DNA of 64,000 bases from NCBI RefSeq assembly GCF_030144855.1, contig NC_082710.1:171802001-171866000 (forward strand). Direction: 5' to 3'. The notes below the pieces were generated by a model. The model was given only the letters and a program-made list of their open reading frames with translations, was not told the DNA's origin and did no database searches. This document shows positions 1 through 64,000 of the stretch, piece by piece (the first letter of the stretch is position 1; each line of letters starts with the position of its first letter). A program made the translations under genes and the position numbers. Source of the stretch: Hypanus sabinus. Lineage: Eukaryota.

Positions 1-51
1 GTCGCACGGTCGAGCCACTGATGTTCTGTTGCATTTTTTCTAAATAAACTG

Positions 52-760
52 TGTTACATACTCCGTAACTGGGTGTGAGACCAGCAGAGAGAGAAGAATC
101 TGTTGGAGTATGGTGGTACTATATTCAAAGGAGCTTATTAGTAAAATAAGCAAAACAGTACCAATAAGGCAAATATACATATAAAACAAGTTAGCAGTAA
201 TAAACCTAAAAGTGTGGGAATAATAATAAGCAATAATAAACAAGCTCTATCGATGTCTAGGGGTGAAAAAATTGTCATAAGTTCAATTCATGCGTGCTGA
301 GGTAGTTATGGTTGTGGTTTTGTAATCGTTGGAGAGAGAGAGAAAGAGAGAGCAAGAGATTGAACCAGCAACCCTTCCTGGTGCCTTCTGATTCCGTTGT
401 TCCGTTGTGGTCATTCGGATATGACCCCTCCGTTCTTCAGCTAGACCGTTCTTCTGTGGTGGACTCGTCACTCTGGCATGAGTAGATACACACACAAGTC
501 CCCACCGACCCTGCCGTCACACTTGTGAGCTTTACTGACCGATCTCCTGATTCGGTCCTCGATGCCCCCACCTTCTCGTGTAACCTTCTCAAAACTCAGT
601 CAGTGTCCACTGGTGTGTCTGAGGGTTGTCTTTCCAGACCTGTCTTTTATCCCTATAGACGGGGTTTCAGCTATCCATCAACTTTAAATGACTGTGTCCA
701 TCATAGCAGGCCACTCCTGCGGTCTCCTGAGGAATATTAACTAGCAAAAATAATGTCCTT
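52..760. mobile_element. LTR-like fragment (probable degraded solo LTR)
   Basis: Starts with the TGTTACA terminus seen on other LTRs in this window; non-coding. The other end and a TSD were not identified. Confidence 0.3.
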
Positions 761-3403
761 GTAGTGGAAGGTAAATAATCCAAAAAGAGTCAAAATATAA
801 TAAATCAACAATCCCCTCTCTCTCTTATCTGTAGCAGATGGACTGCCTTTGTTCTTCATCTCTCACATCCCTCATTAGCAGTATAGCAACAGCAATAGTT
901 CATAGTTCTCGGGGGGGGGGGTGGATGGTTAACTCTGCACCACAATTCCATCAGGTCGGTTCGGCACTCATAACAACTGATGTTTCTGACTCGACCTCGG
1001 AGACTGTCGTTCCGCTGTGCCTGGGTTCAGTCGTTGCCAGCATCCACTACGATAATCAAGCCTTTTATAAAGCTGTATCAGATCTCGCTTAAGCCTTCAC
1101 CGCTCCAGAAAACAGTTCAGATTTTACAGCCTCTCGTTATTCCAGATGTCCTCTAAGCCAAGCAACATCCATATTTAGTTTGAAGTGGCGTCGCAAATAG
1201 TGTAAACAGGGTAAATAGCGTAAAGGCAAGCATGGTGGAAGTTGAAATATTTAAGGGGAATATGAGGGGGAACATGAGGACCAGGAAAGTGTAGAACGAG
1301 TTACCAGCACGTGGTGCATGTAAGCTCGATTTCAACGTTTAGGTGAAGTTCGGATGCAGGATTATGGAGGGAAATAGACTGGCGCAGGTTGATGGAAATA
1401 TTAAATATTTCGACACAGACCAAATGGCCTGCTTCTGTGCTGCAGTTTTCTATGACTTCATACCGGAATTCCAGGACACCTCTCCTACAGCATTTCCAAA
1501 GCCTCAACGTCCTTACTATAATCGGGCAAACAGACCTGCTTGGAATACTCCAGATGCGGACGAACTAGAGTTTTACGAAGTTACAGCACAACTTACTGAG
1601 TTTGGACCTCAGTGCCTCGACTAGTAAAGACAATGCCTTCTCAACCACTATTCGGAAAGCATTTGAAAGCAACCGATCAAAATCACAAACATGAGACAAT
1701 GAATTGGTGGCGAAGATGCTGACTAAAGAGGAAAGGCACCAGGGAATCATAAAACCATCATGATAGTTGTTATTTGTGGGCTAGATTTTCAAGGCGACTA
1801 AAGTAGATTCAGTGGATTGAATTTCACCCAGGTAGTTGAACATTTTACTTTCGGACAGTTTAATGTGCCAGGAATTAAATTGCTACATGACGAAAAATTT
1901 GAGATGCTCATGTCAGGTTAACTTTGCTTTATTGTTGTTTTCAGGCCTGCTGTGCAGAAAACAGAATTGAACCTGAAAGTCAATAAGGCATAAAAAGAGA
2001 ATCAATGCTTCACCATTGCATTGATTATCCCTCTCAAACCCATTCTTCTGCGGAAAGACAAACCCTTTTTATGATCCGGAGTGAATAGCTGCTGCCCAAA
2101 TGGAACAAAATTGCAAAGAAAACGTTACAATAAAGTGTTACATTCACTTAATTTGCAAGTGTATATCTAATATCTTAATAGTTCAAATTCGTTAAGGTGG
2201 TAATGTGCGAAAAGTATCCTTTAACAAAAACAATATACTTTAAGAGTAAGTGGTAGGCCATTTAGAACTGAGTTGAGGAAAAACTATTTCACCTAGAGAC
2301 TGGAGGAAGTTACAGCAATAGGCAGCATATGTGTGGAGATAGAGATAGTGGATGGTTTGATTGAAACCGTGTTTTAGGACTCTAAACGTTTCTATATTTG
2401 GTATAGATACATCCTACAATAATTCATGGCACTCTCCACCAGCCATAACTCCTATCTGTGAAAGACACGTCGCCTACAAATTCCACCAAACGATCTAGCA
2501 GAATTCGGGGATGCAGTTGTCGATTGACCTTTCGCTGAGATATCTGTAAATCAGGAAAATTATTAACAGTTAATCCTCACAGACCAGAAAGAGGCACAAA
2601 TCGAAAAATGGAAGGTAGCTTGATAAGAGATGGGCAAATCAATGGTGGAATGTGGTTCCCTCACGATATTTGATGGCACGCGACCACGTAACGATAGAAC
2701 CAAATCAGCGAAGGCCTTCATGACTGTTGTCTTTATTTCACTGTGTACAATTTGCCTCCACGGTGTTGAACATTTGAATGGTAAATTAACTAAAAGTAAC
2801 ATTCAATCATCATGCTTAATCGTCCACTTATTCAGTCAAATATCAGTAGGACTCGATATTAAAGAATACAGTTACAATACAATCGTATCAATTTGGGAAA
2901 ATAACTTATTCCGCTTTGCAAGGGATTAGCAGATTGTAAAGGAAAACAAGGCAAATCATACTTTTACATAGAGAACGAAGAAATTTGATGTAAGTCTAAG
3001 CCTTTTAAAAGAGCAACCCATTTCTATACCAATTTCTCTTTGCAACCTACTTTCTTTACATTTCCATCAACTCCACTACAGAGGAGGAGTGATTCATAGA
3101 TGTCATTTGTCAAGGTCAGGGTGGAAAATTAAGCACCCGGAGCAAACCCAGGCAGTAACAAACAGAACGTGCGAACTCCGCACTGACGTAACCAAAGCCA
3201 GGATTGAACACACGGTGCTGGAACTCTGATACAGCATCTCCTTTAGATGCACCGCTCGGCCGCCATAATAGTTAGCGATGGTCGTACCTGTCTATTGAAC
3301 CCGAAACAAGCAACATTTCCATGCACAAAACCGTGATGAAATTGATAGGACTTAGATTTGTTGTGATTTGTTGGTGAATGTGATTTCCTTTTATTCTCAA
3401 CAG

Positions 3404-3560
3404 CTAGGAACCCAACGGGATTTGGAAGGAGCTTGCGTTGGCAGTTAATTGAAATGGGAGTGAAACTTGCAGTGTTTGCTTTGATCAACACTGTAACAGT
3501 TTTCGGCATCCGCACCTGGGGGACATATAGAGCTCTCATTGCAACAAATCGAGCTAACAG
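3404..3560 (+). CDS. NCR3-like: Gene A TM exon of an NCR3/NKp30-like receptor: (x)RNPTGFGRSLRWQLIEMGVKLAVFALINTVTVFGIRTWGTYRALIATNRAN(R)
   Basis: Acceptor ttattctcaacag| at 3403; 157-nt phase 1-2 exon; AG|GCAAGT donor; hydrophobic stretch with Lys. Near-identical copy at 59316-59472 (9 nt differences). The minus-strand ORF 3243-3656 is its shadow. Confidence 0.85.
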
Positions 3561-4370
3561 GCAAGTATTCATGGGAACACAGTAAAAAAAAAATAACGAC
3601 ATGAACAGAGGAGCGCTTTTGGCGCAGAATTTAAAAGTTATAGTGGTACACAACATTTAATGCTTCAATACAGTCGTCAAATCTGGTCAATTAATACAAT
3701 AACACCAAAATGCATATCTGTTATGTCCGGTCTGGAGCCCGCATTCCGGGTCATGATCTGCTCCGCGGACTCCGGACTCCGGGTCTTGTAGTCGTCCCTC
3801 CTTTCACCCTTGAGCTAATTAGTCACACCTGTGGATTATTGTGGCTTGTTTGGACTCAAGGAGGCACACCTGATGCTCATTGGCTGGTAGGTGGAGATAA
3901 GGGGCTCTGGGGGCTTCCGATGATTAAAGGGGAACAGCCAACCAGAACCATGACAGCGGTCATGGCTGTGTGAAGGCTTGGGAGGGAGTGCTCAGTTGGT
4001 GCATGTGTGAAAGTGGTTTGGAACTTGTTGAGGGAAATAGAGTGGGGAAGGCGTGGGAATTGCTGGGAGGGGGTTGCCTGGGTCTGGTAATGGCAGTCAA
4101 GGCGAGAGGAGGGGCTGAGGGAAAGAGAGTGGAGAAGGAGCGGGATAGGGATTTGGGATCAGAGGTAGGCAGCTGAGGAGAAACGGATTATTGTGAAGGG
4201 AGAAATAAAGGGAATAAGGAGATAGTGAGGGGATGGATGAATGAAAACCGAGACAAGGGAATAAAAGAATAAGAAATGACAGTGGAGAGAGTTCTGAAAG
4301 TGAGGAAGATGAACAAGTTCAGAGAGGAGGTGTTGTCATAATTAGGTTTAATGAGAAGGCGCAAGGACAC

Positions 4371-4964
4371 ATGAAGAAAATTAACCCGTTTGTGCTAACA
4401 ATAACTCTGGCAAATAAGATAGGGGAAATAGTATTTGCAGAAGTCCTTAATGATGGCAATCTATTGGTAAGATGTGCGAATGAGGAACAACTTGAGAAAG
4501 CACTCAAGCTAAAAGAGATAGGAAAATGCCAGGTGGAATATACAGGGAGGGTGGGAGCACGAAATGGTGGTTGTAAAGGAGTGATCACGGGTGTACCAAT
4601 GAGTATAAACATGGAGGAGTTGAAGAGGAATATCAAAGGGGGGAAAGTAATTAATGTTCTAAGACTGAAAACAACAAAGGAGGGGATGAAAAAGGAAAGT
4701 GAAATAGTATTGATTGAATTTGAAGAAGAAAGAGTTCCAAGGAAAGTGTTCCTGGGTTTCATGAGTTACCCAGTAAGGGTATATGTGCCAAAGCCATTGA
4801 GGTGCTATAATTGTCAAAGGTTTGGACATATAGCTAAAAACTGTAAAAGGCAGAGGAGATGTGCTAGATGTGGGGATGATCATGAATATGGAAAGTGCGG
4901 AATAGGAGTGCAACCAAAATGCTGTAATTGTGGAGGAGCTCATAATGTGGCGTATAGTGGGTGA
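4371..4964 (+). pseudogene. LINE ORF1 (gag-like, three Zn knuckles), truncated
   Basis: CYNCQRFGHIAKNC, CARCGDDH and CCNCGGAH motifs. Confidence 0.85.
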
Positions 4965-5328
4965 GGTTATGAGATGGGAGAATAAAATTGAAGAAATGAG
5001 AGTGAAAAGAAAGATCACTTATGCAGAAGCTGTAAGAATGTCAAGAGAGCAGAATAATGCTCCTAATGACCAGAGAGCAAAAGGGATGCAAGAGTTGCAG
5101 CGAACAGTAAATGACAGGATTTATGTGGGAAAAAAAAGCTCTAGTTAGATTCATTGCAGGAGTCATTAATAGTACGGCAGAGATAAGGTCAAAAAGTGAC
5201 AGAATTCAGCTGGTGGTCAAAGCAGCAGTAAACCATTTGGGGTTAGTAGGACTGACATGGGAAGAAGTGAGGGAAAACCTCACTAATCAGTCAAGACAGG
5301 AAGTGTCATAGGTTGGTTAGTACTCATT

Positions 5329-8300
5329 ATGGTGATTCTTTTGCAATGGAATGCAAGGAGTTTACTGGCCAATGGCCAGGAATTTAAGGACTTTATTAAG
5401 GAAATGGTTGTAAAACCGGATTTAGTGTGTATGCAGGAAACTTGGTTGAAACCAACTTTAGACTTTGTGGTACATGGGTATACAATGATAAGGAAAGATA
5501 GAAATCTAGGGGGAGGAGGAGGTTGTACTATGTTAATCAAGCAAGGTATACCGTATAGAGTACTGGAAAAAGGAGACGATCAGGAATACATCGTGGTGGA
5601 AATATGGGAGAGAGGGGAGGGAGTGGTTATAATTAACTACTACAATCCATGCAAAAGGTTGGATTTGGACAGCTGACTAAGGATACAAGGACAAAATAGA
5701 CATAAAGTAGTGTAGTGTGCAGATTTCAATGCTCACAGCACAATATGGGGGATCCGATTACAGATTCAAATGGAACGGTAATTGAAGATTTGATGGAAGA
5801 AAGGGATTTGGTATGTATGAATGATGGTAGAGGAACAAGGATAAACATAACAACAGGAACTGAGTCGGTATTAGATATTACGTTAGTGTCTCATGTCTTG
5901 GCTGGCATTAGTAACTGGGGATTTTGGACTGATTCAATAGTAGGCAGTGATCACTACCCAGTTTTATGTTTAGTGGGTGAAAGAGTTGAAATTAAGACCA
6001 GGTGGGGGAGTCCCAAAGTGGGTATTTGGAAAAGCAGATTGAGGTAAGTTCCAGAAGTTAAGTGAAGAAGCATTGACAAAGATTGTCATTTCTGGAGATT
6101 TAGATGAATTAAACAGTCAGGTGACTTCAGCAATTATTATGGCAGCAGAAGGATTTTTATCCAGCAGTAAAAATAGGATGAATAGAAAACTAGTGCCATG
6201 GTGGACAGAGGAATGTTGTCAGGCTGTAAAAAACAGAAGTAGAGCATTCAGGCTAGTTAAAAGAACCCATAATATACAACATTTTATTCCATATAAGAAG
6301 GCACAGGCAGTGGTGAGAAGAACTATACGTCAAGCTATAAGGGCAAGTTGGAGGAGTTTTTGCAACAAAATAGGAAGAACAACGCCTGTGGGAGAGGTAT
6401 GGGGAATGATTAAGAGGATGGGGGGAGATAGAAGGGATTGGGAGTATCCAGTAATGATCTCTGAGGAGGAAACAGCAGTCTCCAGCAGGGATAAGGCTGA
6501 GATCATGGCCAAGTCATTTGTAAAGATACATAGTTCAGAAAATTTGTCTGAAGAAGGGAGAAGGAGAAGGGAAAGAACAATGAGTCAATACCCAGGTGTG
6601 TTAAACAGGAGGAAAAAACAGTTGATATAATTGATGATCCATTTACTTTGGCGGAAATGGTGAGAGCAATAAAGAGATCGAGACCAACCTCCCCAGGGAA
6701 AGATCTAATATGCTATGTTATGCTAAAAAATCTAGGAGAAGGAGTGCTCTTGAAGTTACTGCTTTTTTATAACAGAGTGTGGGAGGAGGGAAGATACCAA
6801 ATGAATGGAAAGAAGCAGTAGTAATTCCAATAAGGAAACCTGGCAAGGATCCGTCAAAACCCACTAGCTACAGGCCAATAGCACTAACATCAAATATATG
6901 TAAGGTAATGGAAAGGATGATAACTGAAAGGTTATCATATGATCTTGAAAAGAGGAATGCTGGCAAGTTATCAGTGGTTTTAGGAAGGGAAGGAATTCCA
7001 TGGACTCAGTGATAAGGTTAGAAACTGAAATAAGAAAGGCCCAGGCAAATAAAGAATCAGTAGCTGCAGTGTTTTTTGGCATTGAAAAAGCCTATGATAT
7101 GATGTGGAAGGAAGGATTATTAATTAAACTGCACAAGATGGGGTTTGGGGGAGAATTTGTAATTGGATTAAAGATTCTTTTTGTTTGGTAGAAGAATTCA
7201 AGTTCGGATTGGATCAGAATTATCAAAACAGTACATAGTGGGAAATGGCACACCTCAGGGTAGTGTGATTAGTCCGTTACTTTTCAACATTCAATGATGT
7301 CTTCACAAAGGTACCGGTGGATATAGGTAGATCACTGTTTGCGGATGATGGGGCCTTGTGGAAAAGAGGCAGGAACACGGAGCATATAATCAGGAAACTA
7401 CAAGGAGCAATTGATGAAGTGGTAGAGTGGAGTTATGATTGGGGATGTAGATTTTCAGTGGAAAAAACTCAAACTGTATTTTTCACTAGGAAAAGAATTG
7501 AAGTAGGGAAGAAGTTAAGGATGTATGGGATTGAATTAGAAAGGGTTGGATCATTTAAATTTCTGGGAGTTATATTTGATTCACGATTAACATGGGCAGA
7601 CCATATCAGGAAAGTTGAGGAGAAATGTGAAAAAGTAATAAACGTGATGAGATGTTTGACTGGTAGGGAATGGGGAGCAAGTTGTTCAACATTAAAGAGA
7701 ATGTATGTGGCTTTAGTAAAATCTGTGTTGGATTATGGAAGTGTAGCATATGGATCAGCAGCTAGGTCTCTTATAAGGAAACTGGATGTGATTCACGCTC
7801 AGGTTTTGAGAGTGTGCAGTGGGGCTTTTAAAACATCATCAGTATCAGCTCTGCAGGTGGAAATAGGAATAATGACTTGGGAATTAAGAAGGATGCAATT
7901 GATGGCAAATTATTGGGTTAATTTGCAGGGACACAATGATTCTCACCCTGCTAAAGGAGTGTTGCAGGAGTCTTGGGAAAATGGGAGGTTTCAGAGAGAA
8001 AACTTTAGTCGGGTAGGGAATGATATTGCTAGATCATGTGGAGTGTTTGATATAAGGATAAGTCCTTCAGTAGTTTATCCGGTTGTAGCTCCATGGAAGC
8101 AGGTATGGCCTGACGTCGACTGGCATTTGTTGGAGGTAAAAAGGAAAGGTAAGTATAAAACTGATTTGGTAAGTGCATTTAACTGTCATGTGATTGAAAA
8201 GTATAGTAATTATACTCAGGTCTATACAGATGGTGCTAAGGAACCTGAGACAGGAGTGACAGGGTTTGGGGTGGCTATAACCAGCAAAAACAATTGCAAT

Positions 8301-8930
8301 CAGCAGAAGAACTTCTGATAAGTTAGCGGTGTATACAGTTGAGCTGATGGCAGTTTTGGTTGCGTTGCGTTGGGTGGAGAAAACTAAACTAGTCAAAGCA
8401 TTGATATGCTCAGATTCATCTTCAGTACTAGCAAGTTTAAGGTCTTCTCACTCAAACAGCCGGCAAGATGTACTTCATGAAGTCCTTCAGTCAGTCACAA
8501 GAGTTGCAAATCAGGGAGGTCAGGTTAAATTTCTATGGGTTCCAGCTCATGTAGGGGTGAAGGGCAATGAAAGGATGGATGAGTTGGCAAAGAGGGCAAT
8601 AAAGAAAGAAAATGTAGAAATGCACATTAGTATCAGTAAAGCAGAGGTTAAGTTTGTAATCTGGGAAAAAATTGACCAAATGTGGCAAGAAAGATGGGAC
8701 AGGGAGGGGAAAGGGAGGCATTAATATCAAATACAAAAAAGTGTTGCAGGTACTAGGGTAGGAAGTAGATACAGAAGAGAGGAAATTATGTGGACTAGGT
8801 TAAGGCTGGGGCACTGTGCACTAAACCAAACATTGAAACTGATAGGGAAACACCACACAGGATTATGTGCGGAATGTCAGGAAGAGGAGTCAGTAGAACA
8901 TGTAGTTCTGAGTTGCAGGAAGTAATGGGA
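5329..8930 (+). pseudogene. LINE ORF2 (endonuclease-RT-RNase H) broken by frameshifts and stops
   Basis: ILLQWNARSL, QETWL, GSDHYP (APE); YRPIALTS, SLFADD (RT); YTDGAK, YTVELMA, WVPAHVGVKGNERMDELAK (RNase H), spread over ORFs 5329, 5715, 6073, 6779, 7000, 7317 and 8329. Confidence 0.9.
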
Positions 8931-9612
8931 TACAGATAGAGACGATGAGAATTAATCTAAGGGAATTGGGGGTGCAGGAATTCACATTAAAAGGGTTGCT
9001 GTGCATGGGTGAGAGAACACAGGTCAGGGTATTTTTTAGCTTTCTTAAGGGGTACAGGGTTTTTTTTATAGGATATGATGGATAAACTGAAATGGGGTAC
9101 TAGGATGGGGAGGATAAAGAGTAGGTTAGGGTATGTGCATGTGTGTGATTGGGGGAAGGGATTTAGAATGTGAGTCCATCGCATACTCTGGAACAGAAAG
9201 AGGCGGTAATGCACCATTAAGATGTGTGCCAACCGCCGTAAAACAAGACGGAGAAAGACAGAGAGAGTCTAGTTGGGAGGGGAGGTCGTCCTGCTTTGAA
9301 TCTGTTTTGTCTTGTTTTCCTGGTAGGCGCTGGTCCCGCGGTTCGGTCCGGTTTGCCTTGCTCGCGCTGTCCGACTGTCTATCCCGTTTTGACCTCGTCG
9401 TCCTGTGTTGCGCTGGTCGCCCTGTCTTCCCTGTCATGTTTGTTCTGCTGGCGCCGTTCGCCCGGTCTTCGTTTCCGTTCGCCCCGGCTTGAAGTACCCG
9501 CCTCTAATCAACGAATTCTGTGAGTCAGTCTCGGAGTCACCCTGGTCCTAGTCCCTTTTCCTACACCTCGCCCCCGTCGGACAGGTCAGGCCAGATTGAC
9601 TTTTCCTATCCC

Positions 9613-9870
9613 TCGCTTCTGACGGGTGGTACCCCACAACTGCCAAGGCTTTCCGCGTCTTGCCCAGGCCTCTGTGTTCACGCCTGGGAGGTGGCCCTGC
9701 CATGGAGTCATGTGGCCCGCCCGAAGGACCCTCATTCCTGCTTCTCGCTCTCGACGGGTGGTACCCCGCACCAGCCCAGGTTCCCGCGTCTCGCCCAGGC
9801 CTCTGTGTCCATGCCTGGGAGGCGGACCTGCCAAGGAGTTATGCGATCCGCCCTGAGGACCCTGCCTCGC
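9613..9870. repeat. About 131-bp tandem repeat (2 copies) inside the LTR
   Basis: tcgct..gacgggtggtacccc...cccaggcctctgtgt...gcctgggagg recurs at about 9613 and 9744. Confidence 0.75.
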
Positions 9871-10892
9871 CATGAACCCCGCGACCCAGCCTCGCCATGG
9901 ACCCCCTGAGGATCCTCCTGCTTTGCCTGAGCTATCTCTGAACCCCAGGATCACCTTTGAATGCCGCGTCCCTCACGTCACGGTCACCCCACCTTGTTCT
10001 ATCCTTTAGTTGTCCCTGCCCTGCCCCTAGTACTTCAGTGCCTGCGTCCTGCATTAGGGTCCATTCCATGTCCCCGTATGGCAATATCAGTGGAAATAGG
10101 CCAATCGGCCCTTGGAGTCTGCTCCGCTATTCGAACATGGCTGATTTATTATCCCTCTCAACACCAAACTCTTGTCTGCTCTCCGTATACTTTGACGCCC
10201 CTGCTAATCAAGATCCTATCAACCTCTGTTTTAAATGGGCCGCCAGAAGCATCTGTGCCAATAAACTCCAGTGATTCACAGGTTCTGGCTAAAGATGGTA
10301 AGATCTACTCTGCTCTTCATTTTCGTGTGTTATAGACAATTTTTTGCAAAACATATCTTTGGAGTGCTTTGCAGTTAATGGGTTTATGTCTTGGTAATAA
10401 TTTAACCATTTTATTGAAATTTGAAAATCCTTCTTTGCCTGTTTTATCTATTATGGCTATTAGTAGTTGTTCAGCCAATTATAGTCAAATCAAACTCTTC
10501 CTTTACTTGTGGAAGCAATGCTTCCACGGACGGTGACAAACAAAATCCATGACAGATAATCGGAAAACAAACAGAAAAAGGCATTGATTAGCCTTTCCCC
10601 GAAAACTCTAATTCAATCTACAGACTTCGCATGAATTAATATGTAAAACTGAAACTTAAATGGATATTCAGGATATAAACGTATTGAGGATGTCTGCTTA
10701 CTTAACAAATTTCGCTTTAAAGAGAAATATTCTCCTAAATTCCAATCTAATGTAATCGCTGATCATATAACAGTTATTTTAACAATCAAATGATGTCTAT
10801 GAAGGTGGCAACTGGTCAACTATCACGGACTAATTATGAAGTACTATATGACCTTTTGCTACGTTACAATCTTCTGCGCTTGGGTTTTTCAG

Positions 10893-10923
10893 GAGGATTG
10901 AGGGAAATATTCCACTTGTTTAG
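10893..10923 (+). CDS. NCR3-like: Gene A last coding exon: (R)RIEGNIPLV*
   Basis: Acceptor tgggtttttcag|; phase matches the phase-2 end of the TM exon; TAG at 10921-10923; identical coding sequence at 60463-60493. Confidence 0.75.
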
Positions 10924-11065
10924 ATATCGGTCATCGCAGAAATAGGAAGATGGAGTTCACTGTGCTTTACTTTGCTCCATCTGGAATTATAAAACCAGGG
11001 AAATTCAGCACTTCTTTTAGATCAACCAATTTGAATGAAAATGGCACAGATGCTGGAAATGAAAT

Positions 11066-11262
11066 AATAAAGAAAAAGAAATGCTGACCACATTCAGTAG
11101 GGCAGGCGGCGTCAGTGCTTAGAACACATATCCCTCATAGCGACCGATATGCTTTGATTATATTTAAACCGGAATCGGAGGTGTTGAAAACGTCTGGTCT
11201 TCTGGCACATATTGTCCTGTTATGAAATCAAATGTCATAATTGCTCAACTTTCATGAATAAA
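11066..11262 (+). terminator. Candidate polyadenylation signals of gene A (AATAAA at 11066-11071 and 11257-11262)
   Basis: Hexamers about 140 and 330 nt after the stop; the first is conserved in gene B at 63586-63591. Confidence 0.4.
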
Positions 11263-11705
11263 ATATAGGCATTCTGTAAGTGCGGCGGAGAATAACAAAA
11301 TTGCAGAAGTAAAATACAACATAATTGTGAAAAGTAGCATATTACTCACATTTGTAATAGGATATGAGACTGAAACTTAAGGCAACATCAGAAATTAATT
11401 AATATATTATGTGACAGATGATTTTTCATACATTGTCACTATGTTAATTCATCAGCCATACCTGCCTATGCTGCCTATTCCTTATGCTGAGTTCCGATTC
11501 CAGCTCACAGAATCTAATAAAACATTCAGTGCAGGGTAACGTAATTTCACTCGTTATAAAAATGTTGGGAGGAAAGGTGATTTTGAGATGAGTATTGCAA
11601 TCTAGTCTGAATACTGAGAGGTTACTCCTGTGCAAGTGTCTACTAACTGCTTCATAAATAGAATGGTGGTATTTGATTCTATTATCCTTTCTGTCAGCGA
11701 ATTTT

Positions 11706-11930
11706 CCATCAGCATACCCCCGAGTATTTGGCTTAATAATATCAGCAACCTCACTGTAGCTTCTGTGCCCATGACCCTGTTCAATTCGGGCAATTACTTA
11801 TCCAATTGCGAAGTCTTCATCAGCACACCCTCCCAACACCCCCGAGTATTTGGCTTAATAATATCAGAAACCTCACTGTACTTTTCGTACCCATGACACT
11901 ATTCAATTCTGGCAGTTACTTATCCAGTTG
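11706..11930. repeat. About 120-bp imperfect direct duplication
   Basis: ccccgagtatttggcttaataatatcag.aacctcactgta...cccatgac.ct.ttcaattc.ggca.ttacttatcca occurs twice (about 11717 and 11840). Confidence 0.8.
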
Positions 11931-13589
11931 ATTAGGAAATACAGGTTTTCAGTCTATCTCTTTCGGCCATCTCATAGTTGCATACATATCAGTAAAATTT
12001 CTCAGCTGTACCTAAAATGAGAGCATACACCGGCAAACTGGAATTTCCCCTCATAATTAACACTTGACAGCGTTGCCACCATATTTGGTAGGTAGCAGAT
12101 ATGGAATGGAAAAAAGTGTCGACATTTTGAGCCGAGACCCTTGATTAGGACTGGAAGCAAGAGGAAAGATCAGAATAATAAGGTATGTAATGAGGTGGAG
12201 AATAAGCTATAAATTGATAGGTGAAGCCAGCTGAGAGGGATGATAAGTGGGTGGGGGAGTGGGGACCTGAAGTAAGAAGTGCAAGATGAAAGATGGAAGC
12301 GGTGAAGTCCGAGGGACACGGAACCTCTCAGAGGAGGCTGGTGAACCATCGAAGAATGGGAATCAGGAGGTGCACCAGAGGTGGGCAGAGTATGTTAGGG
12401 CAGTTGAGTGGGCTATGGAAGGATGGGAATGAAGACGGGCAGAAGAGGGAGATGCTAGGCAGGCGAGGAATTGTAATTGTAATCAATTTTGTTCCATGCT
12501 TCTTCCATTTGTTGCTGAATTAATTTACGTATTTTATTTTGTCAGCTAATAATACTGAAACTTTCTTGTGTGTTTGAACAAACACATCGAACAACTGGAA
12601 ACTAGGAAGAACTAATACTTTGCTGAAGCTGTATTAGCAAGACATCAATACATTGCATATGCTTACAAAATCGATTTGCGATGCCTGTTGATAATAGAGG
12701 AATTCGTTAAAGGGTGAAATAATTAAAAATCAACACCGTGTTTAGAGTTTAGTAATTCCTGGTCTCATCAGAATGTACTTGTATTATATAAGTTTCAGTA
12801 GCCTTGAAAGTGACTTTGAATGGAATGGTTACTATTACTTTCTTCTCGAGCTGTTTCCACATACTGCTGAAAGGCTTAAACTGGTAAATACAAGCAGAAC
12901 ATACTGGAAACACCAGACAGAATCAATGATCTGAGAAAATTTCAATCTTTGGTCTCCGGAAGTCTTCAGAGCATCTCCCACTTAAACAGTTTCTAGGGTT
13001 TTTTTTAATATACAGTTTAACTCACGCTTTGCTGTTGTTATCGACATTTGCAACACCTGCATTTATTTTACTTTTGTTCTGGAAATGTGAACTCGCCCTC
13101 TACTGATGCTGCCTGACCAGCTGGGTCTTTGCAGCTTTTATGTTTTTCTGCTTCTGAGGCACATCACTCCAACTGAAGCATAGGCTCTGACAGCAGCTCA
13201 CCAGAGTCCTCTGTTCTGACAATTCTTTCAAATTTGTCCACAGGTTTAGCCCACCGAAGATCTTTGCTTTCCTGGAATGAGGTCTTTGGAGTTTCTGTTG
13301 GCATAGAACTGCGTTTCGGCAACATTCTCAACACTTCTCCTTTCGCTGCAGGGCTTGGGCCCGTCCATGAAGGAGTTACGCTTTTTTCTTTAAATTACAT
13401 AGCATATTGTGGGCTATTACTGTGATCTCTGAAATATTAGAACTGTAGATTATGGGGCTTAGCTTAAAGGTGAACACATTAAATATTTCCATTACATGCA
13501 CCGGGCTTTTAAGTTGCTAGCAATGGCATTAAGTGAAATATTGTTCATTCTTGATTGAAGTAAAGGTTTATAAGAAATACAACTTCTAT

Positions 13590-13800
13590 ACAAAGCTGAC
13601 GCCCACAAAATGCTGGAGGAAATTATCAGGTCAAGCAGCATAAATGGCGAAGAATACAATGACGTCTTTCGGTCTGATATTCTTCATTGGGCAGTCATCT
13701 TTATTCCTCTCCATAGATGATGCCTGCACTGCTGACTTCCTCCCGCATTTTCTTTGTGTTACTCTGGATGTCCAGCAGCTGCAGAATTTCTCACCGTCTA
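13590..13800. mobile_element. Short Penelope-tail/SINE-like repeat
   Basis: cacaaaatgctggagga...caggtcaagcagcat head and gatgatgcctgcactgctgacttcctcccgcattttct end; similar pieces at about 13090-13150, 29280-29320 and 36300-36365. Confidence 0.5.
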
Positions 13801-14051
13801 GTAAAACGAACTCCGATTGACAATTATCCTCATTTATTACTTGGATTAGAAAATGGACCATTAGTCATTTAAAGTGCGCGTTAGTCACAACATCAATGTT
13901 ACGACATCAGAAGAGACATTATATTTCATAGTTCCTTCATAGCATTTTAGTTTTTGTGGGTGGCATACAAGATTTAGTTTATCTTCGACACTTCAATAAA
14001 TTCAGAACACGTTTTGCGGGGGCCCTGATTAAAGTGTTATCTGATATCCAT

Positions 14052-15205
14052 ACCGCACAATACATAGAAGCACAGAAAACCTACAGCAGAATACATGCCT
14101 TTTGGCCCACAATGCTGTGCCAAACATGTGCTTACTTTAGAAATTACCTCTGGTTATTCTTAAAAGACCTTATTGTATCCTTATCATTATCGTCGGCAGC
14201 TCATTCCACACACTCACCATTTTCTGCATAAAAAAACGCACCTCTGACATCTCCTCTGTACCTTAAAACTCTGCCTTTTCGTGCTAGCCATTTCAGACCT
14301 GGGAAAAGCCTCTCACTATCCACACGGTCAATGCCTCTCATCATCTTATACACCTCAATCCAGGTCACGTCTCCAATTCCGTCGCTCCAAGGAGAAAAGA
14401 CCGAATTCGCTCAACTTATTCTCATAAGGCTTGCGCCCCAATCCAGGTAACATCCTTGTAAATCTCCTCTGCACCCTTTCTATGGTTTCCACATCCTTCC
14501 TGTAGTTGAGGCGACCAGAACTGAACACAGTACTCCAAGTGGGGCGTGACCAGGGTCCCATATAACTGCAATATTACCTCTCGGCTCTTAAACTCAATCG
14601 CCCAGTTGATGAAGGCAAATGCACCATATGCCTTCTTAACGACAGAATCCACCTGCGTAGCAGCTTTGCGTGTCCTATGGACTCGGACCCCAAGATCCGT
14701 CTGATCCTCCACACTGCCAAACGTCTTATCAGTAATGCCATATTATGCCATTATATTTGGCCAAGCAAAATGAACCACCTCAGACGTACCTGGGATGAAC
14801 TCCATCTGCCACTTCTCAGCCCAGTTTTGCAACCCATCGATGTCCTGCTGTAAACTCTGACAGTCCTCCACACTATCCACAACACCCCTAACTTTTGTGT
14901 CATCAGCAAATTTGCTAACCTATCCCGCCACTTCCTACTCTAGGTCATTTATAAAAATCACGAAGTCTACAGGTCCCAGAACAGATCTCTGAGGCACACC
15001 ATTGGTCACCGACCTCAATGCATAATATGACCCGTCTACAGCCACTCTTTTCCTTTTGTGGGCAAGCCAGGTCTGGATCCACAAAGCAAGGACCCCTTGG
15101 ATCCTATGCTTCCTTAATTTCTCAACAAGCATTGCATGAATTCCCTTATCAAATGACTAGCTGAAATCCATATACACTACATCTACTTCTCTATCTTCAT
15201 CAAAG
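14052..15205 (-). mobile_element. CR1 LINE 3' fragment (RT C-terminus and tail), degraded
   Basis: Minus ORFs with GVPQRSVLGP..FVIFINDL, HLEYCVQFWSP, IERVQRRFTRMLPG. Confidence 0.9.
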
Positions 15206-15994
15206 TGTTTCACACAATGAGCTTGAAAAGTTTTTTTTATTAAATCTCACACTGTTAAAATCTCCGAAAGTGGGTTTGGAACTGTAAGGCAGGAGTGCAG
15301 AATTCCGTCCCAACTTGTGCATCTGCAGAATACTTTTTAATTCTTAATATTGTTGTGCTAATACCATTTATGCGTTATATGATATATGTACTGTGTGGTT
15401 TTTTTTTTTACCATGGTTCCAGAGGAACGTTGCTTTGTTTAGAAGTATACATGTACAAAATTGGTTAACAATAAATTTGAATTTGAACTTGAAAAACGGC
15501 ACCATGGAAATATAAGCGAGACCTATAAAATACTAGTTGGTTCATGACTCGAAAATTATGAATCAGCACCCAAGACAACGCTACATGCAACAGCTTACAA
15601 AACCACCAGATGACCAGGCAAACCCAAAGAACAAATACCTGCACCAACAACCTTTAATATAATCTTGTTTCCCGAATTGAGAATCATATTTGCGACTGGA
15701 ATAATCTTGGAGATACATTTGCTGAAACTGATGACTATGATATGAGACTGGAGATAAAATGATAACAGCTTAAATGTAGTTTTACACAGCAAAGTAACTG
15801 AGAGCTGGAAAGTATGGAACCAGGGGTTCAGATATGCCGTTTAAAATGGTAAATACGACATATTTTACTCAGAGATACAAATGGTATTAGGCCCTTAGGG
15901 CTCAATGATTTGCCCAACTACAGGAATCCTTCCATAAAGTTCGTTTCCTTCCTGATTCCCCAATGTTCATATCCTGCCGGTTCAACAAACTTAT

Positions 15995-16062
15995 GGGCAG
16001 CATGGTTGCATAGCGGTTAGCATAATGCTATTGCAGCATCAGCGACACGGATGTGATTCCAG
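15995..16062 (+). mobile_element. tRNA-derived SINE head, truncated where the LTR begins
   Basis: gggcagcatggttgcatagcggttagcataatgctattgcagc: A-box-like SINE 5' end. Confidence 0.55.
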
Positions 16063-16766
16063 TGTTTCATTCCCCGTGCGTATCTTGTGATTGTCTGATG
16101 ACCATGATGCAATTGACTGTGTTGTGAGCATGATGTAATTGTCTTGTAATGGTGGGGTGATGTAATTTTCCGGCCAGTGTGAGGTCACGTGATGACATGT
16201 TGCAGCAGTTATATAAGGGGAAACCCTATTGTCACGCGGTTAATTTGGTAGTTAGTTCGTTAGTTTTGCAGCGTATTCGCCTCATGACGCAGTTTCGTTT
16301 TAAAGTGGAGTTTTACTTTCTATTGTAAGGTGCAAAACCGTCGCTGCCAGTTTTAGTTTGTTGGACCTTTGTTTTATCTCTACCGTCTAGTATTGGAGAG
16401 TGAAGACCTTACCAAAGTACTTGAACCCGAAAGATTGAGTGAAGTTGGTGTCGTTCGGCGGTTTCATAAAGGATCGACCTTATTGAATCTTCGTTCAGGA
16501 ATAGTGGCCTGCATATGAGATAATCACTTCAAGATCAGGAAAGCTTGTGCAGCGTTCCCCCTCCAACAAAAAAGTTAGTTCCTTTAAGCCACTTTATTTC
16601 CTTTGTCGTTAATCCTTTGGACAAGGCATCTCTCGGCTCGGATCAGCAGTAACGTCACGTCTTCGAAGAAATCAGTTTTCAAGGAAGCTCTCCTTACTGA
16701 CTATATAAATGACTTGGAAATTAGAACTTACCACTTTAAGGCTGTGTTCAAATTTACCACTTTAAG

Positions 16767-18200
16767 ATGATTCATCTGAAACTCATTTTAAACCCAACAT
16801 TTTTTTCTGCCAGGTTAACAAACGCAACAATTCTGGAAAATATGGATGAGAAATTAGCTCATTTACAGCCGGAACAGAGGCAGCAGATGAAGTCGTTACT
16901 TTTCAAATATAGGCATTTATTTCCAGACGTTCCTAAAAGAACCACAGTTGTTTCAGATGATGTAGGTGTTAGAGAAGCGAAACCAATAAAGCAACATCCA
17001 TGTCGGATGACCATGGAAAAATGTGAACGTGCTGAACAAGAAATTAAATATATATTAGACAATAATATTAATAGACCTTCTAATTCGCATTATGATACCT
17101 AAGCCAGACGGTAGTATTCGGTTTTGTTCTGATTACGGGAAGGTGAATGCTGTAACAAGAACAGATGTGTATCCAATCCCTAGCATGGATGATTGTGTGG
17201 ACAAAGTTGTAAAAGCAAAGTTCCTTCCAAAAATTGATTCGGTAAAAAGGTTTTGACGGACAGAGGTAGAGAGATTTCTGCATTTGTAACCCTACCTTGG
17301 TTATATGAATACAATGTTCTTCCCTTTGGGATAAAATGCACCAGTACTATCCGGTGGATGATTAATTCTGTGATTCATGTGTTAAAAGATACAGATGCCT
17401 ATATTCTGGATTTAGTTACAGGAAATGATACTGTGGAATCACATATTACGGTGGTGGAGAAACTATTTGAAAGGCTTTCAAAAGGTAAATTAACCATTAA
17501 CTTGACGAAAAATGAATTTGGTCATGCCACTCTGACCTACCTTGGTTATATAGTGGGTCAAGGTAAATTAGCTCCTGTTCAGGCAAAGGTTCAGGAAATT
17601 TTAGAGGCACCCATTCCAACTGGTAAAAAGACTCTCAGAAGATTCCTGGGAAAGGTAGGATATTATCAAAAATGTTGTAAGAACTTTGCTGACATTGCCC
17701 TTCCATTAAATAACCGCTTGAAGAAGGGCGAAAAGTTTATGTGGACAGTGCTTTGTTGGGAGGCATTTGATAATTTGAAAACGATGCTATGTCCTCAACA
17801 TGCGCTCAGGTCACCTGACTTTGAAAAACCATTTTCATTAGCTTTAGATGCTAATGATGAGGTTGCTGGTTCAAAGGGATGAGGGTGATGAGGTTGATCA
17901 TCCAGTAGCTTACTTTTCTAAGAAATTTTATGAGCTTCAAATAAACTATTCAACTATAGAAAAGGAATTATTATCCCTGGTCTTGGCTTTACAACATTTT
18001 GATGTGTATGTTGGTACAACTCAGAAACCACTCGTAGTTTACACAGATCATAATCCGTTTGTGTTTTTGAGTAAGATGAAAAACAGAAATAGAACATTAA
18101 TGAATTGGAGTTTGATGTTACAGGAGTATAGTAACTCGATAACTCATATTAAAGGCAAAGGTAATGTGATTGATGACTGTCTATCTAGATGTTTAATGGA
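16767..18200 (+). pseudogene. Gypsy RT-RNase H, degenerate
   Basis: PIKQHPCRM, YEYNVLPFG, LRRFLGKVGYY, PVAYFSKK, YSTIEKELL, VYTDHNPF, HIKGKGNVIDDCLSR. Confidence 0.9.
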
Positions 18201-18401
18201 CAATGTAATTTTTTTCCATCGGAGTGGTATTTTAACATTTGTAACATTCCAACTGTCTATTAGTTTGTAAGGTGCTGTATGATAATACTGTGTATATTGC
18301 GAATGTTGTAGATTTTATCCATTTTGTATCTTTTTTTGTAAATAGTTAGTTGTTAAAATTTTGCTCATAACATACCAAAATTTTCCCTTTTTCGCGGGAG
18401 T

Positions 18402-18809
18402 TGTTACATACCCCGTGGGTACCTTCTAACTGTCTTATGACCATGATGTAATTGAGTATCTTGTGTGAATGATGTAATTGTCTTGTGATGGTGGGGTGAT
18501 GTAATTTTCCGGCCATTGTGAGGTCACGTGATGGCATGTTCCAACAGTGATATAGTGACTGTATAAATTACTTGGACTTCAGAATTTACCACTTTAAGAC
18601 TATGTTCGAATTTACTATTTTAAAACTATTCCAGAGTTTGGCTGTTTGTTAAATTGCTGTATAGCAGTTAAGTTCCGGTTAAGTTAGTCGTTTGTTTACT
18701 TTTCATTTTTGTTGAGCAGAGTTTAATAAATGATTATGTTTGATTATAAAACCTGACTCAATTCTATATTCATTTTTGCCCACCACGTAACAGAAATTGG
18801 GGGCTCGTC
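18402..18809 (+). mobile_element. LTR (18402-18792) followed by a tRNA-Pro-type PBS
   Basis: TGTTACA...CGTAACA; AATAAA inside; TGGGGGCTCGTC at 18798-18809; short GCGGGAG tract just upstream. Confidence 0.85.
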
Positions 18810-18920
18810 TGCGATTTGTTCTTAATTTGAGTTTAAGTGCATGCTTTATTATCAATCTGATTTGGAAAAGGGAAATACTCGATTCTTTTGTTTGATTGGT
18901 CTGTGAGTGGTATTCGGCAG

Positions 18921-21540
18921 CAATGAATTTTGACAACTTTATGGTATCGCCAGACCTGGCAGTATTACTGAAGGCGAGAAAGGGTGATGTATCCGAGATT
19001 GCTGGAAGGTTAGACCTTAATGGAATTTGGAAGGTTACAACATAGCCAGTAATTCAGAGAAAAATCGCGGCACATTATATAACCGGGTGATTTTGATGAA
19101 GAAGTGTTAGATTCGTTTCAAATAAGTAAACTGGGAATGCAGTTTCAAATACAACAAATAAACTTAGAGCAATTTAAAGCGGAAGTGGCGGCAAGAGACG
19201 CAAATAAACAGAGGGAGTTTGAGCTAGAGATGTAGAAATTAAAGTCCGAGAGTAGGGCGCCTGGTTCTAGGAAACCGTTTGTTGTTAGTCAGTAAATTAA
19301 ATTGGTTCCTCAATTTAATGAGGCAGAAGTAAATAAATATTTTCAGAATTTTGAAACATTGCTCTGATTTCAGTGTGGCGAGCGCTGTTATCAAGTGTGA
19401 TTAAAGATAAAACACAACCAGTTTATACAACTTTAACTGCTGAGCAAGCACTTGATTATGATATTGTGAAGCAGCAGATACTGAAAACGTATGAACTGGT
19501 TCCGAAAGCTTATAGAGAAAGATACAGAAATTTGAAGAAATCCGTGGACAAAACTTACGTGGAATTTGCCTACGATAAATCTGTGTGTTTTGAGCGATGT
19601 GTTTCCTCTAAAAATGTGAATGGGGAGTATGATAACTTAAAAGACTTGATTATAATGGAGGAATATAAAAGGTAAGATTTTACATTTTATATTATAAAAG
19701 GTAAGATGTTGATGTAAGAAAGTGCTTAAATGAGAGGGAAACTGCTACATTGAAGGAGTCTGCTAAGTTAGCAGATGAGTATGCTTTAATCCATAAGAGG
19801 AAATTTCCTCCGGGTAGAACTTCTAAAAGGAAAAATAGCACAGACAGTCAAGGTAAACCAGAAATTAAATCAGAAGTTTGTGAGAAAGATAAGTATGAAG
19901 GGAAACAAGTGAAGGAAAGACACTTAAGTCTTAATTGCAATTATTGTAAGAAACCTGGTCACGTAATAGCTAACTGTTTCCGTCTGAGGAAGAAGAAGAA
20001 GGAGGCAGTTTGTTTATGTGTAACATATTGAAAAACCTGTAAATCCACACAGTTCGAGAAATACAAATGAAACTTGTCAGAGTCTGACCAAGTAAAGACA
20101 GGATAATTTTATAAACGATGGATTTGTATCCTTGAAAGAGGGATCCACTCTGGTGCCAATAAAAATACTTAGGGGTACTGGATCTTCTCAGTCACGTATA
20201 TTAGACATTGTTCTAAAGTTTAGTAATGAGTCTGACACTAGTGAGGTAAACTATATACGAGGTGTTGGGAGTGCCCTTATGCTTGTATATTTGCAGAGAG
20301 TAAATGTAAGTTCAAGGTTAGTTACAGAACCTGTAAAAGTAGGACTACAACCCAGTTTACCCGTGAATTATGTTTATCTATTGTTGGGAATGACTTAGCA
20401 GATGAACAAGTTTTTCCTGAAGTACATTTGACGATTAAGCCCATCTCTGATGAACCAAAGATAGATTCTAACAAGTATTCCTCTTATGTTGTAACCCGAG
20501 CTATGGCCAAAATGATTGCTGCGGTGAATGGGTCTGTGCAGGATGAGGCTGCTACCTATAGCCGTTCAACTCGCAATGCAAATTTTGAGGATGTGCCAGA
20601 AACTTTCTTACCTTCAATGTTTGATCAAAACTCTTGCAGTAAGCCTGACCATGAAGATTTGTCTCTGACTCCGAAGGAGATGATAGCAGAGCAGAGTAGA
20701 GATTATTAAATTAAAAGAACAAGCTCTTACAGATAGTGAAATTGAGAAGGTGCCAGTAGGATATTATTTTAAGTGCGGAGTGTTAATGAGGAAGTGGAGA
20801 TCACCTACAATTCCTGCAAGTGAGGAATGGGAAGCTGTTCACCAGGGTGTAGTTCCTAAAGTTTATCGGAAAAAGATTTTACCTTTGGCTCATAGTATGC
20901 CCTTGGATGGACATCAGTGTGTGAAGAAAACTGTGAACAAGGTTTTTAAACATTTTTACAGGCCTGGTTTAAGAAAAGATGTGGCGACATTTTGCCGAAA
21001 TTGTCATACTTGTCATATTGTGGGTAAACCTAATCAAGTTACTCCAGTGGCCCCATTGCAACCTATTCATGCAATTGGTGAACCTTTTTCCAAAATTACT
21101 GTAGATTGTGTGGGCCCATTGCCAGAAATTAAAACTGGCCATCAATACTTGTTGACCATCATGTGCACTGCGTCTAGGTTTCCAGAGGCAAAACCACTCA
21201 GGAATATAACACATAAAACTGTTATAAAGGCTCTGATCAAATTCTTTACTTAGTTTGGGTTGCCTAAGGAAATGCAATCTGATCAAGGTAGTAATTTAAT
21301 GTCTGGATTGTTCCAGCAGATAGTTTATAAACTGCGAGCCAAGCAGATCAGCTCTTCCGCATACCATCCAGAATCGAAAGGTACCTTGGGGAGGTTTCAT
21401 TCTACCCTCAAAACCATGATTAGGAGCTATTGTGCGGAAAATGAACAGGATTGGGATGAGAATGTATATTTACTTTTATTTGCAATACGGGAGTCAGTAC
21501 AGGATTCCATAGGTTTTAACCCTTTTGCACTGGGAGCTTA
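18921..21540 (+). pseudogene. Gmr1 gag (SCAN-ancestor-like, Zn knuckle), protease and integrase, degenerate
   Basis: YDIVKQQILKTYELVPKAYRERYR; CNYCKKPGHVIANC; ILRGTGSSQS (decayed DTG); H..HSMPLDGH...CRNCHTC; VDCVGPLP; QSDQGSN; SAYHPESKG. Confidence 0.85.
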
Positions 21541-21725
21541 ATGGATGATTCATCCGAAACTCATTTGAAACCCAACATTATTTCTGCCAGATTACCAAAC
21601 TCAAGAATTCTGGAAAATATTGATAAGAAATTAGCTCATTTACAGCCAGAGCAGAGGCAGCAGATGCAACAGTTACTTTTGAAATATAGGGATTTATTTC
21701 CAGACGTTCCTAAATTAACGACAAT

Positions 21726-22690
21726 TGTCATGGTCCTTTCTGGCACCTGGCTATCTTCATCGGCAATTGCCTCTAACACCTCGTTTCGTTCCCAATCATT
21801 CCAAGGTTCCACTACTACAAACAGCTGCTTTCCATCAGCAAATACAGTATAAAATCCCGTGACCACAACAAGGAGCCGCCAGTTCGTTGGTCGACTCGTG
21901 TACGAGTAACCTTGTTCCATGGTTCTTAGGACGATCAGTTTTAAGTCTAGCATCGTTCTTGAATTCTCTACTAAAACCAAGACTCTGGGTAAAGATTCCC
22001 TTGGCACCCATTCCACGCTCGCGATGACCGTAACGCCTCCCGATTCGGCCTCCGCGCCCGTGTTCAGCACTTGGGTTCCTTCCACTGCCACGTCCTTGTA
22101 ACAGAACGAATTGGCCACGATGAACCTGGTCGACACGGATCCCGTACAACAGATCCTGCCTAACCAGGGTCATCTATTGGGCGCCAACTACTTCGGGAGA
22201 TCACGGAAACCTCCGGACACGAACCACGGATGTGCACAACGTCAGTGAACAAGCGGACCGGGTCTCCACTTCCTTTTATCCATCTGCTCCAAGAACCCCG
22301 GTTACCCAAACCGCACCGCTCGGGATGGCTTCGCCACCGGAATCAGCAACCCCATCTCCTCGAGAGCCGTATGTACCCGAGCCTGAACCTGGGCCGTGGA
22401 CCTAGGTAGGTGCCAGGCCTTCCTTTTACAATGCTCCCTATTCTTTGAGCTGCAGCCGCGTACCTACACTTCCAATAAATCAAAGATTGCGTGCATCATG
22501 GGGCTGCTACGAGGGGAATGCCTTGGCCTGGGCAACTGCGATATGGGGTAACTGACCAGAGGTTTGTTCCTCCCACACCTCCTTTGTCGCTGAAATGAGG
22601 AAGATCTTCGAACAATCCATTCGCGGTAAGGACGCCGCAAGACGGCTGCTTACTCTTCGCCAGGTATTCCATTGAGTTCCGGACCTAGCT
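21726..22690 (+). mobile_element. Sushi-like (Ty3/Gypsy) 5' LTR (21726-22103) plus truncated gag, inserted into the Gmr1 RT
   Basis: TGTCATG...TGTAACA, then gaacgaattggcc and gag atgaacctggtcgac...; gag motif LQCSLFFELQPRTYTSNKSK. Confidence 0.8.
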
Positions 22691-23289
22691 GTTCGATTAG
22701 ATTATCGACTTCAGGAGCTTCAGAGAGAGAGAAAACCAGTCACCGCACTCCTCGGGGAAGCCCACAGTCTCGCCAGCCTCCCTTCCCCAGCCGCTCCCTT
22801 TTTAACTTCAGTTCAGCTCAGTTCCAGATATTAAGGAAGTTGAAGCTAATAAAACACTACTCATACATGGAATGGTAGCATTACATTTGCTTGTGCATTT
22901 GGCAAATTAGTTGATCTGCGGGACGTATAGATGATTATGATTAATCGAATTTTTAATAATTTTAGCTCAACTGATTTTCTCTCTGTAATGTACAGTTGGT
23001 TTTGTCATTTTTAATAGGCTCTTGTCACTTACAATATCCCCATGCCACTGTTCTGACAATAACTGACTGCTCCAAGTAAATGAAACAACTTAGGTTTTCT
23101 TATCAGCTCCTGTGTCCTTTCTAAGTACTTGAATTGTTCCAGAAATGTTGTGCTGAGAAGCAATATATGGGAATAACTAAAAATTAATATTTTAAAAATT
23201 ATAATAATAAAACAAATTCAAAATTAATATAACATGAACCTACATGTTTTGATTCAGTTGCCGTTGTACCGCGAATTGACCTGAGACTA

Positions 23290-23690
23290 AAGCTACAAAA
23301 TGATATCGTGGAAGACCTGATTGAGAGTTTCTGCCAGATAACAAGACAGGTATACAAGGTGATAGGAAACATCGATTGAGAGGACAGTCAGAGACTTTGC
23401 CCCAGAGGGAAATGGTGAATACGAGGGGGATATATTTAAGATGATTGGAGTAACGTTGAGGGGAAATGTTCGAATTAGCTTTTCTACACAGAGTGATTCG
23501 TGAGTGAAACGCACTTCCTGGTGCGGTTGTTGAGGCAGAAACATTAGGGGAATTTAAAAGACTCCTAGACACACTGATGATAGCAAATTGGAGGGTTAAG
23601 TGGGAGGGAATCATTAGATAGATCTTAGAGTAGGTTAAATTTGGCACAGCTCGTGCGCTGACAGACCTATACTATGCTGAGGTTTTCAAT
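23290..23690 (+). mobile_element. CR1 3' tail fragment
   Basis: Typical CR1 tail, including ttttctacacagagtg...gaa...cttcctggtgcggttgttgaggcag. Confidence 0.7.
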
Positions 23691-24039
23691 GTACTATGCA
23701 ATTATTCGTCAGAAAATACACGATGAAGCTGGAAGTACTTTATGATTGGATTGCTCGATACTTCATAAGCTACCATAAGCTGACGTATTAAAAGTAAAAA
23801 AAAAATATACACTCAGTGTCTACTGTTATCAGGAACACATTTACACATCGTTATTGAAATATCTAATCCTGAGGCAGCATATTAATGCCGAAAAGAATGC
23901 GGACGTGACCAAATAGTACAATTGTTGTTTAGACCGGACATCAGAATGGGGACTAAATGTGGTATAAGCGACTTTTTGGTTAATTCCAATAACTAAAGAA
24001 AAAAATATGCAGCACAACCACAAAAACCACAACCATAGC

Positions 24040-24650
24040 AAAATCAAATTAAATATTGAGCAGTAAAAGAGAGAAAAATATTAAGGTAAAAAGTAAACAT
24101 ACACAGCAGAGGTGCACGACACAAATAAACCTCTGTCCTCACCCTGTAAGAAAGTCCAATACAGGGCCCCATATCCGTTCAAAGATGTCCCCTCAGTCCC
24201 CATTACATAGTCTCCGTCTCTCCAAATGTAAAGTGTTTGCCAGTTCTCTCAGCCACAGATCATACCTAGGCACTGAGTCCATTTTCCACATAAGCAGGGT
24301 TAACTTCTTAGCAATCACTATCCCAAACAATACAGCCACTTTTTCATACATATTGGTTGAGGATAAGGAGATCATCCTAGGATGGCTATGAGCGGGTCTG
24401 GTTCCTATCGTTTCCCAAAAGCCTCAACGAAACAGTGAAAACTACTTTTCCAGTATGCACAAAGCTTACTATGTGACCAGAACGAATACGACAAGTTACT
24501 GTTCACAGATTTACATCTTTTACAAACTGGCGGAAAAAAACCCAGATGAACTTTTGCAAGTGATTGGGAGAAACAAAGTTGAGCAGGTTAAACGCAATAT
24601 TGAGTTTTGGAAAACACTTCAAATTACTTTGGTGGGAGGATTAACGCAAT
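24040..24650 (-). mobile_element. L1-clade ORF2 C-terminal fragment
   Basis: Minus strand PVCKRCK...SFW..SKLCAYWK and FGIVIAKKLTLLMWK...WLRELANTLHLE. Confidence 0.75.
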
Positions 24651-24715
24651 CAAGATGATTGTACTGCCGGGATTTCTTCATCTTTTCCAGTCAATTCCAT
24701 GTTTTCGTTGCAATT

Positions 24716-27235
24716 ACAAGGCTGAGTATGAACACAAGTGCAGAACACGGGTGCAGAGGCAGAGTCGGGAGGCTTTCTTGACGTAGCGAGCGTGGAATCG
24801 GTATCCAGGAGCGATGCTAGACTTAGAACTGGCAGTCCTAAGAACCATAAAACAGGGTTACTCACTCCGGAGTCGATCAACGAATGTGCAGGGGTGAAGC
24901 TTTTCCAAGCCTCTCGTCCTACCCCGGAGTGAGAGGCGTCCACCGCAACGATGAATTGACGGGATGGGTCCAGATGGACAAGGTGAAACGCCTCTTCAGG
25001 TCGGTGAATGCTGAGTCCGCTTCGGAGTCCCAGCAAAACTGTGTGGTAGGCGAAGTACGCCGGGTGAGGGGGGCCGCCACTCGACTGTAGTCTCTGATGA
25101 ATCTGTGGTAGAAATTTGCAAACCCCAGGAATCGTTGAAGTTGTTTGCGTGTCGTGGGTCTAGGCCATTTCTCCACTGCCCAGATCTTTTCCGGGTCTGC
25201 TTTACCTGCCCGCTTTCAATGATATAGCCTAGAAAGTTGACCGAAGGGACGTAGAACTGGCATTTGTCCGCCTTTGCAAATAACTGGTTTTCCCCACAAT
25301 CTCGGGAGGACGACGGACATGGTGTACGTGTTCTTGGGGGCAGCTAGAAAATATCAGGATATCGTCAAGGTAAACAAATACGAACCGATTGATAAAGTCC
25401 CTCAGTATGTCATTGAACAGGGTTTGGAAAACGGCAGAGGCATTGTTAAGGCAAGACTGGCTCCAATTGGCTATCCTCCCGGTAGTCTAGTCGATGTGGG
25501 GATTGTGTTGGGTCAGCCATGGGTACGCTGGAACTACCGGGGCTTGAGGTGAACGAATGAGACTGAACCGTACCTCCTCCCGATGGTTGCCGGAGAGGAT
25601 TAAGGTCAGGAGAAGCGTACAGTGGGTCACTCGAGCCAGCAGTCTTCCGTCCATGGCCCGGGCCTCCAGGGGTGTAGTTAGCGGCTCGCGAGGTATTTCA
25701 GCCTGGGAGGCTACGTTCTCGTCTAGCAGATAGCCCTTGGCACCGAAATACACCAAAGCGGATCGGGACAGAGACTGTCGTTGGTAATTCACAGTAGCCG
25801 GGATCTGCATACGAGTCTGGGGTGCAGAAGGGATATTGTCCGACTCAACAGGAGCCCTCCTTTTTTCACTATGCCCTCCCTTTTGGCGGCTGAGGGCAGG
25901 TATCCTGGAAATGTCCTGTTTGTCACAATATAAACAATCCCCAGCTCTCCACCTCTAAAGTCGTTCGGCCGTGGAGAGCTGGTTCCGTCCCAGCTGAATC
26001 GGTTCCTCCCCCAGGGTGCAGGGGACGGTCGGAACAGGAGCTACAGTTGGAGCGGCTGGTGACGGAAGGCTGGCTGGGACTGATAAAGTGGACAGTGGGC
26101 TTCCCCGAGGCACTGGGCGACTGGTTCTTGCTCTCAGTCGCTCTTGAAGGCGATTATATAATCTCGTGGCTAGCGAGATCAGAGAGTCCAGACAGTCCAT
26201 GTCGTCCCTCGCTGCCAGTTTATCCTTTATCTTGTCCGAGAGGCCCTGTCGAAACACCTCCTGCAGGGCCTCATCATTCCACTCTGAGATTGTGGCTAAG
26301 GTTCAGAACTCAGTGGAATACCTTGCTACGTTTCGCGAACCCTGACAAAGAGTCAACAAGCATTTGGCGCCTCCTTACCGCGAATGGATTGTTCGAAGAC
26401 CTTCCTCATTTCAGCATCAAAAGTGGGGAAAGAGGAACAAACCTCTGGTCGGTTATCGCATATCGCGGTTGCCCAGGCCAAGGCATCCCCTCATAAGAGT
26501 CCCAGGATGTACGCAATTATCGATTTATCTGAAGTGTAGGTACGTGGCTGTAGCTCAAAGACCAGAGAACATTGTAACACGAAGGCCCGGCACGTATAGG
26601 TCCTCAGCGTAGGGTTCGGGGTCGGGGACGTATGGCTCTCGAGGGGACTGTGTTGCTGATTCCGGGGGTGTCTCCATCCCGAGCGGTGCTGTTTGGGTAG
26701 TCGGGATTCTTGGAGAAGACAGAGGAAGGGAAGCCGAAACTCTATCCGCCTGCTCACTGACCTTCCGTACATTCATGGACAGCGAACGAAAGTTTTCCGT
26801 GACTTCGCTAAGTAGTTGGTAGTGGGAGCCCAGTAGGTAGCCCTGACTGGCGAGGACCTGTTGTACGGGATCCATGCCTGCTAGGTTCATTTAGGCAAGT
26901 TCGTTCTGTCGTAAGGACAAGGCTGAGGATGAACTCAAGTGCAGAACATGGGCCCGGAGGTAGAGTCGGGAGGCGTTCTTGACGTAGTGAGCGTGGAATC
27001 GGAATCCAGCAGCGATGCTAGACTTAGAACTGGCAGTCCTAAGAACCATGAAACAAGGTTACTCACACCGGAGTCGACCAACGAACTGGCAGTTCCTTGT
27101 TGTGCTCACAGGATTTCTATACTGCATTTGCTGATGGAAAACAGGTCATTGTTGTTAGTGGAACCTGGGAACGATTGGAACTAAACGAGATCCAATTGCA
27201 GTGGTAAGTAGCCAACTGGGGGATTGCCAGAAGGG
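24716..27235 (-). mobile_element. Sushi-like Gypsy element, internally deleted (LTR-gag-PR-RT fragments-partial LTR)
   Basis: 5' LTR ends at 26907; gag MNLAGMDPVQQVL, CRAFVLQCSLVFELQPRTYTS; [10 protein letters not shown] near 25360; [14 protein letters not shown]; partial LTR 24716-24890 similar to 21726-22103. Confidence 0.85.
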
Positions 27236-27339
27236 ACCAGGACAGTTTTATTCCTCAGTCATATTTTAAGCAATTAGATTCAATTATTATACCCTTCATT
27301 TGGATTTATAAAGCTATTATAATTACTAAAACAAAAGCA

Positions 27340-28205
27340 CTTGTCAAAGCCTGAGGAAGCAGGTGGTTTTGCTAAACCGAACGTTAAAATGTATTATTGG
27401 GCCGGCCACGTATCCATTCTTGTGTGGCGGAAAAAGGCCCATTCTCTACCACAGACTCGTGCCCAGCATGATTTCTCATAGAGCGAATGCTTTGTAAGAA
27501 GACTTTCTTAACAGCTCTCCTTAATAGCCCCACTGCAGTTAATAAGTAACATTCTAGTAACACCTTCGTGGTGAGCAGCACTATAAGAACTTGGAAGCAG
27601 ATTCAACTACACATTAAGGCCCCAAAAACTTATATTGACACTCCAATCTGTGACAATCATTCCTTTTTGCCTGGCCTGAATGAGACTGTTTATTCCACCT
27701 GGAAACAGAGAGGCGACCTACATATAGTATAGGTGTAACATATAGTAAACAGTATAGGTATAGGTGACCTACATAGTAATGGAAACTTTGCCTCATTTGC
27801 ACAGTTACAAGCAGTTTACAATATCCCTGCATTTAGTTGTTTTAGATATTTACAAATTCGAGATTATGTTAGGAAATACATACTTAACTTTGAGGTTTTA
27901 GACAAACATGAGTCCCTGAAGGCAATAAATAAACTTGATACTGTTACTCGTAGTGTGGTATCCTATTTTTCTCAGATCCTACATAAGTGAGCTCGGGTGA
28001 ATACTGCAGGTCTTAAACAGGCATGGGTGGGTGAATTGGGCATAGAACTGACCGAAGAGGTCTGGGATGTATGTTTGAAATGTATACGTGATTGTTCGGT
28101 CAACGTTAGACACAGACTCAGACAGTTTAAAACATTACATAGACTCCATTATTCTAAAGAAAAGTTGCATAGCTTCTACCCAGATGTTTCACCAGTTTGT
28201 AATGG
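27340..28205 (+). mobile_element. L1-clade ORF2 3' fragment
   Basis: LKQAWVGELG...HRLRQFKTLHRLHYSKEKLHSFYPDVSPVC. Confidence 0.75.
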
Positions 28206-28336
28206 AGGTATAAGCGACTTTGACCTTGGACTGATTGATGTTGTCAGAATTGGTGATTTGAGTATATCAGCCATTGGTGATCTCCTGGGACTTCGTGGGA
28301 CTTTTACCCACAATGGTATGTCGAGTTTACAGACAG

Positions 28337-28340
<4 letters not shown>

Positions 28341-28371
<31 letters not shown>
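28341..28371. repeat. (CT)n microsatellite
   Basis: Direct reading. Confidence 0.95.
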
Positions 28372-28373
<2 letters not shown>

Positions 28374-28399
28374 GGGAGTACAAACCCAGAGCCGTCAAA

Positions 28400-29330
28400 C
28401 GTTTCTCGTATGATAACCCTTTCATCCCTGGAATCATTCTTGTGAACCACCTCTGGACCTCTCCAATGTCAACGCATCTTTTCTTAAAAGCAGAGACCAA
28501 AGTCTTTCAGAACAGACAAAGAGCGGTCTTACCAGTGCCTCATAAAACCTCAGCATCACATTCCCGATATTCCCTTTTCTATTCACCCTTCCCTACTAGT
28601 CTGCGGGCAAAGTGCTACATGTGTCCATTCAGATCTCCGTTCATATTCATTCGGCACCAAAGCAGTCCTTCCAGAGGAGGCAATACTTTTTCCACAAATC
28701 TGCTGGGGTCGTTTATTGTGTCCGGTGCTCCCAATGTGACCTCTTCTGCATTGATGAGACTCGTGGTAAACTGGGAGAGCACTTCATTGTGCACCTTCGT
28801 TCCATCTGCCAAAAGTGGAACTTCCCGCTGGGCAAACATTTTAATTCTGATTCCCATTCCCGTAACCAAATATTGGACGATGGCCTCCTCTAGGTGGAGG
28901 AGCAATACATCACATTCATTCGCGGTAGCCTCCAGTTGATGGCATGAATACCGATTTCTCCTTCCAGTATGAAAAATCCTTCCCTCTCCCTCTTCTTCTT
29001 TTCGCTGTTCTGGCCTCTTACTTCTCATCAGCTGCCTGTCACCTCGCTGAGTCCTTTCCTCCTTTTTCTCCTATGGTCCACACTCCTCTCCTATCAGATT
29101 CTTTCCTTTCCAGCTCTTCACCTTTCCAGCCCACCGAGCGTCACCTGCCACCTTTCAACCTTCCAGATGTCCACCATCCCAGCCCCTACTTTTTATTCTG
29201 GCCTTACCCCCCCCCCCCCACTTTACAATTCTGAAGAAGGGTGTCGGTGCGAATCGTCGATGGATGCTGGCATGGATGGTGCCTGACCAGGTAATTTGCT
29301 CCAGCGTTTTCTGTGTGTTGTTTCAGAGCC
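28400..29330 (+). mobile_element. Penelope-like element 3' part (GIY-YIG endonuclease and tail)
   Basis: SAGVVYCVRCSQCDLFCIDETRGKLGEHFIVHLRS (decayed GIY-YIG), pyrimidine-rich UTR, ctgaagaagggt...gatgg.gcctgacc..tttgctccagc tail. Confidence 0.8.
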
Positions 29331-30849
29331 TGTCATTCCCAATTTGTAATCGGGAATACTCGGCATCGAAGGATTCAGAGGATTGAGACCATGGAGTAAT
29401 GGAGACTTACATTGTGTTTGTTTTCTAACACGTCGAAGTTGGTGTGCAAATTTCTGAATAGATCCTTCCCAACTTTTTCGTCAAAGCTTTCAGATATAAA
29501 AATAGCAGGGCTGTGTTAATGAGAGATCTTAAATTTTGCGATATTGACACAGACACAGTGGAACTTGCGATTTGTGTCCAGGAACGTTTCCCAAGTCAAT
29601 GTATTATTCGGTAGATTGAAAACTGGACCTCCTCCTCGGGAACTAAATAACTGAAGTGGCAGTCTTTGAGCAAATTGGTTCTAGGACCAACACTCTGTTC
29701 TCTTAAACTGGAGTACGTCTAATTGTAGGTCGATTGGGTGAGCCCATTTGAAAAGAATGACACATGGAAGGCTTTTAAGAGTGTAATAACAAAACAGTAC
29801 GTCTTGTTAGGATAAATAAACGGTAAACCTGTCAAAACAAGGTAGATAAGGGTAGGGCAGTGGATGCTGTGTATTTGAAGTTCAAAGCTTTCGATAAGGT
29901 CCTGCTGGGCAGTCTATTCTAGAAGTTTGGGTCCCATGTAATCGAGGAAGACCTGGTTGGGTGGGTTCAGAATTGGCTTGGAGATAGAACTCAGAAGGCA
30001 TTTGTCAGAATGGGGACTGATAATTAGATGTCTGCTACAGGAGTCGGTATTGGGACTTTTGTGGTTTATATAAATCGTTTGGATGCGAATGCACAATGCT
30101 TCAAAGTTCAAAGTAAAGTTTATTACCAGAGTACGTACTGTACATGTCATCACATCAACCCTGACATTCTTTTATTTTGCAGACTTAACATATTTGTTTT
30201 ATAAGCTTGGGGACGATACTAAATTAAGCAGTGTTGTTGATAATAAACAACATTATCATAGATTAAAGGGGAATCGTAACCAGTGGGAGAGATGGACTGA
30301 AAGTAGATCCTATTGAAGGGTCGCTCCAAGTGGAAACAGAGACGATTACCAGCACGAGGTGGGAAGCAATATAAGAGCAAGAACGGAAAGTTGCAATGGG
30401 CAAAAGGAACCAGGTGGAAGAGAGTGTGGAACATTGCAAGGCAGATGATAGGTATGACAAGTTGGGATGGAATCATGGGCCTGAGATCCAAAGGGATGGG
30501 GGAGCCGGGGCAGTAAACTGAGAGAGAAAAGACGTAGACAGGGTAGGAGAGCAACGCGGTATGGGTTAAATAAAATTATAAATGTCTGTGTTCATATAGT
30601 GCAAACTATCAACCAGTTGGCAGATAAAATACTTTACTTCCAATTCCTCTTTGGAATGTGCAAGCAATAGATAAGGCGGGGGTAGAAAGGTCGGTGTGTG
30701 AATGGAAAGGATAGTTAAAGTGACATTAACAGACTACGAGTAATTAAGAAATTTTATGAAAATTTGCAGTTTTAATAATTTTGTGAAGCCTTGTTCCTCG
30801 TCTAGAATTATTTTTGGAAATGATCGGTGCCGCACTGAAATAGTTGAAC

Positions 30850-31200
30850 CAATGTCATCCACTTTTCGGGCAAGCTAGAGGTGTGTGGAAAGTCGCAGAC
30901 TTTTCCCAGGGCTGAAATGGCTGACACAAGAGGGCACATGTTTACCGTGCTGGAGAGCAGGAACAGAGGAGATGTCAGGGGTAAATTTTTTATGCAGAGA
31001 TTGCTGAGTGCTTGGAAAGGGCTGCTGGCAACTGTGGTGGAGGCGGATACGATAGGGTCTTTTGAGAGAATTTTATATAGGTACATGGAGCTTAGAAATA
31101 AAGAGGGCTATGGGTAACCCTAGTAATTTCTAAAGTAGGGACAAATTCGGCACAACTTTGTAGGTCAAAGGGCCTGTATTGTACTCTAGGTTTTCTCTGT
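30850..31200 (+). mobile_element. CR1 3' end
   Basis: TRGHMFTVL..RNRGDVRGKFFMQRLLSAWKGL motif plus tail. Confidence 0.8.
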
Positions 31201-32214
31201 TTTTATGCTTTTTAAGTCATCAGCTTTTGACACTTGGTCCATTGAAAACACTCCAGAATGGGTAGTCATGAATTATTTGTATGATTTATATTTGAAGCTC
31301 AAGCTGCAAATATTTATAGATGTTTATGCACAATTCTGCAGTTCAAATTGCAGTTAGTGTAGATGGCTTGATTGAGATTTCAATTTAATGAAATCTCTTC
31401 ATCGCATATTCCAATTAATTAAGGATTCTAATTATTTTCCACTTGATATATTTTACTTTAACAAGGCTCGATATTCGCTGCAAAATGCAAGATGAATATT
31501 CAATTGCATATTCTTTGTTCATATTTTTTTTAATGTTCGTTAAACGAACCTAGTATAATCAGCCAGATTACTGCTTAAAATCAACTCTCATTCCATATCT
31601 GGAATGTAAACCAGCTGCTCCTGTGTGATTGATGCATAGCCAATGAAAAACAATAGGCACTATGTATACGTACTGAACAATGGACTTTAACAGCCCATAC
31701 TCGGGAATTAGTCCACACTATGGTCAAATTGGTGTGCATTTTGTAATAACGTTTGTTAGGCTATCAGTCCTTAGTTATAACATGGGCTCGGAGACGAAAT
31801 TAAGATATGATTGAAAATGAGACCCGTCATTTCAGTTGTCGACACGGGGATGTTGAACACTTTTGTTCCAGAACATTGCTGTTGTTTTATTGATCTATTT
31901 TTATAACCTGTTTTGAATCTCCCCTGAATATCTCCGGTTCTGATAAATGAAACATCAGCATCCTAGCGAATCGCAGCTGATGGCTAACTTCATGGGGTCC
32001 TGGGTCCGGGTGTTCCTGTGACAGGGTGATCCTGGGGCCTGGCAGTACCGGGACACAAGTGTTTTAAGGACGTTTGCGAAACGGAACACTGGAGGGTCTA
32101 GCAGCTTGAGCACTCTCGCGACCCCCCCCCCCCCCCCGCACCGTCGACAGATATTGCTGACATATTTTCAGACAATTTCGGAGAGCACTAGAGGAATTGT
32201 TAGCCGTTTTAGAC

Positions 32215-34870
32215 CATAATCAGAATCAGGGAAGCAGGTTTAATACCACCAGCATATGCCGTGAAATTTGTTGTCTTTTTAGCAGCAGTACATCGTAATT
32301 CATAATAATAGACATACGCGATTTATAATAAATAAATAGTTAAATAAGATAAGTAGGGAAAAATTAGAAATTAAAACGTAGGGAGGTGGTGTTCATGGGT
32401 CCAATGCCCATTCAGAAATCGGATAGCAAAGGGGAAGAAGTTGTTCCTGAATCGTTGAGTGTGTCCTTTAGGCTTCTGTACCTCCTTCCTGATGGGGGCA
32501 CTGAGATCAGGCATGACCGGAGTTACGGGGTTCCTTAATGATGGATACTGCCTTTTTGAGTCATCGCTCCTTGAAGATGTCCTGGATACTATGGAGACTA
32601 GTGTCCGTGATGGAGCATAAAACCACAAGGAATATGAGCAGAATTAGGCCATATGGCCCATGGAGACTTCTTCGCCATTTGATCCTGGTTGATCAATGTC
32701 CCTGTCAACTACATTCTTCTACATTCCCCATAACCATTCACGCCCGAACGTATCGAGAATCTACCAAACTCCGTCTTAAATACACTCAGTGACCTGGCCT
32801 CCATAGCTCACTGTGGCAACGAATTACACCAATTCACTGCCCTCTGGCTAACAAGAATCCGTTGTAATTTCCCTTGAACTGTACGTCCATCAATTCTAAT
32901 ATTGTGCTCTGTGGTCCCACTTCCGCACATTCTCCCCACATCTACTCTATCTTGGACATCCTACATTCGATAGGTTTCAATGAGCTTCCCAATTATTCTT
33001 CTAAATTCCGGCGCGTACATTCCTAGAGCCATCGAAACTCATCATATAATAAGCCTTTCAATCCTGAAATCATTTTCAGGAACTTCCCTTGAACCCTCGG
33101 CAACATCAACACATCCTGTTGGAGACAAGGGGCCCCAAACTGTTCACGGTTCCTCGTAAGGCCCCATCAGTGCCTTAAAAATCCTCATTATTACATCCTT
33201 GTTTTCATATTCTGGTCCTCTCAAATGAAAGCTAACATTTCATATGCCTTCCTCACCACCGGCATTGGAAAGTGTATGGTCATGCACTTTGGTGGAAGAA
33301 ATAAACGGGAAGACTATTATTTAGATGGGGAGAGAATTCAAAATGCAAAGATGCAAAGAGACTTGGCAGTCCTTCTGCAAGATACCCTAAAGGTTAACCT
33401 ACAGGTTGAGTCGGTGGTGAAGAAGGCGAATAATATGTTGGCATTCATTTCTAGAGGTATAGAATAAAAGAGAAAGGATGTGATGTTGAGGCTCTATAAG
33501 TCACTCTTGAGATCACACGGAGTACTGTGTGCAGTTTTGGGCTCCTTTTTTATACTTATATTGGAGAGGGTTCAGAGAAGATTCACGAGAATGATTCCAA
33601 GAATGAGGGGGTTACCGTATGAGGAACATCTGGCAGCTCTTGTGCTGTATTCCCTGGAGTTCAGCAGAATGCGGGGGGGGGGGAAATCTCATAGAAACAT
33701 TCCAAATGTTAAAAGGCAGAACAGGTTAGATATGGCAAGGTTATTTCCCATGATAGGGGATTCTAAGACAAGAGGGCACGACTTCAGGTTTGAAGGACGT
33801 CCTTTTAGAACTGAGACGTGGAAAAATTATTTTAGACAGAAGGTGGTAAAGCTGTGGAATTTGTTGCCACATGCGGCTGTGGAGGCCAAGTCATTAGCTG
33901 TATTTTAGGCAGAGATAAATAGGCCCTTGATTAGCCAGGGAATAAAAGGGTATGGCGTGAAAACAGGGGAGGGGGGATGACAGGTTGAAGTGGATCAGCC
34001 CATGATTGAATGGCGAAGCAGACTCGATGGGCCGAATGGCCTGTTTTTTTCTCCCATATCATATGGTTACGGTATTATGGACTCAACTTGCCATTTAGCC
34101 TTCAGGAAATCCTATTCGACTCAACTTGCCATTTAGCCTTCAGGAAATCCTAGTCGAGGACCCCCAAGTCCATTTGCAGCTTGGATTTTTGAAGGTTCTT
34201 ACCGTTTGGAAAGTACTGTATGCCTTTATTCTTTCTACCAAAAATAATGACCACACACTTCCGGAGACATTCTACAGCCACTTCTTCGCCCATTCTCTTA
34301 CTCTGTCTAAGCCATTCTGCAGATCCCTGCTTCGTCACCACTATCTTCCCCTCTACCTATCATCGTATCGTGAGGTAATGCGGCCACAACGGTATCAATT
34401 CCATGATCCAAATTATTGACAGCGTAAATACAAGCTGTCGGAGCACCGACCCCCGTGGAGCACTGGCAGGCAATCAGAGAAGGCTCTATTTATTACCAAA
34501 TCTTACCCCCTGCCAATGAGCCATTGCTCTGTCCATTCTGGTATCTTTCCTGTAATACCATGGCCCCTTACATTGCTAAGCAGTTTCATGTGCGGCACCT
34601 TGTCAAGGGTGTTCTGCAAATCCACGTGCACAGTACCCACCATTTCTCGTTAGTCTATCCTGCTTGCTAGTTCCTCAAAGAATCCGGCAATATTTCCCTT
34701 TAGCGAAACCATGCTGACTTCACCTGTTTTGCCATGCGCTTTCAAGTACCTCGAAACCTCATCCTTAAAATTCGACTCTAACATCTTCTGAATCACTACG
34801 ATCAGGCCAACTGGCCTATAGTCTCTTTTTGTCTGCCTTCCTCCGTTCCTGAACAGTGGAGTGATATTCC
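32215..34870. mobile_element. TE pile: Rex1/Babar tail (-, about 32215-32600), CR1 (-, about 32610-33250), CR1 (+, about 33255-34075), CR1 (-, about 34120-34870)
   Basis: HTQRFRNNFFP (Rex1-like); KCMVMHFG, ERVQRRFTRMIP and TRGHDF (CR1); about 39-bp direct repeat at 34080/34119. Confidence 0.8.
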
Positions 34871-36699
34871 CTTACTGTATTGAGCCTCTTCTCTACGAAA
34901 GGACGTGCTGGCATTGGCCAGGAACGTTTGATTGTTCTGGGACTGTACTCACTGGTATTTAGAAATATGAAGGAAACCTTCTCATGGAAACCTATTGAAC
35001 ATTAAACTGCCCAGATAAAATGGCCGTGGAGAGGATGTTTCTTATAATAGCTGAGTCTAGGACCAGACGGTACAGTCTCAGAATAGAAGGACTTCCCTTT
35101 TGAACAAATATGGGAGGATTTCTTTAGCCAGAAGATGGCGAATCTGTAAAATTCATTAGCAAAGATGTCTGTGGAGGCCATGTCATTTCGTATGCTTAAA
35201 GCGGATGTTGCTAGTTTCTTGATTAGTAAGGTCTGGTAAGGTTTTGAGAAAAACAAACAGGAGAAGGAGGTTGTGAGGAACAATGTATTAGTCATCACAC
35301 AATACGGTGCGTTATGGTCAAATTCTGCTTCTTTTTCTCATGATATTCTACACAGACCCAGGCCTTTACCCGGTAAACACAAAACACAAAACACAAAACA
35401 CAACTGACCATTGATACGGCGATTGTGGTGTCAGACTCTGCTGCACCTGCTCCCCAACAGCAGAATGTTAAATGTAAAATAACAACGGTTTCAGAATACA
35501 TACTTATCTCTATAATGCCTCTAGTGAGTATATATTTAAGGAAACCCAAAAGACCGAGAGATAAAAATTAATATATAAATGGTCTCACTTCTGAACAAAA
35601 AGCAGGGAAGTGAGAATTCAGCATCTGCAACGCTAACTAGACAAGTGTCTGCTAATTTTGCAAACATACTTGTTTAAATCATCAGTATTGCTCAATTCTA
35701 GCTTTTTTTCTATCAAACTGCAGCGTCAATTGGACTGCCTCCAAAGATCGCACGACTGCAGGGAAGTAAAGCTGAATAGGAAGAACTTTTCATGGAATAA
35801 AATGAATCACGTTGAGGCGATTTTCCTTCACAGAATTGCTTTACTCTCTAGTTACTGAGAACTGGGACAAGTGCTGATTTCTTAGGGAGATGTTTGCTTA
35901 CTGAGATCCCTACTAATCAATTGGGATTATGATGGGACTAAGAAAACGAAAAAAGTGGAGACCTTAAGTGGCACGCAGGATGCGAAGAAAATAATGTTCC
36001 ATGCTGCATGCCACAAGCGGGAATTTCAGTTTCAAATCCCCCTTTTGGTTCTGACAAGACAGTGCTGACGTGATAAATTTTATTCTGGATTTCCTTCTTT
36101 TACGTTTGGAATGTCTTTGCGTGTGTGTGATTGCACAGTCGACGAGAGGTCAGAAACGTCTGATTGTTAAAGTAAGTGGTCTTCTGTTTTCCACATTTAC
36201 TTAAAGCGTAGCAGCGAACGAATTCCCTGTAGTATAATATACCTATACGTATTATTTTTCTTTATTATAATACTTGGCTTCTACCCTCGTCCTTTCCAGT
36301 CCTGATAAAAGGTCATGACCCGAAACGTCCTGACCAGATGAATTCCTCTGGCATTTTGTGTGCGCAGCTGCAAAACTTAGCTGAAAATGTATTGAAGGAA
36401 ACATTTTTGAAAAGCAGAGATCAAGTTCACTAAAACATAAAAAGGAGAAAATATTAACGAAATTATTGCAGCCAGTTATGTTGTTGGACTCAGCTCCGAA
36501 CCATAGCTAGAAAGGATTAACTTACTTAGGTAGGGGCAGAAGGTACTTGTTGAGCCAAGATATTAATTGCTAAAGATAGTTTTTTTTGGTTACGCTGTAA
36601 GAATAGATTTGATGTGCAGTATATTTGATGTCGCTCATACGATTTTAACAAAACTCTTCATAAACTTCCCAATGAAGACCATTGGCAAATAAAGATCAA

Positions 36700-38240
36700 A
36701 ATTCAAATTTCAAAGTGCAAAATACTTTCTTATTAATGCGCATATATATCACCATATACAACATTACGATTCATTTGCTTGGGGACAAATTCAATAAATC
36801 CACAATAGAATAATAATCATAATAGAATCAGTGAAAGACTTGGTCGTTTAGCCAGTGAGCAAAAGGCAACAAGCTGTTGTCAAAACAAATGCAAAAAGGA
36901 AGAAGTAATAATAACAGATAAGTAAGCAATAAATATGGAGAACATTTAATGACGAGTTCTTGAAAGTGAGTTCATTAGTTATGGGAATATTTAAGTGATG
37001 GGGCAAGTAAAGTGAAGTGAAGTTATCCGTCTTGGTTAAACAGCTTAATGGTTAAAAGTGTAATAACTGTTCCTGAAACTGGTGGCGTGGGTCCTAAAGC
37101 TCCCAATCTTCTTCCCGATGGCAGCANNNNNNNNNNNNNNNNNNNNNNNNNNNNNNNNNNNNNNNNNNNNNNNNNNNNNNNNNNNNNNNNNNNNNNNNNN
37201 NNNNNNNNNNNNNNNNNNNNNNNNNNNNNNNNNNNNNNNNNNNNNNNNNNNNNNNNNNNNNNNNNNNNNNNNNNNNNNNNNNNNNGAGGTATCCTTGATG
37301 ATGTATGTTTTCCTGTGGCAATGCTTCATATAGTTATGCTCAGTGCTGGGGAGGTCTTTACCCGTGGAAGGGGATTGGTGTTTCAAACCAGGTTGTGAGA
37401 CAACCAGTCAGTATTCTCCCCAATACGCGTCCATTGATGCTAGTCAAGATTTTAGATGGTATGCCGAATCGTTGAAAACTCATCAGGAAGTTGAGCTGCT
37501 AGCATGCGTTCTTCGTAATTGCACTTAAATGCTGGGCACAGGACAGATCCCCTGAAATAATAACACCAAGGAATTTAAAGTTGCTGACCCTCTCCACCTC
37601 TCATCTTCCAATGAGGGATGGATCATTGACCTCTGGTTTTCTCCTTCTGAAGTCAGGAATCAGTTCCTTGGTCTTCCTCTCATTAGGTAAGAGATATTTG
37701 TTATGGCACCAATCAGGCAATTTTTCAATCCGGTCAAAATGCCGCTTGCGAACAGCGATTCCTCGGGCGACATTTTGCAGAACCCAGCCAATCTCTTCAA
37801 TTATTTCACGTTCTCTACATATTCTGCTTGTTCTTTGTGCCTTGATCGGAAACTGCTGGTACCTGTGACGTGCAGTTCAGAACTCTGTCAAATGATCTAG
37901 CACAGTGCTGTACCGGAGTACGTACTGCCTCATGCCGAAGACCAGAGACGGTGCGTGGGGTCATGAACGACTCCATTTTGAAGCGACGAGGAAGATGTGG
38001 AGGAATCAGCGGTCACTCACCAAGGAGGCTGCTGCGTCGATGGCGGTCGATAGCCGGGTCAGCGGCGTGGAGGTTGTTTTTGAAATTCTTAGACACGTGA
38101 TTATTGGCAGTAGTTTATATCGGTCTCCTTCGGTTCTCACTGTTTCCTTTCTTGTCGATTGGTGGGTGGATGATATGTTGCTTTTTGTGCGAGGGAGGAG
38201 TTGAAGATTATTGCTGGTGTTCATGTTGGTGATATGATTT
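36700..38240 (-). mobile_element. Rex1/Babar-like LINE fragments spanning an N gap
   Basis: Minus-strand FRTHATSFRNSY and HCHRKTY; antisense tail similar to the Rex1 pieces at 39908 onward. Confidence 0.6.
37127..37286. other. Assembly gap (160 N)
   Basis: Run of N. Confidence 1.
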
Positions 38241-39370
38241 TGTACACGGTGAGCATTAGGTGTGTAGAGCGCGCTGCCAGAATTGGAACGTAGGAGCAGG
38301 TATTTTAGGGATTCTTGGACAGTTCTATGATTAAAAGGAAATTAATGATGATGTGGGAGATTATTATATTGTTCTTGGAATACGTTAACAGGTTGGCACA
38401 TAATCGTGGGTCGAAGGTTTTGTACTGTGCTGTATTGTTCTTTGTTACTATAGAGGGAAAAAGGTTTGCGCTGTTGGCGAGAATATAGTTCGAAGAAAGT
38501 TTTGGTAACTTTTAATAAACATCTGAAGTGACATAGAATGCAATTTTAAAATTTAGGCATATAGCGCAGAGTAAACCCTTTCAGACTTTTAAGCATCGTA
38601 GCCCATCAACCCCCGATTAAACTTAGCCTAATGACGGGAAATTTACAAAGACAAATTAACCCTCCAATCGGTATCTGTATGGACTGTGGGAGGAAACGGG
38701 AGCACACGGAGAAATGCAACACATTCTACGGGGAGGACGTACAGACGCCTTATAGGGGACTTCGGAATTGAACACCGAACTCCGAGCCCTGAACTGTAAT
38801 AGCACAATGGTTAGTGCTAAGTTCTGTCGCCAATGGTATTCGGGGTTGTCCGTAAGTCATGGATAGGCCAACGCCACATTTTCTTAAAAAGTCAAATAGT
38901 GTGTCTATCGCAAATATATTTAGAAGAAAGCAGTGAAAGCAAATTCAAGGCCTTTTGTTTGAATGGCTGCTTTTATAGATATCAACTGCTACAGAGTTCA
39001 ATTTGAGTCTTCATAATGAATGTATGGATGATAACTTTTCTGATAATCAAATTAGGACTTTCCTATTTATAACGTATCCGTTGCGTAAATTCAGAGACGA
39101 TTGTCGTAATGCACGCCCTTGGGCCACAATTGTGGGAATGCAAAGTTGGTGCCGGAATGCATGGCAGCACTTGCGAGCTGTCTCCAGCACGCCACTGTGT
39201 GTGTTGTTAACACAAACGACGAATATCGCCGTTTGTTTTGATATACATGTAATGAATAAATATGAATGTGAATCTCATTGTATATGGTATCTTGTCAGTT
39301 TGCTTTTGTCAGTTGAATGTCCCCAGTGCAATTAGCCACGGTAGAGCACAACAACAAAAAGTCAGTACTC

Positions 39371-39450
39371 ATTGTGCAATGATAGTGTTAAGCAAACGCA
39401 TTTGTATGAAAAGCTGAACAGTTTGTGAACAGCGAGAGACACTATAAATA
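39371..39450 (+). promoter_or_regulatory. Candidate proximal promoter of gene B: C/EBP-like ATTGTGCAAT (39371-39380) and TATA box TATAAATA (39443-39450)
   Basis: Consensus matches 160-240 nt upstream of the leader ATG; function not shown. Confidence 0.4.
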
Positions 39451-39608
39451 GTTCCCCAACATAGACAGTAAGCACAAACATAGACACTATGTTATGACAA
39501 CATTTCCAGAGAAATGATCTGAGCTGGCTTGTCCCAAAAACGGGATCAATGAATCTGTACTAGCAAGCTATTGTTTTTTTGTCTTCACTTACAGGCAATC
39601 TTCGAAAA

Positions 39609-39648
39609 ATGATGTGGAATATGGTCGTTTGGTCAGCAGTGTTCTTCG
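39609..39648 (+). CDS. NCR3-like: Gene B leader exon: MMWNMVVWSAVFF(G)
   Basis: Strong acceptor ttgtttttttgtcttcacttacag| at 39594 (exon from 39595); AAAATGA start; G|GTAAGC phase-1 donor joins every V exon in frame. Length and layout resemble NKp30 exon 1 (MAWMLLLILIMVHPG). Confidence 0.8.
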
Positions 39649-39681
39649 GTAAGCAAGGCAAACTTAGAGATTCATATACCG

Positions 39682-39907
39682 NNNNNNNNNNNNNNNNNNN
39701 NNNNNNNNNNNNNNNNNNNNNNNNNNNNNNNNNNNNNNNNNNNNNNNNNNNNNNNNNNNNNNNNNNNNNNNNNNNNNNNNNNNNNNNNNNNNNNNNNNNN
39801 NNNNNNNNNNNNNNNNNNNNNNNNNNNNNNNNNNNNNNNNNNNNNNNNNNNNNNNNNNNNNNNNNNNNNNNNNNNNNNNNNNNNNNNNNNNNNNNNNNNN
39901 NNNNNNN
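39682..39907. other. Assembly gap (226 N)
   Basis: Run of N; paralogous units read ...taccggaacatggggtg..., so the true gap may be only a few nt. Confidence 1.
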
Positions 39908-41300
39908 ATGGGGTGAAGGCCTTGAAAGTGAGTACATATGTAGTGGGAACATTTCAATGATGGGACAAGTGTAGTTGAATGGTTGATGAGCCAGATGGTT
40001 GAGGGGTAAGAACTGGTCATGAAACTGGTGAAGTGGGTATGGAGGAACATTTACCTTCTTCCCGCTGGCAGCGTGGTGGAGGGTGCTTTCCTGCGACAGC
40101 GAATCGTGTACATGTGCTCAATCGTCGGGAGTGTTTTACCCGTGATTCACTGGGCCATATTGACTACTATTTGTAGGAATTTCCATTCAAGCGCATTGGT
40201 AGTTCCATCCTAGGCTGTGATTCAGCCAGTCAACGTACTTTCCACCAGATAACTACACAGGTTTGTCAAAGGTTTAGGTGCTTTGCCGAATCTTGGCAGA
40301 CTTCTAAGGCAGTAGAGGAGCTATTATGATTTCTCAGTAATGGGACTTACGTACCGGACCTAGGACAGAACCCCTGAACTTATAACACCGAGAAATCTAA
40401 AGTTGCTAACCCTCACTGCCACTGATCCTCCAATGAGTACAGGGTCATGGGCTTCCGGTTTCCTCCTCCTGAAATCAATAATTAGCTCATTGTTCTTGCG
40501 GTCATTGAGTGCGAGATTGTTGTTAGCAAAGTTGAATATGATATTGGTGCTGTGCTTCGCCGTATAGTCATGAATCTAAAGTCATTAGTGTAGGAGCTAA
40601 GCACACAGACTTGTGGTACACCTGTGTCGATAGGGATTGTTGTTGCCAATCCGAAATGACTGGGTTCTGCAAGTGAGGAAATCGAGGACCCATCTGCACC
40701 AACGAGGTATAGAGGCCAATGTCGTGAAGATTTTACATTAGATTTGAAGGGAGGTTAGTATTGAATGGCAAGGTGCAGTCGAGAAAGAACATTCTTGCTG
40801 TATGCATTTTGCTGTCCATATGTTCCAGGGTTGAGCGATGAGAGAATGAAATGGCATCTGCTGTAGACCTGTTGTGCAGGTAGGCAGAATGCAGCAGTTC
40901 CTAGTCACTTTTGAAGCCGGAGCGAATATGTTTCCTCACCAGCATCTCATGTAGGTGCTACTAGACGACAGTTATGGAGGCAGGCTACAAAGCTCTCCTT
41001 AGTCATCAGTATAACTGTATGCTGCTCGAAGAAGATGAGCACCTCAGACTGCAGAAATGAGGGGTTGAGTAACTGAGTAAATATACCAGGCAGATGATCA
41101 GCACAGGTCCTCATTATTCAGCCAGGTATCCACCTACGCCCGATGCTTTCCGTGGGTTCACCGTCCTGCAGAATGCTTTGAGGTCGGCCCCAGAGACTGA
41201 AATCACAGGGTCATCGGGACTGCTGGAAACTCATGAGGGTTCATCCATGCTTTGACGGTGAAAGAGAGCAAACAAGGAATTGCGCCCATCTGGCATCGAA
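39908..41300 (-). mobile_element. Rex1/Babar LINE RT fragment; paralogous copies at about 43260-43990, 47975-49380 and 51005-52460
   Basis: Minus ORFs such as 51685-52332 (RCVLSNCADHLPGIF...CFEQHTVILMTKK) and 48692-48997 (AYLHKNSTADAISL). Confidence 0.8.
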
Positions 41301-42308
41301 GCCCTGTTATCACCTATGTCATCCTGTTATCACCTATGTCCAGTTCTCCGACTCGTAGCAGAAAGCCATTTGAGAGCCTCGCACGACCACTGCCAATGGC
41401 AAATTGCACTGCGGGAAGCAAACGAAGGTAGGACGTGCGCCATATTTGGTAGGAACATACGGAGTGCTGCCGAGCAGAGGGTCCTTATGGCATAAGTGGT
41501 TAGAATCCTGAATGTGACAGCGTCCGATTATAGGGTGGATTTTGGGATGCTTTCCCTCATTATTGTGTCGTTCGTTATAACAGTTGTGTTGTCAGGTTAC
41601 AGCTATTTAAAACATTGTCAGCGGTTTTAGTCCCCAATTATAGGAAGAATGCGATTGAGTTTGATAGGATCCAGACAAAGCTGATTCAATTAGGAGGGAC
41701 AGAATGGTATATGGCAACAATTTTTATTACATGGATCGTGTGTTTGAGTTAAGTCAAGTCATTTATCTATGTGCACGTAGACCGTCAAACGAGGCAACTT
41801 TTCTCCGAACCAGGGTTGAAAGCACAGCAGTATACATAACACACACGCAATTAATATCTTACGGAAGCACAGATGGCATCTACAGGTGGACATAAAAAAA
41901 ACAAACTAAACTGTAGAAGTTCATTATTGTAAGGCACAGAGCAGATAAACCAGTGACATTATGAATGCGACGCGGCCGAGAGTTCTGAAGCCTAATGGCC
42001 CGTGGGAAGAAAATGATCCCGATTCTGAACGGTCTTTTTTATGCTTTGGAGTCTCCTGCCTAATGGTAGAAAGTCAAAGAGGATGCTGGATGGATGGATG
42101 GAATACTTAATAATAAGGAGAGTTGTGTACGCAGGCTCCTAACAGTAAGTACTCTGCGTACGCAGCGCTCCTGATACAATTCCTCTTTGGATGGTAGGGA
42201 AACTATGATGATCCATTCAGCAGTTCCCACATCTCATTTACCCACGTTCGGTCCAAAGGCTTCTATGTTCCATGGCTTTTATTGCTTCTATATGCTTTTT
42301 CCATTAAC

Positions 42309-42599
42309 AGTAGGGGAGATTCAAACCAGAGGACATGAGCTGAGAGTTAAGAGGCAGAAATTTAGTGGTAACACGAGGGGGGACATCTTTACTCAGAGAG
42401 TAGCAGCTGTGTGGAACGAGCTTCCAGTAGAAGTGGTAGAGACAGGTTCGATTTTGTCATTTAAAAAAAATTAGATGGGTATATGGACAGGAAAGGAATG
42501 GAGGGTTATGGGCTGATGCAGGTAGGTGGGACTAGGTGAGAGTAAGCTTTCGGCACGGACTAGAAGGGCCGTGATGGCCTATTTCCGTGCTGTAATTGT
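42309..42599 (+). mobile_element. 5'-truncated CR1 3' end just upstream of V1
   Basis: QTRGHELRV...FTQRVAAVWNELP motif and tail ccgtgctgtaattgt. Confidence 0.85.
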
Positions 42600-42663
42600 G
42601 CAACAGGTGGCTTTGAGTGTTGGGCCAAAAACAATGAGATAATGAGATTATTTCTGGTTACAG

Positions 42664-43005
42664 GAACTATAACAACTAACGGAATTATCAGACAATCGCC
42701 AGAGCAAATCACGATTACTGAAGGGGGAACGGCGCAGCTGAACTGTACTTACGTCAGTAATGTGAACGATACAAAGAAGCTGGTCGGAGCCTTTACCTGG
42801 TACAAAGACGAGGAACACCGTGTTGTTTCCAACAGGTCCAGCGGGTTTCATTGTCGGGTGAGGACCAGCAGCTCAGCGCACATTCTATGCCAATCTATAC
42901 AAATTGTCAGCGTCAGTATGAACGATACAGGGAAGTATTACTGCAGAGCACACCTTCTCGGGAAGGGAGTTTATCTTGGAAAAGGGACACAAGTGACAGT
43001 CACAC
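42664..43005 (+). CDS. NCR3-like: V1: VJ-type Ig V exon, NKp30-like, intact, with two extra Cys
   Basis: tttctggttacag| acceptor, C|GTAAGT donor, 342 nt, phase 1-1. QSPEQITITEGGTAQLNC, WYKD, DTGKYYC, LLGKGVYLGKGTQVTV resemble NKp30 (EGSSAFLPC, WFRD, VLGLGVGTGNGTRLVV). Confidence 0.9.
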
Positions 43006-45467
43006 GTAAGTTCGTCTTATATTGCATTTATATTCGACGTTCGTTGCGCACCTCTCAACTTCTGCAATAAAGTGTACAGTACCTCAGTGCAAATTTACAC
43101 AAAGAAATTGGGAATATCATTGACTTACTGATGGTGAAGTACATGTTGACAAAATAATGAAAGGTAAATTAACATTGCAATCGACATAATCAAGTTAATT
43201 TTTATCTGGGAGTGTTAACGCAACTGTTTGCAGGAAAACTCCCAGAATCAATCACACACCACCAATCCGATTGTTGCCAATTCGAAAGGACTGGGTTCTG
43301 CAAGTGGGGAAATCGAAGTCCCAATTGCACCAAGGAGGCAATGAGGCCAATGTCTTGAAGATTATTTATTAGTTTCTAACCTCCCTTTGAAGGGAAATTA
43401 GTATTGAATGGCGTGATGCAGTCGAGAAAGACTATTCTTGCTGTATGCATTCTGATGTCCATATGTTCCAGGGTTGAGTGAAGAGACAATGAAATGGCAT
43501 CTATTGTTACCTGTTGTGCAGGTAGGCAAAATGGAACAGTTCCTTATCGCTCCTGGGGTTGGAGTTGATATGTTTCCTCACCAGCCTCTCATGTAGGTGC
43601 TATTGGAGGACAGTTATGGAGGCAGGCTACAAAGCTCTTCTTAGTCATCAGTATAACTGTATGGTGCTCGAAGCAGATGAGTACCTCAGACTGCAGAAGT
43701 GAGTGGCTGAAGATCTGAGTAAATATTCTAGCCAGTTGATCAGCACAGGTCTTCATTGCTCAGCCAGGAATCCACTTACGCCCGATGCTTTCCCGTGGGT
43801 TCACCGTCCTGAAGAATGCTTTGAGGTCGGCCACAGAAACTGAAATCACAGGATCAACGGGAGCGCTGGAAATTCATGAGGGTTCATCCATGCTTTGACG
43901 GTGAAAGTGAGCATAGAAGGCATTGCGCCCATCTGGCAGCGAAGCCCTGTTGTCACTTGTGTCACCTGGTTTCACTTTGTAGGAGAATTTGGGATTCAAG
44001 TCCAAGCTGTCGAAGAAACTTCAACGAGTCAAGTGCAGTCAGGAATGTCCACTTCGACCGTAAGATGCCTTTCCAAGATCGTACCCGGATCTCTCGAGTC
44101 TTACTTGGCCGCCGGGCCTGAATGCCACTGATCTGGCTGTCAGCAGATTGTGGATTTTATGTTTCACGCAGGAATTCTGGTTAGGGAAGACACTGAAGGA
44201 CTTTGAGGGGACATCTCTTCTACAAACATATTACGTTAATTCAGATCACAGATGACTCATTAAACGATATCCAGTCCTCCGACTTGGAGCAGATAACCAT
44301 TTCTTTGCCTCCGACCTCCACTGGCAATGGCAAATTGCACTGCGGGAAGCAAACAAATGCAGGACGTACGCCATATTTGGTAGGAATCTACGGAGTGTTG
44401 CAGGGCTGAGGGACCTTATGACATAAGTGGTAGGATCCTGAAAATGGCCGCGTCAGACTAGAGGGTGGATTTTGGGATGCTTGCCCTCATTATCGTGTCG
44501 TTCGTTGTAACAGTTGTGTTGTCAGGTTACAGTTATTTAAAACATTGTTAGCGGTTTTAGTCCCCAATTAAAGGAAGAATGTCATTGAGTTGATAAAATG
44601 CAGACAAAGCTGATTCAGTTAGGAGGGAAAGACTGGTATCTGGCACCAATCTTTATTACATGGATGGTGTGTTTGAGTTAAGTCAATCATTTACCTATGT
44701 GCACGCAGACCGTCAAAGGAGACAACATTTCTCTGAACCAGGGTTGAAAGCACAGCAGTATACATAACACATACACGTAATATCTTATGAAAGTACAGAT
44801 AGCATCTACAGGTGGATTACACTTAAATAAACAAGCTAAAGTACAGAAATTGATTATTGTAAGACACAGAGCAGATAAACTAGTGACATTTTGAATACGA
44901 TTTGGCAGAGGCTTCAGAAGCTTAATGGCCCGAGGGAAGAAAATGTTTCCGATCCTGACGGCCTTTTTCTTATGCATTGGAGTCTCCTGCCTAATTGTAG
45001 AAAGTCATAGAGGATGCTGGATGTCCTAACTCTAAGGAGTCTGCGTACGCAGTGCTCTTGATACATTTTCTCGTTGGATGGTCGGAAGACTCCGATGATC
45101 CTCTCAGCAGTTCCCACAGTCCATTATGGAGATTTCCGGTCCGATGCTGGGCCGCTCCCATTCGAGATGGAGATACAACTAGTCAGTAAGGGAAACGATG
45201 ATATACCTTTATGGTAAGATTTAGGAACTTTTCAGTATCGAAAGGGGTCTTTTTCAGACATAGGACGGTTAGAAACTGGGGAGTACTGCCTGAAGAGGTG
45301 GTGGGGACAGGTACTTTAACAAGCATCCAATACTTTAATCGCCACATCATAGAAGTCTTTGGAACAAATGTAGGTAAATGAGTTCGGGGTAGCTAATTGC
45401 AACTGGTGCCTTTGACATGTTGGGCTGAAAGGAAGATATGAGATAATGAGATTATTTCTGGTTACAG

Positions 45468-45809
45468 GAACTACAAGGTCTAACGGAATAATCAAACCAT
45501 TGCCAGAGCAAATCACGATTACCGAAGGGGGCACAGCGCAGCTGAAGTGTACTTACATCAGTAAAATAAGCGATACAAAGAAGCCGGTCGGAACCTTTAC
45601 CTGGTACAAAGACGAGGAACACCGTATTGTTTCCAACAAGTCCAGCGGGTTTCATGGTCAGGTGAGGACCAGCAGTTCAACGCGCATTCTAAGCCAATCT
45701 ATACAAATTGTCAACGTCAGTATGAACGATACAGGGAAGTATTACTGCAGAGCACACCTTCTCGGGAAGGGAGTTTATCTTGGAAAAGGGACACAAGTGA
45801 CAGTCACAC
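45468..45809 (+). CDS. NCR3-like: V2: VJ-type Ig V exon, intact canonical C-W-C
   Basis: Same splice sites, 342 nt, open frame. Confidence 0.9.
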
Positions 45810-46726
45810 GTAAGTTCGTCTTATATTGCATTTATATCGACGTTCGTTGCGCATTTATCAACTTCTGCAATGAAGTGTATAGTACCTCAGTGCAAATTTA
45901 AACAAAGAAATTGGGAATATCATTGACGTACTGATGGTGAAGTACATGTTGACAAAATAATGAAAGGAAAATTAACATTGCTATCGACATAATCAAGTTA
46001 ATATTTATCGGGGAATTTTAATGCAATCTGTTTGCAGGAAAACTCCCAGAACCAGTCACACAACACCGGAAAGATATCAAATAATGCAATAAAGAATATA
46101 GGTGAATCAAATTAAGAAAATAGGTGGATTACACAATGTGGATTACAGGTGGATTACACATAAATAAACAAACTAAAGTGCAGAAGTTAATTATTGTAAG
46201 GCACAGAGCAGATAAACCAGTGACATTTTGAACGCGATGTGGCAGAGAGTTCAGAAGCCTTATGGCCCGTTGGAAGAAAATGTTTCCGATCCTTACCGGT
46301 CTTTTTTTATGCATCGGAGTCTCCTGCCTGATGGTAGAAAGTCATAGAGGGTGCTGGATGAATGGATTGAATACGTAATAATGAGATCTGTGTACGCAGG
46401 CTCCGAACACTAAGGACTCTGCGTACGCAGCGCTCCTGTTACATTTCCTCTTTGGATGATAGGGAGACCCCGATGATCCTCTCAGCCGTTCCCACAGTCG
46501 TTTATGGAGATTTCTGGTCCGATGCTCGGCCGATCCCATACGAGATAGAGATGCAACTAGTCAGTAAGGGAAACGATGTTGTACGTTTATGGCATGATTT
46601 AGGAAGTGTTCAGTATCTAAAGTGATGTTTTTCTGACAGAGAACGGTTAGAAACTGGAGAGTACTGCCTGAAGAGGTGGTGGAGATAGGTACTTTAAGAA
46701 GCATCCAATACTTTAATCGCCACAGC

Positions 46727-47044
46727 ATAACCATATAACCATATAACAATTACAGCACGGAAACAGGCCATCTCGGCCCTTCTAGTCCGTGCTGAACGCT
46801 TACGCTCACCTAGTCCCACCTACCTGCACTCAGCGCATAACCCTCCATTCCCATTCCTTTCCTCTCCATATACCTATCCAATTTGTTTTTAAATGACAAA
46901 ATTGAACCTGCCTCTACCCCTTCTACTGGAAGCTCGTTCCACACAGCTGCCACTCTCTGAGTAAAGAAGTTCCCCCTCGTGTTACCCCTAAACTTTTCTC
47001 CCTTAACTCTCAACTCATGTCCTCTTGTTTGAACGTCCCCTACT
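46727..47044 (-). mobile_element. 5'-truncated CR1 3' end upstream of V3, antisense, with (ATAACCAT)n-like tail
   Basis: Reverse complement closely matches 42309-42599. Confidence 0.85.
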
Positions 47045-47204
47045 CTCAATGGTAAAAGCTTATAGAAGCCATAGAAGCTATAGAACCTAGAAGCTTTTGG
47101 ACCAAATGTGGGTAAATGAGAGCAGCGTAGCTATGTGCGACTGTTGGCTTTGAATGTTGGGCCGAAAGGAAAATATGAGATAATGAAATTATTTCTGGTT
47201 ACAG

Positions 47205-47528
47205 GAAACATAACAACTAACGGAATTATCAAACAATCGCCAGAGCAAATCACGATTACTGAAGGGGGCACGGTGCAGCTGAAGTGTACTTACATCAGTA
47301 AAATAAACGATACAAAGAAGCCGGTCGGAGCCTTTACCTGGTACAAAGACGAGGACAGGTCCAGCAGGTTTCATGGTCGGGTGAGGACCAGCAGTTCAAC
47401 GCGCATTCTAAGCCAATCTATGCAAAGTGTCAACGTCAGTATGAACGATACAGGGAAGTATTACTGCACAGCACACCTTCTCGGGAAGGGAGTGTATCTT
47501 GGAAAAGGGACACAAGTGATAGTCACAC
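47205..47528 (+). CDS. NCR3-like: V3: VJ-type Ig V exon with an in-frame 18-nt deletion after WYKDE
   Basis: Intact AG/GT, 324 nt, both canonical Cys; WYKDEDRSS vs WYKDEEHRVVSNRSS. Confidence 0.88.
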
Positions 47529-50216
47529 GTAAGTTCGTCTTATATTGCATTTACATTCGACGTTCGTTGCGCATTTCTCAACTTCTGCAATAAAGTGTAC
47601 AGTACCTCAGTGCAAATTTAAACAAAGAAATTGGGAATATCATTGACGTACTGATGGTGAAGTACATGTTGACAAAATAATGAAAGGTAAATTAACATTG
47701 CAATCGACATAATCAAGTTAATTTTTATCTGGGAGTGTTAACGCAATCTGTTTGCAGGAAAACTCCCAGAATCAGTCACACAACACCAGAAAGATATCAA
47801 GTAAGCAGACAGGTGAAAATCTGGGATTGCTCAGCGTTATCTCGGAAACGGGTAGAAGTCAGTCATAAGTGAGCTTACATTATCTTACCTTCACATTCAA
47901 TGTTTTACCACCCTCATCAACATCTGCAAAGGAAAAAAAATGAAATCGTATTTAAGCGTCAGATCTTTAACGGGAATATGGGGTGAAGGCTTTGAACGTG
48001 AGTACATGTGTAGTGGGAACATTTCAATGATGGGACAAGTGTAGTTGAATGGTTGGAGAGCCAGATGGTTGAGGGGTAAGAACTGGTCATGAAACTGGTG
48101 ATGTGGGTACTGAGGCACATTTACCTTCTTCTCTCTGGCAGTGCGGTGGAGGATGTTGATGACGATGGATGCTGCTTTCCTGCGACAGCGAATCGTGTAC
48201 ATGTGCTCAATAGTCGGGAGTGTTTTACCCGTGATTCACTGGGCATATTGACTACTATTTGTAGGAATTTCCATTCAAGCGCATTGGTAGTTCCATCCCA
48301 GGCTGTGATTCAGCCAGTCAACGTACTTTCCACCACATAACTTCACAAGTTTGTCAAAGGTTTAGATGCTTTGTCGAATCTTGGCAAACTACTAAGGCAG
48401 TAGAGGTTCTACCATGCTTTCTTTGTAATGGGACTTTGTAATGGATCCATTGGGCCTAGGATAGAACCCCTGAACTAATAACATCAAGAAATTTAAAGCT
48501 GCCAACCCAAACTACTACCGATCCTCTGATGAGGACAGGGTCATGGACTTCCCGTTTTCTCCTCCTGAAATCAATAATGAGCTAATCGTTCTTTTGGTCA
48601 TTGAGTGCGAGGTTGTGCTAGCAAAGTTGAGTATGACATTGGTGCTGTGCTCTGCCTTATAGTCATCAATCTAAAGACATTAGTGTAGTAGCTAAGCACA
48701 CAGACTTTTGGTACACCTGTGTGGATAGAGATTGTGGAAATGCTGTTGCCAATCCGAAATGACTGGGTTCTGCAAGTGGGGAAATCGAGGACCCGATTGC
48801 ACCAACGAGGTATTGAGGCGAATGTCTTGAAGAATTTTCATTAGTGTTGAAGGGAGGTTAGTATTGAATGGCGAGTTGCAGTCGAGAATGAGCATTGTTG
48901 CTGTATGCATTCTGATTTCCATATGTTCCTGGGTTGAGCGAAGAGACAATGAAATGGCATCTGCTGTGGAATTCTTGTGCAGGTAGGCAGAATGCAACGG
49001 TTCCTAGTCGCTCCTGAGGTCGCAGTTGATAGATTTCCTCACCAGCCTCTCATGTAGGTGCTACTAGACGACTGTTATGGAGGCAGGCTACAAAGCTCTT
49101 CTTAGTCATCAGTATAACTGTATGCTGCTCGAAGCAGATGAGTAATTCAGACTGCAGAAGTGAGGGATTGAAGATCTGAGTAAATATTCCAGCCAGTTGA
49201 TCAGCACAGGTCTTCATTACTCAGCCAGGTATCCACCTACGCACGATGCTTTCCCGTGTGTTCACAGTCCTGAAGAATGCTTTCAGGTCGGTCCCAGAGA
49301 CTGAAATCACAGGGTCATCGGTAGTGCTGGAAACTCATGAGGGTTCATCCATGCTTTGACGGTGAAAGTGAGCATAGAAGGTGTGCGAGTTAAGTCAAGT
49401 CATCTACCTATGTGCACGTATTACCGTCCAACAAGACAACATTTCTCCGAACCAGGGTTGAAAGCATTGCAGTATGCATAACACACATACACATAATATC
49501 TTATGGAAGCACAGACGGCATCTACAGGTGGATTAGACATGAATAAAAAAAAACTAAAGTACAGAAATCGATTATTGTAAGGCACAGATCAGATGAACTC
49601 GTGACAGTTTGAATGTAATTTGGCAGACAGTCCAGAAAACTAATGGCCCGAGGGAAGAAAATGTTTCCGATCCTTACCGGTCTTTTTTTTTATGCATCGG
49701 AGTCTCCTGCCTAATGGTAGAAAGTGAAAGAGGATGCTGGATGAATGGATGGAATACTTAATAATAAGGAGCGCTGTGTACGCAGGCTCCTAACACTAAG
49801 GACGCTGAGTACTCAGCGCTCCTGATACATTTCCTCTCTGGATGGTAGGGAGACCCTAATGATCCTCTCAGCCGTTCCCATAGTCCATTATGGAGATTTC
49901 CGGTCCGATACTCCGCCGATCCCATGCGAGATGGAGATGCAACTAGTCAGAAAGGGAAACGATTATGTACCGTTATGGAAAGATTTAGGAAGTTTTCAGT
50001 ATCGAAAGACATGTTTTTCAGCAGAGGACGGCAAGAAACTGGAGAGTTGTTGGAGACAGGTACTTTAAGAAGCATCCAATACTTTAATCACCACAGCATA
50101 GAAGCCTTTGGACCAAATGTGTGTAAATGAGATCAGCGTAGCTAATTGCAACTGGTGGCTTAGACATGTTGGGCTGAAAGGAAGATATGAGACAATGAGA
50201 TTATTTCTGGTTACAC

Positions 50217-50558
50217 GAACTACAAGGACTAACGGAATATTCAAACAATCGCCAGAGCAAATCACGATTACTGAAGGGGGCACGGTGCAGCTGAAGTGTA
50301 CTTACATCAGTAAAGTGAACGATACAAAGAAGCCGGTCGGAGCCTTTACCTGGTACAAAGACGAGGAACACCGTGTTGTTTCCAACAGGTCCAGCGGGTT
50401 TCATTGTCGGGTGAGGACCAGCAGTTCAACGCACATTCTAAGCCAATCTATGCAAATTGTCAACGTCAGTATGAACGATACAGGGAAGTATTACTACAGA
50501 GCACAGCTTCTCGGGAAGGGAGTTTATCTTGGAAAAGGGACACAAGTGATAGTCACAC
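50217..50558 (+). pseudogene. NCR3-like: V4: pseudo-exon (acceptor AG>AC; F-strand Cys>Tyr)
   Basis: ttacac|gaac at 50215-50216 instead of ttacag|gaac; YYY (tac 50495-50497) instead of YYC; frame still open and donor intact. Confidence 0.85.
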
Positions 50559-53500
50559 GTAAGTTCGTCTTATATTGCATTTATATCGTCGTTCGTTGCG
50601 CATTTCTCAACTTCTGCAATAAAGTGTACAGTACCTCAGTGCAAATTTAGACAAAGAAATTTGGAATATTGTTGACATTCTGATGGTGAAGAACATGTTG
50701 ACAAAATAATGAAAGGTAAATTAACATTGCAATCGACATAATCAAGATAATCTTTATCAGGGAGTACTAATCTAGTCTGATTGCAGGTAAACTCCCAAAA
50801 TCATTCTTACCCCACCAGAAAGATATCAAATAAACAGACGGGTGAAAGTGCTGGGATTGCTCAGCATTATATCGGAAACGGGTAGAAGTCAGTCCTAAGT
50901 GAGCTTACATTATCTTACCTTCACATTCAATGTTTTACCACCCTCATCAACATCTGCAAAGGAAAAAAAAAGAATTCGCATTTAAGCGTCAGATCTTTAC
51001 CGGAACATGGGGTGAAGGCTTTGAACGTGAGTACATGTGTAGTGGGAACAATTCAATGATGGGACAAGTGTAGTTGAATGGTTGAAGAGCCAGATGGTTG
51101 AGGGGTAAGAACTGGTCATGAAACTGGTGAAGTGTGTACTGAGGCTCATTTACCTTCTTCCCGCTGGCAGCGCGGTGGAGGATGTTGATGACGATGGATG
51201 CTGCTTTCCTGCCACAACGAATCGTGTACATGTGCTCAATAGACGGGAGTGTCTTACCCGTTATTCACTGGGTCGTATTGGCTACTTATTTGTAGGAATT
51301 TTCATTCGAGGGCATTGGTAGTTCCGTCCTAGGCTGTGATTCAGCCAGTCTACGTACTTTCCACCACATAACTTCACAAGTTTGTCAAATGTTTAGATGC
51401 TTTGTCGAAACTTGGCAAACTACTAAGGCAGTAGAGGAGCTACCATGCTTTCTCTGTAATGGGCCTTACTTACTGGGCCTAGGACAGAACCCCTGAACTT
51501 ATAGCACAGAGAAATTTAAAGGTTCTAACCCTCACTGCCACTGATCCTATGATGAGGACAGGATCATGGACTGCCGGTTTCCTCCTCCTGTAATCAATAA
51601 TCAGCTCATCGTTCTCGCGGTCATTGTGCGAGGTTGTTGCTAGTAAAGTTGAGTATGACATTGGTGCTGTGCTCTGCCTTATAGTCATGAATCTAAAGTC
51701 ATTAGTGCAGGAGCTAAGCCCACAGACTTGTGGTGCACCTGTGTCGATAGAGATTGTGGAAATGCTGTTACCAATCCGAAATGACTGGGTTCTGCAAGTG
51801 AGAAAATCGGGGACCCAATTGCACCAACGAGGTATAGAGGCCAATGTCGTGAAGAATATTCAGCAGTTTTGAAGGGAGATTTGTATTGAATGGGGAGGTG
51901 CAGTCGAGAAAGAACATTCTTGCTGTATGCATTTTGCTGTCCATATGTTCCAGGGTTGAGCGATGAGAGAATGAAAAGACGCCTGCTGTGCAACTGTTGT
52001 GCAGGTAGGCAAAACAAGGCATTTCCTAGTCGCTTCTGAGGTCCGAAATGCTGTGTTTCCTCACTATCCTCCCATGTAAATGCAACCTGATGACAGTTGT
52101 GGAGGCAGGCTACAATGCTCTTCTTAGTCATCAGTATAACTGTATGCTGCTCGAAGCAGATGAATAAATCAGACTGCAGAATTGAGGAGTAGAGGATCTG
52201 AGGAAATATTCCAGGCAGATGATCAGCACAGTTGCTCAGTACACATCTAGGTATCCACCTACGCGCGATGCTTTCCCGTGTGTTCCCCGTCCGGAAGAAT
52301 GCTTTGAGGTCGGCCCCAGAGACTGAATTCACAGGGACACCGAGAGTGCTGGAAACTCATGAGGGTACATTCAGGCTTTGACGTTGAAAGGGAGCATAGA
52401 AGGAATTGTGCCCATCTGGCAGCGAAGCAGTGTTGTCACCTATGTCACCTGGCTTCACTTTGTAGAAGAAGACGTGATTTAAGTCCCAGCTGTCGAGGAA
52501 ACCTCAACAAGTCAAATGCAGTTAGGAATGTGTGCTTCGCACGTACGATGTCTTTCCAAGTTCGTACCTAGACCTCTTGTGTCTTACTTGGCCGCCGGGC
52601 CTGTATGCCACTGATCTGGCTCTCGGCAGATTGTGGATTTTATGTTTCACGCAAGGCTTCTGGTTAGGGAAGACACTGAAGGACTTTGAGGGGACATCTC
52701 TTCTACAAGCTAGCTATAGTCATTCAGATCTCAGATGACTCATTCAAAACGGTCCAGTCCTCCGACTCGTAGGAGATAACCATTTAATTTCCTCCCACTA
52801 CCACTGGCAATGGCAAATTGCACAGCGGGAAGCAAGCACAAGAAGGACGTGCTCCATATTTGGTAGGAACATACGGAGTGTTGCAGAGCTGAGGGTCCTT
52901 AGGACATAAGTGGTTAGAATCCTGAAAATGGCCGCGTCAGATTATAGGGTGGATTTTAGGGATGCTTGCCCTCATTATTGTGTCGTTCGTTATAACAGTT
53001 GTGTTGTCAGGTTACAGCTGCTTAAAACATTGTCAGCGGTTTTAGTCCCCACATTATAGGAAGCATACGATTGAGTTGGATGAGATCCAGACAAAGCTGA
53101 TTAAATTAGGAGGGAAAGAATTGGTGCGTCTGTGTTAAGTCAAGTCAGTTACTATGTGCACGTATACCGTCAAACGAGACAACTTTTCACCGAACCAGGG
53201 TTGAAAGCACTGCAGATAGTATCTTATGAAGCACAGACGGCATCTACAGGTGGAATACACATAAATAAACAAACTAAAGTGCAGAAATTAAATACTGTAA
53301 AGTGCAGAGCAGATTAACCAGTGACATTTTGAATCCCATGCAGCAGAGAGTTCAGAAGCCTAATGGCCCGAGGGCAGAAAATGTATCCGATCCTGATCTG
53401 TCTTTTTTTATGCATCGGAGTCTCCTGCCTAATGGTAGAAAGTCATAGAGGATGCTGGATGAATGGATGGAATACTTAATAATAAGGAGCTCTGTGTACG

Positions 53501-53960
53501 CAGGCTCCTAACACTAAGGACTCTGCGTATGCAGCGCTCCTGATACTTTGAATGGTAGGGAGACCCCTATGATCCGCTCAGCCGTTCCCACAGTCCTTTA
53601 TGGAGATTTCCGGTCCGATGCTCGGCCGATCCTATACGAAGTTGAGATGCAACTGCTCAGTAAGAGAAACGATGATATACCTTTATGGTAAGATTTAGGA
53701 ACTTTTCAGATCTAAAGGGATCTTTTTCAGTATCGAAAGAGTTGTTTTTCAGCAGAGGACGGTTAGAAACTGGGGAGTACTGCCTGAAGAGGTGGTGGGG
53801 ACAGGTACTTTAAGAAGCATCCAATACTTTAAATCCCACAGCACAGAAGCCTTTGGACTAAATATGGGTAAATGAGATCAGCGTAGCTATGAGCAACTGG
53901 TGGCTTTAACATGTTGAGCCGAAAGAAAATATGAAACAATGGTATTATTTCTGGTTACAG

Positions 53961-54302
53961 GAACTACAACAACTATCGGAATAATCAAACAATCGCCAGA
54001 GCAAATCACGTTTGCTGAAGGAGGCACAGCGCAGCTGAATTGTACTTACATCAGTAAAATAAACGATATAAAGAAGCCGGTCGGAGCCATTATCTGGTAC
54101 AAAGACGAGGAAAACCGTACAGTTTGCAACAGCTGCACCGGGTTTCACGGTCGCGTAAGGACTAACAGTCTACAGGGAGTTCTAAGCCAATCTGTACAAA
54201 TCATCAACGTCAGAATGAACGATACAGGGAAGTATTACTTTCGAGCACACCTTCTCGGGAAGGGAGTTCAGCTTGGAAAAGGGGCACAAGTTACAGTGAC
54301 AC
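53961..54302 (+). CDS. NCR3-like: V5: most divergent V exon; F-strand Cys>Phe and a new CNSC motif
   Basis: Intact AG/GT, 342 nt, open frame; YYF (ttt 54239-54241); TGC at 54125 and 54134. Confidence 0.8.
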
Positions 54303-54739
54303 GTAAGTTCGTCTTATATTGCTTTTATATTCGACGTTCGATGCACATTTCGCAACATCTGCAATAAAGTGTATCTCAATGCAAATTTAGACAAAGAAAT
54401 TCGGAATGTTATTGACATACTGACGGTGAATTAAATGTTGACAAAATAATGAAACGTAAATTAACATTGCAATCGACATAATCAAGTTAATTTTTATCTG
54501 GGAGTGTTAATGCAATCTGTTGGCAGGAAAACACCCAAAATCAGTCACACACCCGCCGAAAAAAATCAAATAAGCAGACGGGTGAAAATGCTGGGATTGC
54601 TCAGCATCATCTCGGAAACAGCAGTCGTCAGTCATAAGTAGGCTTACGTTGTCTTACCTTCACGTGCAGTGTTTTACCACCCTCATCAACATCCGCAAAG
54701 GAAAAAAAATGAATTCGTATTTAAGCGTCAGAGCTTTGG

Positions 54740-57700
54740 AATATATGACTATAGGACCACCAAATGTAGGAACAGAATTAGGCCATCTGGCTGATTCAGT
54801 ATTCCTCTCAGCCCCAATCTCTCGCCTTTTTCCTTATTCCTCCATGCCCTGATCAATCGAGAACCTAGGAATTTCCGCCTTAAATATAAATAAAGGCTTG
54901 GCCTACACATAATTCCACAGATGCTCTACTCTGTGGCTAAAGAACTTCCTCTTCATCAGTGTTTTAAAAAGACGACCCTCGATTCTGGGAGCGAATCCTC
55001 TGCGCACTCCCACCAGAGCACATATCTTCTTCACATTCTCTCTATCGAGGCTTTTCATCATTTGATAGGTTTCAATTAGGTCACCCCTCATTCTTCTGAG
55101 TTCTAGTAAATACAGGCTCAAAGCCAACAAACGGTCTTCATACATCAAGCCATTCAATCCTGCATTCATTTCCATCTTCCTCCTTTGAACCATAGCACAT
55201 TACAGCATAGAAACAGGCCCTTTGGCCCTTCTTGGCTGTGCCGAACCATTTTGCTGCCTAGTCCCACTGACCTGCACCTGGCTCATATCCCTCCATACAG
55301 CTCTCACCCATGTACCTGTCCAAGTTTTTCTTAAATGTTAAAAGTGAGCCCGAATTTACCACTTCATCTGCCAGCTCATTCCACACTCCCGCCACCCTCG
55401 GTGTGAAGAAGTACCCCCCCATGTTCCCTTTAAACATTACCTCCGTCACCCTTAACCCATGTCCTCTGTTTTTTTTTCTCCCCTAGCTTCAGTGGAAAAA
55501 TCCTGCTTGCATTTATTCTGTATATACCCATCATAATTTTTAATACCTCTATCAAATCTTCTCTCATTCTTCTCGGCTCCAGGGAATAAAGTCCTAACCT
55601 ATTCAACTTTTCTCTGTAACTCAGCTTCTCAAGTCCCGGAAACATCCGTGTAAACCTTCTCTACATTCTTTCAACTTTATTAATATCCTTTCTGTAATTT
55701 GGTGAGCAAAGCTGAACAGAATACCCCAGATTCGGCCTCACCAATGTCTTATACAACCTCACCATTACATTCCAACTCTGATACTCAATACTTTGATTTA
55801 TAAAGGCCAATGTACCAAAAGATCTCTTTAGGAGCCTATCTACACGTGACGCCACATTTAGGGAATTTTGCATCTGTATTCCCAAATCCCTCTGTTCTAC
55901 TGCACTCTCCAGTACCCTATCATTTACCTTGTTTGTTTCACCTTGGTTTGTCCTTCCAAAGTGCAATGCCTCACACTTGTCTGTATTAAAATCCATCTGC
56001 CATTTTTCAGCCCATTTTTCCAGCTGGTCCAAATCCCTCTGCAAGGTTTGAAAACCTTGCTCACTGTCCACTACACCTCCAATCTTTGTATCATCAGCAA
56101 ATTTGCTGATCCAGTTTATCACATTATCATCCAGATCATTGATATAGATGACAAATAACAATAGACACAGCACTGATCCCTGTGGAAGACCGCTAGTCAC
56201 AGTCTCCACTCAGAATAGCAATCCTCCACTACCACACTCTGGCTTCTCCCGTTCAGCCAATGTCTAATCCAATTTACTACCTCACCATGTATATCTAGCG
56301 ACTGCATCTTCGTAAGTAACCTCCCATGTGGGACCTTGTTATAGGCCTTGTTATAGGTCCGTGTAGACAACATCCACTGCCTTCCCCACCTTGGATTCCA
56401 TCTACCACTCCTTTGCTCATTCTTCTAATCTCTCTGCTCTTTTGCTGCCTCTCTAAATCATCCATCCTACTTGCCCCTCCATTTGTCTCATACCTCCGCA
56501 AACTTTGCAATCCCTTCATCAAAATCATTGACCTATAATGTTACAAGAGTCGGTCCATCCCAGACCCCTGTGGAACACCACTGGTTACCGGCAGCCAACC
56601 AGAAAAGGCCCCTTATTCCAGTTCATTGCCTCCAACCAATCAACCACTGCTCTATCTATGCTAGAGTACTTCCCTTTTCTTCCTTGGGCTCGAAACTTCT
56701 AAAGAATCCTCATTTGTGGCACCTTGTAAAAGGCCTTCTGAGAATCCAACTGTACAACATTAACCTTTGTCTATCCTGCTCGTTATGTCTTCAAATAATT
56801 CAAAACGGATTTGTCAGGCAAGCTTTTCTTATCGCGTGCCTCCAAGTATCCTGCTCATCCTTATATTCGACACCAACATCTTCCTAATCACTGAGGTCAG
56901 ACTAACTGGCTTTAATTTGCTTTCTCCTGTCTCACAGTGGAGTGATATTTGCAATTTCTATTCCTTTGGAATCATGCCAGAATCTAATGATCTATTAATG
57001 ATCATTACTAATGCCTCCACAATCTCGTCGGCCACCCCTTTCAGAACACTGGTGTGTACAGGTAACTTCTGGTCCAGGTTACCTTTCTCCCTACGGCCCT
57101 ATCAATTTCTCAAGAACCTTTTCTCTAGTATTAATAACTTCATACACATCATGACCGCTGACACTTGGGACGTCCACGATACTGCTGGTGTCTTCCACAG
57201 TGCAGACTGATGCAAAATACTTATTCATTTCGACCTCTATTTTCTTGTCGTCCATTACCACCTCTCCGCATTGTGTTCCAGTGGTCCGAAATCCATTCGG
57301 AACTCTCCTTTACACTTTATGCATCTGAAGAAATTTTTAGCATCCTCTTTAATTTTATGGGCTAGCTTACTTTCGTATTCCATGTTTACCTTCTCAGTGA
57401 CTATATTCGTTGCCTTCAGATGTCTTTTAAAATCTTTCCAATCCTCTAACTTTCCACTGATTTTTGTACCTCCTTTGGATTATATGCTGGTTTTGACTTC
57501 TCTTGTTGTGTTATCTCGCCTTTAGAATACGTTTTCCTCTTTGAGATGTATATATCCTGTGCCTTTTGAATTGCTTCCAGACATTCCAGGGATCGCTGCT
57601 TTGCCGTCATGCCTGCCTACTTTCTTTCCTAATCAATTCTGACTAACATCTCTCTTATGCCCCCTCTTCTACTGTAATACCGATACATCTGACATCATCT

Positions 57701-58860
57701 TCACCGTCTCAAATTTCAGGATTAATTGCATCATATTATGATCACTTTCCCCTAAGGGTTCTTTTACATTAAGCTCCCTAATCAATTCTGGCTCATTGCC
57801 CATCACCCAATCCAGAAAATCTCTTCCCCTACTGCGTTCAACCACGAGCTGCTCTAAAAAGCCATCTCGTAGGCATTCTGGACACTCCTCCTCTTGGATA
57901 ACAGCACCAACCTGATTTTCCCAATCTACCTGCATATTGAAGTTCCCTATCACTGTGTAAAACTGCGCTTTTAGTATGTATTTTCTATCTTCCGTTGTAA
58001 TTTGTAGACCACATCCTTACTATTGTTTGGAAGTCGGTATACAACTCCCATCAGGGACCTCTTACCCTTGCATTTTCTTAGCTGTAAAAACAATGATGCA
58101 ATATCTTCCGACTTCATGTCATTTTTCTTTTCTTTTCCAATCTTTTTACTAATATCAACATCTTGAGATAAGAAAAAATGATACATAATTATTGGGATTA
58201 CAAAATTAAAATGAACATAAAAGAGTACATAAATAAAAAGTACAATAAAGTTAAGTCAACCAAAATCATACATGATACAAATGTAATATGAACAAGACAA
58301 AAAATACAAACTAGGTATATCAATATGAAAAGATTTTATGCCCTCCCTAATACACCAAATCCTGACCCAGCTATTAAAATGTATAAGCTTCCTACTTCTG
58401 GCCTCATTAGCAGGTGGCACAGGTAGTAATCCTACGATCGCAATCCTAAGGTGCTGCCCAATTTATCACACTACTCCCTGAACTCCCTATGCAGACCCTC
58501 GTCACTCGTCCTACCATATCATTGATACCTTCATGGACCAACACCTCTGGCTGTTCACCCTTCCAGATAAGAATATCGAGGACTCGATCCGATATGTCCC
58601 TGGCACCCGAAAGGCAGCATGCCTTCCGGCAATCCCGTTTTCGTCAACAGAACTATCTATCCGTTACTCTAGTAACGAACCCTTATCTCCCGTCTTCCCT
58701 TCTGAATCACTGAACCGGACTCAGATCCCGCCTCTGTGACTTTCGTCTGTTAGGCCAACACCTGCCCCACCCCGCCCACCAAAATATCCGAAGTAATATG
58801 CCTATTGTTGCGGGGGATTGCCACAGGGGTATGCAATACCTCGTTAACCTCCATTCCACG
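54740..58860 (-). mobile_element. Stacked antisense CR1 LINE fragments in the V5-TM intron
   Basis: Minus ORFs with SGLPQGSVL..FVIYINDLD..ISKFADDTK (55661-56209), endonuclease GNFN..DW and LDWVMGNE..PLGESDHN (57669-57953); CR1 tails at about 54745 and 55195. Confidence 0.88.
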
Positions 58861-59315
58861 TCTTTAATGTTGGAGAATCGTATGAAATCGTATCAAATTG
58901 CGAAAATAACTCATGCCGCTTTGCATGGGGTTAGCAGATTGTAAAGGAAAACAAGGTAAAATCATACTTTTACACAGAGAACCGAGAAATTTGATGCAAG
59001 TCTAAGCCTTTTAAAAGAGCAATCCATGCCAATTTCTCTTTGTAACCTACTTTCTTTACATTTCCATCAACTCTACTACAGAGAAGGAGTGATTCATAGA
59101 TCTCATTTGTCAAGGTCAGGGTGGAAAATGAAGCACCCGGAGCAAACCCAGGCGCTTCATTATTAGCAATGATTAGCAATGGTCATAGTTAGCAATGATC
59201 GTACATGTCTATTTAAACTGAAAGAAGCACCTTTTCCCTGCTCAAAACCGAGCTGAAGTCGATAGGAATTGGTTGTGATTTGTTGGAGAATGTGATTTAC
59301 TTTTATTCTCAACAG

Positions 59316-59472
59316 CTAGGAACCCAACGGGATTTGGAAGGAGCTTGCGTTGGCAGATGACTGAAATGGGAGTAAAACTTGCAGTGTTTGTTTTCATCAA
59401 CAGTGTAACAGTTTTCGGCATCCGCACCTGGGAGACATATAGACCTCTCATTGCAACAAATCGAGCTAACAG
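59316..59472 (+). CDS. NCR3-like: Gene B TM exon: (P)RNPTGFGRSLRWQMTEMGVKLAVFVFINSVTVFGIRTWETYRPLIATNRAN(R)
   Basis: ttattctcaacag| acceptor, AG|GCAAGT donor, 157 nt; in frame with the phase-1 end of all V exons. Confidence 0.85.
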
Positions 59473-60462
59473 GCAAGTATTCATGGGAACACATTTAAAA
59501 AATTAACGACATGAACAGAGGAACGCTTTTGGCGCAGAATTTAGAAATTATAGCGGTACACAACATTTAATGGTTCAATACGGAAGTCAATTCTGGTCAA
59601 TTAATACAATAAAACCAAAAGGCATAACAGTAGAATTAGATCAATCGGCCCATGGAGTCTGCTCCGCCATTCGAACATGGCTGATTTATTATCCCTCTCA
59701 ACACCATACTCCTGTTTTCTCCCCTTATACTTTGACACTCTTGCTAAACAAATTCCTGTAAACCTCTGTTTTAAATAAACTCAATGAATGGGCCGCCTCA
59801 AGCGTCTGTGCCAATAAACTCCAGTGATTCTCCGGTTCTGGCTAAAGATGGTAAGATCTACTCTGCTCTGTATTTTCGTGTGTCACAGACAATTTTGGCA
59901 AAACATATCTAGGAGTGCTTTGCAGTTAATGTGTTTGTGTCTTGGTAATAATTATTTAAGACACTTTATTGAAATTTGAACAGATAATAAATTTGAAAAT
60001 GCTGCTTTGCCTGTCTTATCCATTATGGCTATTGGTAGTTGTTCAGCCAAGGTACTGAAATCAAACTCATCCTTTTCTTGTGGAAGCAATGTTTCCATGA
60101 ACGGTGACGAACCAAATCCATGACAGATAATCGGAAAACAAACAGAAAAAGCTTTGATTAGCTTTCCCCCTAAAACTCTAATTCCATCTACACAGTTCGC
60201 ATGAATTAGCATGCAACAATACAATTTAAATGGTCATTTAAAATATAAACGTTTTGAGGATGCCTGCTAAGTTAACAAAATTCGATTTAAAGAGTAATAT
60301 TCTCCTATATTCCAATCTAATGTAATATCTGAACACATTAGCGTTACTTTAACAAACAAATGATGTCTATGAAAATGGTAACTGGACAACTATGATGGAA
60401 TAAGTACGAAGAGCCTTATGACCTATTGTTACATTAAGATCTTATGCGCTTGGGTTTTTCAG

Positions 60463-60493
60463 GAGGATTGAGGGAAATATTCCACTTGTTTAG
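60463..60493 (+). CDS. NCR3-like: Gene B last coding exon: (R)RIEGNIPLV*
   Basis: tgggtttttcag| acceptor; identical to 10893-10923. Confidence 0.75.
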
Positions 60494-60893
60494 ATATCGG
60501 TAATCGCAGAAATAGGAAGATGGAGTTCACTGTGCATTACTTTGTTCCATCTGGAATTACAAAACCACGGAGATGAAGCACGCCTTTTTATCATGGTCCG
60601 GATTAAATTTAATTAGGTTGCGTTATGATCTGGACCATTGACTCTTTGTTCCCTTCAAATTCCGTTTCACGTGTCCCGTGAGGTTGGCAGTTAAGGTGAT
60701 CTACTCTCGACCCGAACCGGCAGCATATAAGCCCCTGGCTTTAACCGTTCGGGACGAGAGTGTTAAGAAGCCTTAGCAAGTCGCCGTTGCTACGACAAGC
60801 AAGAGCGATCCCGCCCGCATTGGAGTACCAGCATTTCGCCTTCTTCGCCAGAGTGGGTCCGGGCAAGGTCAAACTGCCAGGGGTGAGTTGAAT

Positions 60894-61207
60894 GCGGAGT
60901 TCTGGCTCGATGTTCATGCCCACTGTCCGTGTCTACCCCTCGAAGAGTCCCGGTTCGGTGCCTGAGTGGAAGGCGGAGTTCTGGCACGAAGTTCATGCCC
61001 AGTGTCTGTGTCTATCCCCCGATGAAGAATCCAGGCTCGATGCCTGAGTGGAAGGCGGAGTCTTGGCTCGACGTTCATGCCCATTGTCCGTGTCTACCCC
61101 TCGAAGAGTCCCGGCTCGGTGCCTGAGTGGAAGGCGGAGTTCCGGCTCGACGTTCATGCCCTGTGTCCGCGTCTGTCCCCTTGAAGAAGAGTCCCGGCTC
61201 GATGCCT
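60894..61207. repeat. 79-82-bp tandem repeat (4 copies) inside the LTR
   Basis: gcggagt...gttcatgccc...cctgagtggaag units start at 60894, 60973, 61055 and 61134. Confidence 0.9.
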
Positions 61208-61223
61208 GATCTGAAGGAGGAGT

Positions 61224-62940
61224 CAATAGACAATAGACAATAGACAATAGATGCAGAAGTAGACCATTCGGCCCCTCGAGTCTGCACCGCCATTCTGAGA
61301 TCATGGCTGATCATTCACTATCAATAACCAGTCCCTGCCTTGTCCCCATATCCCTTGATTTCCCTATCCATCAGATATCTATCTAGCTCTTTCTTGAAAG
61401 CATCCAGAGAATTGGCCTCCACCGTCTTCCGAGGCAGTGCATTCCACACCTCCATAACTCTCTGGGAGAAGAAGCTCTTCCTCAACTCTGTTTCAAATAA
61501 CTGACCTCTTATTCTCAATACATGCCCTCTGGTACTGGACTCTCCCAACATCTGGAACATATTTCCTGCCTCAATCCTATCAAATCCTTTAATTATCTTA
61601 AACGTTTCAATCAGATCCCCTCTCAATCTCCTCAATTCCAGCGTGTACAAGCCCAATCTCTCCAATCTCTCTGTGTAAGACAGCCCTGCCATCCCAGGAA
61701 TCAACCTAGTGAATCTACGCTGCACTTCCTCAATTGCCAGAATGTCCTTCCTTAAACCTGGAGACCAAAACTGTACACAATATTCCAGGTGTGGTCTCAC
61801 CAGGGCCCCGTACAAATGCAAAAGGACATCCTTGCTCTTGTACTCAATTCCCCTTGTAACAAAGGCCAACATTCCATTTGCCCTCTTCACTGCCTGTTGC
61901 ACTTGCTCATTCACCTTCATTGACTGGTGGACTAGGACTCCTAAGTCTCTTTTCATTTCTCCCTTACCTAACTCTATACCGTTCAGACAATACTCTGCCC
62001 TCTTGTTCCTGCTTCCAAATTGGATAACTTCACATTTATTCACATTGAATGACATCTGCCAAGTATTTGCCCACTCACCCAGCCTATCCAAGTCTCCCTG
62101 TATTCTCCTAACGTCCTCTTCGCATGTTACACTGCCACCCAGTTTAGTATCGTCAGCAAACTTGTTGATATAGTTTTCAATGCCCTCATCTAAATCGTTG
62201 ACATAAATCGTAAAGAGCTGTGGTCCCAATACAGAGCCCTGTGGTACCCCACTAGTCACCTCCAGCCAGTCCGAGAAACACCCATTCACTGCTACCCTTT
62301 GCTTTATATCTGCCAACCAGTTTTCTATCCATGTTGAAACCCTGCCCCCAATGCCATGAGCTCTGATTTTACTCACCAATCTCCTATGTGGCACCTTATC
62401 GAAAGCCTTCTGAAAATCTAGGTACACACATCCACTGGCTTACCCTCGTCTAACATCCTTGTTACACCCTCAAAAAACTCCAACAGATTAGTCAAGCATG
62501 ATTTGCCCTTGGTAAATCCATGCTGGCTCGGCCTAATCCTATTTCTGCCATCTAGATGTGCCACTATTTCGTCCTTTATAATGGACTCAAGCATCTTCCC
62601 CACGACTGACGTTAGGCTAACAGGGCGATAGTTCTCCGTTTTCTCCTTCCTTCCCTTCTTGAAAAGTAGGTTAACATTAGCCACTCTCCATTCTTCAGGA
62701 ACTGATCCTGAATCTAAGGAACATTGGAAAATGATTACCAATGCATCCGCAATTTCCTGAGCCACCTCTTTTAGAACCCTCGGATGCAGACCATCTGGAC
62801 CCGGGGATTTATTAGCCTTCAGTCCTACCAGTCTACTCATCACAGTTTCTTTCCTAATGTCAATCTGTCTCAATTCCTCTGATATCTTATGACCCTGGCC
62901 CATCCATACATCTGCGAGATTGCTTGTGTCCTCCCTGGTG
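61224..62940 (-). mobile_element. Young 5'-truncated CR1 LINE (RT nearly intact, one frameshift near 62425)
   Basis: 368-aa ORF YLDFQKAFDKVPH...GVPQGSVLGP...KFADDTK; upstream 161-aa ORF NYRPVSLTS; (CAATAGA)n tail at 61224-61250; possible TSD TGAAGGA at 61212 and 62939. Confidence 0.92.
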
Positions 62941-63089
62941 AAGGACCTCGCTCAATGCATGCTCAATAGTTCAGGAGGACCTGGTCCTCCTGGCTCAATG
63001 TTCCTGTACTGTGTTTTGGTGTCCATGTTTCTGGCTGCGGTGAAGCAAGATCCTAGTCTCCTAGTCCAGGGTCTGCGACGATCCAGGTT

Positions 63090-63370
63090 CCACATTCCCG
63101 GCTGCAGCGATCCATGGATCCCAGTCTCCAAGTCCAAGGGACATGGCGTTCCCAGTCCCCAGGATCCCAGTCTCCAAGTCCAAGGGCCGTGGCGGTCCCA
63201 GTCCCCAGGGTCCCAGTCTCCAAGTCCAAGGGCCGTGGCGGTTCCAGTCCCCAGGGTCCCAGTCATGGCTGCGACGATCCAAGTTCCCACTGTCCAAGTC
63301 CAATCTCCGCGGCTGTCTATGTTCCCACTGTCCAAGTCATGCCGCGGCGATCCCAGTTCCCTGTTTCCAA
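63090..63370. repeat. GC-rich short-period minisatellite inside the LTR
   Basis: Repeated cccagtctccaagtccaaggg / cccagtccccaggg units. Confidence 0.85.
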
Positions 63371-64000
63371 GTTCCTAGTCCCCTAGTCCGAGGTTCGTGT
63401 TCCTCTTTGTCCTCCTTGGTTTCCCGATCTTCTGTGTAGCGAGTAATAAACGCTATTTTATTGTACCTAAGAAAGCCGTGTTTGTGTCCTGCGTGTGGGT
63501 CCTCTCCCAGCACCCTTGTCTCCACCTCGTGACACTTTTATATCAGCCAGTTTGTATAAAATTACACAGATGCTGGAAATGAAATAATAAAGAAAGAGGC
63601 ATGCTGACCACATTCAGTAAGGCAGGCAGCGTCAGTGAGAACACAGGATTATATTTCATTATATTGCATTTCATAGCAAAAGATATGCTTTGATTGTATT
63701 TAAAGCTGAATTGGAGATGTTGAAAACATCTGGTCTTCTGGCTTAAATTGTCCTGATATGAAATCAAATGTCGTCATTGCTCAATTTTCATGAATAATAT
63801 ATAGGCATTCTGTAGGCGTGGTGGCGAATAACAAAATTGCAGAAGAAAAATGCAACTTAATCGTGAAAAATAGCATGTTACTGATATTTGTAATAGGATA
63901 TGAGACTACACCTTAACGCTGCATCTGAAATTCTTTAATACATTATGTGACAGATTATTTTTCATACATTGTCACTATGTTCATTCATCAGCCATACCTG

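Follow-up and report, generated by a model that had tools for sequence, protein, structure and literature searches.

It was found that a gene of the Atlantic stingray Hypanus sabinus has one leader exon, five tandem V exons, one transmembrane (TM) exon and one tail exon, and that this array is real and conserved in a second stingray species, Hemitrygon akajei. Judged from its sequence and a modelled fold, the gene genuinely belongs to the NKp30 (NCR3) family of receptors and is of the activating type. I consider serial splicing of the V exons into a multi-V receptor to be the most likely use of the array, with a probability of roughly 55%.

Layout and family of the array gene

The window (the whole 64-kb stretch of DNA analysed here) holds the NKp30-like gene family and retroelement ORFs, and no other host genes were found in it. 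It lies on Hypanus sabinus chromosome CM057978.1 and is identical to assembly GCA_030144855.1 (100% over 19,492 bases). All exons and spacers given below lie on the + strand. The coding part of the leader exon (39609..39648, 40 nt) encodes MMWNMVVWSAVFF plus one base and ends at a phase-1 donor GTAAGC. It is the sole leader copy within the window and matches the leader MMWNMVVWSAVFLG of P0158, the RefSeq model of the H. akajei orthologue. Since an AG acceptor lies 14 nt upstream of the leader ATG, there may be a 5′ UTR exon further upstream. An assembly gap (an N run without strand, 39682..39907) begins 33 nt past the leader donor; it is thus intronic and does not affect the reading frame, and its letters were left unfilled. 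The rest of the intron 1 spacer (39908..42663) recurs ahead of each V exon in a self-BLAST comparison and is homologous to intron 1 of an upstream single-V paralogue, gene A. Thus, the repeat unit comprises the V exon together with the greater part of intron 1 ahead of it and some 250 bp of intron 2.

The five V exons are all of phase 1/1 with a GTAAGT donor, are 83-95% identical to one another and are separated by introns of 1.4-3.4 kb. Each ends in LGKGTQVTVT within the same exon (a G-x-G-T-x-V-x-V motif with no RSS), which agrees with the initial annotation of VJ-fused domains. The stalk/TM exon (59316..59472, 157 nt, beginning PRNPTGFGRSLRWQMTEMGVKLAVFVFINSVTVFGI) encodes the membrane span MGVKLAVFVFINSVTVFGI, which contains a Lys, and about 25 residues without an ITIM or ITAM follow the span. 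A basic TM residue and a short tail without motifs are the marks of the activating type represented by NKp30/NCR3. The donor of the TM exon is of the GC type in phase 2 (CAG|GCAAGT); the RefSeq models P0158 and P0001 use the identical GC donor, and reading through it leads to a stop after 12 codons. The tail exon (60463..60493, 31 nt) encodes (R)IEGNIPLV followed by a stop. It is conserved, as 95 of 98 nt of the tail region agree among the array gene (gene B), its H. akajei orthologue and gene A, compared with about 84% in the flanks. The RefSeq models of the relatives have 3′ exons other than 60463-60493. All of these exons lie where they were initially placed. The spliced coding lengths were recomputed as 570 nt (189 aa) for a single-V product and 1578 nt (525 aa) for a four-V product, exactly as first given.

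It had been claimed that the array contains no copy of the leader or the TM exon. Searches with blastn-short and tblastn found none inside the array, and this part of the claim stands, while the window as a whole does contain further TM and tail copies. The second TM exon (3400..3564; match over 3379-3581, 95%) and the second tail exon (10897..10927; match over 10875-10950, 98.7%) are not parts of the array gene; they belong to gene A (LOC132394821, P0001). An undetected leader for each V exon had been named as a possible refutation of the arrangement, and the array has no such leader copy. The V exons start at a phase-1 acceptor, and the peptide MRLFLVTG, read from an in-frame ATG further upstream, is not a signal peptide.

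The NKp30-like identity proposed at first was confirmed by sequence, profile and fold, with NCR3 as the best single-domain match in PDB. V1 matches the Pfam V-set (E 1.6e-9). NCR3 provides the top four PDB matches in phmmer (E 6e-9) and the best single-domain match in a profile search against PDB (E 1e-12), and NKp30 provides the top four PDB matches of Foldseek with an AF2 model of V1. The nearest single-V relatives carry the RefSeq name NCR3-like.

Conservation of the array and lesions in its exons

The orthologous locus of H. akajei (L001) is gap-free and collinear with the Hypanus array locus at 94-95%. It has four intact V exons, Ha, Hb, Hc and Hd, which correspond one to one to V1, V2, V3 and V5, so the comparison of orthologous loci that had been suggested yields four collinear V exons. 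The two loci share the leader, the TM exon and the GC donor, but the H. akajei locus has four V exons instead of five, and all four have Cys104. V1 (42664..43005, 342 nt) is intact with AG/GT sites and has Cys23, Cys104 and two extra Cys residues. V2 (45468..45809, 342 nt) is also an intact VJ exon; its dS from Hb is 0.027, and the V2-Hb pair is supported at 98-100% in trees of the flanks. V3 (47205..47528, 324 nt) has an 18-nt in-frame deletion (6 aa) in the C′-C″ region and is otherwise intact. V4 (50217..50558) is a dead pseudo-exon, in which the acceptor AG has become AC and Cys104 has become Tyr; the nearest downstream AG would break the reading frame. V4 has no H. akajei counterpart, and the segment 49465-51895 around it has no orthologous match. 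V5 (53961..54302) has intact splice sites but Phe in place of Cys104 (TGCA>TTTC), while its counterpart Hd retains this Cys. V5 is of an older type, having the CNxC motif found in the single V of Mobula. The initial description of five usable V exons has to be corrected accordingly, as V4 has lost its acceptor and both V4 and V5 lack the second canonical Cys; neither these points nor the GC donor of the TM exon had been mentioned at first. Over the two species, 8 of 9 V exons retain AG/GT sites and open frames, and 7 of those 8 have both canonical Cys residues, V5 being the exception.

The Mobula birostris locus (L002) and gene A (L003) have one V exon each. The single V is the ancestral state, surviving in Mobula and in the neighbouring paralogue. 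The proteins of Mobula birostris (P0159), Pristis pectinata (P0165) and Hypanus gene A (P0001) are of the same family as the array gene, with a V domain of 69-81% identity, an equivalent leader, a Lys in the TM span and matching exon phases, but each has a single V exon. At least four V copies, in turn, predate the divergence of Hypanus and Hemitrygon.

The gap in intron 1 was compared with the gap-free relatives. Its flanks are collinear with L001, where 134 bp lie between them, and with the paralogous locus L003 of the same genome, where 59 bp lie between them. A V exon hidden in the gap was therefore rejected, as the flanks stand in order in both relatives and leave no space for it.

Are the V exons under selection? 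Between the species, the V exons have diverged by 3.9% and the introns by 3.7%. The pooled dN/dS between orthologues is 0.90 (40 non-synonymous and 13 synonymous changes), and dN/dS is about 0.9-1 both among paralogues and between orthologues, with few synonymous changes. These values fit neutral drift as well as diversifying selection. On the other hand, stops and frameshifts in the V exons are fewer than the neutral expectation. No stop codon has arisen in about 79-86 substitutions, as estimated from ML branch lengths (P ~0.02-0.06), and one in-frame indel was found compared with about 7 expected (P ~0.01). The reading frames have been kept, although the evidence for selection is weak. The lesions suggest relaxed constraint, since V4 is dead, V5 lacks the disulfide Cys, V3 has lost 6 aa and the acceptor of Ha is damaged.

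Possible uses of the V exons

The array arose by tandem amplification, within the gene, of a segment of about 3 kb that carried the single VJ exon with almost the whole of intron 1 before it and some 250 bp of intron 2 behind it. The leader exon and the TM exon were not included in this unit and remained single. Beyond the anatomy, the family, the conservation and the lesions described above, I infer the following splicing outcome and signalling mode. Since all competent V exons have identical acceptors, strong GTAAGT donors, ordinary introns and phases of 1/1, ordinary exon definition would splice them in series. V4 would be skipped because its acceptor is lost. The predicted Hypanus product is leader-V1-V2-V3-V5-TM-tail, a receptor of 525 aa with four V domains and a short tail, whose Lys in the membrane span may serve an ITAM adaptor. 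A degree of exon skipping is probable. The number and the sequence of the V copies seem loosely constrained, with exons being born, converted and lost within the gene.

The initial annotation had proposed either one V per mRNA, as a germline repertoire in the style of Dscam or protocadherins, or a chain of V domains, and of the two only the chain is supported from outside, by P0158 and by a horn-shark relative. P0158 (425 aa) joins the leader, Hb, Hc, Hd and the TM exon in series, using three of the four V exons and a different 3′ exon, which corresponds to a position just past the end of the window. Ha, which the model skips, carries a 381-bp insertion within the polypyrimidine tract of its acceptor. 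P0158 is not independent proof of chaining, as gene predictors join in-frame exons by default. In the three-V relative of the horn shark, all three annotated isoforms retain the three-V chain and differ only in the tail. Homologue searches, one of them with a query that ran across two V-V junctions, yielded genome-derived RefSeq/UniRef proteins only; neither Logan nor transcriptome proteins were among them. The array gene itself had no Hypanus protein model among the homologue matches, though neighbouring Hypanus genes appeared.

The lack of a Hypanus model would also fit a gene in which a single V is functional and the others are silent or decaying intronic duplicates, a reading that I regard as unlikely but as the strongest competitor of serial splicing. 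The functional V could be V1, the nearest to the leader, or V5, which is of the ancestral type and adjoins the TM exon. In that case, the gene would in effect be of the ordinary single-V NKp30-like kind, with pseudo-exons added, or it would be dying. The equal divergence of exons and introns, the dN/dS of about 0.9-1 and the lesions accumulated in V3, V4, V5 and Ha are as expected of such a gene, and patchy gene conversion could hold the frames open without selection. However, the 8 of 9 V exons with AG/GT sites and open frames, and the deficit of stops and frameshifts below the neutral expectation, argue against it. Moreover, four V positions that predate the split of the two genera still persist, and the spliceosome would hardly ignore intact exons with strong consensus donors.

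Somewhat less likely still is alternative use, in which regulated or stochastic skipping leaves one V or a variable subset in each mRNA. The products would be a small germline set of 183-189 aa, NKp30-sized and differing mainly in the CDR1 and A-strand regions. Each single-V product is indeed in frame and of NKp30 size. At positions -3 and -1 of the predicted signal cleavage site, all V exons have retained small residues (TNG|I or TIG|I). The copies vary most in the N-terminus, the A strand and the CDR1-like loop, and diversifying selection could give a dN/dS close to 1. However, no known mechanism of mutually exclusive splicing is visible. A comparison of the V flanks with the unique last intron for docking/selector pairing (complementary 10-12-nt k-mers in at least 3 V flanks; exact Watson-Crick pairs only, leaving aside the assembly gap and the 31 unique nt of intron 1) gave nothing above shuffled controls. 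The splice sites are identical and of the U2 type. As the introns are 1.4-3.4 kb long and an mRNA with more than one V exon remains in frame, neither steric hindrance nor NMD could enforce exclusivity. The protocadherin model is ruled out because the V exons are internal and lack individual promoters and leaders. The CDR3-like loop and the J motif (RAHLLGKGVYLGKG) are invariant in all copies and in Mobula; with copies that are 83-95% identical, the repertoire would be very small. The sole public model, P0158, also chains V exons. A true cassette, in which one V is chosen by regulation per transcript or per cell and NK-like cells thereby obtain a germline repertoire of the NKp30 type, is highly improbable. 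Such a repertoire would be made by splicing and not by RAG, and it would be continually renewed as the exons undergo gene conversion with one another.

An assembly artefact (haplotypes that were collapsed or expanded, or a false join across the gap) was named at the outset as a possible refutation. In its favour, the leader is separated from the array by a gap whose length is an estimate. The artefact is nevertheless effectively refuted, because the units differ by 6-16%, well beyond allelic difference, the separate gap-free assembly of H. akajei shows a collinear array, and the sequences on either side of the gap have the expected order in two gap-free relatives.

Comparison with known systems

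Few VJ-type receptors do not rearrange; NKp30 is among them, and a relationship to the precursor of the antigen receptors is often discussed. It is generally treated as a one-domain receptor. NKp30/NCR3 is mentioned only as a non-rearranging, MHC-linked VJ gene in PMC10751288, PMC12227049 and PMC11599192. A literature search on NKp30-like genes in cartilaginous fish and on XMIV found nothing relevant. The array gene resembles human/mammalian NKp30 (PDB 3NOI, 3PV6, 6YJP) in fold (TM 0.67-0.70, at 30% identity), in the VJ-fused domain with a G-x-G bulge, in the basic TM residue and in the short tail without signalling motifs. In contrast, NCR3 has one Ig exon, while there are five V exons in Hypanus and four in the H. 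akajei orthologue, and the TM charge is Arg in NCR3 and Lys in the stingray gene.

In stingrays, the VJ exon of an NKp30-type gene can thus be amplified within the gene and kept across genera, and the turnover of exons within one gene seems to resemble that of the genes of a multigene family. If the V exons are chained, they would represent an undescribed class of multi-V NK-type receptors, masked by names such as 'polymeric immunoglobulin receptor-like'. P0158 bears this very name, which is misleading; it is an automated model and not a described receptor. If the V exons are used alternatively, the oldest jawed vertebrates would have a repertoire of receptors that is based on splicing.

Dscam exon clusters and the clustered protocadherins likewise have tandem paralogous exons for Ig domains (Dscam) or ectodomains (protocadherins) beside constant exons. 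The array gene differs from them, as no docking/selector pairing was found, its copies are few and the main binding loop is nearly identical among them. The variable exons of the clustered protocadherins and UGT1 each have their own promoter, start codon and signal peptide, which the V exons do not. The Dscam/protocadherin part of the initial proposal found no support.

It had also been stated that neither arrangement was known for this family. This did not survive the comparison, as automated NCR3 or NCR3-like models with two or three V domains exist in frogs and in other elasmobranchs. Xenopus tropicalis A0A803JGU9, Leptodactylus KAM3931049 and Heterodontus XP_067865770-5 have two or three VJ-type domains before one TM. 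However, they are just 30-36% identical to the array gene, and some of them have long signalling tails. These frog and shark multi-V models are independent expansions.

Structure and family of the five-V gene

The first 19,492 nt of the window match the locus of an upstream paralogue, gene A (L003, positions 27195-46686), at 100%, which places the stretch on chromosome CM057978.1 of Hypanus sabinus (Atlantic stingray; GCA_030144855.1). The gene studied here, gene B, has one leader, whose coding part (39609-39648; 13 codons and one base) ends at a GTAAGC donor. Five mutually paralogous V exons follow, all of phase 1/1 with a GTAAGT donor: V1 (42664-43005), V2 (45468-45809), V3 (47205-47528), V4 (50217-50558), and V5 (53961-54302). 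The stalk and transmembrane (TM) exon (59316-59472) encodes a Lys in the membrane span (MGVKLAVFVFINSVTVFGI) and has a GC-type donor (CAG/GCAAGT), and the tail exon (60463-60493) is 31 nt long. Re-splicing reproduced exactly both products of the initial annotation: 570 nt and 189 aa with one V exon, and 1578 nt and 525 aa with V1-V2-V3-V5. Its description of the gene parts and of the array stands, once corrected for lesions in V3, V4, and V5 and for extra TM and tail copies. V4 is a dead exon: its acceptor is AC instead of AG, use of the next downstream AG would break the frame, and Cys104 is replaced by Tyr. In V5, Cys104 is changed to Phe via TGCA>TTTC, and V3 has an in-frame deletion of 18 nt in the C'-C'' region.

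The gene belongs with NKp30/NCR3. Each V exon scored with the Pfam V-set model, and a single exon encodes the fused V and J-like parts (LGKGTQVTVT). The four best matches in a PDB sequence search were NCR3/NKp30 (E 6e-9), and NCR3 was the best single-domain match in a family-profile search (E 1e-12). With a predicted AlphaFold structure of V1 (pLDDT 77) as the query, the four best Foldseek matches were again NKp30 (TM 0.67-0.70). RefSeq gives the closest single-V proteins the name 'natural cytotoxicity triggering receptor 3-like'.

The orthologous array and use of the V exons

An N-free orthologous locus from Hemitrygon akajei (L001) aligns collinearly with the window at 94-95%, over a stretch that starts before the leader and ends past the tail. 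Its V exons number four (Ha, Hb, Hc, and Hd), and each has AG/GT sites and both cysteines; Hd, the counterpart of V5, retains Cys104. The Hb-V2 and Hd-V5 pairs have 98-100% support in trees of both flanks, and the Hc-V3 pair has 100% support in the upstream flank tree. Ha corresponds to V1 by position in the collinear alignment, and nothing in H. akajei matches the V4 unit (49465-51895). A 381-bp insertion (L001 12985-13365) interrupts the polypyrimidine tract of the Ha acceptor; no second copy of it was found in any of the loci compared. The insertion coincides with the sole V exon skipped by the RefSeq model.

How are the V exons used? The initial annotation had proposed either a chain or a Dscam/protocadherin-style choice of one V per mRNA; this interpretation is borne out in part, the chain faring better. 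The favored reading, with a probability of roughly 0.55, is that V exons are spliced in series to give a multi-V activating receptor. In the RefSeq model of the H. akajei gene, P0158 (425 aa, 'polymeric immunoglobulin receptor-like'), the leader is followed by Hb, Hc, Hd, the TM exon, and a 3' exon, with Ha left out; the GC donor after the TM exon is used in this model and in the gene A model P0001. Three isoforms are annotated for a three-V horn-shark relative; the chain is kept in all of them, and the tails alone differ. Frog 'NCR3' models have two or three V domains. This outside evidence is annotation only. Since in-frame exons are chained by default in gene prediction, such models are support rather than proof.

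That only one V is in use, the others being silent, is unlikely but deserves some weight. Homologue searches returned no Hypanus protein model of gene B, although models of the neighboring genes are present. The same searches yielded no transcript-derived proteins. Alternative or variable V use is rather more doubtful. Several features speak against a regulated choice of one V. Every V combination is in frame, and the splice sites are identical across the V exons. These are internal, without their own promoter or leader, and the introns are 1.4-3.4 kb in size. When the sequences flanking the V exons were compared with the unique last intron, complementary k-mers of 10-12 nt were no commoner than in shuffles. 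Variation among the copies falls at the N-terminus, on the A strand, and in the CDR1-like loop; all of them, and Mobula, share one CDR3-like loop and J motif (RAHLLGKGVYLGKG). An in-frame ATG lies seven codons before the acceptors (42642, 45446, 53939), opening MRLFLVTG or MVLFLVTG at V1, V2, V4, and V5 and MKLFLVTG at V3. These peptides lack signal-peptide character, and the ATG is probably a by-product of duplication.

The array is not an assembly artefact, a reading of negligible probability, for the V units differ from each other by 6-16% and the collinear, gap-free H. akajei locus carries four V exons. An N run (39682-39907) starts 33 nt past the leader donor, within intron 1, so it does not bear on the reading frame. 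Continuity across it was assessed by aligning its flanks to gap-free relatives, with no letters filled in. The flanks lie in the same order and orientation in H. akajei, 134 bp apart, and in order in the upstream paralogue of the same genome, 59 bp apart. Thus, the leader-array join is correct and leaves no room for a hidden V exon.

Origin and divergence of the V units

The repeat unit found by self-comparison is roughly 3 kb long: besides the V exon it includes almost the whole of intron 1 and some 250 bp of intron 2, with neither the leader nor the TM exon within it. The array spacer is also intron 1 of gene A. Since both gene A and the NCR3-like gene of Mobula birostris (P0159, L002) have a single V exon, one V is the ancestral state. 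V5 is of the old type, with a CNxC motif as in Mobula and the single-V relative Pristis, while V1-V4 group with the V of gene A. In trees of the exons and near-downstream sequences, units 1 and 3 group by species (Ha+Hc; V1+V3+V4), unlike the flanking introns, whose positional orthology is clear. This discordance suggests patchy gene conversion among the V units. Two LINE 3' ends, 88% identical and in opposite orientation (42187-42599, plus strand; 46746-47121, minus strand), directly precede V1 and V3, with the ORF motif ...GHELRVKG.KF.GNTRG.FFTQRVAAVWNELP, and more diverged copies are found at 55195-55500. These copies may be markers of rearrangements of the units, or may have brought them about.

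Among paralogues, dN/dS is 0.8-2.1 within V1-V4 and 0.6-0.7 against V5; the pooled orthologue value is 0.90 (40 non-synonymous and 13 synonymous changes). Between the species, exons (3.9%) and introns (3.7%) diverge at an equal pace. Such ratios and rates would fit either drift or diversifying selection. The reading frames are nevertheless kept: no stop arose in about 79-86 substitutions (P 0.02-0.06), and there is one indel, in frame, against about seven expected from the intron rate (P ~0.01).

The tail exon, gene A, and neighboring retroelements

The annotated tail exon, a candidate 3' end of the gene, is a conserved island, in which 95 of 98 nt agree among gene B, its orthologue, and its paralogue, against about 84% around it. 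Other 3' exons are nevertheless used in the RefSeq models of the relatives. The second TM exon (3400-3564) and second tail copy (~10897-10927) belong to gene A (LOC132394821, P0001). The 3' end of gene A occupies 1-11464 (with L003), and the only V exon of this gene is upstream of the window start. The gene A TM exon is separated from the conserved tail island by the insertion of an LTR retroelement, about 6.4 kb long, with a gag zinc knuckle (4371-4964) and a reverse transcriptase (RT; 7317-8318). The last exon of P0001 (9322-9489) lies inside this insertion, and the tail is skipped.

The remainder of the window is retroelement debris. Downstream of the gene B tail, an insertion on the minus strand (61224-62988) has ORFs at 61321-62427 and 62418-62903 and a reverse transcriptase (RVT_1, E 3e-21). 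As the H. akajei locus lacks it, a LINE probably inserted here recently in Hypanus. In the intergenic region, 17253-21253 holds what is left of an LTR-retroelement pol gene: RT and RNase H at 17253-17882 and an integrase zinc-binding domain at 20750-21253. Two segments (21780-22664 and 26341-27189) form an inverted pair with 75% identity.
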